64,000 bases of DNA from positions 30,814,001 to 30,878,000 of the forward strand of contig OZ024740.1 in assembly GCA_964016885.1 (NCBI GenBank), in the 5' to 3' direction. Shown here piece by piece: positions 1 through 64,000 of the stretch. This DNA is from Eledone cirrhosa (lineage: Eukaryota). Both the position numbers and the translations under genes were made by a program. Within the stretch, counting starts at the first letter, position 1, and each line of letters opens with the position of its first letter. Under the pieces are notes generated by a model that saw nothing but the letters and a program-made list of their open reading frames with translations, did no database searches and was not told where the DNA came from.

Positions 1-19
1 TAAAAAGAGACTGTTGTAG

Positions 20-198
20 TAATAGTTGTTTCTACTTTTGGCACAAGGCCAGCAATTACCCAGTGCATTACTGGTACTTTATTTTATCGACCCCGTAAGG
101 ATGAAAGGCAAAGTTAACCTCGACGGGATTTGAACTCAGACCGTAAAGGGACGTAACTACGCTGGAAAGCATGTCCGACCCTCTACCGATACTGCCAA
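20..198 (-). mobile_element. tRNA-derived SINE (family A; MetaSINE-like core)
   Basis: Minus strand has A-box TGGCAGTATCGGT, B-box GAGTTCAAATCC, core GCCTTTCATCCTTACGGGGTCGATAAAATAAAGTACC and tail TTGTGCCAAAAGTAGAAACAA; more than 15 copies in the window. Confidence 0.85.
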
Positions 199-1317
199 GT
201 AATAGTGACAGCGAATAGTCACAGCTCGGCGTTGATCCATAGATCAGGAAATATTCATAAGAAAATGCTTGCTTTTTTATTAGTGGTGGGAGGGGTTTGC
301 TTATAATCTTAGCTACGTGTGGTTACAATGAAAGGTCATCCTTTATGATAAAGCCATGACTACGTGTTGCTCTGACAGGCATAGCCTTTATTGCTTGCAT
401 ACGTATTTGTTGCGTTATAAATAATTTATGAGGTTCTAGTGTTGTAAATATGTCATCTTGAGATATTTAATATAGTGTATGTATGTTGTTGTTGTTGTTG
501 TTGCTGTTTAGCACCAGGCCTGTCATTTTCAAGCTGACAAGCTGCTCAAAAGCGGTCCTACCATGACGACCTCTTTTCAGACATAGTATATTTAGGGCTA
601 CATTATCCAACGTGCCGTTGTTTTGACAGAAATTTGGTTGATATTTCTAGCAGGTCAAACGACCGCGTAGTTGCTGAATGAATACTAGGCTGTTAATGTC
701 CATTACAATAAAGGGTGAGTACGCCTAATAAGAATTATTGAAGGCGCTGTGAATGACGCCTGTCCTCGGGTGGCGTGTATGAAGGTGATACAAACATTTT
801 TCTATCACATACACCTACATTACACATTACATACGTTACCTCAATTATTTCTACCCAGAAACTACATCAACCACACCATTCTCACCTGGCCTTTGGGGGC
901 TGCGTGTAATGGTTATTAGGCACAACTCCCATCTTTTAACTAATTAAAAAAAAACAATAAAAAATACTGGCTTGGACCTGATATTATAAGCATGCCATCA
1001 AATTGCGAGGCCTTTTATCGCGGTCACCTTTCAGATCCTCTTGTCCCAGGTCCCTATACTCCCTTCTCTGCTGAATCACATATAAGGAAGAAACTCCATG
1101 AAATGGAATGGCTGACACAATTTATATCGCTGGCTGATATCCATGGCAATGCTTTTGCCATCTTGTCCACGAGTCGTAACTAGGATATGTTGTTCAAAAG
1201 AGGGTATGAGGCTTGTACTTCCCCTTATATCTTTGCTATCCTTTGTATCTTACTCTAATTTTGTTATTATTATTTAAGAAGAGACGGTAGTCGTAGCATT
1301 ATTATACTTTATAAGAG

Positions 1318-1500
1318 GGCGGTGGATTGGCAGTATCGGTAGAGAGTCGGACACCATGCTTTGCAGCATAGAGTTACGCCCCTTTACGGTCTGAGTTCAA
1401 ATCCCGCCGAGGTTAACTTTGCCTTTCGTCCTTACGGGGTCGATAAAATAAAGTTCCAGTGAAATTGCTGGCCTTGTGCCTATACTAGAAATCCTTATTA
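1318..1500 (+). mobile_element. tRNA-derived SINE (family A)
   Basis: Same A-box, B-box and core as 20-198. Confidence 0.85.
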
Positions 1501-1711
1501 TAAAAGCTTCCGATGTGTAGAAACGTCGCAGCACATTTTCGTCCTGCAATAACAATAATAAAAATTAGGCTGTGTGGTTACAATGTTAATATCATTAAAA
1601 AAACACACGAAAGCATCCGAAACTATGATGATCCCCAGATAAGCGGTAATTGTCCATGTGTTTGTCTATTCCGAGTTTTCTGTTTCCTATATTTTTCCCA
1701 CGTGTCTTTTT

Positions 1712-1935
1712 AATAATGGTTTCTTATATAGGCACAAGGCCAGTAATTTGGGGGGAGAGGATTGTCGACTAAATCGACCCCAGTGTATTATTGGTGTTAT
1801 ATTTTATCGACCCCGTAAGAAGGAAAAGCAAAGCTAACCTCGGCGAGATTTGATCTCAGAACCTAAACGACCGTAACTCTATGCCACAAAGCATGTCCGA
1901 CGTTTTACCGATACTCGGACAACATGCTTGGCGGT
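1712..1935 (-). mobile_element. tRNA-derived SINE (family A variant)
   Basis: Diverged copy of the same core. Confidence 0.75.
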
Positions 1936-1947
1936 CTAGGTTCTGAG

Positions 1948-3797
1948 CAGTGGCGTCTCGTGGCTAAAATTAGTGGGGATGCTGCTTCAGAAGGTTTTAG
2001 CCATTGTGTTGATATTGTGTAAAACGAAACAAACATAAAATGAAAATTTATACATAAACTTGGTAAAAACCTAAACGAAAAAAATATTTTTTACTCATAA
2101 ATTATTACAGTTCAAGCTTGATCCATTCATTTTATAATGAAATCCATTCTTCTTGTTTTACTTTGAGCGAAAAGGTTAATAATTTTCTCCTTGATCCCTG
2201 GACAACTGTTGAGAAAATATTTCTCCATTGAAAGCACTGTAAGTGCATTTAGTCTTTCAGGATTCATAGTGCTCCTTAGAAAAGTTTTTATTCTTTTCAG
2301 TGTAGAAAAGCAGCGTTCTGGCTCTGATCTAGTCATGGGAATTGTCAAGAGGATTTTTATCAGTTTCGTAATTTCACTAAGAATACCATTTAGATTATTT
2401 TCCAAGAAACATTTCAGTAACTCAATTAATTTGCAATATTCATGCACATCGGATCTCCAATAGAATACTTTTAGTTCAATTTCAAGCTTTTCTTTGTCAA
2501 TCATGGGATATGCTTCAGTGGTTAGTACTATCTCTTCTGTATGCAGTTCATTCTTAAAACTAGCGAAACTTTTCTTGTTGAATAACTTACCAATTACTAC
2601 GTGTTTATAATAACATATGCAGTCACTCACTTCCTTTGCTTCTGACATGGGTGTCTTTAAAGGATTCTCACAATACTTTGACTTACTTATTTCTAAAATA
2701 GCTGTTTTGAAATCTGTTATATATTCATTGACTTTAAACACACTAATTTCTCGAGATTTCATTTGGTTGTAAATTACTTCAACATGATGCATCATCTGAT
2801 AAAAAAAAAACGCTCTAACGAAAATATGAAATTATCATCATTCAGGGATTTTAAAATTCCTGTTGCTTCTGCAATGATTTGATCTGCATTTGATATTGAC
2901 TGAATTTCAGCTTTTTAAAGGTTGCCCATTTTCATGAACTCTGTTCACGGTCCGTATTTTAAACTTCCACCTTGTAGAGGATGGACATGGAATGCTAACG
3001 TCCATGTACTTCTTGAGATTGGATACACGTTGTGGTGGTCTTGAGAAGAATGTTGGAATAGCCAAAGTTTTAGAGAAAATTATTCTTGCGTTCCGTCTAA
3101 TACTAATAAAATTTCCACGGCTCATTGATTGAAAGTCTGTATGCCTTACTAACTTTCTCCTTAATATTTTCGTTTCCTAAAAGTGACAGTGAAACCGCAT
3201 TTTGATCATGTTTCTTTGACTTATCATGTTTTTCAAAACGGTCTTTTGTCCATGTTACATCACCTCCAGCAAACACCGGAAACACCGGAAGCAAAACAAT
3301 GCATGTTTCACTTCACAGCCGGAGAGCCAACATTTCCGTTGGCACCATTCAGAATTAAAGCTACGAATATACCTTTGTTGTGTCTTATTCCTGGCTAAAA
3401 TATTTGAATATCAAGTGTTGAACGGCCTCTTTTCTTAACTGTAACTTTCTCATGGAGAGACAACTGTGAAAACTTAAGCTGATGAAGTTCACTTACTTTC
3501 ACAGAACTTATTTCTTGGGGGTGCAAGGAAGACATGGTTAAATTATTTAAATTTTCTATACAATAAAACAACAGAAAAAAACTATGAACTAAATAGTATA
3601 GCTGGAAGCATGATAATCATCTACAGCAGGGGTGTGCAACATATTCCATTGGCGGGTTCCACACAGTTCCACACGAGGTTTTGGGTAATTTTTCACGAAC
3701 GAGGGTTTGGCTACTGGGCATTAAGCTTAAGGATTATATAATGTACAAGTATAAAGAAAGAATTAAAGAAAAAATGACTCATTATATTGAATTTTTC
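1948..3797 (-). mobile_element. hAT DNA transposon remnant (ZMYM1/Tip100-like), one TIR retained
   Basis: Starts with TIR CAGTGGCGTCTCGTG at 1948; contains a broken transposase; 3507-3797 matches 51831-52280, which ends in the complementary TIR. Confidence 0.8.
2127..3540 (-). pseudogene. Disrupted hAT transposase
   Basis: ORF 2127..2795 carries the hAT C-terminal dimerisation motif ILLTIPMTRSEPERCFSTLKRIKTFLRSTMNPERLNALTVLSME; upstream frames hold TTF-type Zn-finger-like remnants (WLSGCEVKHALFCF..., HDKSKKH); stops and frameshifts. Confidence 0.8.
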
Positions 3798-4228
3798 CGC
3801 AGTGCCTATACAATAGCCGCCAGTCGATAAAATAAAGTACTAGTAACACACTTGAGTCGATATAATCGAGTTTCCCCTCCCCCCTAATTGTTGGCCTTGT
3901 GCCTAAAACAGAAACCATTATTTATCTCTTTCCTGTTTTGTTTACTTTCCTATAATAAAATAACTAGGAAATATAAGATTGAACCAAATGGCGCTGTTGT
4001 GTTTGCAGTTAAGAGAGTATTTTCTGTACAGTTTGCTTTGTGTTTCAACTTAGAAAATTTAATAGATTTAAGATCAACATACTCTGTGTGACATATGAGT
4101 AAATATTTCTTGGTATGTGGTCATTGTTCTCCTATGAAATATACCGATCTGTATTATGTAAATGCGCTTATTTACGAATGTAGTTAATTTAAGAACATAC
4201 GTATTTGCAGTCATTGAAAGAATAGCTA

Positions 4229-4263
<35 letters not shown>

Positions 4264-4418
4264 TGTGTGTGTGTGTGTATGCATATATACATATATATGT
4301 GCGTGCGTGTATATATATATATATATATATATATAGTAATAATAATAAATGTGAAGACTAAGATCCCGTTAAGGATGAAAGCAGCGATTCTTTGCATAAA
4401 CTTTAATCTGTTATTTTA

Positions 4419-4463
<45 letters not shown>

Positions 4464-4714
4464 AAAAGGAAGCGGAAACAACAAAGCAAATAACACAGTA
4501 CAATGAAGAAATATATTAGTTTAACGCCCGATATTGTAGGTAAGGAGTGTTAACGTTTTGGACACTAGTCCTTCATTGGAAGATAGAGGAGGAATAAAAG
4601 GTGAAATTGAAAGATAGAGAGTGAGAGGAGAAAGAAAGGGAAGCAGCTTTTTTTGTAAGAAAAAGCACGTGTGTGTTCAGTCATATAGACGTGTGTGTGT
4701 AAGTACGTAATACT

Positions 4715-5005
4715 GGGTTCCATCCGACTACTTGGCACCTTGAGCGTCTTCTAGTATCGATTCTGATAAGCTCATGTCTTGTGAGAGAAACTGGTTAGAC
4801 GAAAAATATCTAAGATAGACTGTACCTGTAATTCAAAGGGCCAACCTTGTCACTCACTATGTTATACGTAATCTCTCTGAGAATTCGTTAAGGGTACGGT
4901 ACACGTGTCTGTGGAATGCTCAGCCACATACACATTAATTTCATGACCAGGGTATTCCGTTGATCGAACAACTAAACACTCATCGTCGTAACCGAAAGAG
5001 GCCCA
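4715..5005 (+). mobile_element. SINE family B (degenerate)
   Basis: Similar to 31880-32130 and 44878-45200 (CACGTGTCTGTGGAATGCTCAGCCAC core). Confidence 0.65.
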
Positions 5006-5659
5006 TCGCATCATATCGTGTGTAAGTGTGTGTAATTACAGGCACAACTGCCTAAAAACCGGTGCCGTGTCATTTTATGTCCCTGACGTAACGGTTAAAA
5101 ACCGGTGCTGTGTCATTTTATGTCCCTGACGTAACGGTTACGTAACATATTTGTATCGATTCCATTAACTACACCTCTCCACTATATGAAGATGTTTTGT
5201 GTTTAGTCCAAAATCGGAAAAACAAAACCGCTTTACAAGACTTCGTATGTTTCCGTATTGAACCCATCTCATACCGGTAACAAATGCGGTCGATATTAAC
5301 GACCATAGTGCCGGCTTATAGGAAAAGTTAGCCTTATGGCTAAGTAAGAATCAATCATTTTTAATACATAGATTAACTCACTATACACCTCAAGGTTCCA
5401 AAGTTTGATTTAAGTTTCTTTCAGTATATATTAACTGCAAAATCTGATGGATGACACCCGTGACCTTTGCATACCCTCATAGGTTAGTTACATTGATATG
5501 ATTTATGCTCACTATGTGAACTTCTGTAAAGTGATATCTGTGGGAGAAAGAAGGAAAATAACATATGCAGAGAAAGGGGGCGGGGTCAAAATGTCTGCAG
5601 TTCTGGAGAAAAGAATTGAATATGTGGGATAGTGTGGGGGGGAATTACTGGTACAGACC

Positions 5660-5820
5660 ATCCGACGGGCTTCCAAACAGTTTCCGCCCACCTAATTTCA
5701 CTCAGAAAACATAAGCTGATGCAAGATTATAATAAATAACACTTGCCGAAGCTTCCATGCAGTGGAATAGAACCTGAGACCAGAGATTGCGATGCCAACT
5801 TCTTAACCACACGGCCATGT
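5660..5820 (-). mobile_element. tRNA-derived SINE (degenerate)
   Basis: Minus strand begins CATGGCCGTGTGGTTAAGAAG, a tRNA-like A-box; similar head at about 42085. Confidence 0.55.
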
Positions 5821-5976
5821 TACATCCACTCCAGCTTAATACCTGTGTATCTCAGATAACAGTGAGTCACATGAGATACATTACCGTAGTCAGTGGCAAA
5901 TTGAGGCCCATTTAGCTTTCTGAGGGCATGCATAATTTCAAAATTACCTTTAAATTTTTAGTGGCACGGCTCGACT

Positions 5977-8900
5977 TATGATGACCATATCTCCATGCGG
6001 CCCTGCCTATAATGAGCCATATCTCATGCGGCCCTGCCTATAATGATCCATATCTCATACGGCCCTGCCTATAATGAGCCATATCTCATGCGGCCCTGCC
6101 TATAATGAGCCATATCTCATGCGGCCTGGCCTATAATGAGCCATATCTCATGCGGCCTGGCCTATGATGAGCCATATCTCATGCGGCCCGGCCTATAATG
6201 AGCCATATCTCATGTGGCCTGGCCTATGATGAGCCATATCTCATGCGGCCCTGCTTATGATGAGCCATATCTCATGCGGCCCTGCCTATGATGAGCCATA
6301 TCTCATGCGGCCTGGCCTATGATGAGCCATATCTCATGTGGCCTGGCCTATGATGAGCCATATCTCATGCGGCCTGGTCTATGATGAGCCATATCTCATG
6401 CGGCCTGTCCTATAATGAGCCATATCTCATGCGGCCCTGCTTATGATGAGCCATATCTCATGCGGCCTGGCCTATGATGAGCCATATATCATGCGGCCCT
6501 GCCTATGATGAGCCATATCTCATGAGGCCTGGCCTATGATGAGCCATATCTCATGAGGCCTGGCCTATGATGAGCCATATCTCATGCGGCCCTGCTTATG
6601 ATGAGCCATATCTCATGCGGTCCTGTCTATAATGAGCCATATCTCATGCGGCCCTGCCTATGATGAGCCATATCTCATGCGGCCTGGCCTATGATGAGCC
6701 ATATCTCATGCGGCCTGGCCTATGATGAGCCATATCTCATGCGGCCCTGCTTATGATGAGCCATATCTCATGCGGCCCTGCCTATGATGAGCCATATCTC
6801 ATGCAGCCTGGCCTATGATGAGCCATATCTCATGCGGCCTGGCCTATGATGAGCCATATCTCATGCGGCCTGTCCTATGATGAGCCATATCTCATGCGGC
6901 CTGGCCTATGATGAGCCATATCGCATGTGGCCTGGCCTATGATAAGCCATATCTCATGCGGCCTGGCCTATGATGAGCCATATCTCATGCGGCTCAGCTT
7001 ATGATGAGCCATATCATGCGGCCTGGCCTATGATGAGCCATATCATGCGGCCTGGCCTATGATGAGCCATATCTCATGCGGCCTGGCCTATGATGAGCCA
7101 TATCTCATGCGGCCCTGCCTATAATGAGCCATATCTCATGCGGCCTGGCCTATGATGAGCCATATCTCATGCGCCCTGCCTATGATGAGCCATATCTCAT
7201 GCGGCCCTGCCTATAATGAGCCATATCGCATGTGGCCTGGCCTATGATAAGCCATATCTCATGCGGCCCTGCCTATGATGAGCCATATCTCATGCGGCCC
7301 TGCCTATAATGAGCCATATCGCATGTGGCCTGGCCTATGATAAGCCATATCTCATGCGGCCCTGCCTATGATGAGCCATATCTCATGCGGCCCTGCCTAT
7401 AATGAGCCATATCGCATGTGGCCTGGCCTATGATAAGCCATATCTCATGCGGCCCTGCCTATGATGAGCCATATCTCATGCGGCCCTGCCTATAATGAGC
7501 CATATCTCATGCGGCCCTGCCTATGATGAGCTATATCTCATGCGTCCCTGCCTATAATGAGCCATATCTCATGCGGCCTGGCCTATGATGAGCCATATCT
7601 CATGCGGCCCTGCCTATGATGAGCCCTATCTCATGCGGCCCTGCCTATGATGAGCCATATCTCATGCGGCCTGGCCTATGATGAGCCATAGCTCATGCGG
7701 CCCTGCCTATGATGAGCCATATCTCATGCGGCCTGGCCTATGATGAGCCATATCTCATGCGGCCTGGCCTATGATGAGCCATATCTCATGCGGCCCTGCC
7801 TATGATGAGCCATATCTCATGCGGCCTGGCCTATGATGAGCCATATCTCATGCGGCCCTGCCTATAATGAGCCATATCTCATGCGGCCTGGCCTATGATG
7901 AGCCATATCTCATGCGGCCTGTCCTATGATGAGCCATATCTCATGCGGCCTGGCCTATGATGAGCCATATCTCATGCTGCCTGGTTTATGATGAGCCATA
8001 TCTCATGCGGCCCTGCCTATGATGAGCCATATCTCATGCGGCCTGGCCTATGATGAGCCATATCTCATGCGGCCTGGCCTATGATGAGCCATATCTCATG
8101 CGGCCTGGCCTATGATGAGCCATATCTCATGCGGCCTGGCCTATAATGAGCCATATCTCATGCGGCCTGGCCTATGATGAGCCATATCTCATGCGGCCCT
8201 GCCTATGATGAGCCATATCTCATGCGGCCCTGCCTATGATGAGCCATATCTCATGCGGCCCTGCCTATGATGAGCCATATCTCATGCGGCCCTGCCTATG
8301 ATAAGCCATATCTCATGCGGCCCTGCCTATGATGAGCCATATCTCATGCGGCCCTGCCTATGATGAGCCATATCTCATGCGGCCCTGCCTATGATGAGCC
8401 ATATCTCATGCGGCCCTGCCTATGATGAGCCATATCTCATGCGGCCCTGCCTATGATGAGCCATATCTCATGCGGCCCTGCCTATGATGAGCCATATCTC
8501 ATGCGGCCCTGCCTATGATAAGCCATATCTCATGCGGCCTGGCCTATGATGAGCCATATCTCATGCGGCCCTGCCTATGATAAGCCATATCTCATGCGGC
8601 CCTGCCTATGATGAGCCATATCTCATGCGGCCCTGCCTATGATGAGCCATATCTCATGCGGCCCTGCCTATGATGAGCCATATCTCATGCGGCCTGGCCT
8701 ATGATGAGCCATATCATGCGGCCTGGCCTATGATGAGCCATATCATGCGGCCTGGCCTATGATGAGCCATATCTCATGCGGCCCTGCCTATGATGAGCCA
8801 TATCTCATGCGGCCTGGCCTATGATGAGCCATATCTCATGCGGCCCTGCCTATGATGAGCCATATCTCATGCGGCCTGGCCTATGATGAGCCATATCTCA

Positions 8901-9578
8901 TGCGGCCTGGCCTATGATGAGCCATATCTCATGCGGCCCTGCCTATGATGAGCCATATCTCATGCGGCCTGGCCTATGATGAGCCATATCTCATGCGGCC
9001 CTGCCTATGATGAGCCATATCTCATGCGGCCCTGCCTATGATGAGCCATATCTCATGCGGCCTGGCCTATGATGAGCCATATCATGCGGCCTGGCCTATG
9101 ATGAGCCATATCTCATGCGGCCCTGCCTATGATGAGCCATATCTCATGCGGCCCTGCCTATGATGAGCCATATCTCATGCTGCCTGGCCTAGGATGAGCC
9201 ATAGCTCATGCGGCCTGGCCTATGATGAGCCATATCATGCGGCCTGGCCTATGATGAGCCATATCTCATGCGGCCCTGCCTATGATGAGCCATATCTCAT
9301 GCGGCCTGGCCTATGATGAGCCATATCTCATGCGGCCCTGCCTATGATGAGCCATATCTCATGCGGCCTGGCCTATGATGAGCCATATCTCATGCGGCCC
9401 TGCCTATGATGAGCCATATCTCATGCGGCCCTGCCTATGATGAGCCATATCTCATGCGGCCTGGCCTATGATGAGCCATATCATGCGGCCTGGCCTATGA
9501 TGAGCCATATCTCATGCGGCCCTGCCTATGATGAGCCATATCTCATGCGGCCCTGCCTATGATGAGCCATATCTCATG
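5977..9578. repeat. 31-bp minisatellite, about 116 copies
   Basis: Unit TATGATGAGCCATATCTCATGCGGCC(CT/TG)GCC with period 31; occasional 29-bp variants lack a TC. Confidence 0.97.
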
Positions 9579-11479
9579 AGACGCATTGCTAGAATAAGGT
9601 TGCCCTTGGTTACTTTACTATCTCAAATTTAGCTCCAGATTATCCTCAGTTCAATCTACACCGAAATGTTGAAAGTTGAGTACGTGGGTGATGCAGTGAG
9701 TTCGGAGGGTGAAATATCACTATGGTAACGATGGAAGAGACAGAGAAGCTTAATACGATTATAGTGTTAGTGAATATTTACCAATAAGCCGGGTCCAGTC
9801 GATATTTTTAGGATAATCATACTCTTATTGGTATTATTGTTTTACATCCATATGAAATGTTCAGTTAGAAATACAATGAGAGAGAGAGAGAGAGACTGTG
9901 TGTGAAAGACAGATAGATATCACTATAGTAACTAACTACACTGCAAGTAACGCTTTCCTGTCGATACTCCTAGCTTGTCGCCAATCATTGTTGCCGGTTT
10001 GCATGTTCGTTATTCGAGACACCGTTCGTGAACCGAGACGTTTTATGTTCGGAAAAATTGGTCGTGAACCGATTTGTTCGTGTACCGAGGTTCCACTGTT
10101 TTTGTATTACGAGTTTGAAAGATGAATGAAATTTTTTATGCGTTTTATTTATTTATGTATTTTTATCTTATTGAAAACCATTCAACTTTCAAGATATGCA
10201 CATTAATAGACATTAATAGTATTAGTAAGAATTCGGACATTGCATCGATCAGTTGGTAATAATAGAGTTGTTATGTTTCACCTATCATCTCATTAGTACA
10301 TCTATAATGTAGTATATACTAATATAGTACATCTATAATGTAGTATATTTATACGAGAGAGAAAACCTCTGTCCTTGGTGATTTGTCTTAAAAATAGCGA
10401 AGAGAGAAATAACAATCATGTTGACTCTCGTACATTCTCGTTTACTCTCGTTTAAGGCTAACACATATATATATGTGTGTGTGTATGTGATTATATATAT
10501 ATCGACATTCGATCGACTTTCGTCAAATCGGACCGAGGAAACAAAGTTTCGAACTCACAACCTCAAGATTGTGAATCCAATTCTCTAACCACTCAGCCAC
10601 TACTCACACACACACACCACCACACCACACCACACCACACCACACACACACACGTCGTTTGAAGTTAGAAGGCCAGAACAATGCAGGTGTGGATATAGAA
10701 TATAAATACAAATGCAAAAGATGTTGCTGACAATTAGTCTTTTACCTTAAATTTATTTGAATATCCTGATATTTCGAGATAATATCTCTTCTTCGGAAGG
10801 AAGTAAAAGGGTTAATCCAGTGTTCTACTTAGCTTGCTAAGTCATGCTGACGGGAAATAGTATAGAAATATATATATATATAATATGTATGTATGTGTGT
10901 ATGTGTATGTGTATATATATATGTGTGTGGTATTTATATATACACATATATATGTATGCGTGTGTGTATATATATATATATATAATATATATATGGTGAA
11001 TCTGAGAAAACAATAAGATTGTGATTGTTCCATCATGAACATAAATAATGAATACTTCTTTTCCTTTTGAAACCTATACATAATGAATTCTTTTAGAAAT
11101 AAAAGCCAGGCAGAAAGCAAGGGACGTAAGAAAGTTAGAAAGTAAGAAAATATGGGAATGGGGACAAGATAGACTATTATAAAAAAAAAATATTTGAGAA
11201 CTTTTTGAAAATATGTGAAGAGAATTTTCAGGTAAAAACGTGAAGACAATAATTGTTTCTACTTTTGGCACAAGGCCAATGTATTACTGGTACTTTATTG
11301 AAGACAATAATAAAAAGAGGATTACGTGTGTGTGTGTCTTTATTTTATATAGAAATCAGTTTATACGCATGAAGCTGTTCTACTCCTGTAGAAGATCCTT
11401 ATACTCTTTTAACGTTTTGAGTACCTTTTTTAACTGTGATCACTTCCCGATACCCACCGGGAATCCGCCTATATATATA

Positions 11480-11590
<111 letters not shown>

Positions 11591-11654
11591 GAGGGTTTTT
11601 TTACAACATGAAAAATAACCGAGGTGTCCTACACGAGTGAAAGTATAAAGAAAA

Positions 11655-11929
11655 AAAGATAAAATCGAAAATGCAACTGGAGTCTTATTTTTAAAACAAA
11701 ATATATATTTATTTGGTTCCTTTACCGGTTTCACAGTTCTTCTGCTTTTCAAAAGTAGAGTTGAGATGGAGGGTCTGGTTTTTCTCACATCTGATGTGAG
11801 AAAAATCAGACCCTCCATCTCAACTCTACTTTTAAAAAGCAGAAGAACTGTGAAACCGGTAAAGGAACCAAATAAATATATATTTTGTTTTAAAAATAAG
11901 ACTCCAGTTGCATTTTCGATTTTATCTTT
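11655..11929. repeat. Near-perfect palindrome (137-bp arms, 1-nt centre at 11792) in a (TA)n-bounded insertion
   Basis: Arms are reverse complements with 2 mismatches; related single copy at about 28510-28675. Confidence 0.92.
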
Positions 11930-11950
11930 ATATATATATATATATATATA

Positions 11951-12128
11951 TAATGGTTTCTACTTTTGGTACAAGGCCAGCAATTCACCAATACATTACT
12001 GGTACTTTATTTTATCGACTCCGTAAAGATGAAAGGCAAATTAACCTCGGCGGGATTTTAACTCAGAATGGCAAGGACCGTAACTCTATGCTGCAAACAT
12101 GGCGTCCGACCCTCTACCGATACTGCCG
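11951..12128 (-). mobile_element. SINE family A
   Basis: Core and boxes as above. Confidence 0.85.
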
Positions 12129-12317
12129 GACGAATGGTGACTCCTTCATTACGTTTATTGGTTGGTGACTACTGATCAGCTCAAAGTTCGATCTGTGTCG
12201 ATCTGACCCGACTCTGGATTCAAACGCTCGTCGGACCACTGTGGTAGTAATGATTCTGATCAGTAGCGAAACGCGCGTCACCAACCAATAAACATAATGA
12301 AGGAGTAACCATTCATC

Positions 12318-12500
12318 CGGCAGTATTGGTAGAGGGTCGGTCGCCATGCTTTGCAGCATAGAGTTACGGCCCTTTATGATCTGAGTTCAAATCCCGCCGA
12401 AGTTAACTTTTCCTTTCATCCGTACGGGTTCGATAAAATAAAGTACCAGTAATACACTGAGATAATTGCTGGCCTTGTGCCAAAAGTAGAAACAATTATT
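12318..12500 (+). mobile_element. SINE family A
   Basis: Core and boxes as above. Confidence 0.85.
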
Positions 12501-13224
12501 TTATTACATTCTATCTAGCTCTACACCTCGATACTGACGTGAACCTAAACATCGGGTGCTCACTCGGGTGAACCTACAGTAACTCCGCGTTACACTCCCT
12601 GGAGATATATATATATGCAGAGAGAGGGGGGAAGGGATGTCTCTGGACGGGTGGTCGGACGAATAGATGGATAGATTAGTTTGTATGAATGAGATAGGTA
12701 GATGGGTAAATTTGTAAGTATGTATATAAGTAGGTTGGCAAATAGAGAAATAGATAAACGGATAGTGTTGAAGATAAGATGAATGATATGGTGACAAGAA
12801 TGTATGTTAAGGATGTGCGTAGGGGTAAAAGATAAATAAAAGGAACGGTAGAAGGTAAGGAAGCGTTGAAGAGGAAGGGGTGCAGGAGACAATAATCTAC
12901 ATAGAAGAGAAATGAGCCAGAACGGTAAAAGAGAAAGGATGTTGCTGTGAATGAAATTGCTTTCATTGACAATGTAGAAATTCATTTGTTCGGAAATAAA
13001 GTGACTTTTGTGACGAGGTTTGAATAGGTGGGTTACAATAAATGAGTCTTAGAACTTAATATCGTGTTTCCTCATCACTTTAAATTACAATTGGGTCATT
13101 TCGAATGTCATCACTCTACAACCAATTAAATACAAGATACATAGACATAATTTGTTGTTGTTGTTGTTGTTGTCTAGTGTTAGAAAATCGAGCAGGTCTA
13201 TGAAACAATATCATTATTTTTGTG

Positions 13225-13755
13225 GTGAATTCCGCCGAGGTTGACTTTGCCTTTCATCCTTACGGGGTCGATAAAATAAAGTACCAGTAATGTACTGGGT
13301 AATTGCTGACCTTGTGCCAAAAGTAGAAACAATTATTATGGCAGAATCGGTAGAGCGTGGGACAACATGCTTAGCGGCATAGAGTTATGGCCCTTTGCGT
13401 TCTGAGTTCAAATCCTCCCGAGGTTAGCTTTGCCTTTCATCCTTAGGGGGTTGATAAAATAAAGTACCGGCAACACGCAGGGGTCGATTTAATTGACTTG
13501 CCCCTCCCCAAAAATGTTGGCCTAAAGTAGAAACCATTATTTTTGGCAGAATCGGTAGAGCGTCGGACAACATGCTTTGCAGCATAGAGTTACGGCCCTT
13601 TACATCCGTAGTTCAAATCCCGCCGAGGTTAGCTTTGCCTTTCATCCTTACTAGGTCGATAAAATAAAGTACCAGTAGTGCATTGGGGTCGATTTAACCG
13701 ACTTTCCCCGCCATAAATTGCTGGCCTTGTTCCTAAATCAGAAACCATTATTTTT
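13225..13755 (+). mobile_element. Three head-to-tail SINE family A copies
   Basis: Core repeated at about 13250, 13430 and 13635, each followed by a GAAAC(A/C)ATTATT tail. Confidence 0.8.
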
Positions 13756-14894
13756 TAGAGTCGATCATCAGATCGAACTAAAGAAATTATGTTGCCATTG
13801 GTTTTTCAATTGCATACATTCACTCACATCTTGCCGATCGCAGCACCTGTTATATGCGTCGCCCCTTTTCCGGAAGCAGGGGGTGGAAGTAGAACTCAAG
13901 AGTGCACATGGGCGGAACAAATACTACAAAACAACCCGTCCGTCTCTAACAATTGCGCTAATCCACCACCCTTTCACTGATACTTTAATGTACTTCGAAA
14001 GGATGAAAAGCAAAGTTGACCTCGGAGGGATTTTAACTCTGAGTGCAAAGAGCCAGAAAACATACCGGAAATATTTAATCCATCGCTCAAATAACGTCTG
14101 TTCACCCTTAAGGCGGCGAACATTATAATACGATCAATTAAATCGACTACATCTTCTGCAAAAATGAACTTTATGGCTAGGAAAAACAACAATAGTTAAT
14201 TCCTTTTCATTGGCACACAGGACTAAAAGATTTTGGAGGAAAGGGTGTATTTGATTATATTACCACTGATATATTATTGGTACATATTTTATCAACGTTG
14301 AAGATTTGAAAGGTAGGGAAGGGTTTGAACTTGGAATCTAAAGATACATAACTGAATGCAAGGCAATAAAGTTCAAGTATTCACATGACCCGCTAGAATT
14401 AGTAACAAAAATCACCCTCAAAAATACACCAACTCACTTTTAAGAAACGGATGACTTACTGGGTAATGTAGCCCTTGATACGATTTCTAAAAATAAGATG
14501 ATATAATTATAGATGGAGTCCGCTCGACTAAGGCGTACCTGGGGGCTAAATAACAGCGACGGTCATGTAACTAAATACCGCACAACTGAATCTGCCATTC
14601 ATTGCTCCTAGATAACTTATCAATATTCCCAAACATTCGACCTAATGCAGGGAACACTAAGCTTTTTAGACCATCGAGTCCTTCAAACCCACATCGAGCT
14701 CAGACATGAACAAAAATATTTCTTTACGGTTCTATTGGCCGTATCGGTAGAGGGGTCGGACGTCTTTGCAGCATAGAGTTTCGTCTATAAAATAAAGTAC
14801 CAGTCACGCACTGGGGTCGATTTAATCTACCTTCCCCTCCCCTAAAATTACTGGCCTTGTGCCTATATAAGAAACTATTATTTCATCTATCTGT

Positions 14895-15360
14895 TTAGTG
14901 GCTATGGTGAAAGAGGTTATATAGTGGACGAGATTGAGAGGACTGAGAACAGATGCCTTTCTCTCCGGACAACAACTCATTCCCTTTTTTAGGTACCACT
15001 TTAGAAGGAGAATCAGGGTGGAGAGAGAGGCACTGCACCCCAGTAAATTTACTGAAAGGTGGGTGAATGTGACAAAAATGGCACGAGTGATTGAGCCTTC
15101 TCTGTATATAAACCTGTAGGTTGAAGAAGAGAGCAAAAGGAAGAAAGGAGCACTTGCACAACATGCTCCTGGAGTTGAGGGTTGTTCTATCTACGGGGTA
15201 TAAAACAACCCATTTGTAACGCCCCCCCCCCCCCCTATGGGGGATTTCGATTGTTGAATTTGTATGTTAAATTTTTTTACACGATTGTATGTAAAATCCC
15301 CGCCACATGTCTTTGTATTGTCCCCTTTTCTTGTGCGCCCTTGTGGCAAATAAAGAAATG
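14895..15360 (+). mobile_element. 3' fragment of an L1/Tx1-like LINE
   Basis: Translation VAMVKEVI*WTRLRG...FFRYHFRRRIRVEREAL...FTERW resembles a Tx1-type ORF2 C-terminus; ends ...GGCAAATAAAGAAAT. Confidence 0.55.
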
Positions 15361-15726
15361 CATCTGTTTATTGTCAGGTTAAATATTTGTAATGTTATTA
15401 ATAAAAACTATACTACGTAAAATTTAGTAAATAACTAATAAACAGAGAGTTGGTCTTATAATGAATGTACTGGAACTCCGTCAGTTATGATGATGAGTGT
15501 TCTAAATCAGCATGTCAAACCTGCGGCCCTTTACAAGCACAACTGCGGTCCGCACAAAGGTTTTTACAGCGCGAGCATGTTTTGCCTTCGTAATCTAAAA
15601 TTTTAAAAAATTAGTTGTAATGTGCGCAATTAGATGTGATGTTCATTCGACATGCCTCCACATAACTTCTGTCTACCATCTGCCAAGTTGTATTCACAAG
15701 GTTCGAATAGATTCGCTGCAAGGTAT

Positions 15727-15913
15727 CATTGTTTCTACTTTTGGCACAAGGCCACCAATTATCCCTGTATATTACTGGTACTTTATTTTATCCACCCCGT
15801 AAGGATGAAAGGCAAAGTTAACCTCGGTGGGATATGAACTCAGATCATAAAGGGCCGTAACTCTTTGCTGCAAAGCATGGCGACCGACCCTCTACTGATA
15901 CTGCCAATCCACC
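15727..15913 (-). mobile_element. SINE family A
   Basis: Core and boxes as above. Confidence 0.85.
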
Positions 15914-16059
15914 ATCAGGTGTGATATAATAGGATTGAACTTGGGACTGCTTAATCGTGAATGGTAAGTCCTTGATCATTTGGTCATGCTGCCACCCCCA
16001 CTTCACCCCACATCATTGCTACACGCATACACACATCTCTTTCTTTCTATCTTTCTCTC

Positions 16060-16400
16060 GGATATACAAACACACGTATACACACGCATACATACATACA
16101 TACATACATACATACATACATACATACACTTAATATATACATACATACATTCATACACTCAATATATACACGCAAACATGCATACATGCATACATACACT
16201 TAATATATACATACATTCATACACGCAATATATAAACGCAAACATACATACATACATATATACATACATACATTCATACACTCAATATATACACGCAAAC
16301 ATGTATACATACATACATACGCACATATATACGCACGCACGCACGCACACATAAATAGATGCATACATACACAGGCACATATACAGTCAACACTCAACCA
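16060..16400. repeat. (ACAT)n/(CA)n compound microsatellite
   Basis: Low-complexity tract. Confidence 0.9.
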
Positions 16401-16639
16401 TACACATCTACACCTGTGACAATATAATATGTCTTTTGTCCAGTTCTCAGCCATAAAACAGACCCATTGTTGGAAGAGAAGTAACCTCAGAAAGATCCCA
16501 CTGTTTATTTAACGTAATATCAACTACTATTTTCTTACATATAAAGCAGCGCTCTAGCATTGCCTTAACTGTCATGGTTAAAACAAACTAGAGAAAATAT
16601 ACAAATACGTATGAACATTCGTTCATACAGACTCATCTT

Positions 16640-16693
<54 letters not shown>

Positions 16694-17406
16694 AGTGGAA
16701 GCTTAGTCAAATCGAAGCTTTGGCTGTGGCCAAGCTAACGACCTACAATTAGGAATGAGCAGCAAAGCACTCAATAAGGTTGCAGGCTTTAGAGTAATAA
16801 CATACGTATAGGCACCTTGATAAATTGAAAATTGCGGCAGGTAGACCTAGCCACACAATACCAAAAACAACGAAAAAACTAATCAGGTTTATATATATAT
16901 TTATTAAAATAACAGATTAAAGTTTAAGCAAAGAATCGCTGCTTTCACCTTTAACGGAATCTTCTGAAATAAAAATTTGCTCTAGGGTTCTTATATATTT
17001 GATATATATTTATCCTTATTGATTTGGATTTTAGTCTTCACATTTGTTATTATTACTATATATATATAATAAATCAAGAAAGAAGAGTGACATGGGTTGC
17101 TATACAATAAGGGCTTTATTCACATTGCTGAAAATTGTAGTGTAAAATAAAGTTAAATAAAAGTCAAATGATTAAAATTTAGCTTCGTTTATTATATATA
17201 TGATATATATATATATGATATATATATATGATATATATATGATATATATATATGATATATATATGATATATATATATGATATATATATATATATATGACT
17301 CCAGTTCCTCAGTGAATTAACAACCCAACAAGGAACTGGGCATAGATTATTGACAATATTATACACCTAAACAACATATGTACTTGTCTATACCATACTA
17401 ATTCAA

Positions 17407-17461
17407 ACTGCCTGAAGAGGTCACAGCCAAAGATAGCTGTCACTGAAATATATATAGCAGT
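17407..17461 (+). ncRNA. Type I hammerhead ribozyme motif (Penelope-like family, flank of the array)
   Basis: Stem I ACTGC/GCAGT; core CTGAAGA; stem II GGTCACAGC..GCTGTCACT; GAAA; stem III with self-complementary (TA) loop; AUA triplet. Confidence 0.7.
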
Positions 17462-17564
17462 AATAAACGAAGCTAAATTTTAATCATTTGACTTTTATTT
17501 AACTTTATTTTATATATATATGAAAGTATAGAAATTATTGTGAGCGTGAAGCCAACAGTATTTC

Positions 17565-17608
<44 letters not shown>

Positions 17609-17613
<5 letters not shown>

Positions 17614-20600
17614 AATTAAGTTAAAGATGTACATCCATATATGTATACTGAAATACTAGTATGTATATGAATACACACACGTATACATATGTAGATGTAC
17701 CAAGTTTTTTTCACTGGTCACTTTACTGTGAGTGGCCAGCTATTCTGTATGTAAACACACAGACAAACCGGTTTTTAGAGTCATACTGGTTTTTGAGGAA
17801 ACACCTTTCCTCTATTCTCCAGAAAGCCAGACAAGGAATATTGAACTAGTTTCGTTGTTGTTACAACTCATCAGCAATATTTACCTATCTTCCGGCCTCT
17901 CTAGAGAATCGTAAAAGCACATATCGTTATATGCTTTTTCTATGAAAATTAGTAGTGGGCAGACTAATCCGCACAGAGTGTGAGTAAGTACCGGTTCAAC
18001 GGAGACGATAAAAACAAATAACGAAACGAAATTAAATTTCGTTTCGTTTGTAACTCACTTTTGTATGACTGACGCTTAAACAATTAAGTTAAAGATGTAC
18101 ATCCATATATGTATACTGAAATACTAGTATGTATATGAATACACACACGTATACATATGTAGATGTACCAAGTTTTTTTCACTGGTCACTTTACTGTGAG
18201 TGGCCAGCTATTCTGTATGTAAACACACAGACAAACCGGTTTTTAGAGTCATACTGGTTTTTGAGGAAACACCTTTCCTCTATTCTCCAGAAAGCCAGAC
18301 AAGGAATATTGAACTAGTTTCGTTGTTGTTACAACTCATCAGCAATATTTACCTATCTTCCGGCCTCTCTAGAGAATCGTAAAAGCACATATCGTTATAT
18401 GCTTTTTCTATGAAAATTAGTAGTGGGCAGACTAATCCGCACAGAGTGTGAGTAAGTACCGGTTCAACGGAGACGATAAAAACAAATAACGAAACGAAAT
18501 TAAATTTCGTTTCGTTTGTAACTCACTTTTGTATGACTGACGCTTAAACAATTAAGTTAAAGATGTACATCCATATATGTATACTGAAATACTAGTATGT
18601 ATATGAATACACACACGTATACATATGTAGATGTACCAAGTTTTTTTCACTGGTCACTTTACTGTGAGTGGCCAGCTATTCTGTATGTAAACACACAGAC
18701 AAACCGGTTTTTAGAGTCATACTGGTTTTTGAGGAAACACCTTTCCTCTATTCTCCAGAAAGCCAGACAAGGAATATTGAACTAGTTTCGTTGTTGTTAC
18801 AACTCATCAGCAATATTTACCTATCTTCCGGCCTCTCTAGAGAATCGTAAAAGCACATATCGTTATATGCTTTTTCTATGAAAATTAGTAGTGGGCAGAC
18901 TAATCCGCACAGAGTGTGAGTAAGTACCGGTTCAACGGAGACGATAAAAACAAATAACGAAACGAAATTAAATTTCGTTTCGTTTGTAACTCACTTTTGT
19001 ATGACTGACGCTTAAACAATTAAGTTAAAGATGTACATCCATATATGTATACTGAAATACTAGTATGTATATGAATACACACACGTATACATATGTAGAT
19101 GTACCAAGTTTTTTTCACTGGTCACTTTACTGTGAGTGGCCAGCTATTCTGTATGTAAACACACAGACAAACCGGTTTTTAGAGTCATACTGGTTTTTGA
19201 GGAAACACCTTTCCTCTATTCTCCAGAAAGCCAGACAAGGAATATTGAACTAGTTTCGTTGTTGTTACAACTCATCAGCAATATTTACCTATCTTCCGGC
19301 CTCTCTAGAGAATCGTAAAAGCACATATCGTTATATGCTTTTTCTATGAAAATTAGTAGTGGGCAGACTAATCCGCACAGAGTGTGAGTAAGTACCGGTT
19401 CAACGGAGACGATAAAAACAAATAACGAAACGAAATTAAATTTCGTTTCGTTTGTAACTCACTTTTGTATGACTGACGCTTAAACAATTAAGTTAAAGAT
19501 GTACATCCATATATGTATACTGAAATACTAGTATGTATATGAATACACACACGTATACATATGTAGATGTACCAAGTTTTTTTCACTGGTCACTTTACTG
19601 TGAGTGGCCAGCTATTCTGTATGTAAACACACAGACAAACCGGTTTTTAGAGTCATACTGGTTTTTGAGGAAACACCTTTCCTCTATTCTCCAGAAAGCC
19701 AGACAAGGAATATTGAACTAGTTTCGTTGTTGTTACAACTCATCAGCAATATTTACCTATCTTCCGGCCTCTCTAGAGAATCGTAAAAGCACATATCGTT
19801 ATATGCTTTTTCTATGAAAATTAGTAGTGGGCAGACTAATCCGCACAGAGTGTGAGTAAGTACCGGTTCAACGGAGACGATAAAAACAAATAACGAAACG
19901 AAATTAAATTTCGTTTCGTTTGTAACTCACTTTTGTATGACTGACGCTTAAACAATTAAGTTAAAGATGTACATCCATATATGTATACTGAAATACTAGT
20001 ATGTATATGAATACACACACGTATACATATGTAGATGTACCAAGTTTTTTTCACTGGTCACTTTACTGTGAGTGGCCAGCTATTCTGTATGTAAACACAC
20101 AGACAAACCGGTTTTTAGAGTCATACTGGTTTTTGAGGAAACACCTTTCCTCTATTCTCCAGAAAGCCAGACAAGGAATATTGAACTAGTTTCGTTGTTG
20201 TTACAACTCATCAGCAATATTTACCTATCTTCCGGCCTCTCTAGAGAATCGTAAAAGCACATATCGTTATATGCTTTTTCTATGAAAATTAGTAGTGGGC
20301 AGACTAATCCGCACAGAGTGTGAGTAAGTACCGGTTCAACGGAGACGATAAAAACAAATAACGAAACGAAATTAAATTTCGTTTCGTTTGTAACTCACTT
20401 TTGTATGACTGACGCTTAAACAATTAAGTTAAAGATGTACATCCATATATGTATACTGAAATACTAGTATGTATATGAATACACACACGTATACATATGT
20501 AGATGTACCAAGTTTTTTTCACTGGTCACTTTACTGTGAGTGGCCAGCTATTCTGTATGTAAACACACAGACAAACCGGTTTTTAGAGTCATACTGGTTT

Positions 20601-20815
20601 TTGAGGAAACACCTTTCCTCTATTCTCCAGAAAGCCAGACAAGGAATATTGAACTAGTTTCGTTGTTGTTACAACTCATCAGCAATATTTACCTATCTTC
20701 CGGCCTCTCTAGAGAATCGTAAAAGCACATATCGTTATATGCTTTTTCTATGAAAATTAGTAGTGGGCAGACTAATCCGCACAGAGTGTGAGTAAGTACC
20801 GGTTCAACGGAGACG
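17609..20815 (-). repeat. Left arm of the 468-bp hammerhead-containing tandem array (about 6.85 units)
   Basis: Exact 468-bp period, with identical ORF-track translations every 468 bp; hammerhead on minus strand at 17837-17881 and every 468 bp after (7 copies). Confidence 0.97.
17837..17881 (-). ncRNA. Type I hammerhead ribozyme (first of 7 minus-strand copies)
   Basis: Reverse complement reads AATATTG-CTGATGA-GTTGT-AACA-ACAAC-GAAA-CTAG-TT-CAATATT. Confidence 0.88.
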
Positions 20816-23800
20816 CTGTGCGGATTAGTCTGCCCACTACTAATTTTCATAGAAAAAGCATATAACGATATGTGCTTTTACGATTCTCTAGAGAGGCCGG
20901 AAGATAGGTAAATATTGCTGATGAGTTGTAACAACAACGAAACTAGTTCAATATTCCTTGTCTGGCTTTCTGGAGAATAGAGGAAAGGTGTTTCCTCAAA
21001 AACCAGTATGACTCTAAAAACCGGTTTGTCTGTGTGTTTACATACAGAATAGCTGGCCACTCACAGTAAAGTGACCAGTGAAAAAAACTTGGTACATCTA
21101 CATATGTATACGTGTGTGTATTCATATACATACTAGTATTTCAGTATACATATATGGATGTACATCTTTAACTTAATTGTTTAAGCGTCAGTCATACAAA
21201 AGTGAGTTACAAACGAAACGAAATTTAATTTCGTTTCGTTATTTGTTTTTATCGTCTCCGTTGAACCGGTACTTACTCACACTCTGTGCGGATTAGTCTG
21301 CCCACTACTAATTTTCATAGAAAAAGCATATAACGATATGTGCTTTTACGATTCTCTAGAGAGGCCGGAAGATAGGTAAATATTGCTGATGAGTTGTAAC
21401 AACAACGAAACTAGTTCAATATTCCTTGTCTGGCTTTCTGGAGAATAGAGGAAAGGTGTTTCCTCAAAAACCAGTATGACTCTAAAAACCGGTTTGTCTG
21501 TGTGTTTACATACAGAATAGCTGGCCACTCACAGTAAAGTGACCAGTGAAAAAAACTTGGTACATCTACATATGTATACGTGTGTGTATTCATATACATA
21601 CTAGTATTTCAGTATACATATATGGATGTACATCTTTAACTTAATTGTTTAAGCGTCAGTCATACAAAAGTGAGTTACAAACGAAACGAAATTTAATTTC
21701 GTTTCGTTATTTGTTTTTATCGTCTCCGTTGAACCGGTACTTACTCACACTCTGTGCGGATTAGTCTGCCCACTACTAATTTTCATAGAAAAAGCATATA
21801 ACGATATGTGCTTTTACGATTCTCTAGAGAGGCCGGAAGATAGGTAAATATTGCTGATGAGTTGTAACAACAACGAAACTAGTTCAATATTCCTTGTCTG
21901 GCTTTCTGGAGAATAGAGGAAAGGTGTTTCCTCAAAAACCAGTATGACTCTAAAAACCGGTTTGTCTGTGTGTTTACATACAGAATAGCTGGCCACTCAC
22001 AGTAAAGTGACCAGTGAAAAAAACTTGGTACATCTACATATGTATACGTGTGTGTATTCATATACATACTAGTATTTCAGTATACATATATGGATGTACA
22101 TCTTTAACTTAATTGTTTAAGCGTCAGTCATACAAAAGTGAGTTACAAACGAAACGAAATTTAATTTCGTTTCGTTATTTGTTTTTATCGTCTCCGTTGA
22201 ACCGGTACTTACTCACACTCTGTGCGGATTAGTCTGCCCACTACTAATTTTCATAGAAAAAGCATATAACGATATGTGCTTTTACGATTCTCTAGAGAGG
22301 CCGGAAGATAGGTAAATATTGCTGATGAGTTGTAACAACAACGAAACTAGTTCAATATTCCTTGTCTGGCTTTCTGGAGAATAGAGGAAAGGTGTTTCCT
22401 CAAAAACCAGTATGACTCTAAAAACCGGTTTGTCTGTGTGTTTACATACAGAATAGCTGGCCACTCACAGTAAAGTGACCAGTGAAAAAAACTTGGTACA
22501 TCTACATATGTATACGTGTGTGTATTCATATACATACTAGTATTTCAGTATACATATATGGATGTACATCTTTAACTTAATTGTTTAAGCGTCAGTCATA
22601 CAAAAGTGAGTTACAAACGAAACGAAATTTAATTTCGTTTCGTTATTTGTTTTTATCGTCTCCGTTGAACCGGTACTTACTCACACTCTGTGCGGATTAG
22701 TCTGCCCACTACTAATTTTCATAGAAAAAGCATATAACGATATGTGCTTTTACGATTCTCTAGAGAGGCCGGAAGATAGGTAAATATTGCTGATGAGTTG
22801 TAACAACAACGAAACTAGTTCAATATTCCTTGTCTGGCTTTCTGGAGAATAGAGGAAAGGTGTTTCCTCAAAAACCAGTATGACTCTAAAAACCGGTTTG
22901 TCTGTGTGTTTACATACAGAATAGCTGGCCACTCACAGTAAAGTGACCAGTGAAAAAAACTTGGTACATCTACATATGTATACGTGTGTGTATTCATATA
23001 CATACTAGTATTTCAGTATACATATATGGATGTACATCTTTAACTTAATTGTTTAAGCGTCAGTCATACAAAAGTGAGTTACAAACGAAACGAAATTTAA
23101 TTTCGTTTCGTTATTTGTTTTTATCGTCTCCGTTGAACCGGTACTTACTCACACTCTGTGCGGATTAGTCTGCCCACTACTAATTTTCATAGAAAAAGCA
23201 TATAACGATATGTGCTTTTACGATTCTCTAGAGAGGCCGGAAGATAGGTAAATATTGCTGATGAGTTGTAACAACAACGAAACTAGTTCAATATTCCTTG
23301 TCTGGCTTTCTGGAGAATAGAGGAAAGGTGTTTCCTCAAAAACCAGTATGACTCTAAAAACCGGTTTGTCTGTGTGTTTACATACAGAATAGCTGGCCAC
23401 TCACAGTAAAGTGACCAGTGAAAAAAACTTGGTACATCTACATATGTATACGTGTGTGTATTCATATACATACTAGTATTTCAGTATACATATATGGATG
23501 TACATCTTTAACTTAATTGTTTAAGCGTCAGTCATACAAAAGTGAGTTACAAACGAAACGAAATTTAATTTCGTTTCGTTATTTGTTTTTATCGTCTCCG
23601 TTGAACCGGTACTTACTCACACTCTGTGCGGATTAGTCTGCCCACTACTAATTTTCATAGAAAAAGCATATAACGATATGTGCTTTTACGATTCTCTAGA
23701 GAGGCCGGAAGATAGGTAAATATTGCTGATGAGTTGTAACAACAACGAAACTAGTTCAATATTCCTTGTCTGGCTTTCTGGAGAATAGAGGAAAGGTGTT

Positions 23801-26800
23801 TCCTCAAAAACCAGTATGACTCTAAAAACCGGTTTGTCTGTGTGTTTACATACAGAATAGCTGGCCACTCACAGTAAAGTGACCAGTGAAAAAAACTTGG
23901 TACATCTACATATGTATACGTGTGTGTATTCATATACATACTAGTATTTCAGTATACATATATGGATGTACATCTTTAACTTAATTGTTTAAGCGTCAGT
24001 CATACAAAAGTGAGTTACAAACGAAACGAAATTTAATTTCGTTTCGTTATTTGTTTTTATCGTCTCCGTTGAACCGGTACTTACTCACACTCTGTGCGGA
24101 TTAGTCTGCCCACTACTAATTTTCATAGAAAAAGCATATAACGATATGTGCTTTTACGATTCTCTAGAGAGGCCGGAAGATAGGTAAATATTGCTGATGA
24201 GTTGTAACAACAACGAAACTAGTTCAATATTCCTTGTCTGGCTTTCTGGAGAATAGAGGAAAGGTGTTTCCTCAAAAACCAGTATGACTCTAAAAACCGG
24301 TTTGTCTGTGTGTTTACATACAGAATAGCTGGCCACTCACAGTAAAGTGACCAGTGAAAAAAACTTGGTACATCTACATATGTATACGTGTGTGTATTCA
24401 TATACATACTAGTATTTCAGTATACATATATGGATGTACATCTTTAACTTAATTGTTTAAGCGTCAGTCATACAAAAGTGAGTTACAAACGAAACGAAAT
24501 TTAATTTCGTTTCGTTATTTGTTTTTATCGTCTCCGTTGAACCGGTACTTACTCACACTCTGTGCGGATTAGTCTGCCCACTACTAATTTTCATAGAAAA
24601 AGCATATAACGATATGTGCTTTTACGATTCTCTAGAGAGGCCGGAAGATAGGTAAATATTGCTGATGAGTTGTAACAACAACGAAACTAGTTCAATATTC
24701 CTTGTCTGGCTTTCTGGAGAATAGAGGAAAGGTGTTTCCTCAAAAACCAGTATGACTCTAAAAACCGGTTTGTCTGTGTGTTTACATACAGAATAGCTGG
24801 CCACTCACAGTAAAGTGACCAGTGAAAAAAACTTGGTACATCTACATATGTATACGTGTGTGTATTCATATACATACTAGTATTTCAGTATACATATATG
24901 GATGTACATCTTTAACTTAATTGTTTAAGCGTCAGTCATACAAAAGTGAGTTACAAACGAAACGAAATTTAATTTCGTTTCGTTATTTGTTTTTATCGTC
25001 TCCGTTGAACCGGTACTTACTCACACTCTGTGCGGATTAGTCTGCCCACTACTAATTTTCATAGAAAAAGCATATAACGATATGTGCTTTTACGATTCTC
25101 TAGAGAGGCCGGAAGATAGGTAAATATTGCTGATGAGTTGTAACAACAACGAAACTAGTTCAATATTCCTTGTCTGGCTTTCTGGAGAATAGAGGAAAGG
25201 TGTTTCCTCAAAAACCAGTATGACTCTAAAAACCGGTTTGTCTGTGTGTTTACATACAGAATAGCTGGCCACTCACAGTAAAGTGACCAGTGAAAAAAAC
25301 TTGGTACATCTACATATGTATACGTGTGTGTATTCATATACATACTAGTATTTCAGTATACATATATGGATGTACATCTTTAACTTAATTGTTTAAGCGT
25401 CAGTCATACAAAAGTGAGTTACAAACGAAACGAAATTTAATTTCGTTTCGTTATTTGTTTTTATCGTCTCCGTTGAACCGGTACTTACTCACACTCTGTG
25501 CGGATTAGTCTGCCCACTACTAATTTTCATAGAAAAAGCATATAACGATATGTGCTTTTACGATTCTCTAGAGAGGCCGGAAGATAGGTAAATATTGCTG
25601 ATGAGTTGTAACAACAACGAAACTAGTTCAATATTCCTTGTCTGGCTTTCTGGAGAATAGAGGAAAGGTGTTTCCTCAAAAACCAGTATGACTCTAAAAA
25701 CCGGTTTGTCTGTGTGTTTACATACAGAATAGCTGGCCACTCACAGTAAAGTGACCAGTGAAAAAAACTTGGTACATCTACATATGTATACGTGTGTGTA
25801 TTCATATACATACTAGTATTTCAGTATACATATATGGATGTACATCTTTAACTTAATTGTTTAAGCGTCAGTCATACAAAAGTGAGTTACAAACGAAACG
25901 AAATTTAATTTCGTTTCGTTATTTGTTTTTATCGTCTCCGTTGAACCGGTACTTACTCACACTCTGTGCGGATTAGTCTGCCCACTACTAATTTTCATAG
26001 AAAAAGCATATAACGATATGTGCTTTTACGATTCTCTAGAGAGGCCGGAAGATAGGTAAATATTGCTGATGAGTTGTAACAACAACGAAACTAGTTCAAT
26101 ATTCCTTGTCTGGCTTTCTGGAGAATAGAGGAAAGGTGTTTCCTCAAAAACCAGTATGACTCTAAAAACCGGTTTGTCTGTGTGTTTACATACAGAATAG
26201 CTGGCCACTCACAGTAAAGTGACCAGTGAAAAAAACTTGGTACATCTACATATGTATACGTGTGTGTATTCATATACATACTAGTATTTCAGTATACATA
26301 TATGGATGTACATCTTTAACTTAATTGTTTAAGCGTCAGTCATACAAAAGTGAGTTACAAACGAAACGAAATTTAATTTCGTTTCGTTATTTGTTTTTAT
26401 CGTCTCCGTTGAACCGGTACTTACTCACACTCTGTGCGGATTAGTCTGCCCACTACTAATTTTCATAGAAAAAGCATATAACGATATGTGCTTTTACGAT
26501 TCTCTAGAGAGGCCGGAAGATAGGTAAATATTGCTGATGAGTTGTAACAACAACGAAACTAGTTCAATATTCCTTGTCTGGCTTTCTGGAGAATAGAGGA
26601 AAGGTGTTTCCTCAAAAACCAGTATGACTCTAAAAACCGGTTTGTCTGTGTGTTTACATACAGAATAGCTGGCCACTCACAGTAAAGTGACCAGTGAAAA
26701 AAACTTGGTACATCTACATATGTATACGTGTGTGTATTCATATACATACTAGTATTTCAGTATACATATATGGATGTACATCTTTAACTTAATTGTTTAA

Positions 26801-26861
26801 GCGTCAGTCATACAAAAGTGAGTTACAAACGAAACGAAATTTAATTTCGTTTCGTTATTTG

Positions 26862-26868
<7 letters not shown>
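20816..26868 (+). repeat. Right arm of the 468-bp hammerhead-containing tandem array (about 12.9 units)
   Basis: Reverse complement of the left-arm unit; hammerhead on plus strand at 20911-20955 and every 468 bp after (13 copies). Confidence 0.97.
20911..20955 (+). ncRNA. Type I hammerhead ribozyme (first of 13 plus-strand copies)
   Basis: Stem I AATATTG/CAATATT (7 bp); CUGAUGA 20918-20924; stem II GTTGT/ACAAC with AACA loop; GAAA 20939-20942; short palindromic stem III (AACTAGTT); GUU triplet, predicted cut after 20948. Confidence 0.88.
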
Positions 26869-26910
<42 letters not shown>

Positions 26911-26955
26911 AAGTTAAATAAAAAGTCAAATGATTAAAATTTAGCTTCGTTTATT

Positions 26956-27010
26956 ACTGCTATATATATTTCAGTGACAGCCATCTTTGGCTGTGACCTC
27001 TTCAGGCAGT
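26956..27010 (-). ncRNA. Type I hammerhead motif, inverted copy of 17407-17461
   Basis: Same sequence as 17407-17461 with one substitution next to loop 2; lies in an inverted copy (26903-27125) of 17293-17510. Confidence 0.7.
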
Positions 27011-28079
27011 TTGAATTAGTATGGTATAGACAAGTACATATGTTGTTGAGGTGTATAATATTGTCAATACTCTGATATGCCCAGTTGCTGGTTGGGTTGT
27101 TATTTCACTGAGGAACTGGAATCATATGAATTCAAACAAATGAATTTCAGTGTCAAAGGTCCTCTTCTCCTCTCATTGGTCAGTTATTAGAACATTCCTC
27201 ATTCTAAGTGTTGTTATTGTTGGAGTTAGCTTAAAAAATTGATAAAATGGTAGAAGGGACAAGGTGTTAAAGGAACAAAATAACAAAAAAAGTGTCAAAC
27301 TTCCCATTGGTCAGTTCTGAGAGCATTCCTCAGTCAGAAGTCTATAGAATTCTTTCTGGGATGAGGCTCCCTGTAGTGTTTTTGTTTGCTACAAATACTT
27401 TTTCCCATTTCCCACTCTACTACCCTAAGTATTAAGTACTCTGGTACGTTATGGTCCATCTGGTTCCTTACCACATTTCCTTTGTTATATATATATAGAT
27501 ATATATATATACGTGAAAAAATGGGGAGAAGAATACTGCTGGTTGCACATGGATAACATGTAATAAAATAATATAAGTCCCTCATCAGTGATTTGCCGAC
27601 GATCATAGATATTTCATTGCATTAAAAATCATATACCTCACGTCGGTGCAATAATAACTAAATTAAGTTATTAGGACAATTAAAGCGCGTAAAGCGAGTG
27701 AGACGAGATAACAACAAAGAGGATAGCTAACCGTAGAAAGAAGGAGACAAGCTTCATAGTTATTCTGTTAGCGTAAGCTAGGTGAATATATGAGCGCTTA
27801 GAAAATAGACCTTTCAGCAGCGAATTCAAATGTGAGTGAGAGAGAAAATGATTTCGTCGCGAACGGGGTGAAGTGAGAAGAGGAGAAACAGTGAGTGAGT
27901 GAGTGAGTGGAAGTGTGAGGAAGAGTTAACGGACATGACAGAGGGGGCGAAAGAAAGTAGGAGAAACAGAGGGAGCAGTAAGAGAGAGAGAGAAAAAAAC
28001 AGAAGCGCAGTATAGGTAAATATACGTGAAAAAATGGGGAGAAGAATACTGCTAGTTGCACATGGATAACATGTAATAA

Positions 28080-28163
<84 letters not shown>

Positions 28164-28669
28164 GTGTGTGTGTGTATAGTAATAATAATAATAAACGTGA
28201 AGACTAAGATCCAAAGAGTTTCAGAAGATCCCGTTAAAGGTGAAAGCAGCGATTCTTTGCTTTAACTTTAATCTGTTATTTTAATAAATATATATGTATA
28301 ACGAAATTTTTTTCAATCCCCGAAATAATAACAAACAAACGCTCGATTTGTTTCGGTCGATCTCGTTTTAAAGAATCTTTCGTTACAAGGGATTTTTTAT
28401 ACCCCATGAATTTCGTTATAACGGAATTTTACTGTATATATATATGTGTGTGTGAGTATAAATATTTAAATATATATATATGTATGTGTGTATGTGTGTG
28501 TTAGCATATACATGTGAGACAAACCACAAACCCTCCATCTCAATTTTACTTTTGAAAAGCATAAAAACTGAAACCGGTAAAGGAAATAAATAAATATTCT
28601 TAAAAAGACTCCAGTTGCATTTTCAATTTTACTTTTTCTTTTGTTTTTTTTTAATAAAAAAACCCTCAT

Positions 28670-28758
<89 letters not shown>

Positions 28759-29759
28759 CAAAAGGGATATTCAATTTGTTGGTAATTCAACAAATATAAA
28801 TGTTTATAACTGATTCAGAGCACTTCAGAAAAACTTGAACCGTTAAGGTATCTTTTCTTGGTTATGTCAATAATTTATAAAACAAACTTTGTATTTTATC
28901 TGATGCAAGCGTACCAAAGTTTTGGTACCCTTGAAATAAATATAATAGAATAAATATGGTTTTATAAATATAGTTTCCATTTATTAAATATCATTGTATA
29001 TATATATATATATATAACGAAGAATCAATAAGAGACGGCAATCGTCTGTGAAGACGCTGCAATCCTCATGTGTGTGTGTGTGTGTGTGTGTGTGTTCGCG
29101 CGCACGTGTATGTCCCTGTAACTCCTGATGGAGTCGTAGAGAAGCATGTCTAAGGCATTTTAAACCTGGCCGAGCCCACCTCCTCTTCATGTCTGAACTC
29201 AACCAATTTCTTCTCGAGAAGGAGAGAGGGTCTGTGATAGAGAAAAAGTGTAAAAGAGAGATAGAGGAAGAATCGATTCCAGGACTGGACTGGTACCATT
29301 TTTACCAACCATGAAAAAAGGAAAGATAAAGTTAATCTCGTCGGGATTTAGACCGAGAATGCCGAGAGCTGGAACGAATACCACCAAGCACTCTATCCGA
29401 TGTTCTAACGACTCTGCCAAGTCGCCGCCTAATAGCGAAGTACCATCATTTAAACAACATTTAGAAGCTCCCCGTGGGGATTATACACACCACTCACTGT
29501 TTACAAGATATGTCCTCCCTCCACTAAGCTATGCAAATTTCTTACAAATTCGACCGTGTTCAATTTTCTTCAGAACTTATTCAGTTTTCTGAAGGTTCTA
29601 ATTTTCTTAGTTGATAATTTCAAGATTGTCTGATTTAGCTACCAATAGTGAATTACACTAGATTTCGTATCTTTAAGAATTATAATTTAAAAGTAACAAG
29701 TTGCCCAACTTGAAAAACGAACAAAACAAATAGCAACGTGTAATTTTGAAAACCTGTGT

Positions 29760-30150
29760 AATCTTGGACCGAAAGAATACGATCGCGAATACAAGCGACC
29801 AAAATTGGATTCCTCCGAAGGGTCTTTGGAGTAAAGTTACTTGCTAGAGTGTAACTCGGAGATCAGAGAGTCACTCCAGGTAGAGCTACTACTTCTCCAG
29901 ATTGAGAGATCACTGCCCCAATACTATGGGCGTGTGGTTAGAATGTCTCAGGAAAGAATTGCTGGAAAAATTTTATGGGCAAAACCAACCAGCAGGAGAC
30001 CCAGGAGTAGACCCCGAGCAAGATGGTTGGATAACATCCATGAGCTTGGTTGGTCTCACTTGGAGGTCCAGCCGGATCAGTTGGAGATGGTTGCTTCTGA
30101 CAGGACCTGCTGGAAGAAGTGTTTGAGGACTCCACCCACTTATTACTGGG
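29760..30150 (+). mobile_element. Degenerate RTE-clade LINE 3' ORF fragment
   Basis: IERSLPQYYGRVVRMSQERIAGKILWAKPTSRRPRSRPRARWLD matches the RTE C-terminal pattern (W.GHV.RM...GRP..RW.D). Confidence 0.7.
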
Positions 30151-30206
30151 AGGGTTGTGGGGGTAAAGAGAAGCAGTGTAATCTGTTAGCAGTAGCAAAC
30201 CTAAAA

Positions 30207-30392
30207 TAATTGTTTCTACTTTTGGCACAGGGCCAGCAATTACCCAGTACATTACTGGTACTTTATTTTATAGACCCCGTAAGGATGAAAGGCAAAGTTA
30301 ACCTCGGCGGGATTTGAACTCAGAATGGCAAGGGCCGTAACTCTATGTGTCAAAGCATGGTGTCCGACCTTCTACCGATACTGCTAATCCAC
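30207..30392 (-). mobile_element. SINE family A
   Basis: Core and boxes as above. Confidence 0.85.
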
Positions 30393-31229
30393 TAATGAAA
30401 TATCTACACATTTTTTTTTTTTTTTTTTTTTTCATCGATGTTGTTCTTGCTGTTATTGTTGTTTTATCATTCATCGCGCCATAAATATTTTACTTGTTAA
30501 TATCCCACATTTGTTCCTCCTTTAGATTTGCCCCTCAACTTTGCCCTCATTTTCAACATGTAACATCTTTGTTCTTATGTCACTTTAAACCCCTTTTATG
30601 TCCGCACTTCTAGCTCCCTTCCACCACCACCACCATTGTACTGTCTTTTATACAGCAGCCTTCATTTTGTCCTGACAGACCTGTTTAGAAATCCTCTCTT
30701 CGCTTCAGTAATTAAACTAATGTTCACTGCCTCTCTGACAACAGCAGCTTCTTGTGTCGAGAGGTAAAAACATCATTTTATTTTGCTTTCGTTTGTTTCT
30801 ATCTATCTCGTTCTCGCCCCTTTTATTTGTCCTCCTCCACCACTCTCTTCTATAATTTCTGTTTTGTGTCAGTAATTAGCAGCTACACTAACTGGTTCTT
30901 GAGTCTAAACTAACCTAAATTATATCTAACAGAGATGAAAAACAAAAAACAATAAAGGAAATTGTTTCTTCGTTGTTTACAGACAGTAATAGACAGGTTT
31001 GGCTTCCTAGACCTTGTACAGGGCTAAACGACTGAATGTAACCAGCAAATAAGAGGAAGGGTGTGGGAGAGGGGTTATGATGGGGGGGGGGGGGGGGTAT
31101 CTTCAATGTTGTAGAACCTTAAAATGTTTTTTTGTATTGTTCTTTGATAGCATATGTGTGTGTATGCATGTGTGTGGTGGCTATATGTACGTACGTATGT
31201 ATGTATGTATCTCTTTCTCTTAATTTCAC

Positions 31230-31449
31230 GTACATTTTTGACCGGCCACCTTCCTGGTGGCAAGGTTATAAAAGAAAAGAAATTGTCATCCCTTGAATCG
31301 CAAGAATGTTTTGCAAATTGTGACGGTGTGCCAGCTATCGCAGCCATTTGTAGTCTATGAATTAGGGAGCTGCGTTCTTTGTCCACAAATCCAAGTTCAG
31401 TTATATTTTGCTCCAAGCGAGTTGGTATACAACCTGTGGCTCCAATAAT
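31230..31449 (-). mobile_element. 3' fragment of an RLE-type (R4/Dong-like) LINE
   Basis: IIGATGCIPTRLEQNITELGF...LIHRLQMAAIAGT aligns with the C-terminus of ORF 36786..37829. Confidence 0.6.
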
Positions 31450-31625
31450 TGTTTCTACTTTTGGCACATGGCCAGCAATTATCCCAGTGTATAACTGGTA
31501 CTTTATTATCGACCTCGTAAGGATGAAAGGCAAAGTTAACTTCGGCGGGATTTGAACTCAGACCATAAAGGGGCGTAACTCTATGCTGGAAAGCACGGTG
31601 TCTGACCCTCTACCGATACTACTAA
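31445..31625 (-). mobile_element. SINE family A
   Basis: Core as above; short duplication CCAATAAT on both sides. Confidence 0.85.
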
Positions 31626-32449
31626 TTCCCAATAATGATGGGTATGAAGCTGAAGATGTATCTTGGATACTGGATCTGCAAACTCCTCATCAATGGTCCG
31701 TATGTATGTATGTATGTATGTATGTATGTATGTATGTATGTATGTATGTATGTATGTATGTATGTGTGCGTCAATGTATACTTGCTTGTGTCAATATACG
31801 TGTATATGTGTGTGTATTTATGGTACTGTATCTACGTGTATGTGTCTGTGTGTGTATGTATGTGTGTATGTGTGTGTGTGTGTACAGCACTGTCGAGAGG
31901 TAAAAAAATTAGTTTCACACTCATAAGGTCTCGAGTTCGATCCCACTGCATGTCATCTTGAGCAAGTGTCATTGACCATAGCCTTGGATCGATCAGACTC
32001 TTTGTGAATGAAATTATGTAGACAGAAACTGGTTAGAAGCCTGCATTTTACCCGTAATTGAAAGGGCCAGTCTTGTCACACATTATGTCACGCTGAAAGT
32101 TTCCTGGGAATCCTGTAAAGGGTTAATATTAGATGGCACATGGTTAAAATGCAGAAAGCCGACACCAAACAACGGTTCTGTAGACTCAACTCACAACTTA
32201 CTTCGTCAGCCAGCTACTACCAACGTAACTGTGGTCATTTTCACACTACTACCTTATTACTGATACAACGCAGCTTTTGATTGGCTAACGTTTCTAACGA
32301 ATCAAAATATGAGTCAAACTATTTGAATCGAAAAATGTTTGTTCAGGTAAAAATACTCCAACAGAACTAAAAGAACTCACAGAAATATTGAAGATAATAT
32401 TTAAATATGTGTTGTACACAATACATTTCGACTGATTTAATTCTGAGAC

Positions 32450-32685
32450 ATGATGGTATGGTGGTGTAGTGGTTGGTGGTGTGGTGGTATGATGACATAA
32501 TGGTATGGTAGTGTGGTGGTATGATGGTGTGGTGGTGTGATGGTATGGTAGTATGGTGGTGTGGTGGTATGGTGATATGGTACGGTGGTATGGAGGTATG
32601 GTGGTGTGGTGGTAGGGTAGTATGGTGGTATGGTGGTATGGTGACATGGTGGTGTGGTGGTATGGAGGTATGGTGGTATGGTGGA
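32450..32685. repeat. (TGG/ATGGT)-rich simple repeat
   Basis: Low-complexity tract. Confidence 0.85.
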
Positions 32686-32689
32686 AAAC

Positions 32690-33220
32690 AGTACGGAGAG
32701 CTTGATATCTTAGAAAGAACCTTTGAGTAGTAGAAATGTTTGTTTACGTTGGCAGCACTGCTGTGAACAGGTCTGAGAACCTGGATGATGAAATGAATCT
32801 CCGGATTCAAAACACAAATCATACTTTTGGAAAGCTTGAGGTGCGTCTATGGCCCCAACATGAGATCTCACTGCAGACAAAAGTGTACAATGTATTGTCA
32901 CACCATTACTGTACGTTTGTGAAACATGGGTAACTTACAGGCATCACTACAAACAACTTGAGTCTTAGAAGGATTGCTGGAATTGACTGAATACACCACG
33001 TAAGTGACACCGAGGTTCTTGAGAGAACGCATTCTGAGAGCATCAAATCTCTGGTTCTGAAAAACAGGTTGAGATGGAATGGTCACATGGTGTGCATGGA
33101 TGACTGCCGGCTTCCCAAGAGGATGTTGTATGAAGAACAGGCCAGAGAAAAGCGACCACTTCTTAAGCTCAGGAAGATATATAAGGACTATTTTAAAGAA
33201 TCACTTATACGTGCTAACAT
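32690..33220 (+). mobile_element. Degenerate RTE (BovB-like) LINE fragment
   Basis: FVYVGS...LDDEMNLRIQ...FGKL..RLW and LRWNGHMVCMDDCRLPKRMLY motifs in broken frames. Confidence 0.7.
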
Positions 33221-33289
33221 CAATATATATGTATATTGGGTTAAAACTAATTGATTTCAAGGCACAACCTAAACATAAATGTATATATA

Positions 33290-33767
33290 TGATCTGATAA
33301 ATTCCGACCTTACACACTTACATCTCTCTAAGACAATGTCTCTGGACCGAGATCTTTGGCGCTACGCAGTAATACAGAAGACCCGCCTTGCCTATGTACA
33401 AAGCGAAACCTACAGTCAGTAGGTACCTCTCAACCAAATATACACCCCAATCCACTACCCCCTATCCTATCCTCCCACTCCCACCAACAGCACGAGAAAA
33501 TGAGATCGAGATTGTGTAGGTGTCACGACAAAAAACACACACAGTCCACGCTGTAATGTGGCCGTGTAGATAACACAGTAAAAAGTTCCCAGTTCCACAC
33601 TGTAAATGTGGTTGGCGTTAGGAAGGGCATCCAGCCGTAGAAAACCTGCCAGATACTGATATGAGCGAGACATGGTCACCCGACCAGCTGGGACAACTCG
33701 CGTCTAACCCATGCTAGTGTGGAAAATGGACGTTAAACGATGATGATGATGATGATGGTGATGATGT
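33290..33767 (+). mobile_element. RTE LINE 3' end with (GAT)n tail
   Basis: 33290-33490 is nearly identical to 59868-60066; ends in (GAT)n like the RTE at 55384. Confidence 0.85.
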
Positions 33768-34470
33768 ATAGAGAGAGAGAATCATTGGAACATCTGACTG
33801 ATAAAATGACAAGTCAGTTAATCATATTGGTGGCCTCTCCACAGCCCCGGCGGATATCAATATTACAGTATGGGAAACTGAAGCCTTTGATAGAAGTAAA
33901 TAGAGAAAGATGATTTATGAAGGAAACATTGTTTTCGAGACATCTTCAGTACAACATGAGAAATTTAAAAGGGGTGTCAGAAAGGGTCTTGCTGTCGATT
34001 TACGTCAATTTGATGATTGACATGGTGGTTTAATATACAAGATCTGTAATAGATTCTATTTCATTAAAGCTACTATGAAAAGTCATCTTCGCAGTCATGA
34101 CTGCAAAGCTCCTTCCGATTAACAAATTGCCATGGCCAGAAATACAACATACATATGCAGAACCTGTGGCAAAGAATACAAGTCAGCTGGGGGCCTAAAA
34201 AGGCAAATCAAAGTGCATAATAAGCGTCGAGAGGCCAATAATGTCTAGAATGTTGCACACCTGCCAACTCTGTGCAAAACACTGTGAGTCATTCGCAGGC
34301 CTAAAAAGCTATATCCGTTCGCAACATCCACAAGACAGAAGGTGATGCCGTCTACCAGCCTTACCCGATCACGGAATGGTTGCCACCATGTGTGTGTATG
34401 TATGTATGTATGTATGTATGTATGTATGTATGTATGTATGTATGTATGTATGTATGTATGTATGTATGTA

Positions 34471-34511
<41 letters not shown>

Positions 34512-36332
34512 ATTTATGTATGTAAATAGCCTAAAAGTGCACCAAACTCTATAATGTGACAGCGATTGCAATGCTCTTAGCGGAGTACTTGGTGAGGAGG
34601 GTGATTTTGGACACCCTGCACGACAAAAAACAAAACCTGACGAAGGGCGGAAGAACTCATGAGTCAATGGCCATCCAAAAATATGTGTAAATATGTATGT
34701 ATGTATATGCGTGTGTGCATATGCGTATATATGCGCGGGGACATAGAAATAATCGGGCTGGATACCTTATCCCGCAGTTAAACCACTGGGAGTGAAGGAC
34801 GCCTAGCCTTTGTCAGGGTATTCTTCTAGGAGAAGGCAACTCAGGAAACTGGGATAACTCCGACATAAAACCTGCGGCTCAGTAGTTAGCGATGATGTTG
34901 ATCTATTTTTCTTTTCGAGATATAGCTACTGTCGCTCAGAGAGTGGGATTGGCTCAGTGCACAGTCTTTCCTCACTTTAAAAAAATGTTCAAGCACAGGC
35001 ATTGCACGATAGCATTAATTGATAATTACTAATAATGTTATATCATGCAATGGCCATACTCGATAACGAGGGGGCAGCCATCATGTATGTATGTATGCGC
35101 TGAGACATGGAAATACTCAGTCTGGTTGTGCGAGCGCGTGGTTAGACCACTGGGAGTGTGAGATCCCTAGTTCATGTTAGGACATCATTCTAAGAAAAGA
35201 AATCCCTGATGCAAAACCTGCGACTCGATGGCAACCAATGATGTTGACCTGTTCTTCTTATTGGATACCTGTCACTGTTGTTCAGAGGGTGGGATTGGTT
35301 CAGTGCAGGAGCTTTCTTCACTTAAAAAAGCTTCAAGCATAGGCATCATTTGATCTAAACGACTTTCACGTGTGTAGCGTGAGCATGGCCTTTTCTTTTT
35401 TCTTTCGCTGCAACACATGCAGAAAAAAATCTGAGTCCTTGGCAAGGCTGAAAAGTCATGTTCGTGTCGCCTACGTATAAGAAAAATCCATGTTCATGTA
35501 TGTATTAAATTGCTCGACTAAAGAAGAGTTGTCTAATTCCATTTATATGCTACAATGTCTTTCGGCCAATATGCTGGCGCATTGTTCAACCAGACTTATT
35601 GTGTTTACTATCTAGATATGTAAGCAGTATTCTAAGTTCAGGTGTATTTGTTGCGCTTATAAAGGCATAATATTTCTTCACGGTGTCAGTTATTTTCTTT
35701 ACCAACTTTTATGATAGTCTTAGCTATGCGAAGAATGTTAGGGATCTCCATACATAGTTAACAGAAATTGTTTGGCTTGGTATTTTGTAAAGTATATTGT
35801 AGTGTTGAGTCGTGTTATAATATTAACTGACGCCCGCATAAATGTCGTTCTATTCAAAAGTAGAAGAAATCTGAAGTGCTTTGTGAGTATGTATGTGCAT
35901 TGCTACTATATGTAGTAACGGATACGTTTATAAGTTTACTACACACCTTAGCCATTGTTTCACTGTTGCTCGAACAAACCAAATAATACCCTCCCAATCC
36001 CAAAACACAGGTCCAATTGTTCTTGCCAGCTCCTCTATATATGAAACGAATTTTACTGTCATGTGTGTCCTTCATTGCCCGATAAAAACAAGTCATAATG
36101 GTAGACATTGAAATGGTCACAAGGAGACCATAAAGAATAAAAGGTTTTGATCCCCCCCCCCCCCCCCTTTTAGTGGAGACGTGTTATACTAGCAGGCGAA
36201 AGATAATGAATGACATTGTGGTAAAGATTTTGAATCCTTATATACGTACAATCAGACAAAGTAATTCTACAGAAACACACGTTACATATACGCACACATA
36301 AGTATATGTATGTGTGTATGTATATATATATA

Positions 36333-36558
36333 TATAAATTACACAAATATCAAAGTTATGTTCAAATCATTTAATTGCTGACAATTGTTTCTTCCAAACT
36401 TTCGTTTGGAGTCATCAGAACATTATCAATGTTTGTACATATAATTAACCTCTTATTAATAGTGATAATGCTCCGATGACTCCAAACGAAAGTTTGGAAG
36501 AAACAATTGTCAGCAATTAAATGATTTGAACATAACTTTGATATTTGTGTAATTTATA
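36333..36558. repeat. Palindrome (about 96-bp arms, 34-bp spacer) with a hammerhead motif in each arm
   Basis: Arms 36333-36428 and 36463-36558 are reverse complements with 2 mismatches. Confidence 0.92.
36376..36422 (-). ncRNA. Minimal type I hammerhead ribozyme
   Basis: TGTT-CTGATGA-C-TCCAAAC-GAAA-GTTTGGA-A-GAAAC-AATT-GTC-AGCA; palindromic AATT loop 3, GUC triplet; the mirror copy at 36469-36515 has CCGATGA. Confidence 0.75.
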
Positions 36559-36683
36559 TTCCTGCTCTGTAAAACACCTGATGGTCGTACATTGAGCTAT
36601 TTCCCTTACTGGTGATAAGGTAGTAATAAATTACTGACCATTCCTGTTTATAGTATATACATAACTATAAATAATATAATTAT

Positions 36684-36768
<85 letters not shown>

Positions 36769-36806
36769 TATATTTATATATATACATGGTGGCTGCCAAC
36801 TCGTTT

Positions 36807-38063
36807 GAATGTCGCATCATATCACTCCGACAACATCTACGAACCTCGAAGCGTAGGAGCCCGTTTCTCGAGCAAGTCTATATGCATAAAACAGATAAGA
36901 TCATGAGAGTTGGGAAGGAACTCCTTGAGAGATATTCTCTGTGTGATAATCAAAAACTCACACCCAGGGATGTCGCTCAGCAGTATCGCAGTGAATCCAT
37001 GGATGAAAAACTGCATGTCTATCAGCAAAAAATCATCCATGGATATGTTGCCAGGAAGCTCCAGAGTGAGAGGAATATAGATAAAGAAAGTAGTCTATCT
37101 TGGACCGACAACCGCTATATTGGCTCCCACTTTGAAGGATACGCTTTTGCAATCCAAGAACAGGAGATTAGCACGAAATACCTGATTCACAAAAGAGATA
37201 GGGATGCAGGCAAAACACCTAGATGTGATAACAGGTGCAGACTCTGCAGAACTAACATCGAGGATATCACCCATGTCATCAGCAGCTGTCCAAAGATGTC
37301 ATCGCGGTACTATCTACCTATGAGGCAGGATGTAGTGGCCAAAACACTGTACAATGCAGTTCGTAAAAAAGATAGCCCCGATAATAAACACATTAAAAGC
37401 TACAGCAATGTGGAAGACATCCATGTACATAATATGAAAGAGTACTGGTGGAATGTTCCAGTAAAAACCTCAATCAAATGCAGGCATTACAGACCAGATA
37501 TTATGATATGGGACAGGGAGAAGAAAACATGCACAGTAGTGGAAATTAGCTGCCCAGCAGATGCCAATATAATATCAAAGATTAGTGAAAAGGAGAATAT
37601 TTATGCAGAACTGATGAGAAATCTGCAGATACTCCACCCTGATTACACCTTCAGATTTATGGCTGTGATTATTGGGGCACTGGGATATGTTAGTAACTGC
37701 CTCAATACAAATCTTGAGAAGCAAGGCTTCACAGGAACAGAAAGAACACAACTAGTTAGGAAATTACAAGTACAATCCATTAATGGAACAGTAAAAATAT
37801 GTAAAGCATTCCAAAAATGTTGCATCTAATAACTGCATATACACATGTACAGATACAAAGCATATACACATGCACACATACAACTCAAAACATACACATC
37901 CACACATACAATAACATCCATATCTACACATGCATGCATACATACATATCTACCTAGTTGATGTTGTGTAAATTCCAATGAGAGAGTCCGACTCTCTCTC
38001 TATTGGTAAAACTTTGTGAAATTATAAAACCAGCAGAACATACATACATACTTACATACATAC
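36807..38063 (+). mobile_element. 5'-truncated RLE-type non-LTR retrotransposon (R4/Dong-like)
   Basis: ORF 36786..37829 has CCHC knuckle CRLC...ITHVISSC and PD-(D/E) nuclease RPDIMIWD...VVEISCP; (ACAT)n tail; 25-bp flanking direct repeat at 36782-36806 and 38064-38088. Confidence 0.85.
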
Positions 38064-39464
38064 ATACATGGTGGCTGCCAACTCGTTTTCGAGTACGGCC
38101 ACTACTTTATATCCATGTAGGAGAACCCCTACCGATGCGCTGAACGAGTGTGACTTTTTAGTCCAGCCAGCGACTTGAAAACTCTGGTACAAACACTACA
38201 CTTGTGACAATTATTGACACATAGTGCTGGGCCCATGGTACCATGTGACGACAAGTACAGAGAGATCTCCAGATATAAAGCAATGCCTGTGCCGTGAAGC
38301 TTTTATAGTGAGCAAAGGCACTGCACAAAGCCAGTCCCACTCTCTTAACCAAGATGATATTTACCAAAAGGAAGAACAAGTCAACATCATTGGATACCAT
38401 CAGGATTGCAGGTGTTATATCAGTTTTCCTTCTCCTAGAATTCTGCCTTGACAAAGGCTAAGGGGTCATCTCTCCCGGTGATTTTGGATGGCCATTGACT
38501 CTTAAGAGCTCCTTTGCCCTTTGACAGGTTTTGTTTTTAGTCCTGCAGGATGTCCAAAGTCACCCTCCTCACCAAGAAACCTTGGTGGGGTTGCCAGTTT
38601 AGTCGCCAACGACCCGACCATGAGACAGGTTGTACTGGGATACATGTTACCAGTAGCACCAACTGGTGACATACATACATACACACACACACACACATAC
38701 ACACATACACACATACATATATACATACATACATACATTACTTTATATGTATGTGTAAGGATATGTGTATGGGATATGTATTTCTTTCGTTTCGAATGAT
38801 AGCATAAGCAGATATATTATTTTTCTGAGACACATTTTCCTAATAGAACAGTAAAGTTGTAGTTGTGTTGAGTGAATTAATAACTTGCGTGAATTTAAAA
38901 TCATTTATTACTTAGACATGCTCCGACATGATGGTCGTGATGTTCAAAACGATTGATTAATTTGTTTTAAGTATGGAGAGACGTTGGAAACAATAACTGA
39001 TCAAGGTGGAAGCTATATGCTCTTAAATTGATTATTCTGTGGAAACGGAGCTAATGTTTACTAGGCATATATGATTATTATCCTCACTAATATATTACTA
39101 GTGCCTACGTATTCTATCGGGCCATGAGTATGAAATCCAAAGTCGACGAGCAAACAAGGAAAACTCTACGTAGTCATTCGTTCTGCTAGAAATGTCAGGT
39201 AAAATTGCCTCAAATTATACACTGCTATCTTAAAAAGCGAAAAGCAAACATTGAATAATATAATCCAAGATAGATCATGTCTGAAAAAATCCAACAATAT
39301 GAGATATTCACGCCTGGAATGTCTCTGGTCATAGTCAGCTCAATCGTAGCTGATCTGGGGCTAAAGAAGAATAGCAACTCAATGTTGAGTCAGTTGGTTT
39401 GTGAAATTATAAGTTTACGATAAATACTATGACATTTACATAAGGTTTACAGACGGTTTGTGAA

Positions 39465-39675
39465 GGCACGTGGCTGAGTGGTTAGATAATTGGATTCGCA
39501 ATCATGAGGTTATGAGTTCGATTCTTGAACCGGGCGATACGTTATGTCATTGATAAAGACATTATTTCACGCTGCTCTTTCTACCTGGAGTTGCAACCGA
39601 TAGATAGTATTAGCAATTGGAAAGACCAATGGAAATATTGTTTCCTCGGTCCGATTTGACGAAAATCGATCGACT
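39465..39675 (+). mobile_element. tRNA-derived SINE family C
   Basis: A-box TGGCTGAGTGG, B-box GAGTTCGATTC; reverse copies at 43755-43962 and about 10500-10600. Confidence 0.75.
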
Positions 39676-39751
39676 GTCGATACAGGCGATGAATGGGAAG
39701 AGTCGTCAGAACGTCGAATAGAATGCTTTGCGGGATTATTTCTGGCTTGCA

Positions 39752-39935
39752 GAGGGCGTGAAATGGCAGTATCAGTAGAGGTGTCGGACGCCATGCTTTG
39801 CAGCAAAGAGTTTATGGTCTGAGTTCAAATCCCGCCGAGGTTTACTTTGCCTTTCATCCTTACGGGGTCGATAAAATAAAGTACCAGTAATGTATTGGTT
39901 AATTGCTAGCCTTGTGCCAAAAGTAGAAACAATTA
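39752..39935 (+). mobile_element. SINE family A with target-site duplication
   Basis: Flanked by ATTATTTCTGGCTTGC on both sides; inserted in an older SINE. Confidence 0.85.
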
Positions 39936-41038
39936 TTTCTGGCTTGCTGCTTTCTGAGTTCAAATCGCACAGATGTCAACTTGGTATTTCATCCTTTCGA
40001 GGTCGATAAAAAAGTACCAGTTCAGTTCTGGGGACCGACCCCCCCCCCCTCTCTCTCTCCTTCGTCGTATTTTTCTTTCCCTCCCTCCTTATCTTCCTCT
40101 TCTTCTGGAAGAAATGGGTTGTGTCCAGGTTTGTAAAGAGGATGGTCTACGCTATGATTAATGTGTCTAAGGCTCGCTGTATGTCATGACGGTGCACATA
40201 CAACTCCATAGTAACCCTGGTATATAAAACAACAGGATATCCGCAATTGAAAGGTCTTTGAGCATAGGTTTACTCAATGAGGTCTTATCTAAAGAACGTT
40301 ATTGTTGTTATTATTACTAGATGAGGGCGACGTCTTCTCTCTCTGTCTCTCTCTCTCTATTTATGTACATCTCTTTCACTTGACGCTCCCCTCTCTATAT
40401 AGAGATGAAGGTGACGTCATCACGTTCTGTCTATCTACCCCTTTTTGACACAGCGTTCCATTTTCTATATCTATGTACATATCTCTCGCTTGGCGCTCCC
40501 CCTCTCTATATAATGTGAGCGTGGCGGACGGACGGACGCATAGACAACTATCTTATAATATAGATTACTGTTGTTGTTTAGACGTAGGTGTCAATTCTAC
40601 TCAAGTAGATCTATGATCACAAGGCATTACATCTGTCAGCCATCTGTCTTTAGGAAGAGTGTCTCGGACACAACGTATTTAGGACCACATTATCCAATAC
40701 AGCCTCCCTTTTTTTATTCAAGGAATATTTCGCTATCATTTCTAGCAAGACGAGTGACAAAGCAGAAGGCTCTTATCAAAATTATCTCTGCGTGTGTCAT
40801 TATGTCATTATAATTCTCTCTGAATGTGTCATATTTCTGACGTCAGCTTCTATGACACTTCATTTTAAACAGGAAATTGTTACTTTTGTTTAATTCTTAG
40901 GAAAGAAATCAGATTTTGCTTTTATTTTTACTCTATAAGATCTTTCAGTAAGAGGTAGGTAATAAAACTGACAGTAATTGGCAGCGTTTTTTTAAAATAT
41001 CAAATGTAAAATACAAGTATTATATGAATCGAAAAAAA

Positions 41039-41140
41039 TCCCACCGAGGTTAACTTTGCCTTTCATCCTTACGGGGTCGATAAAATAAAGTACCAGTAAT
41101 GCACTGGGTAATTGATGGCCTTGTGCCAAAAATAGAAACA
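41039..41140 (+). mobile_element. 5'-truncated SINE family A with target-site duplication
   Basis: Flanked by ATTATATGAATCGAAAAAAA on both sides. Confidence 0.85.
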
Positions 41141-41202
41141 ATTATATGAATCGAAAAAAAGAGGTGGTGGATTAACAGAATTAGTAGAGCGTCAGATATA
41201 AT

Positions 41203-41551
41203 TGTTTCTACTTTTGGCACAAGGCCAGCAATTACCCAGTGCATTACTGGTACTTTATTTTATCGACCCCGTAAGGATGAAAGGCAAAGTTAATCTCGGC
41301 AGGATTTGAACTCAGAATGGCAAGAGCCGTAACTCTATGCTGGAAAGCATGGCGTCCGACCCTCTACCGATACTGCCAAACATGGTGTCCGACCCTCTAC
41401 CGATACTGCCAATCATGGTGTCCCACCCTCTACCGATACTGCCAATCATGGTGTCCCACCCTCTACCGATATTGCCAATCATGGTGTCCCACCCTCTACC
41501 GATACTGCCAATCATGGTGTCCCACCCTCTACCGATACTGCCAATCCACTG
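41203..41551 (-). mobile_element. SINE family A with six tandem 33-bp head repeats
   Basis: TSD GTAGAGCGTCAGATATAAT at 41184-41202 and 41552-41570; 33-bp repeat spans 41348-41545. Confidence 0.9.
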
Positions 41552-41839
41552 GTAGAGCGTCAGATATAATGTCATAGCATTATTTGTTCTGGATTTTCAC
41601 ATTCTGAGTTCAAACCCCGCCGAGGTCAACTTTGCTTTTCATCCTTCAGGGGTCGATAAAATAAAGTATTAGTCAAATACTGTGGCTGATTTAATCAACT
41701 TCGCAAAATCTACTGGCCTTGCGCCTAAATTATAAATCATTAATTTTTAAAGAGGAAAGTTTGTGCTGGTGGGTCTCAAGAATGTAACAAGATGTGATGA
41801 ACGTTAGACGAAGAGTCGGTTACATGAAATGCGTACAGC

Positions 41840-42000
41840 CAGTGTTGGATTTACCATTGTGCTTAGGTGTGCTTAGGTGTGCTTAAGCCCAGGGCCCTGT
41901 TGGCCAAGGAGGGGCGGCATCTTCTTACCAATAAAATCTTTTGTAAGGAGCCTCATAACTTAACCAGCACAGGGCCTCATTTGTCCTAAATCCGGCACTG
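41840..42000. mobile_element. hAT-type MITE (161 bp)
   Basis: TIRs CAGTGTTGGATTTA / TAAATCCGGCACTG (12 of 14 match); perfect 8-bp TSD CGTACAGC at 41832-41839 and 42001-42008. Confidence 0.9.
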
Positions 42001-42397
42001 CGTACAGCAAAAGATACCGACTAATGCAGAATAACTAAATTATTGTGCCAAATTGGTTTATTTAATACAAACTTTCTAGACGCAGACATGTTTGTGTGGT
42101 TAAGGAGCTCGCCGCACAACATGTGGCTTCGGGTTCAGTCACACTGCATGCTACATTAAATACATACTGTAATCTCGAGATGATCAATGCTTTTGAGGGA
42201 AATTTCCAGAAGCCCGTCGCATGTATAGATAGATGTGTGTGTTTATGTGTCTATAAGTTGACTGTTTGTTTATGTCTTGTAACTTAGCGGTTCAACAAAT
42301 AGAGATCGACAAAACAAATGCCAGACAGTACAGGTACAGTGCTCGATATTATACGTTCCATATACTGTACCGATTGTGTTGTTATTTCTGTTTACCT

Positions 42398-42464
<67 letters not shown>

Positions 42465-42470
<6 letters not shown>

Positions 42471-42720
42471 TAAAATAACAGATTAAAGTTTAAGCAAAGA
42501 ATCGCTGCTTTCACCCTTAACGGGATCTTCTGAAACTAACAAAGTCAATCTGTAAACGCAGAAGTGAATATTTCAAAGAACGTAGCAACCGGAGGAAGAC
42601 AGGAAGACGATACTTTGGTTCGTGGAAACGTTCCGAGGCAAAGAACGGGAAAAAAAGAATATATATTTATCCTTATCGAGCCCTCTTTGGATTTTAGTCT
42701 TCAAATTTATTATTATTACT
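42465..42720. mobile_element. (TA)n-inserted interspersed repeat
   Basis: Related copies at about 4335-4425, 16900-17060 and 28180-28290, each adjacent to (TA)n. Confidence 0.7.
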
Positions 42721-42855
42721 ATATATATATATATATATATATATATCACCATATCACATTCAGAGACGGCTTTCCTGATGATTTCCTTCCAATGAAACAA
42801 TTCTAGTCCTATAGAAGGTCATTTCTATATTAAATATATATATGTGTGTGTGCGG

Positions 42856-42903
<48 letters not shown>

Positions 42904-43074
42904 GTGTGGGTGTGTGTAGGGTAGTCACATGATAGTTTGCTTCAATAAATAATAGAGTCAATAGTTCTAATAACAACCGCTAGTTGTTTATTAAGACACT
43001 ATATGGGACGACAGTTTTATTGAACCACGGATGACTTAACTAACTTTCCTAGGACAAAATGCCCGACTGGTTTA

Positions 43075-43540
43075 TGCATTACATACATAGGTACAATCAT
43101 ACATACATACATACGTATACACACACACACACATACATACATAGGTACATACATACATACATACATACATGCATTACATACATGCATTACATACATACAT
43201 ACATAGGTATATACATTCATACATACATAAGTATACACACACACATACATACATACTTACATAGGTACTTACATGCATACATAGATAAGTATACACACAC
43301 ACACACATACATACATACATACATACATACAGACTTACATAGGTACATACATTCATACATACATAAGTATACACACACATACATACATACATACATACAT
43401 AGGTACGTACATGCATACATACATAAGTATACACACACACATACATACATATATACTTACATAGGTACATTCATAAGTATATACACACACACACACATGC
43501 ACACACATACATACGTATGTACGTACGTACATACACACCA
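43075..43540. repeat. (ACAT)n-based compound microsatellite
   Basis: Low-complexity tract. Confidence 0.9.
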
Positions 43541-43754
43541 ACAAACAAACACAATGGCGTCGTCCCAGTCCTTTATTCATTCATTGACTAAAAACTAAAC
43601 TGATTGTCGTTTTTGGATAAATACAAAGAGCCTTTTTCGAGAAGATTTTAGCAATCAAAAAGCGGTCAAGTTATGTCACCATATTACGAAAGCAACTGTC
43701 TATGGTTTTCAATTAATTGTTTAAATCATCAACAATTTAGAAGGATTTAGTAAT

Positions 43755-43962
43755 ATCGATCGACTTTCGTCAAATCGGATAGAGGAATTAATGTTTCCGT
43801 TGGTCTTTCCAGTTGCTAATACTATCTATCGGTCGCAACTCCAGATAGAAGGTGCAACATGAAATAAAGTGTCTTGCTCAAGGAAATAACGCATCCAGGA
43901 ATCGAACTCACAACCTCAAGATTGTGAATCCAATTCTCTAACCACACAGTCACACGCCTTCA
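43755..43962 (-). mobile_element. tRNA-derived SINE family C
   Basis: Reverse complement of 39465-39675. Confidence 0.75.
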
Positions 43963-44877
43963 CGTATATCTTCACACGCCTTAGTAGTATATATTTTTTC
44001 ATTATTAAGCTGGTAATTTGAAGATAACGTTACAAAGGTTCTTACATAAAATGATGGAAGGGTTTCAGATAAATATAAATACTTTAAATAAACGATTTGT
44101 ATTATAGAAGAAAGGGCAACTTCAGGCAGTTTGGTATCAAAATGGTTAACTTACAACAACAATCTTCAGTTAACATGCAAAATCCCCTTAAATTTAGCTT
44201 CACGAATCATAGGAACATCTACGCTACTTTATCCTACATACTCTCTCTAACCGCAACCTGGTGCAGTCTGCGACTAACCCAGGTTCTGCTGCACGTCGGG
44301 CTGAGGAGGCCAAACTCTTCAAATACCGGTCGTTCTCCGACAGGTTTGTTGTGTACCCTTGGCAGTGAAGACCTCTGGAGTCCTCGGCCCTAGGGTACCT
44401 CCCTACTCACCACCATAGGTACTGAGCTGGCCAGCCGCAGGTGTGAGCCTTGCGAGCTGGAATGGCTTTTCCAGCGCGTCTCCCTTGCCGTCCTCCGGGG
44501 AAACGCCTTCTCCATTCTGTCCGCCGGGGCTGTGGGGAGGCCATCGATATGATTGACTCACTTGTCATTTTATCAGTCAGATGTTCCAAGAATAATACGG
44601 GGTTGTAGATTCAAAAAGTATTATATTTGGAATTTGTTGAACAAGAAATCTATATATATAAAGTTGTACTTTCTGTCACTGACCAGAGTAGAATCTCTTT
44701 GTGAAGACGAAGTGTGTGTCAAAGGATCTAAGATTAGTTATAGTGTAAACACTTTAAAAACAACAGTTTTCTATCATAGTACCAGGGGCGGTTTCAGGAG
44801 TGTGGTATCAAAAGAACAAAACTAGTCCACAACTGTTTGTCCAACTATATTGTATTGCAATGGCCAATAGACAGTGG

Positions 44878-45200
44878 ACGCAGCATGACCGAATGGTCAT
44901 GTTCGCATCCTATTCATTAGGTTCCGGGTTCGCTCTCTTCTTGAGCAAGTGTTATTTACTATAGCCTCGGGTCGAACTATGCTTTATGAGTAAAATTGGC
45001 TGGGTGGGAACTGTCTCGAAGCTTTTCGGGTTGACTGTACCTGCAGTTCGATGAGGCCAGTCCTGTTACATCCTATGGCACGCTGTATCTCATTGAGAAC
45101 TACAGAGGGTACACATGTCTGTGGAATGCTCAGCCACTTACATGTTAACTTCACGAGCAGGCTGTCTCATAGATTGAACGATAGGAACATTCTCATTGTT
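44878..45200 (+). mobile_element. SINE family B
   Basis: tRNA-like head plus the core shared with 4715-5005. Confidence 0.65.
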
Positions 45201-45368
45201 GAAAGGTCTATTCCATTCCCATTGAATTAGAGTTGGGAGTAACAGAGACCGATTGATCGAAATGATGACAATCAAAATCTATTACCTTTGGCTCTCTCCT
45301 GAAGGAAATCGACAGGCCACAGAAAGACATCGAATAGCTGGATACTATCTGGAGATGCAAAACCAATA

Positions 45369-45558
45369 GTTGCTTCTACTTTTGGCACAAGGCCAGCAAT
45401 TACCCCAGTGCATTACTGGTGCTTTATTTTATCGACCCCGTAAGGATAAAAGGCAAAGTTAACCTCGGCAAGATTTGAACTCAGAAGTAAAGGGCCATAA
45501 CTCTATGCTGCAAAGTATGGTGTCTGAGGCTCTACCGATACTGCCAATCAACCGCTGT
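45369..45558 (-). mobile_element. SINE family A with target-site duplication
   Basis: Flanked by GATGCAAAACCAATA on both sides. Confidence 0.85.
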
Positions 45559-46298
45559 TGATGCAAAACCAATAATGAATTCACGAAAGACAAGTTGTGA
45601 CTTTAGGGTACCCTACCCAGCAAAATTTACGAGAACTTCCAGCGAAACACACTCACAGATAAACTTTTAAAAAAAGGTAAAAAGCCCTTAATTCCTGGTG
45701 GAGTCGGAGGGACGTCATCCCTCTCAAGGTCGATTACTTCCAGAGAGTGAGGGGGTGATAATCGAACCCAGATTTTGGATAGGCAGAGAATAGGAAAATT
45801 AATGCCATGCATATTTTTTGTTGGTATCCTTAAAGAGTGTAATATTGACAACAACAAACAGAGCCGATCACAACATTCTCACAGGACATGAGAATGAGAC
45901 CTAGTCAGAATAAGTGTTTAAAACGCCCACAACGTTCAAAACATTATATCGATATGCTTGTATCGATATAATCGACTTTCTCTTCTCCTCAAATTGATGA
46001 TTTTGCGCCTAAATTAGAAACAATACTTTCAAGTCGATAAAATAAGTACCTGTCACGTGTTTCTTCAAAATTAATGATCTCATCCATTGTAGAAAGATAA
46101 CAGAGTCGATATGCCTAGCCATAATCAAACTAACAGTTTTACATGATAATGTATCTAAACTGGTATTTGTTATTGAAATATAAAATAAATAAACAATAAA
46201 TACTGAATTATATATAATCAGAAACCTGTAGAAGTATTTTATAGTGTTATTTGGGTTCATGCTCTATGAGAGCATGAACCCAAACGTGGTCGTTGTCA

Positions 46299-46858
46299 TC
46301 ACGTGGGCTTTTGAGGCACAAACTTGACATTTGTATAAGAAACGTGTTCGACAAAATCACGTGAGCTTTTGGGGCCCAAACTTGGCATTTGTATCAGAAA
46401 TGTGATCGATATCACACGTCAGCTTTTGGGGCCCAAACTTGTCATTTGTATCAGAAACGTGATCGATATCACACGTCAGCTTTTGGGGCACAAACTTGGC
46501 ATTTGTATCAGAAACGTGATCGATATCACACGTCAGCTTTTGGGGCACAAACTTGTCATTTGTATCAGAAACGTGATCGATATCACACGTCAGCTTTTGG
46601 GGCACAAACTTGGCATTTGTATCAGAAACGTGATCGATATCACACGTCAGCTTATGGGGCACAAACTTGGCATTTGTATCAGAAACGTGATCGATATCAC
46701 ACGTCAGCTTTTGGGGCACAAACTTGGCATTTGTATCAGAAACGTGATCGATATCACACGTCAGCTTTTGGGGCACAAACTTGTCATTTGTATAAGAAAC
46801 GTGATCGATATCATCATGTGACCTTTTGGAGCCAAAACTTGACATTTGTATCAGAAAC
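46299..46858. repeat. 57-bp minisatellite, about 10 copies
   Basis: Unit CACGTCAGCTTTTGGGGCACAAACTTGGCATTTGTATCAGAAACGTGATCGATATCA; 19-aa periodicity in the ORF track. Confidence 0.95.
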
Positions 46859-47169
46859 GAAAATACATAAAATAACACAATACTACTTACTTCTACGGCT
46901 TTCTGGTTTAGAAAAGAAATGTTTATTACTTCTACAGATAAATAACGTTCAAATTGTTTTTAATTCTTACAGAATGAAAATATAAACACATATAATACAA
47001 TTAATACTTCATAGTTGCACAAACAACATTACAAATAGTTTGCAATTCCTTCAGAATGGAAATATAAATAGAGCATATAAATAATTTTACAGTAGAATAA
47101 CATAAATATGTTTTAAATATATACATAAATAACATTACAAATGCCTCGGTAACACTACAAAGGATGATA

Positions 47170-49108
47170 CAATGAAAGATATATTCCTTCAATGCTACAA
47201 TATTAAAGAAAATGTAAAGGAAGGGGTGAACGGAGCCAACACCAGAGCAAAAGACAGCAACGTCGCGAGTACTGTGCAACCTCTCTAATGATTTTTGAGG
47301 CAAGCCAGCACACTCGCAGCGTTGCCTCGGGTGATGGCGAGGCTGATGCGCTGAAACAGCCAAGCACCCTCGCGAGATTCGCCACTCACCTCTATTAGGC
47401 GAGCCGCCAGTGAGGAAAGGAACCTCGCAGTCAGCGGCCCGACTCCTCCAAACGTCTCGAAAGCCACAGGCTGAAAAATGTAGCTGGCCGACAGATCAGA
47501 TATTTGAGGGTCTTACTCCGCTCGGCTGCAGAAGCTGTGGCTCTCGTCCTAACCGCAACATCGAGGATGTGGGAAAGAGCAAAAGAGTCACTAACAGTGA
47601 CGTCCCAGACAAGGCACCTGCCTCTCGACCAGGGGCACAGGGTAAGACCGTCAGGTCTTTTGCCGTCACTTCTGGACACCCCAGATGGTTCCAAGACTGA
47701 GGGGATATTCGCCCGGGCCAAATCTCTCTTCAGAATGAGGTTTAGCTCCCTGTGACGCGCGAAGCGGCCGGCATTCAAGCGGCAAGAAAGACCGTGAAGG
47801 CCTGTAGAGTCGAGGAGTTTGCCGCATCGACACCTCAAACCCACGCAGACGTCGGCTCCCACTCTGAGGGCGATGGAGACACGAAGTTCGTTCAGGCTGA
47901 GTAGGCCACCAACGTTGGCCACGGGTAGGGCATTGACCCAGTCGCCTGAGTATTTGGCGCTGGTAGATAGTAAGCGGCACCATGCAAACTGATCTGACTG
48001 GACGAAGAGGGAGTCGACGGTGGCCTTCGAACTTATGCTGTCTCAAGCTCTCTGACTTCGACTGTCCTCCACCTTCTCAGGAAGAGACAAGCCCAACTCA
48101 CTCCATTGCTGGAGAGCTTCACCCAACTCCCTATTGGAACTAGTCCATGTTGGAGAGGAGAGGATGCTGCTCACCAGGGTGGAGCAAGCGTGGGTGGAGG
48201 AAAGGAAGCGGGGGAGAGAGAGGGACGAACACTTACGGAGGCCAAGACCACCAAATCGCTTGGGCAACGCAGCCTGATCGCGGGACTCCGGAGAGAGTCT
48301 AACATTGACCAGGTACTCGAGTCTCGCGAGGATTAAGTCGTCGAAGCGTTGGAGGCAGGACGGAAATATGTGAGAGGGGCTGACCCTGAGCAGATACAGA
48401 AGCTTAGGAATAGACAGGTAGTTCCTGAGTATGAAGAAACCTTGATGGGGTTCGATAACTGCGATATTCCTCAGCAGCTACTCAAGGCCAACCATCTTCG
48501 ATTGGAAGATTGACTCGAAGGCAAGGTCTGTGATTGGAGCTCCTAAGGAGCACCAAGCCGACGGAGCAGGGACCGCGATGGAAGGGAAGGACTCTGCGAA
48601 CAGGTCGATCAGCTATTGGTGTTGAGAAGCCGGGTGATTGAGGATCCAGAACTCACATTTGGAGCTATTGATCTGGAGACCCCGGCGGCCAAGCTCCTCC
48701 ACCATCCTGTTGGCAGTGGCGAGAACCATATCCGGAGTTCCCCTCAAACAGGCGTCGTCGAGGTACCAGACATTGAGGTCCAACTCATCCCCCATCTTGG
48801 TGACGTCATCAATTCCCAGTGCAAACAGTGCGGGCCCGAGTGGGTCACCCTGTTGGACTCCTGAGGCAGAGGTGATGATCTGGTTACCGAAAAAGAGGTA
48901 GGAGGGCTCCCGATAGGCCTGTCAAGCAAAGTGGTAGAGTTGTGGGTCCCTCACTCTTACTGAGCCGAGGACGATGTCGCGGCTGACGGAGTTGAAGGCA
49001 TTCCTGAGATCAAGTTTGAGGATGACCTTGGGGGACGAGGAGGGCAAGTTGGCAAATGCTCTGGCAGCGTGGACAGCAGCCTCACATCCCAACCTGGTAC
49101 CCACCCCC
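47170..49108 (-). mobile_element. 5'-truncated, frameshifted CRE-clade non-LTR retrotransposon
   Basis: RT motifs GCEAAVHAAR, KLDLRNAFN, GVQQGDPLGP, WYLDD; Zn knuckle CRCG...HGLSC; RLE RSDGKRPDGLTLCPWSRGRCLVWD; split over several frames. Confidence 0.85.
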
Positions 49109-50199
49109 TATATGATTCAGTCTTTATTGTTTATTCGTTTTATATTTTCTCTACTGATTTATTTATTTACTTATATATTTTTTGCTGAGGAATCAAGGAT
49201 CCCATACTGTGACCGATGGTCTAGAAAATGTATGTAGCTCTGTCTTAGACCTTTAGAAAACAATGTATACAAGCGAAGATTTAAAGCATTATTCGAAGCA
49301 TATGTATTAAAAAAAAACATTTTCTTTTATCACAAATATATTCGAAAATTTTCATTGAAAAATAATTTGATTTATTGTCTGATATATGTAGCATGATTCA
49401 AAGCATATGCACCTGTTTGTTTGTTTTTAATCACAGATAAATTTGAATATTTCCTTTGCTGCCTCCTTCTATAAGGTGATTTCTGTCACTTAATTTTGTC
49501 TTAATCAGGTGTCATCAGTTCAACCTCACAAACCTCTCATATCCGCAACTCTGACATTTACTGAATTAATATCATTCCAACCTACAGATTGTTTGTTAGC
49601 GATCTTTTGTTGATAGACAAATGTTTTATCAGTATCAGTATTTGTGTGTGTGTGCGTGTGCTTTTTGCGTTGTTAAATAGTTCAGTTACATTAGTTACTA
49701 TCTCTCTAAACTTTTCTCTCTATCTCCTCTTTCTTTCACACACACAGACACACTACATACACATTCAAGCGATCACCATATTTTTTATATAGCCTTAATA
49801 AAGGTTCGGATTACATGACTGCTACGTGTCCACATTGTTTGGAAGGAGCAGAGAAACTGGAAAATTCGGCTTAATTTTCTGTGCTATTTCCGTTACCTCT
49901 AACTCCTTAGTGTATAACCTAGAAACGTAAAACAATTGTCTTGATTCTATAAATGCTATGTTTACATATATACTGACACATACACACACACACAGACTAT
50001 ATATACTACACACACCACACTTACCATACACACACCACACACACAGTGTACCAGTATATATGAATGTATATATTTGTGTGTGTGTGTGATTTTTTTCCTG
50101 TCTCCTGTCGTCTCCCTTTTCTCCAATTTTCACCCTTGGTTCCCGTTTAGTTTCTTTCCTTATTTCCGTCTATCTTTCTATTTTTTATCTCTCACATTC

Positions 50200-50240
50200 T
50201 ATCTTCTGATGAAGGAATAACATCTGAAACGTTAAAATTT
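50200..50240 (+). ncRNA. Degenerate minimal hammerhead motif
   Basis: CTGATGA-AGGAATAACATCT-GAAACGTTA with weak stems; more decayed relative on minus strand at about 4550-4585. Confidence 0.4.
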
Positions 50241-50542
50241 TTTTCCTACGATATCAATCGTTAAACTGATATATACATCATCTATTGTTCTCTGGTATTG
50301 GTTTTCCTTGTTGACTTTTCTTGTATATGTGTTGTGTGTGTGTGAATATATATATATATATACACAGTTCAAGAGTAACCAATCTTAAAGAGAGAGATTG
50401 AGATAGTAAAGGAGATATGAGAGGAAAGATTGGTAAGTTAGTTAGAAGCCAAAGCGTAAAGGCATGTGCTCAATGTGCAATATGCAGTAGAAAGCAGCTA
50501 GGTGGCTGGGTTCATGCAGAGGTTAGGTGCGCAGAGCTGGAA

Positions 50543-50901
50543 ATATTCATTAGTTAAGCAAAACAAGACCACAAATTTCACAAGGAAGACATTATTAAAA
50601 GATTGTCAACATATTTAGTTTGATGTAAGGAATGTAGAGAATAATAATAATAATAATAATATTAATAATAATAATGCCCGTTTACAATTGTTTCGCTAAT
50701 CTGAGCCAGATCAATTATGATACATAGTCATCTGATCCAGAAATATTATACGGAGTAGCGAAACAATTGTAAACGGGCATTATTATTATTAATATTATTA
50801 TTATTATTATTCTCTACATTCCTTACATCAAACTAAATATGTTGACAATCTTTTAATAATGTCTTCCTTGTGAAATTTGTGGTCTTGTTTTGCTTAACTA
50901 A

Positions 50902-50908
<7 letters not shown>
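50543..50908. repeat. Palindrome (about 155-bp arms, 57-bp spacer) ending at (TA)n
   Basis: Arms 50543-50698 and 50756-50908 differ only by one AAT unit; inner ends carry CGAAAC-AATT-GTA. Confidence 0.92.
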
Positions 50909-50954
<46 letters not shown>

Positions 50955-51830
50955 GAGTAGAAGGTTAGTAAAATTGAAGTTATGGCAGCCGACCAACACC
51001 CGCGAAGTAACAATTCGGAGTTTGCGCGAAGCACTCAATAAGAATGTATCGATAAATCGATAGGTTACACCTTAGAGTAAGAAACATACGTTAAAAAGCG
51101 TGCCAAATTGAAAACTGTGGTTAGGGGACATAGCCACAGAAGCCACCACAACAACGAAAATACAATCAGGTTATATAACAAACCTGGACCGTACCGAGAG
51201 TATTATGCAATATCCTCGATTTGTTTCTATGAATCCAAAATCAACAATATATATAATCAGTTACAGTGGCATTGTGCAGATACTTAAGTTTCATTGGGTT
51301 TTACACCAACTCATTTAGTCTGCCATGTTGTGATGGAGTTACAGTATAGCAGATTGAATGTATGTGTTTGTATTTGTGTGAATGTATGTATGTATATGTG
51401 AGCGTGTGTGTGTGTGTGTGTGAAACTTGCTTATAAGTGTTAAGACAAGAAGATGTTTCTACCCACTACGTTTCATCAGTTAGGTTTGAGAGAAAGATGT
51501 GTAAAAATAACTGTTTGCCACCATACAAACATTAAACTAACATTTGATTCGTCACTGTTACCAAAGATCTAATATTCCTATGTGAAGGTAAAATGTAAAT
51601 TTTCTTATAACGACTTAGAGAAATTTGGTGAAAACGATGTTGTTGCCCTCGACACCAGCTAAGTTTTTAATCATATCTGGTATGTGAATTTCCTCTCAAA
51701 ACAGCTCGTTTATGTGCGACATCTCTTAGATCACGCTATCATGGCGTATGCTGACAATTCTCTCTCTCTATCAATCTCTCTCTCTCTCTTTCTCTCTCTC
51801 ACACACACATGCACACACACTGTCTCAAAA

Positions 51831-52346
51831 CTTATTTCTTGGGGATGCAAGATCATGGTTAAATTATTTAAATGTTCTATACAATAAAACAAGAGAAAAA
51901 AATGAATTAAATAGAATAGCTGGAAGCATGATAATCATCTACAGTTTATCACATTCAAGAATATGGTACATAGTTTTTAAGTACAACACACACTGAGTCA
52001 AAAATAAATACTACCTTACACACGAACAGCAGGGTCAGCATTACATGAGCGACAGTGCTCTCTCTAACCAACATTCAGCTTTTTCCCTGGGACATGTGCG
52101 CATGCGCACAATAGCCAAACACTACATCACTGGAACTGTGAAAGACACAGTTCCATACAAAGAGTTTTGTAATTTTTCATGAACGAGGGGTTGGCTACTG
52201 ACATTAAGTTTAAAGATTATATAATGTACAAGTATAAAGAAAGAATTAAAGAAAAAAAATGACTTATTATATTGAATTTTATTGATAATATCGAGTGAAA
52301 ATAGGGGGTGCTGCAGTTCCACAGTACCTAACACGAGTCGCCACTG
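51831..52346 (-). mobile_element. Terminal fragment of the same hAT family as 1948-3797
   Basis: Matches 3507-3797 and ends in CACGAGTCGCCACTG, the complement of the TIR at 1948 (1 mismatch). Confidence 0.8.
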
Positions 52347-52716
52347 CTTACTTCTCTACATCAATAGTGAACTAGCCATCATGTCCATCAACACCCTCTT
52401 TTATACATGCAGATTAGACACCTCATGTCAAACCTGCACTGATTCCATCATCTGAGACTTTGAATGCTTCCTTCAATGGGGTTGTGTCTTATCGCATATA
52501 ACAGTATAGGAAAACTCACTTATTGCTCATTTCAAGAAAACATCATCAGACATCACCCATAAGCAGCACAGTAGAGTCCTCAACACCACCCACCACCACA
52601 CTTGATCCAAATTCTAGGCCTCAGAATTACTGAAAATCTCTCATGACGGACGCTTATCCTTTCAAAAACTGGCCTTTCTCTTCAACAATGACCAACCCAA
52701 TGTGATAGATAGACAG

Positions 52717-52750
<34 letters not shown>

Positions 52751-53602
52751 TTAAGAACTGCAGAATACTGTCTTACATTTTGGCTGTTAGATACAAGTGT
52801 CACCTGCTAAGAACTTGAGAAACAATATACTTAAAATATAATTATTGAGTTGGATTCCTATCATAAATCAAGTATACTTTGTAGTTATATAACCTGATGA
52901 AACTTTATTGCTTAGCATTACAGATCAGCTGTTCAACTGGCCATGATCTTTGCGATATAGCGATATACTAAGGGCAGGTGAAAGCAGAATTGGTAGAGCG
53001 TCGGATAAAATGCTGTTGTGGTATATGTTTTGGCTAACCACTAACACTACTGATCACTCAGCATTCTGTATCTTACATCCCCCATTTCTATATGTATAGC
53101 TCTGTAACTCCTGATATACGACGTTTCTTGGCTGATTTCTCCCAGAGAGAGAGTAAGAAAGAGTCATGGGGGAAGAATCGACTGCAGTACCGGACTAGTA
53201 CTTTATTGACTTCGGGAGGATGAAATGCAAAATTGACCTCGGCAGATTTCGAACTCAGAACATCAAGAGTCGAAACGAATACGGAAAATCATTCTGTTCA
53301 ACATTCTAACAACTTTGCCAATTCGGGGCCTCCTCATATTTCTAAGTTCTATTAAAATGATTCCCGCATTTCTGTATTATCTAGCAGTGTACCTGTCCAA
53401 AACCTAGAATTCCAATAAATAAATAAATAAATAAAAACGTTCTGGACAATTTATATAGGGAACTTATTCTCAAACTCCACAGAATTCTATCACCTTTTTC
53501 TGTTCAAACCTCCCATAACTGGTCACTCATACTGATGTTAAGGTATTTTTCTCAAAATAAATAATATCAAAATCTAATAGATTCGATATTATGTGAGATG
53601 AA

Positions 53603-54321
53603 TATGTAAGGTAAAACCTTAACCACAAAAATACAATGGTACATATAGAGTAATGTAAATGTTATGTGAGGTAAAGCCTTTACCATGAAAATACAATGGT
53701 ACATATAGAGTAATGTAAATGTTATGTGAGGTAAAGCCTTTACCATGAAAATACAATAGTAAATATAGAGTAATGTAAATGTTATGTGAGGTAAAACCTT
53801 AACCACAAAAATACAATGGTACATATAGAGTAATGTAAATGTTATGTGAGGTAAAGCCTTTACCATGAAAATACAATGGTACATATAGAGTAATGTAAAT
53901 GTTATGTGAGGTAAAGCCTTTACCATGAAAATACAATGGTACATATAGAGTAATGTAAATGTTATGTGAAGTAAAGCCTTTACCATGAAAATACAATAGT
54001 AAATATAGAGTAATGTAAATGTTATGTGAGGTAAAGCCTTTACCATGAAAATACAATGGTACATATAGAGTAATGTAAATGTTATGTGAGGTAAAGCCTT
54101 TACCATGAAAATACAATGGTACATATAGAGTAATGTAAATGTTATGTGAGGTAAAGCCTTTACCATGAAAATACAATGGTACATATAGAGTAATGTAAAT
54201 GTTATGTGAGATAAAGCCTTTACCATGAAAATACAATGGTACATATAGAGTAATGTAAATGTTATGTGAGGTAAAGCCTTTACCATGAAAATACAATGGT
54301 ACATATAGAGTAATGTAAATG
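53603..54321. repeat. 60-bp minisatellite, about 12 copies
   Basis: Consecutive 60-nt lines are nearly identical; the unit contains hairpin GGTAAA-GCC-TTTACC. Confidence 0.97.
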
Positions 54322-54985
54322 CTAAAGGGTTAAGAAGATTTATACATTTCTGCATCAAAACATGGAATTTCAACAGCTCTCAATAACCGATGTAATTATT
54401 ACACTTGTACATATATGACAGGGATGGAGAAAGGGTTAGAAAATAGAGAGAATGTTTTGATGGAAGTGGGAGTGAGAGAGAGAAAAGTTTTGATGAGAAG
54501 AGGAAAGAAAGAGAGAGATGCATTTTAAAGAGAGGAAAATAAGAGAGACACATGGTAGATATTTTAGACTTATTTTAGGAAAAAAGTAGCATCTTCGACA
54601 CCAGGAAATGCGGTATATATTAATATCTTATGGGGGAAAAAGGATCAAAGGTATTATGCCAAATAAACTCCTGCTGACATGTAGCAAAAAAATTATCAGA
54701 TGTCCCTCAAATTGTTTTATATTTTCCTGACCATGTCCCCTCAATTTATGGGGGTGGGGTCAGCGCTTGCTCCCTCGTAGTCATGTTGAATTCACTTTCA
54801 TATGTAATGTACCAATGTTGGACATTAGTTTTATGATAACTGATTTCAAATTATATGCAGGAACATTTTTTGTTCTCTGGGTGTTCAAACAGTGACCAAT
54901 AAATTGAGGATTTACACATGCACACAGACACAGAACAGTACACAGTACACAAACACAAACATACCGTACACAGTACATTAATACA

Positions 54986-55383
54986 AACTGGCGTAGCAAC
55001 ATCATCATTAACTGCTACAAGGGTAAAGGAGATGCTCTAGATAGAGGAAACTATAGAGGCATTAAATTAGTTGACCAGGTCACGAAGGTCACAGAAAGAG
55101 TTATAGCGCAACTAATCAGAGAACGAATTGATCTAGATGAAATGCAGTTTGGGTTTGTGTCAGGTAAAAGTACCACAGACGCTCTTTTCCTTGTACGACA
55201 ACTACAGGAGAAGTACCTAGCTAAAAGTAAACCCCTCTACTTAGCTTTTGTAGACCTGGAGAAAGCTTTTGACAGAGTCCCCTGCTCCATTATCTGGTGG
55301 GCTCTTAGAAAACTAGGTGTAGATAAATGGCTTGTGAGACCTATACAAGCCATGTATAAAGAAACAGTCAGTAAGGTTAGAAT
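54986..55383 (+). mobile_element. Older RTE LINE, part 1 (RT domain, 5'-truncated)
   Basis: CYKGKGDALDRGNYRGIKL...QFGF...FVDLEKAFDRV...SKVRI; interrupted at 55384. Confidence 0.9.
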
Positions 55384-58300
55384 CCATCATCATCATCATC
55401 ATCATCACCGTTTTACGTCCGTTCTTCCACGCTAGCATGGGTTAGACGGGTTGTCCTGTTGTGGGCAGTGTCTGGTCGGCTGACCATGCCTTGCTCATAC
55501 AGGAACTGATCTGGCTTGATTTCTACAGCTGGATGCCCTTCCTAACACCAACCTCATTTACAGTGAGTGCTGGGTGCTTTTTCGTGGCGCCTACACGTCC
55601 ACTTTACAGTGTGGGCTGGGTGCTTTTTTGCCGTGGCACCTCCACGACCACCTTGCGGTGGGGGGGGGGGGCATATTGTTTATATGCTTCAGCATGTACC
55701 CATGGGAGGTTGGGTACCCTGTATTACTGCGTGACGCCAGAAGTCACGGTCGTGTGTCATTGACTTTGAGAGGTGTAGTTGGGTAAGGTCGGCTTTTATC
55801 ACCTCATCCCAAGTTATCTTGGGTCTCCCCACTCCGCGGTTTCCATCAACTTCTAGTGCTCTGCACCTTTTTATGCAGCTGTCATCCTTCATACGCATCA
55901 CATGTCCATACCAGCGTAACCGCCTCTCCTGCACGCAGCATTTGATTCCTCTTATGCTCAGTCTCTCTCTCAATTCCTTTATGCTTTGTCGTTCACGTAT
56001 ATTACTGTTACACATCCATCGGAGCATGCAGGCTTCGTTTCTCTCTAATCTACGTAAGTCTTCCACCTTCAGTGCCCAGGTCTCACTACCATGCAACATC
56101 GCTGTTCGGATACACGCATCATACAGTCTGCCTTTCATTCTGAGGGAGAAGCCTTTTGCAGCTAGCAGTGGTAGTAGTTCCCTAAACTTCTTCCATCCCG
56201 TTCTTACCCTAGTTATTGTACTTTCTGAGCACCCACCTCCGTTGCTAATTCGGTCACCTAGGTAGCAGAAGCTGTCTACTGTTTCTACAGGGCCCTCCCA
56301 GAGATTGGTGGTACTTGTTTCCTGTGGCTGTTTGCTTGCTGTTTCAGCACAGCTGCTGCATGTGAATCCTACATTCTTAATTAAGCTTCCTGAGATCCCG
56401 CTACATCTCTTGTGTACCCATTGTTTGCATTTGGGGCAGAGAATGGAGTTCCTACCTACACCTTTCCTACATACTGAGCAAGGCCATTGCTTCCAGGTTT
56501 GGAATTTATTCTCTAGTTCTACCATAGATTCAGCTATGAGTGCGAGGTCATCAGCATACAGGAGTTCCCATGGGCATCCGGTCTTAAACTCCTCCGTTAT
56601 TGCCTGCAGGACTATGATGAACAGGAGAGGGCTAAGAACAGAGCCCTGGTGGACCCCAACCTGTACGCTAAATTCCTCGCTATACTCATTGCCAATCCTA
56701 ACTTTGCTGACTGCTCCCCTATACATGGCTTGTACCGCTTTCACAAGCCATTCATCTACTCCTAGTTTTCTAAGAGCCCACCAGATTACTGCACGTGGAA
56801 CTCTGTCAAAGGCTTTCTCAAGGTCGACAAATGCCAAGTAGAGTGGCTTACTTTTAGCTAGGTACTTTTCCTGTAATTGCCTCACAAGGAAGAGGGCATC
56901 AGTGGTGCCTTTCCCTGGTACAAACCCAAATTGCATCTCGTCTATATTCACCCGGTCCCTAATCAGCTGTGCTATAACTCTTTCTGTTACTTTCATGACC
57001 TGGTCCATCAACTTTATACCTCTATAGTTTCCTCTATCTAGTGCATCGCCTTTACCTTTGTAGCAGTTGACAATGATGCTACTGCACCAATCTTTTGGTA
57101 TGGCCCCCTCTAGTATTACCTGGTTAACGATACGTGTGGTTATAGTGTGACCTACAGACCCAGATGCCTTCAGCATCTCGGCAGCTATACCCGATGGACC
57201 GGTTGCCTTCCCTATCTTCATATCTCTGATTGCCATACTTACTACGCTGCTGCTGACTTGTACTGCTGGTCCCTCTATAGGGTCTACGTGGGGTAGGGTC
57301 TCTTCTTCCCATGCATTCTCCTCATTTAGTAATCTATCATAATGACTCTTCCATGCATCTTTCTTCTCAGCACTTGTGAGGGCAAGCTCACCTTTATCAT
57401 TCCGGATACACTTCTCTCCAATGACATCACAACTATCTCTGACACACTGCCTCGCAATCTTGAATACCTCCTGTTTCTGGTCCTCACGTTGTAAAACATG
57501 CTTGAATTTTCTATCCTCTGCTTCCCTCCTAGCTAAGTATACTTGTCGCCTAGCTTCCCTCTTGGTCTCTATGTAATGTACCCTGCTCCCCCCGTTCTTC
57601 CATTCTTTCCATGCCTGTCTCTTGGCCTTGACTGCTTCATCTACCTTATTGTTCCACCACCAAGTCACTCTCCTCCTGCTTGAGGTCTTACTCCAGCCAC
57701 AAACCTCATCCGTCGCCTCTAGTAAGTTATTTTTTAGGAACTCCCAGTTCTCTTCTACGTTAAATGTCTCTATCTGTTCTTCTTTACTGTCGTAGGCGTT
57801 GAGTAAAATATCTTTAAATCTGTTACTGGTTGAGGGGACTTTCAGCTTCCAGATCTTTCTTCTCCAGGTTGGCCTCTGTTTCAGGGCTCGTCTAGTTCTG
57901 ACCGTGAGGTCGCTGACAACTAAGCTATGTTGGGATGTACATTCCTCACTAGGGAAGGCTTTTGTGTTTACGACCGTCCATCTGTCACGTCCTCTGATGA
58001 GGATAAAATCTAACTGACTAGAGTGCTCCCCTGATCTATAGGTGATCAGGTGGTTGTCGGGTTTTTTAAAGTTTGTGTTACATATCGACATGTCATTGGC
58101 GTCGCAGAATTCTAGAAGTCTGAATCCTTCCTCATTCCTTGTGCCAACTCCATGGCCTCCATATACTCTATTGAAGCCGTCGCAGTGTTTACCTACGTGT
58201 CCGTTAAAATCTCCTGCAATGATTAGGAAGTCCTTGTCGTCTGTTAGAGCAGTAGTGTGTATTAGGGACTTGTAAAACCTATCCTTAAGTTCGTCTGGCA

Positions 58301-58888
58301 GCCCCGATTGGGGTGCGTAAGCTGATATTATTGTGGTAATTGTCTTATTCAGGACTAGTCTGAGTTTAATGATTCTTGCATTTACCCTGTACACTGAGAT
58401 TACTTTATCTACCCACTTGTCAGCTAATAGTATACCTACACCACCCATCCCATCGTCATTTCCCACCCAGAAAAATTTGTAGCGCTGGCTTTTTCCTACA
58501 AGGACTCTAGCAGACCCTCCTCTCCATCTAGTCTCTTGCACGCAGCATACATCAACTTCCTTTCGCTCTAGCATTTCTACGATTTCTCCTGCTCTTCCTT
58601 TCATTGAGCCTACATTGATGGTACCAACTCGGAGTTTTGGGCATTTGTCGACACTCGTAGGGGAGGGTCTCTGGGTTGGCGCTTCACGTGGGTGCTTGGT
58701 AGCTCGCAGATTCATATTTCATCTATTGATTCAGAGTTGCTCGTGTATTCCCAGCTCATCCATCCATAACGGTGGGAAAATTGAGGGCTAGAAGAACAGT
58801 GGTGGTGGGGTAATGGCAGGGTGTGTTGGGATGCACCAGAGGAGGAGAGAGTTAGTTAGGCAGGTAGTAGCAGCAGCAGTGGAAATGT
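55384..58888 (-). mobile_element. Near full-length RTE-clade LINE
   Basis: Single long ORF, 3' UTR and (GAT)n tail at 55385-55407; GAAT at both junctions (55380-55383, 58889-58892). Confidence 0.93.
55689..58715 (-). CDS. RTE LINE ORF: AP-like endonuclease, reverse transcriptase and PHD-like Cys/His finger (1008 aa)
   Basis: APE motifs TINV, VQETRW, GDFNGH, LDFIL, SQH; RT motifs QFGF, FVDLEKAFDRV, GVHQGSVLSP, YADD; CSVC...CPKC..WVHKRC...CSSC; lacks about 31 aa after YADD relative to the neighbouring copy. Confidence 0.9.
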   Translation of the reverse strand: MNLRATKHPREAPTQRPSPTSVDKCPKLRVGTINVGSMKGRAGEIVEMLERKEVDVCCVQETRWRGGSARVLVGKSQRYKFFWVGNDDGMGGVGILLADKWVDKVISVYRVNARIIKLRLVLNKTITTIISAYAPQSGLPDELKDRFYKSLIHTTALTDDKDFLIIAGDFNGHVGKHCDGFNRVYGGHGVGTRNEEGFRLLEFCDANDMSICNTNFKKPDNHLITYRSGEHSSQLDFILIRGRDRWTVVNTKAFPSEECTSQHSLVVSDLTVRTRRALKQRPTWRRKIWKLKVPSTSNRFKDILLNAYDSKEEQIETFNVEENWEFLKNNLLEATDEVCGWSKTSSRRRVTWWWNNKVDEAVKAKRQAWKEWKNGGSRVHYIETKREARRQVYLARREAEDRKFKHVLQREDQKQEVFKIARQCVRDSCDVIGEKCIRNDKGELALTSAEKKDAWKSHYDRLLNEENAWEEETLPHVDPIEGPAVQVSSSVVSMAIRDMKIGKATGPSGIAAEMLKASGSVGHTITTRIVNQVILEGAIPKDWCSSIIVNCYKGKGDALDRGNYRGIKLMDQVMKVTERVIAQLIRDRVNIDEMQFGFVPGKGTTDALFLVRQLQEKYLAKSKPLYLAFVDLEKAFDRVPRAVIWWALRKLGVDEWLVKAVQAMYRGAVSKVRIGNEYSEEFSVQVGVHQGSVLSPLLFIIVLQAITEEFKTGCPWELLYADDLALIAESMVELENKFQTWKQWPCSVCRKGVGRNSILCPKCKQWVHKRCSGISGSLIKNVGFTCSSCAETASKQPQETSTTNLWEGPVETVDSFCYLGDRISNGGGCSESTITRVRTGWKKFRELLPLLAAKGFSLRMKGRLYDACIRTAMLHGSETWALKVEDLRRLERNEACMLRWMCNSNIRERQSIKELRERLSIRGIKCCVQERRLRWYGHVMRMKDDSCIKRCRALEVDGNRGVGRPKITWDEVIKADLTQLHLSKSMTHDRDFWRHAVIQGTQPPMGTC

Positions 58889-60120
58889 GAATTAACAATG
58901 AATATTGTGAAGAATTTAGTGTAAAAGTTGGTGTTCATCAAGGCTCTGTCCTTAGCCCCCTCCTATTTATTATTGCCCTTCGGGCTATAACAGAGGGGTT
59001 CAAGACCGGCTGCCCATGGGAACTTCTCTATGCAGATGATCTAACTCTCATAGTTGAATATATGGCTAAACTCGAGAAGAAATTCCAAACATTGAAGCAT
59101 GGCCTAGAATCAATAGGCCTTAAAGTTAACTTGTCTAAGACTAAAGTTCTAGTTTGTAGAAAGGAAAATAGGGCACAGGTGCCCTCAGGGAAATGGCCAT
59201 GCTCAGTGTGTAGGAAAGGAGTAGGCAGAAATTCCATTTTATGCAAAGTATGGGTACATAAAAGATGTAGTGGGATCACAGGTAAACTATCTAAGAACGT
59301 AGACTTCATATGTGGCCGATGCTCAGGTGCAATAGGTAGCAAGTGTCCACAGGATACTAGCTCCTTCTATTGTCCAAATGGTTCTATAGAAATAGTGGAC
59401 ACTTTCCGTTACCTGGATGACGAAATCAGCAGTGGTGGAGGGTGTTCTGAAAGTACAGTAGCCAGAGTCAGAACAGGATGGAAAAAGTTCAGAGAGCTTA
59501 TACCGCTGTTGGCCACAAAAGGTTTCTCTCTAAAAATAAAAGGCAGAATGTATGATGCTTGTATACGAACAGCAATGCTACATGGCAGTGAGACATGGGC
59601 ATTGCATGCAGAGGACCTGCGTAGACTGGAAAGGAACGAAGCATGCATGCTCCGTTGGATGTGTAATAGTAATATACGTGAACGGCAAAGTATAAATGAA
59701 CTAAGTGAGAAATTATGAATAAGAGGGATCAGATGCTGTTTACTCGAGAGAAGACTTTGTTGGTATGGCCACATGATGCGCATGAAAGACGACAGCTGTA
59801 TAAAAAAGTGCAGGGCGATCAAAATTGATGGTAGTTACGGAGTAGGTAGACCCAGAAAAAGCTGGGATGATCTGATAAATTCCGACCTTACACACTTGCA
59901 CCTCTCTAAGACAATGTCACTGGACCGAGATCTTTGGCGCTACACAGTAATACAGAAGACCCACCTTGCTTATATACGAAGTAAAACCTACAGTCAGTAG
60001 GCACCACTTAACCAAATATACACCCCAATCCACTACCCCTAACCTATCCTCCCACTCCCACCAACACCACCCTCTCTCTGTAAAGTTGGCACCACAATGC
60101 TAGCATGGAAGATGGATGTA
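58889..60120 (+). mobile_element. Older RTE LINE, part 2
   Basis: Resumes INNEYCEEFSVKVGVHQGSVLSP...YADD...WPCSVCRKGVG; premature stop at 59718. Confidence 0.9.
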
Positions 60121-63100
60121 TGACACCATACACATTACATGAACAAAAACACACCATACACAGTACATAAACACAAACACACCATACACAGTACACAAAC
60201 ACACCATACACAGAACATAAACACACCATACACAGTACATAAACACACCATACACAGTACATAAACATAAACACAGCATACACAGTACATAAACACCATA
60301 CACAGTACATAAACATAAACACATCTTACACAGTACATAAACACACCATACACAGTACATAAATGCACCATACACAGCACACAAACACACCATACACAGT
60401 ACACAAACAAACCATACACAGAACATAAACACACCATACACAGTACATAAACACACCATACACAGTACATAAACACACCATACACAGTACATAAACATAA
60501 ACACACCATACACAGTACATAAATGCACCATACACAGTACATAAACACACCATACACAGTACATAAACACGCCATACACAGTACACAAACACACCATACA
60601 CAGTACATAAACACCATACACAGAACATGAACATAAACACATTTTACACAGTACATAAACACACCATACACAGTGCATAAACACACCATACACAGTACAT
60701 AAACACACTATACACAGTACATAAACACACTATACAGAGGACACAAACACACCATACACAGAATACAAACACACCATATACAGTACATAAACACCATACT
60801 CAGTACATAAACACACCATACACAGTGCATAAACACACCATACACAGTACACAAACACACCATACACAGTACATAAACACACGATACACAGTACACAAAC
60901 ACACTATACACAGGAGACAAACACACCATACATAGTACATAAACACACCATACACAGTACATAAACACACCATACACAGTACATAAACACATCGTACACA
61001 ATACATAAACACACCATACACAGTGCATAAACACACAATACACAGTACAAAAACACCATACTCAGTACACAAACATAAACACACCATACACAGTACATAA
61101 ACACACCATACATAGTACACAAACACACCATACACAGTACATAAAAACACCATACACAGTACCTAAACACACCATACACAGTACGTAAACACATCATACA
61201 CAGTACATAAACACACCATACACAGTACACAAACACACCATACACAGTACCTAAACATACCATACACAGCACACAAACACACCATACACAGTACACAAAC
61301 ACACCATACACAGAACATAAACACACCATACACAGTACATAAACTCACCATACACAGTACATAAACACACCATACACAGTACATAAACATAAACACACCA
61401 TACACAGTACATAAACACACCATACACAGTACACAAACAGACCATACACAGTATATTAACACCCCATACACAGTACATAAACATAAACACATCTAACACA
61501 GTACATAAACACACCATACACAGTGCATAAATGCACCATACACAGTACATAAACACCATACACAGTACATAAACATAAACACATCTTACACAGTACATAA
61601 ACACACCATACACAGTACATAAATGCACCATACACAGTACATAAACACGCCATACACAGTACACAAACACACCATACACAGTACATAAACACACCATACA
61701 CAGTACATAAACACACTATACAGAGGACACAAACACACCATACACAGAATACAAACACACCATATACAGTACATAAACACCATACTCAGTACATAAACAC
61801 ACCATACACAGTGCATAAACACACCATACACAGTACATAAACACACCATACACAGTACACAAACACACTATACAGAGGACACAAACACACCATACGCAGT
61901 GCATAAACACGCCATATACAGTACACAAACACACTATACACAGGACACAAACACACCATACATAGTACATAAACACACCATACACAGTACATAAACACAG
62001 CATACACAGTACATAAACACATCGTACACAATACATAAACACACCATACACAGTACATAAACACACAATACACAGTACATGAACACAAACACACCATACA
62101 CAGAACATAAACACACCATACACAGTACACAAACACACCATAAACAGTACATAAATACACCATACACAGTACATAAACACACCATACACAGTACATAAAC
62201 AAACCATACACAGTACATAAACTTAAACACACCATACACAGTACATAAACACATCGTACACAATACATAAACACACCATACACAGTACATAAACATACAA
62301 TACACAGTACATGAACACAAACACACCATACACAGAACATAAACACACCATACACAGTACACAAACACACCATAAACAGTACATAAACACACCATACACA
62401 GTACATAAACAAACCATACACAGTACATAAACACACTGTACACAGTACATAATGGCACCATACACAGTACATAAACACCATACACAGTACATAAACACAC
62501 CATACACAGTACATAAACACACCATACACAGTACATAAACACATCGTACACAATACATAAACACACCATACACAGTGCATAAACACACAATACACAGTAC
62601 ATAAACACCATACTCAGTACACAAACATAAACACACCATACACAGTACATAAACACACCATACACAGTACATAAACACACCATACACAGTACCTAAACAC
62701 ACCATAAACAGTACCTAAACACACCATAAACAGTACGTAAACACATCATACACAGTACATAAATACACCATACACAGTACACAAACACACCATACACAGT
62801 ACCTAAACATACCATACACAGCACACAAACACACCATACGCAGTACACAAACACACCATACACAGAACATAAACACACCATACACAGTACATAAACACAC
62901 CATACACAGTACATAAACACACCATACACAGTACATAAACATAAACACACCATACACAGTACATAAACACACCATACACAGTACACAAACAGACCATACA
63001 CAGTATATTAACACCCCATACACAGTACATAAACATAAACACATCTAACACAGTACATAAACACACCATACACAGTGCATAAATGCACCATACACAGTAC

Positions 63101-64000
63101 ATAAACACCATACACAGTACATAAACATAAACACATCTTACACAGTACATAAACACACCATACACAGTACATAAATGCACCATACACAGTACATAAACAC
63201 GCCATACACAGTACACAAACACACCATATACAGTACATAAACACCATACTCAGTACATAAACACACCATACACAGTGCATAAACACACCATACACAGTAC
63301 ACAAACACACCATACACAGTACATAAACACACCATACACAGTACACAAACACACTATACACAGGAGACAAACACACCATACATAGTACATAAACACACCA
63401 TACACAGTACATAAACACACCATACACAGTACATAAACACATCGTACACAATACATAAACACACCATACACAGTGCATAAACACACAATACACAGTACAA
63501 AAACACCATACTCAGTACACAAACATAAACACACCATACACAGTACATAAACACACCATACATAGTACACAAACACACCATACACAGTACATAAAAACAC
63601 CATACACAGTACCTAAACACACCATACACAGTACGTAAACACATCATACACAGTACATAAACACACCATACACAGTACACAAACACACCATACACAGTAC
63701 CTAAACATACCATACACAGCACACAAACACACCATACACAGTACACAAACACACCATACACAGAACATAAACACACCATACACAGTACATAAACTCACCA
63801 TACACAGTACATAAACACACCATACACAGTACATAAACATAAACACACCATACACAGTACATAAACACACCATACACAGTACACAAACAGACCATACACA
63901 GTATATTAACACCCCATACACAGTACATAAACATAAACACATCTAACACAGTACATAAACACACCATACACAGTGCATAAATGCACCATACACAGTACAT
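60121..64000. repeat. About 22-bp satellite (ACACACCATACACAGTACATAA)n with variants, running off the window end
   Basis: Direct inspection; degenerate units also lie at 54915-54985, on the other side of the RTE pair. Confidence 0.95.

Follow-up and report, generated by a model that had tools for sequence, protein, structure and literature searches.

The window analysed here, a stretch of 64,000 nucleotides from Eledone cirrhosa (contig OZ024740.1, positions 30,814,001 to 30,878,000), contains a tandem array of a 468-bp unit with one hammerhead ribozyme per unit, which is certain as observed. A preliminary description had reported an exact 468-bp period without differences between units, 20 hammerhead copies (7 minus and 13 plus) and no credible open reading frame, and all three statements were borne out. 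Tandem Repeats Finder reported the 468-bp period at 17609-20815 (6.9 copies) and at 20816-26868 (12.9 copies), the matches being 100% in both, and in an exact test both arms were mismatch-free substrings of an endless concatemer of one unit. The CTGATGA core was counted 7 times on the minus and 13 times on the plus strand, the core being intact in 20/20 units, and no ORF of 120 aa or longer was found in the array. As assembled, the array holds 19.8 exact units in two head-to-head arms (6.85 minus, 12.93 plus) within (TA)n, and the inversion junction at 20815/20816 is blunt. All unit positions are numbered from window position 20949, the base after the predicted cut. The features are as follows:

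11752 (minus) and 28552 (plus): 3' ends of P1-like Penelope-like elements (PLEs) with U3-A8 hammerheads, ending in (TA)n
17296..17567, plus: 3' end of an older hammerhead-like repeat; it stops at the (TA)n run that also borders the array
17568..17608, no strand: left (TA)n target run, adjoining the outer end of the inverted arm
17609..20815, minus: inverted arm, 6.85 exact units; primed 3' end 17609 is unit 235 (proximal site), 5' end is unit 305
20816..26868, plus: direct arm, 12.93 exact units; primed 3' end 26868 is unit 304 (distal site), 5' end is unit 336
20900..20971, plus: type I hammerhead, the first of those on the plus strand; its core is at 20918 and the cut is predicted after 20948, at a GUU site; recurs every 468 bp
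20949..21416, plus: single unit from cut site to cut site, a predicted 468-nt monomer or circle with a multibranched fold
26800..26868, plus: 69-nt "tail" between the priming sites (unit 236-304), at this array end only
26869..26905, no strand: right (TA)n target run, adjoining the outer end of the direct arm
26906..27124, minus: inverted copy, 95% identical, of the older hammerhead-like repeat end, to the right of the array
55689..58718, minus: 1,008-aa frame with AP endonuclease, RT and PHD finger, between two plus-strand RT fragments

The 69-nt tail contains a 13-bp hairpin (at about 26828-26856) and is nearly invariant across subfamilies. The inner end of the minus arm (window 20815) is unit 305, the base next to the start site of the other arm; this may be a coincidence or may reflect a collision with the second primer. 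The array had been described as one concatemer. It does represent one insertion event, and a single recent event is supported; structurally it consists of two separately primed arms that end at two fixed sites.

Several other elements lie in the window. The older hammerhead-like repeat ends (also 17143-17201) flank the array tail to tail and were seen in 9 other loci. At 27420-27500 there is a short, abundant element that has inverted arms and a long hairpin and ends in (TA)n; it also occurs in loci L055, L057, L062, L111, L135 and L161, and is possibly a further PLE dependent. In locus L035 a sequence related to this element forms the partner arm of a retrozyme. The region 54908-59718 reads as nested LINEs. 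Minisatellites of 31, 57, 60 and 22 bp and a hAT transposase fragment are found at 5977-9578, 46282-46859, 53603-54321, 60143-64000 and 2127-2831.

Ribozyme, fold and genomic distribution

The hammerhead is a complete type I ribozyme, as had been described: stem I of 7 bp pairs 20911-20917 with 20949-20955 and is extended beyond a bulge, stem II has 5 bp, stem III is palindromic (6 nt) and the predicted cleavage site is GUU. The proposed check against the Rfam hammerhead models gave a divided result: no match in the whole window reached the gathering threshold, and in E-value mode Hammerhead_HH9 ranked top at 20900-20971 with 37.7 bits (gathering 52; E 9.5e-8). The predicted fold of the unit has an energy of -155.4 kcal/mol (z -9.5), and 0/100 shuffles were as stable; as a circle the sense strand folds at -151 vs. 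-124 kcal/mol for the antisense strand. Covariation was counted in 29 natural units, 27 from family A (the family of the window unit) and 2 from family B, a homologous family with a 472-bp unit and its own hammerhead, with the structure taken from the window unit. In this alignment 97% of cells pair in the window-derived structure. Two-sided changes were found at 20 pairs vs. 6.0 in shuffles (0/500) and 2-7 in slid controls, a count that is inflated by the treatment of related sequences as independent and that comes partly from the 2 family-B rows. Stems I and II of the hammerhead are among the covarying pairs. No variation was seen in the catalytic core of the 29/29 aligned units, and the tail region is nearly invariant within family A. 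The covariation supports the view that the RNA structure is under selection. Array length did not differ between units with a GUU or a GUC site (medians 1,092 vs. 1,281 bp; n = 27 and 24; p 0.55), the lengths being bounded by the 4-kb loci.

Copies elsewhere, for which a genome search of the unit had been proposed, were readily found. In the 3.0-Gb host genome the unit gave at least 264 matches on many contigs, and the junction of unit 304 with a TA repeat gave 1,950 exact matches genome-wide (reversed control, 0). The 230-235 junction pattern, specific to young subfamilies, gave 525 partly overlapping matches. There are at least 1,950 insertion ends in the genome and the family comprises ~2,000 copies, whose ends are internal positions of the unit and not LTRs. 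In 58 sampled loci the units are 86-100% identical to the window unit; the retrozyme length per 4-kb locus had a median of about 1.1 kb and exceeded 3 kb in 7/58, so that the array in the window is unusually long. With a non-coding tandem unit, intact hammerhead cores, dispersed copies, no LTR architecture and a stable fold, the family is almost certainly an animal non-LTR retrozyme, as had been proposed. The remark that the unit is longer than most of these elements also holds, since 468 nt lies slightly above the 150-450 bp stated in the part of Cervera 2020 (PMC7229834) cited here; it falls inside the 51-972 bp mentioned in Li et al. 2026 (bioRxiv 10.64898/2026.07.22.740005). The 304/(TA)n junction is also present as a loose end in contigs of public run X1. 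Those contigs, which drop rare variants, are without the three diagnostic letters of the window haplotype, hinting that this haplotype may not be common to the source of the run. In runs X4, X5 and X6, coded as three other organisms, near-complete units were seen at low depth, and these could be from related species, diet or contamination. Joints that go back 468 in run contigs (4/6 listed runs) fit tandem DNA as well as circles.

The term "viroid-like" had been offered as well. A compact, strongly folded, non-coding unit with a hammerhead would suit an infectious viroid-like RNA, replicating from RNA to RNA, of which copies had been integrated, as would the 73-75% of the unit's words found in the runs coded as three other organisms, but these runs are of low depth. 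The hammerhead was seen in one polarity only (the core motif tracks arm orientation), the fold is branched and not rod-like, and graded genomic subfamilies together with sister family B speak for long genomic residence. The term found no support in these observations, and an infectious origin is extremely improbable.

Paired insertion ends and a Penelope-like helper

Insertion anatomy was examined in two sets of loci: 31 picked by unit identity, and 59 (one duplicate) selected by their 304 end in the order in which they occur in the genome, which kept them within the first 87 Mb of contig C1. In the set picked by identity, 19/31 loci have two long arms that end at 304 and 230-235, all head to head; in the others the partner arm is very short or foreign, there is a gap, or a single arm is present. 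All two-arm insertions of this set are head to head with a 5'-truncated inverted arm, and the inner (5') arm ends are scattered. Among the end-picked loci, a partner arm ending at 230-235 was found in 39/59 (35 long, 4 short); 8 others adjoin TA directly, 4 leave the locus, 3 are joined to a PLE and 5 to something else. Use of one site twice was seen in no pure family-A insertion sampled, and no pure retrozyme insertion had 304 at both ends; the two exceptions are chimeric, L047 with the proximal site twice (families A and B) and L159 with the distal site twice. Flanks of the (TA)n type adjoin nearly all primed ends in the 31 loci (in the 59-locus set the 304 flank was a selection criterion). 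An insertion lying outside (TA)n shows a target duplication of 8 bp, and at each of its primed ends target and template pair over 4-5 nt.

Two end sites about 69 nt apart are the "tail plus inversion" signature of PLEs. In the portion of Craig 2021 (PMC8557442) considered here, an inverted copy, a 30-40 bp tail at one end and a microsatellite bias are given as PLE marks absent from LINE insertion, and, according to the corresponding part of Frangieh 2024 (PMC11167929), the PLE tail in vitro corresponds to the interval that separates two internal RT start sites, both strands being cut and extended. Because the array consists of two separately primed arms with two fixed end sites, its helper would be a PLE, and PLE-driven two-primer reverse transcription and mobilisation of the retrozyme is very likely on these sequence features. 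The family is a further animal non-LTR retrozyme acting as a non-autonomous PLE dependent. In titles and abstract openings of the open-access papers listed, tail-and-inversion ends or PLE joints were reported for no hammerhead retrozyme; Repbase and subscription journals, outside this scope, may already have the family catalogued.

Two loci show a change of sequence type. In one arm at L047:5317-6907 family A gives way to family B, at 10 nt of the tail hairpin that the two families have in common. At L031:2265-2818 the innermost 1.2 units are of an older haplotype (about 20 differences, GUC) and the other ten are of the window haplotype, which may reflect a template switch or recombination.

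Unequal crossover or consensus collapse could also give a homogeneous array with no RNA step. Polishing could exaggerate the identity of 20 copies, and older arrays have been reshaped at the DNA level. Such a DNA satellite or assembly artefact would have to account for about 2,000 ends that are dispersed but fall at a single fixed base, two-site pairing, a target duplication and a covarying RNA structure, and the 304/(TA)n junction recurs in the run X1 contigs. We consider this reading largely refuted and very improbable.

The helper RT had been expected to lie elsewhere, and this is supported: the window has only APE-type LINE RTs and PLE-type 3' ends without an ORF. A LINE RT of the window is unlikely as the helper, the insertion marks being PLE-type. 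A first look genome-wide gave 10,596 GIY-YIG candidates. The PLE copies examined encode an RT along with a C-terminal GIY-YIG domain preceded by a CX4CxxC motif, and by this zinc-finger motif alone we assign them to the Neptune/Nematis type, as outlined in the cited part of Craig 2021 (PMC8557442). The PLE ends in this genome carry hammerheads, some with the U3-A8 core (a form reported, in the cited part, by Cervera 2014), and stop in (TA)n at two sites separated by 40-68 nt: P1 at +76/+143, P3 at about +122/+177, and P5 with a tail of about 40 nt.

Retrozymes fused to PLE sequence without a TA spacer were found in 3/59 end-picked loci. In L129 the retrozyme continues into the P5 ORF, from mid-RT to the P5 proximal end (95% identical to P5 copies); in L159 it is joined to the P5 3' end (99%) and in L114 to the end of a P2-like ORF. 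These loci carry older retrozyme subfamilies (87-94% to the window unit), and the joints could be deletions between neighbouring insertions, that is, later events. Since more than 50 of the 150 P5 copies scored tie at 431.7 bits and many are in 784-aa open frames, P5 is young and recently active. As P5 both joins retrozymes (L129, L159) and is young with open frames, it is the best helper candidate, and on the sequence it is probably a helper. Among the matches listed in the search, P5 also occurs in tandem, with five copies at a period of about 3.9 kb and pairs at 4.7-4.8 kb (C2:359.516-359.533 Mb; C5:17.089-17.095 Mb; C3:191.807-191.813 Mb). By blastn in 50 PLE loci (of the >10,000 GIY-YIG candidates) the unit showed no homology to PLE ends, the matches being only neighbouring retrozyme copies and TA-rich stretches, and the priming region showed no similarity to the ends of P1, P2, P3 and P5 (five PLE ends; z -1.0 to 0.6). 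Homology between the unit and the pLTRs was not found in this sample; the high local scores were traced to a TA/CA-rich hairpin at unit 132-220.

Template of reverse transcription

The preliminary description found the array to fit rolling-circle reverse transcription. This origin is plausible, given that arms cross the cut site and that haplotypes are array-wide, and it has a real rival in an uncleaved multimer combined with DNA-level expansion. The cut site is crossed by 52/63 arms, and 3/112 inner ends lie within 4 nt of it vs. 1.9 expected, without a pile-up. Because both starts are 235-304 nt downstream of the cut, the template of the longer arms would be continuous through the cut site. 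A PLE RT that copies linear self-cleaved monomers serially, with a jump from each monomer's 5' end to the 3' end of the one that follows, would read through in another way, and switches between RNAs are visible in the haplotype change of L031, the passage from family A to B in L047 and the retrozyme-PLE joints. Yet 20/20 cut-site passages in the window are seamless, the variants of the 31 loci include no cut-site indels, most arrays are of a single haplotype despite the many that coexist, and the switches that were seen lie away from the cut site. Such template jumping is improbable.

Variant patterns bear on the choice between a circle and a multimer. In L040, L044, L046, L048 and L057 each full unit, whichever arm it belongs to, carries the private variants of that array, and divergence is 0.16-0.26% within arrays and up to 14% between arrays. 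The window haplotype differs from the common one by three changes and is found in 69 units in 7 insertions, with 17.6 exact copies in an arm on contig C18. Because haplotypes are array-wide and the window haplotype occupies 69 units, repeated passage through one unit together with fast amplification is indicated, and a circle is a plausible and natural source of such repeated single-unit passage. The three changes of the window haplotype all turn A-U into G-U pairs in one hairpin; A-to-I editing was rejected as a general source of haplotypes, as there is no A>G excess in shared changes (A>G 10, T>C 12, G>A 13). An argument that the window array is longer than any donor fails, the C18 arm being longer.

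Other variants point to templates of more than one unit. In L044 and L147 minority variants lie in the same unit, counted from the primed end, of both arms; since in-register variants are impossible from a monomeric circle, a multi-unit template is likely for these two loci. For L044, fold-back synthesis of the second arm was rejected because the variant common to both arms keeps its register with the primed ends instead of being mirrored about the junction. A general same-register similarity between arms was not seen (0.26% vs. 0.17%). Variants recurring in one arm only were found in an array on contig C3 (27-copy arm), L062, L061 and L042, indicating later DNA-level duplication or conversion. 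The arms of L120 differ at six sites, as if two RNAs or subfamilies had been used.

On such data the same PLE machinery and priming sites could have used an uncleaved linear multimer, with long donors and DNA expansion providing the copy number and the ribozyme trimming RNA or being a passenger. The in-register variants of L044 and L147, the arm-restricted variants of the 27-copy C3 arm and the same-haplotype donor on C18, which is longer than the window arms, fit a multimer. The ribozyme also looks weak (2-bp stem III, GUU), and in the cited part of Frangieh 2024 (PMC11167929) hammerhead cleavage was dispensable for the Poseidon PLE in vitro, unprocessed RNA being the main substrate. From a linear multimer, daughter arms would never exceed the donor and new variants would be a minority, yet haplotypes are fixed across arrays and in both arms, and the youngest one reaches 17.6 exact copies without mutation. 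The 5'-end pile-up at the cut site expected of partly cleaved multimers is missing, and the catalytic core has stayed invariant (29/29 units). We hold the linear multimer as main template to be possible, though rather doubtful, and lean slightly towards a circular RNA template as the main route. Circles as templates were proposed by Cervera 2014 and Cervera 2020 (PMC7229834), in the parts cited; the available portion of Li 2026 (bioRxiv 10.64898/2026.07.22.740005) gives cleavage in 1/9 Xenopus dimers and favours local amplification.

The fixed paired ends, head-to-head arms, (TA)n targets and PLE joints can be read directly from the assembly. In the mechanism that we propose, the PLE enzyme would nick both strands of an AT-rich target, as PLE biochemistry suggests; reverse transcription would be primed from one nick at unit 304 and from the second nick at 230-235, with 2-5 nt of pairing as an aid. 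The two cDNAs would pass the ribozyme site, up to many units, and stop at scattered positions, and their joining would give two inverted arms with a tail at one end. With less assurance, the template would usually be a circle, made from tandem transcripts cut by dimeric hammerheads and then ligated, round which the RT would roll. Multimers, linear or circular, would act as template at least sometimes, and older arrays would be reshaped further as DNA. Taken as a whole chain, one very recent insertion of a non-autonomous retrozyme, copied by a PLE RT/GIY-YIG protein via a circle, is on balance our favoured account of the array. A fuller version, in which a dimer of the PLE enzyme would roll round a self-cleaved, ligated 468-nt circle from two fixed starts and write up to 12 kb of inverted concatemer per event, with the circle recognised by structure and not by sequence and with retrozyme RNA and the enzyme's own mRNA carried into the same insertion, is put forward tentatively, with a little less than even confidence.

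The way in which animal retrozymes reach DNA, and the question whether the hammerheads of PLEs produce circular templates, are debated between Cervera 2014/2020, Frangieh 2024 and Li 2026, as far as the cited parts go. The present family offers mapped start sites, a candidate helper with intact frames and mutation-free young insertions, and the variant patterns of its thousands of older copies can separate circular from linear templates. The insertion-end fingerprints of PLE enzymes give a direct test of RNA-element copying into DNA. If true, the rolling-circle reading would directly support the life cycle that has been proposed for retrozymes and would come with a named helper that is still intact. 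As a mechanism for writing into genomes, an RT able to turn a small RNA into kilobases of concatemer at (TA)n would be of interest too.

Comparison with known systems

Statements on published elements in this section refer to the cited parts of each source. Like animal non-LTR retrozymes (PMC7229834; bioRxiv 10.64898/2026.07.22.740005), the family has non-coding tandem units of a few hundred bp with low GC, one type I hammerhead per unit with a short palindromic helix III, a strongly folded monomer, and dispersed arrays in a genome that also has PLEs. It differs in that its insertion ends are mapped here, with two fixed sites of priming, a tail of 69 nt, arms lying head to head, (TA)n targets and direct PLE joints. 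In Cervera 2020 (PMC7229834) and Li 2026 (bioRxiv 10.64898/2026.07.22.740005) the link between retrozymes and PLEs rests on shared ribozymes, co-occurrence and pLTR homology; the last was not found for this family. Circles have been shown for published retrozymes, whereas the present family is described here from genomic sequence.

The insertions resemble those of EN+ PLEs of the Neptune/Nematis type (PMC8557442; PMC11167929) in their partial tandems, inverted 5'-truncated arm, tail at one end, two internal RT starts downstream of the hammerhead and AT-rich or microsatellite targets. The retrozyme differs from these PLEs in having no ORF and up to 27 units per arm, and its tail is 69 nt long compared with 30-40 nt in EN+ PLEs and about 40-68 nt in the PLEs of this genome. 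Chlamys MRC1 (Craig 2021, PMC8557442) is likewise a non-autonomous PLE dependent with multicopy insertions, which have pLTRs and are head-to-tail; Chlamys elements share 3' sequence with their autonomous partner and most are without a hammerhead, whereas the retrozyme has a hammerhead and no detectable sequence in common with a PLE. Newt satellite 2 also consists of tandem hammerhead repeats with a weak helix III favouring dimer cleavage, and its activity and transcripts have been shown (per PMC7229834), while for the retrozyme the ribozyme is read from DNA.

The hammerhead core is the canonical C3-G8 in the retrozyme and U3-A8 in P1 and P5. Schistosome hammerhead repeats are tandem too, with a weak helix III that favours dimer cleavage, and their activity and transcripts have been shown. 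Hammerhead viroids and viroid-like satellite RNAs are small, non-coding, folded RNAs with a hammerhead; unlike these, the family described here gave no sign of infectivity or of RNA-RNA replication and is a genomic element with PLE insertion marks and a ribozyme seen in one polarity.

What the first reader, a model, noticed from the sequence alone, without database searches (positions are those of the whole stretch)
17609..23991. Array inversion makes a 3.2-kb-arm palindrome; both outer ends join (TA)n through TGTTT plus microhomology
Seen: orientation flips at 20815/20816, leaving a 31-bp spacer (20785-20815) between arms 17609-20784 and 20816-23991. On the hammerhead-sense strand both 3' ends point outward and end similarly: ...TTAATTGTTTA then (TA)n on the left, ...TTATTTGTTTTTAT then (AT)n on the right. 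Established: twin priming during target-primed reverse transcription gives head-to-head inversions. Inference: both strands of a cut (TA)n tract primed cDNA on the same circular or multimeric RNA. Read-through transcription would give kb-long dsRNA.
Basis: partly seen in the sequence, partly recalled or inferred. Interest (0 to 1): 0.72.

Follow-up and report, generated by a model that had tools for sequence, protein, structure and literature searches.

The report
Twin-primed inverted hammerhead retrozyme array
About twenty identical copies of a small ribozyme-carrying mobile element sit back-to-back in an AT repeat, and the exact fit of their breakpoints suggests that both cut DNA strands copied the same RNA, a clue to how such elements insert.

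Summary
The palindrome is real: arms 17609-20784 and 20816-23991 are exact reverse complements around a 31-bp spacer. The element is longer than stated. It runs 17609-26868: 19.8 identical 468-bp units, each with a type I hammerhead fold, 6.85 units on the minus strand and 12.93 on the plus strand, with (TA)n at both ends. It fits an animal non-LTR retrozyme. New test: the left arm's 5' boundary (unit base 438) is the base right after the right arm's 3' end (437), the collision point twin priming predicts. Chance is 0.4-1.5%, so one shared RNA template is the best reading (about 0.6). Head-to-head arms, (TA)n targets and a one-sided tail are already described for Penelope-like elements. Three older inserts in this window share that layout and a fourth has one end on (TA)n, which argues against an artefact, but their arms overlap rather than abut. 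TGTTT is not a general motif. dsRNA needs outside read-through. Circle versus linear multimer, the partner enzyme, cleavage and read support are untested. Verdict: a new variant of a known kind, one informative example.

The parts
17609..20815 (-). Left arm of the retrozyme array: 3,207 bp, 6.85 units, 7 hammerheads. On the sense strand it starts at unit base 438 (20815) and ends at base 368 (17609).
20816..26868 (+). Right arm: 6,053 bp, 12.93 units, 13 hammerheads. Starts at unit base 1 (20816), ends at base 437 (26868).
20785..20815 (-). 31-bp palindrome spacer = unit bases 438-468 of the left arm; blunt junction to the right arm.
20816..21283 (+). One 468-bp unit: 35.7% GC, no stop-free frame over 65 aa, strongly self-paired (z -9.5 linear, -8.8 circular).
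20900..20971 (+). Type I hammerhead (first right-arm copy): helix I 7 bp plus extension, helix II 5 bp, one-pair helix III with palindromic loop, GUU triplet; predicted cut after 20948 (unit base 133).
   Evidence: Rfam HH9 37.7 bits, E 1.2e-7, below gathering score 52; descriptor scan; position
26800..26868 (+). 69-nt 'tail' (unit bases 369-437) that separates the two priming sites; holds a 13-bp hairpin (bases 397-425) followed by a U-rich stretch.
17568..17610 (.). Left (TA)n target tract, 43 nt; 2 nt shared with the array end.
26866..26905 (.). Right (TA)n target tract, 40 nt; 3 nt shared with the array end.
17297..17510 (+). Flanking older element 'E', left copy, with a minimal-type hammerhead (17407-17461); its 3' end joins (TA)5 and points toward the array.
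   Evidence: no Rfam ribozyme match at E<=0.5
26906..27123 (-). Flanking element 'E', right copy, 95% identical to the left one; hammerhead at 27010-26956; its 3' end shares the right (TA)n tract and points toward the array.
17069..17194 (-). Short inverted E arm (52 bp) plus 74-nt tail ending at (TA)6; with the left E copy it forms an older head-to-head insert.

Best explanation
The locus is one very young insertion of an animal non-LTR retrozyme. SHOWN: 19.8 identical hammerhead-bearing units, two head-to-head arms, both 3' ends in (TA)n, and the left arm stopping at the base next to the right arm's priming site. INFERRED: a trans-acting retroelement protein, most likely Penelope-like (PLE), cut both strands of a (TA)n tract. 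The left 3' end primed cDNA at unit base 368 and copied 6.85 units. The right 3' end paired with bases 435-437 of the same RNA, immediately ahead of the first cDNA, which stopped at base 438. The second cDNA ran 12.93 units, and the two cDNA ends were joined blunt. The template was a rolling 468-nt circle or an uncut multimer of about 20 units; which one is open.
For: Exact abutment 437|438: chance 2/468 (0.4%) strict, 7/468 (1.5%) allowing for microhomology. In L1 twin priming 66% of inversion junctions are deleted and 17% duplicated, leaving about 17% with neither, so shared template is favoured about 10-40 fold over independent arms (my arithmetic). No difference among the units over 9,260 bp, as a single template would give. 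Microhomology at both outer ends, none at the centre. PLE insertions often carry an inverted 5'-truncated copy and a one-sided tail, with (TA)n bias for Naiad and a microsatellite bias discussed for Neptune (PMC8557442 passages). A purified PLE protein nicks and extends both strands of AT-rich DNA and starts at two internal RNA sites (PMC11167929). 4 of 5 close inverted pairs in my census outside the array have one outer end directly on a (TA)>=5 tract, against about 1% per side at random positions.
Against: One event only. In the three older inserts with (TA)n at both ends the arms overlap by about 50-150 nt instead of abutting. Base 438 lies just downstream of a hairpin and U-run, so it may be a natural stop or RNA end, which would inflate the coincidence. 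No GIY-YIG/PLE protein was found: 0 of 105 stop-free frames >=75 aa outside tandem arrays (of 144 in the window) hit such a Pfam family. PAc initiation needs no homology to the target, unlike the microhomology invoked here. The tail (69 nt) is longer than the 30-40 bp described. No target-site duplication can be read in (TA)n. The hammerhead is below Rfam's gathering score and untested.
Confidence: 0.6

Rival explanations
1. Same TPRT-type insertion, but the arms were made on separate RNA molecules (for example by a PLE dimer), or 437|438 is a real RNA processing or stop site. In the second case a 20-unit RNA ran from 438 to 437, was primed at its 3' end and internally at 368, and lost 100 nt at the inversion point.
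For: In inserts E, G (11583-11928) and 36337-36686 both arms cover the same sequence, which one pass over one monomer RNA cannot give without strand displacement. PAc is predicted to be a dimer and acts on both strands. A hairpin and T5 run precede base 437.
Against: The only ribozyme found cuts at 133|134, not 437|438. Without a preferred stop at 438 the abutment has 0.4-1.5% chance.
Confidence: 0.2
2. An ordinary head-to-tail array was inserted first; a later DNA-level inversion of its 12.9-unit part produced the palindrome.
For: A balanced DNA inversion also leaves 437|438 adjacent. (TA)n tracts and tandem arrays are fragile (general knowledge).
Against: No (TA)n remnant or microhomology at the central junction. 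The array is too young to show one difference among units. The new outer end is U-rich with TA microhomology, like the other element ends in the window.
Confidence: 0.1
3. Assembly or library artefact: fold-back or chimeric reads joined two arrays, or consensus building homogenised the units.
For: Perfect 3.2-kb palindromes and identical tandem units are hard to sequence and assemble (general knowledge); no reads were available. Copy numbers may be wrong even if the junction is right.
Against: The arms differ in length and end point. Inverted flank homology is confined to a 95%-identical ~230-bp element and an 80-bp repeat fragment. A chimera has no reason to break at the base next to the far end's terminus. 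Older, diverged examples of the same layout lie in the window.
Confidence: 0.06
4. Self-priming (fold-back) of one cDNA, as proposed for head-to-head PLE inversions in Adineta vaga.
For: Proposed in PMC3846280 (passages); insert G folds with a 1-nt spacer.
Against: 0 nt terminal homology for a fold-back in either direction; the left cDNA (6.85 units) is too short to template the right arm (12.93 units); the abutment is unexplained.
Confidence: 0.04

Closest known systems
Animal non-LTR retrozymes (Cervera and de la Pena 2020, PMC7229834; Li et al. 2026, bioRxiv 10.64898/2026.07.22.740005)
   Same: Non-coding tandem units under 50% GC, a type I hammerhead with weak palindromic helix III in every unit, strongly self-paired monomer; proposed rolling-circle reverse transcription by PLEs.
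   Different: Unit of 468 bp is slightly above the 150-450 bp first given but within 51-972 bp. The array is inverted head-to-head and sits in (TA)n; 'inverted', 'inversion' and 'microsatellite' do not occur in the 2020 main text, and the 2026 preprint has no passage on it. GUU triplet.
Penelope-like elements with endonuclease (Penelope/Poseidon, Neptune, Naiad; PMC8557442, PMC3846280, PMC11167929)
   Same: Partial tandems, inverted 5'-truncated copy at the 5' end, tail on one side, AT-rich or (TA)n targets, two internal priming sites, both strands extended in vitro.
   Different: No ORF here; both arms are long multimers; tail 69 nt, not 30-40; the tandem phase lets the abutment be read; published explanation for head-to-head forms is self-priming.
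L1 twin priming (Ostertag and Kazazian 2001, seen only as cited; figures from bioRxiv 10.1101/2024.08.27.596794)
   Same: Two target 3' ends prime on one RNA; head-to-head inversion; one arm's 5' boundary lies at the other's priming site.
   Different: No poly(A); both primings appear internal; the upstream-primed arm is the longer one here (in L1 the poly(dT) arm averages 2.6-fold longer); centre junction blunt; template may be circular.
Newt satellite 2 / axolotl HHR_Amex1 repeats
   Same: Single-pair helix III capped by a palindromic tetraloop, expected to cleave as a dimer.
   Different: Different sequence and length; cleavage untested here.

Membership tests
Non-LTR retrozyme | Type I hammerhead fold in every tandem unit | tested here: met
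   20 of 20 copies match the descriptor (13 plus, 7 minus); Rfam HH9 E 1.2e-7 but 37.7 bits, below gathering 52
Non-LTR retrozyme | Head-to-tail units of a few hundred bp, GC under 50% | tested here: met
   468 bp, 35.7% GC
Non-LTR retrozyme | No protein coding | tested here: met
   longest stop-free frame 65 aa in six frames of a unit dimer
Non-LTR retrozyme | Highly self-paired monomer | tested here: met
   z -9.5 against 100 shuffles; circular fold z -8.8 against 40 shuffles, 66% paired
Non-LTR retrozyme | Self-cleavage and accumulation as circular RNA | not testable with these tools
   needs in vitro transcription and RNA data; GUU triplet may be slow, and 8 of 9 Xenopus dimers did not cleave
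Non-LTR retrozyme | Target-site duplication longer than 4 bp when present | tested here: inconclusive
   both flanks are (TA)n, so a duplication cannot be read
PLE-mobilised insertion | Inverted 5'-truncated copy adjoining the 5' end | tested here: met
PLE-mobilised insertion | 30-40 bp tail on one end only | tested here: inconclusive
   one-sided extension present but 69 nt
PLE-mobilised insertion | Cognate PLE (RT plus GIY-YIG) sharing pLTR sequence with the unit | not testable with these tools
   none in this window (0 of 105 frames); rest of the genome unavailable
Autonomous PLE | RT and GIY-YIG ORF inside the element | tested here: not met
   no ORF in the unit
Twin priming (L1 sense) | One arm's 5' boundary at or near the other arm's priming site | tested here: met
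   438 follows 437 exactly
Twin priming (L1 sense) | Primer-RNA microhomology at the internal priming site | tested here: met
   3 nt; P(>=3 nt)=0.10, so weak alone
Twin priming (L1 sense) | Microcomplementarity between the two cDNA ends | tested here: not met
   0 nt at 20815/20816
Twin priming (L1 sense) | Poly(A) tail and L1 endonuclease site at the first-primed end | tested here: not met
   both ends are U-rich and join (TA)n; it works like twin priming but is not an L1-type product

The most novel reading that the evidence does not exclude
The array is the fossil of a primer swap on one rolling circle: a PLE-type reverse transcriptase went 6.85 times round a 468-nt retrozyme circRNA from one target strand, handed over at base 438/437 to the opposite strand's 3' end, and went 12.93 more turns. 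On a circle already coated with cDNA the only free RNA lies just ahead of the enzyme, which would make exact abutment the rule. Retrozyme arrays would then be a phase-marked record of how PLE-type head-to-head inversions form.
Probability: 0.25. Interest if true: 0.72.

Novelty: new variant of a known kind. Interest (0 to 1): 0.5.

Why it matters
How Penelope-like elements make tandem/inverted insertions is called an open question in PMC8557442, and PLE mobilisation of animal retrozymes rests on co-occurrence and sequence kinship. A retrozyme array carrying the PLE integration layout is a direct-style footprint of that partnership. Because the units are identical, the phase of four breakpoints can be read, which gives a cheap genome-wide test between one template, two templates and self-priming. 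A perfect 3.2-kb palindrome may also be unstable or, with read-through, a dsRNA source; both flanking E copies point inward, but that is speculation.

Tried and rejected
Rfam at gathering threshold: 0 matches in the window; the miRNA-family hits at relaxed threshold reflect generic hairpins. Other copies of the unit in the window: none beyond microsatellite-like matches. Exact 26-nt hammerhead pattern in GTDB genomes: 0 (uninformative for an animal element). TGTTT as a conserved motif: rejected (0 of 10 other ends). Array ends at the ribozyme site: rejected (ends at 1, 368, 437, 438; cut at 133|134). Allelic fold of two haplotypes: rejected, since inverted flank homology is limited to E and an 80-bp fragment of another repeat. 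Partner in the window: only RTE-like RT frames, a hAT fragment and frames I read as REL-type by recalled motifs; no GIY-YIG. A dimer fold of the hammerhead gave a long intermolecular helix through helices III and I rather than a clean active core; not informative on activity. The sigma-70 scan is irrelevant to an animal and was used only for the hairpin coordinates. PMC12602865, PMC8490949, PMC12350158 and bioRxiv 10.1101/2024.12.14.628481 (passages) added nothing used beyond the general description of twin priming.
Full report
Observation. They are part of a longer tandem array of period 468: 6.9 copies at 17609-20815 and 12.9 copies at 20816-26868. All 12 full right units, the partial 13th, and the left units match the first unit without a difference up to the (TA)n boundaries. 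With unit base 1 at 20816, the right arm runs 1 to 437 and the left arm, read on the minus strand, runs 438 to 368. Microhomology with (TA)n is 2 nt left and 3 nt right; the centre is blunt.

What the unit is. Rfam finds nothing at gathering thresholds, but at relaxed threshold HH9 matches 20900-20971 with E 1.2e-7. A type I descriptor finds the core in 20 places in the array, 13 plus and 7 minus. Helix III is one pair capped by a palindromic loop, the form described for newt and axolotl repeats that cleave as dimers (PMC7229834, parts 2-4 of 6 read; PMC4209133 passages). The triplet is GUU and the predicted cut is after unit base 133. The unit is 35.7% GC, has no frame over 65 aa and folds far better than shuffles. 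This meets the testable features of an animal non-LTR retrozyme. The host is probably a marine invertebrate: of two named animal hits for a nearby retroelement frame, the better is Octopus bimaculoides at 58% identity, which is a hint only.

The informative junction. Twin priming predicts that the first cDNA stops where the second primer has annealed. Here the right target end can pair with bases 435-437 and the left arm stops at 438. Two pairings were possible, so chance is 2/468, or 7/468 allowing for microhomology. In L1, 66% of such junctions carry a short deletion and 17% a duplication (bioRxiv 10.1101/2024.08.27.596794 passages). A shared template is therefore favoured roughly 10-40 fold over independent arms, unless 438 is a preferred stop. 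That caveat is real: a 13-bp hairpin and a U-run lie just upstream. The same arithmetic also fits a 20-unit RNA with both ends at 437|438, but the only ribozyme found cuts elsewhere.

Context in the window. My census of close inverted pairs outside the array found 5; 4 have one outer end directly on a (TA)>=5 tract and the other 73-184 nt from the next tract, against about 1% per side at random positions. One search lists two more close pairs that the census missed (12095-12351, 41036-41307); these and the fifth pair belong to an abundant dispersed ~180-bp family and are not TA-linked, so the full count is 4 of 7. Three of the four have (TA)n at both ends with a one-sided extension: G (11583-11928, tail 61 nt), E (17069-17510, tail 74 nt) and 36337-36686 (about 127 nt). 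E carries a hammerhead with long helix II and 5-bp helix I, like the minimal motifs of PLE repeats, though Rfam does not see it. This makes the layout a recurring product in this genome, not a one-off artefact. Against my reading, the arms of all three overlap rather than abut. TGTTT was absent from 10 of 10 other ends.

What is known. PLE insertions often have an inverted 5'-truncated copy at the 5' end and a 30-40 bp tail, with (TA)n bias in Naiads and a microsatellite bias discussed for Neptune; the authors call the formation of these structures unresolved (PMC8557442 passages). Head-to-head is the commonest inverted form in Adineta vaga and was ascribed to self-priming (PMC3846280 abstract and passages). 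Purified PAc nicks and extends both strands, starts at two internal sites, and uses uncleaved RNA as main substrate (PMC11167929, parts 1-2 of 4). Animal retrozymes are argued to be non-autonomous PLE derivatives (bioRxiv 10.64898/2026.07.22.740005, parts 1-3 of 5). I found no report of twin priming or inverted arrays for retrozymes: 'twin priming' plus 'Penelope' gave 3 papers whose titles and abstract openings concern human or mammalian elements (listing only); none of 30 listed of 77 papers used 'twin priming'; 'retrozyme' plus 'inverted' gave 15 papers, 12 listed (listing only); none of 25 listed of 3,047 mentioned retrozymes. The library lacks most subscription papers, and I saw no supplements; supplementary figures of the retrozyme papers may show such arrays.

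Mechanism. Shown: anatomy, identity of units, junction phases. Inferred: double-strand cut in (TA)n by a PLE-type protein; first priming at 368 from the left end; second priming at 435-437 from the right end on the same RNA; blunt joining of the cDNA ends. Confidence 0.6, with separate templates or a preferred stop at 0.2, later DNA inversion 0.1, artefact 0.06 and fold-back 0.04. No partner was found among 105 of 144 stop-free frames of 75 aa or more (39 in tandem arrays left out). Circle versus linear multimer is open: identical units suit a circle, while a possibly slow GUU ribozyme would let multimers persist.

dsRNA. A transcript crossing the centre would form a perfect 3.2-kb hairpin, but it must come from outside, because the arms point away from each other in the ribozyme sense. 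Both flanking E copies point inward; whether they carry promoters is unknown.

Verdict. Real feature, a new retrozyme family member with a PLE-style inverted insertion and an unusually clean twin-priming signature. One example, so interest 0.5.

Noticed in passing
window 11583-11928 and 28512-28673: Family G: 148-bp arms with a 1-nt spacer between two (TA)n tracts, 61-nt tail on one side; a single copy begins at the same 5' point and ends at the tail end. No hammerhead found by my descriptor.
   Followed up: partly
window 36337-36686 and 50543-50908: Two more diverged head-to-head palindromes (102 and 130-bp arms) with an outer end on (TA)n.
   Followed up: partly
window 4336-4422, 16901-17056, 28179-28290, 42467-42719: Family F: four copies with the same two ends, (TA)n at or next to both ends, and different middles (87-253 bp); MITE-like deletion series or truncated two-arm inserts.
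   Followed up: partly
window 17193-17296: An 11-13-bp TA-rich minisatellite fills the centre of the E head-to-head insert and seems built from E's 5' end.
   Followed up: no
window 17522-17567: 46-bp segment between two (TA)n tracts with short inverted ends; origin unknown.
   Followed up: no
window 17609-17630, 17490-17512, 28255-28290: A TT(T/A)AACTT-like motif lies shortly before the short 3' end of three unrelated TA-joined families (array, E, F); possible recognition signal, not tested statistically.
   Followed up: no
window 55689-58718 (-): 1,009-aa frame with AP endonuclease, RT and a PHD-like insert; RTE-like by recalled features; partial copies at 54908-55435 and 58891-59718.
   Followed up: partly
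window 36675-37829 (+) and 47431-48921 (-): Fragments of non-LTR elements with zinc-knuckle and restriction-like endonuclease motifs (recalled); the first starts right after a (TA)n tract and could be a rival microsatellite-targeting partner.
   Followed up: partly
window 2127-2831 (-): hAT transposase C-terminal fragment.
   Followed up: no
window 18-197 and about 15 other sites: Abundant ~180-bp dispersed SINE-like family, 80-95% identical, including a 205-bp tandem dimer at 13316-13709.
   Followed up: no
window 5977-9578, 46282-46859, 53603-54321, 60143-64000: Minisatellites of 31, 57, 60 and 22 bp; no hammerhead core found in them.
   Followed up: no
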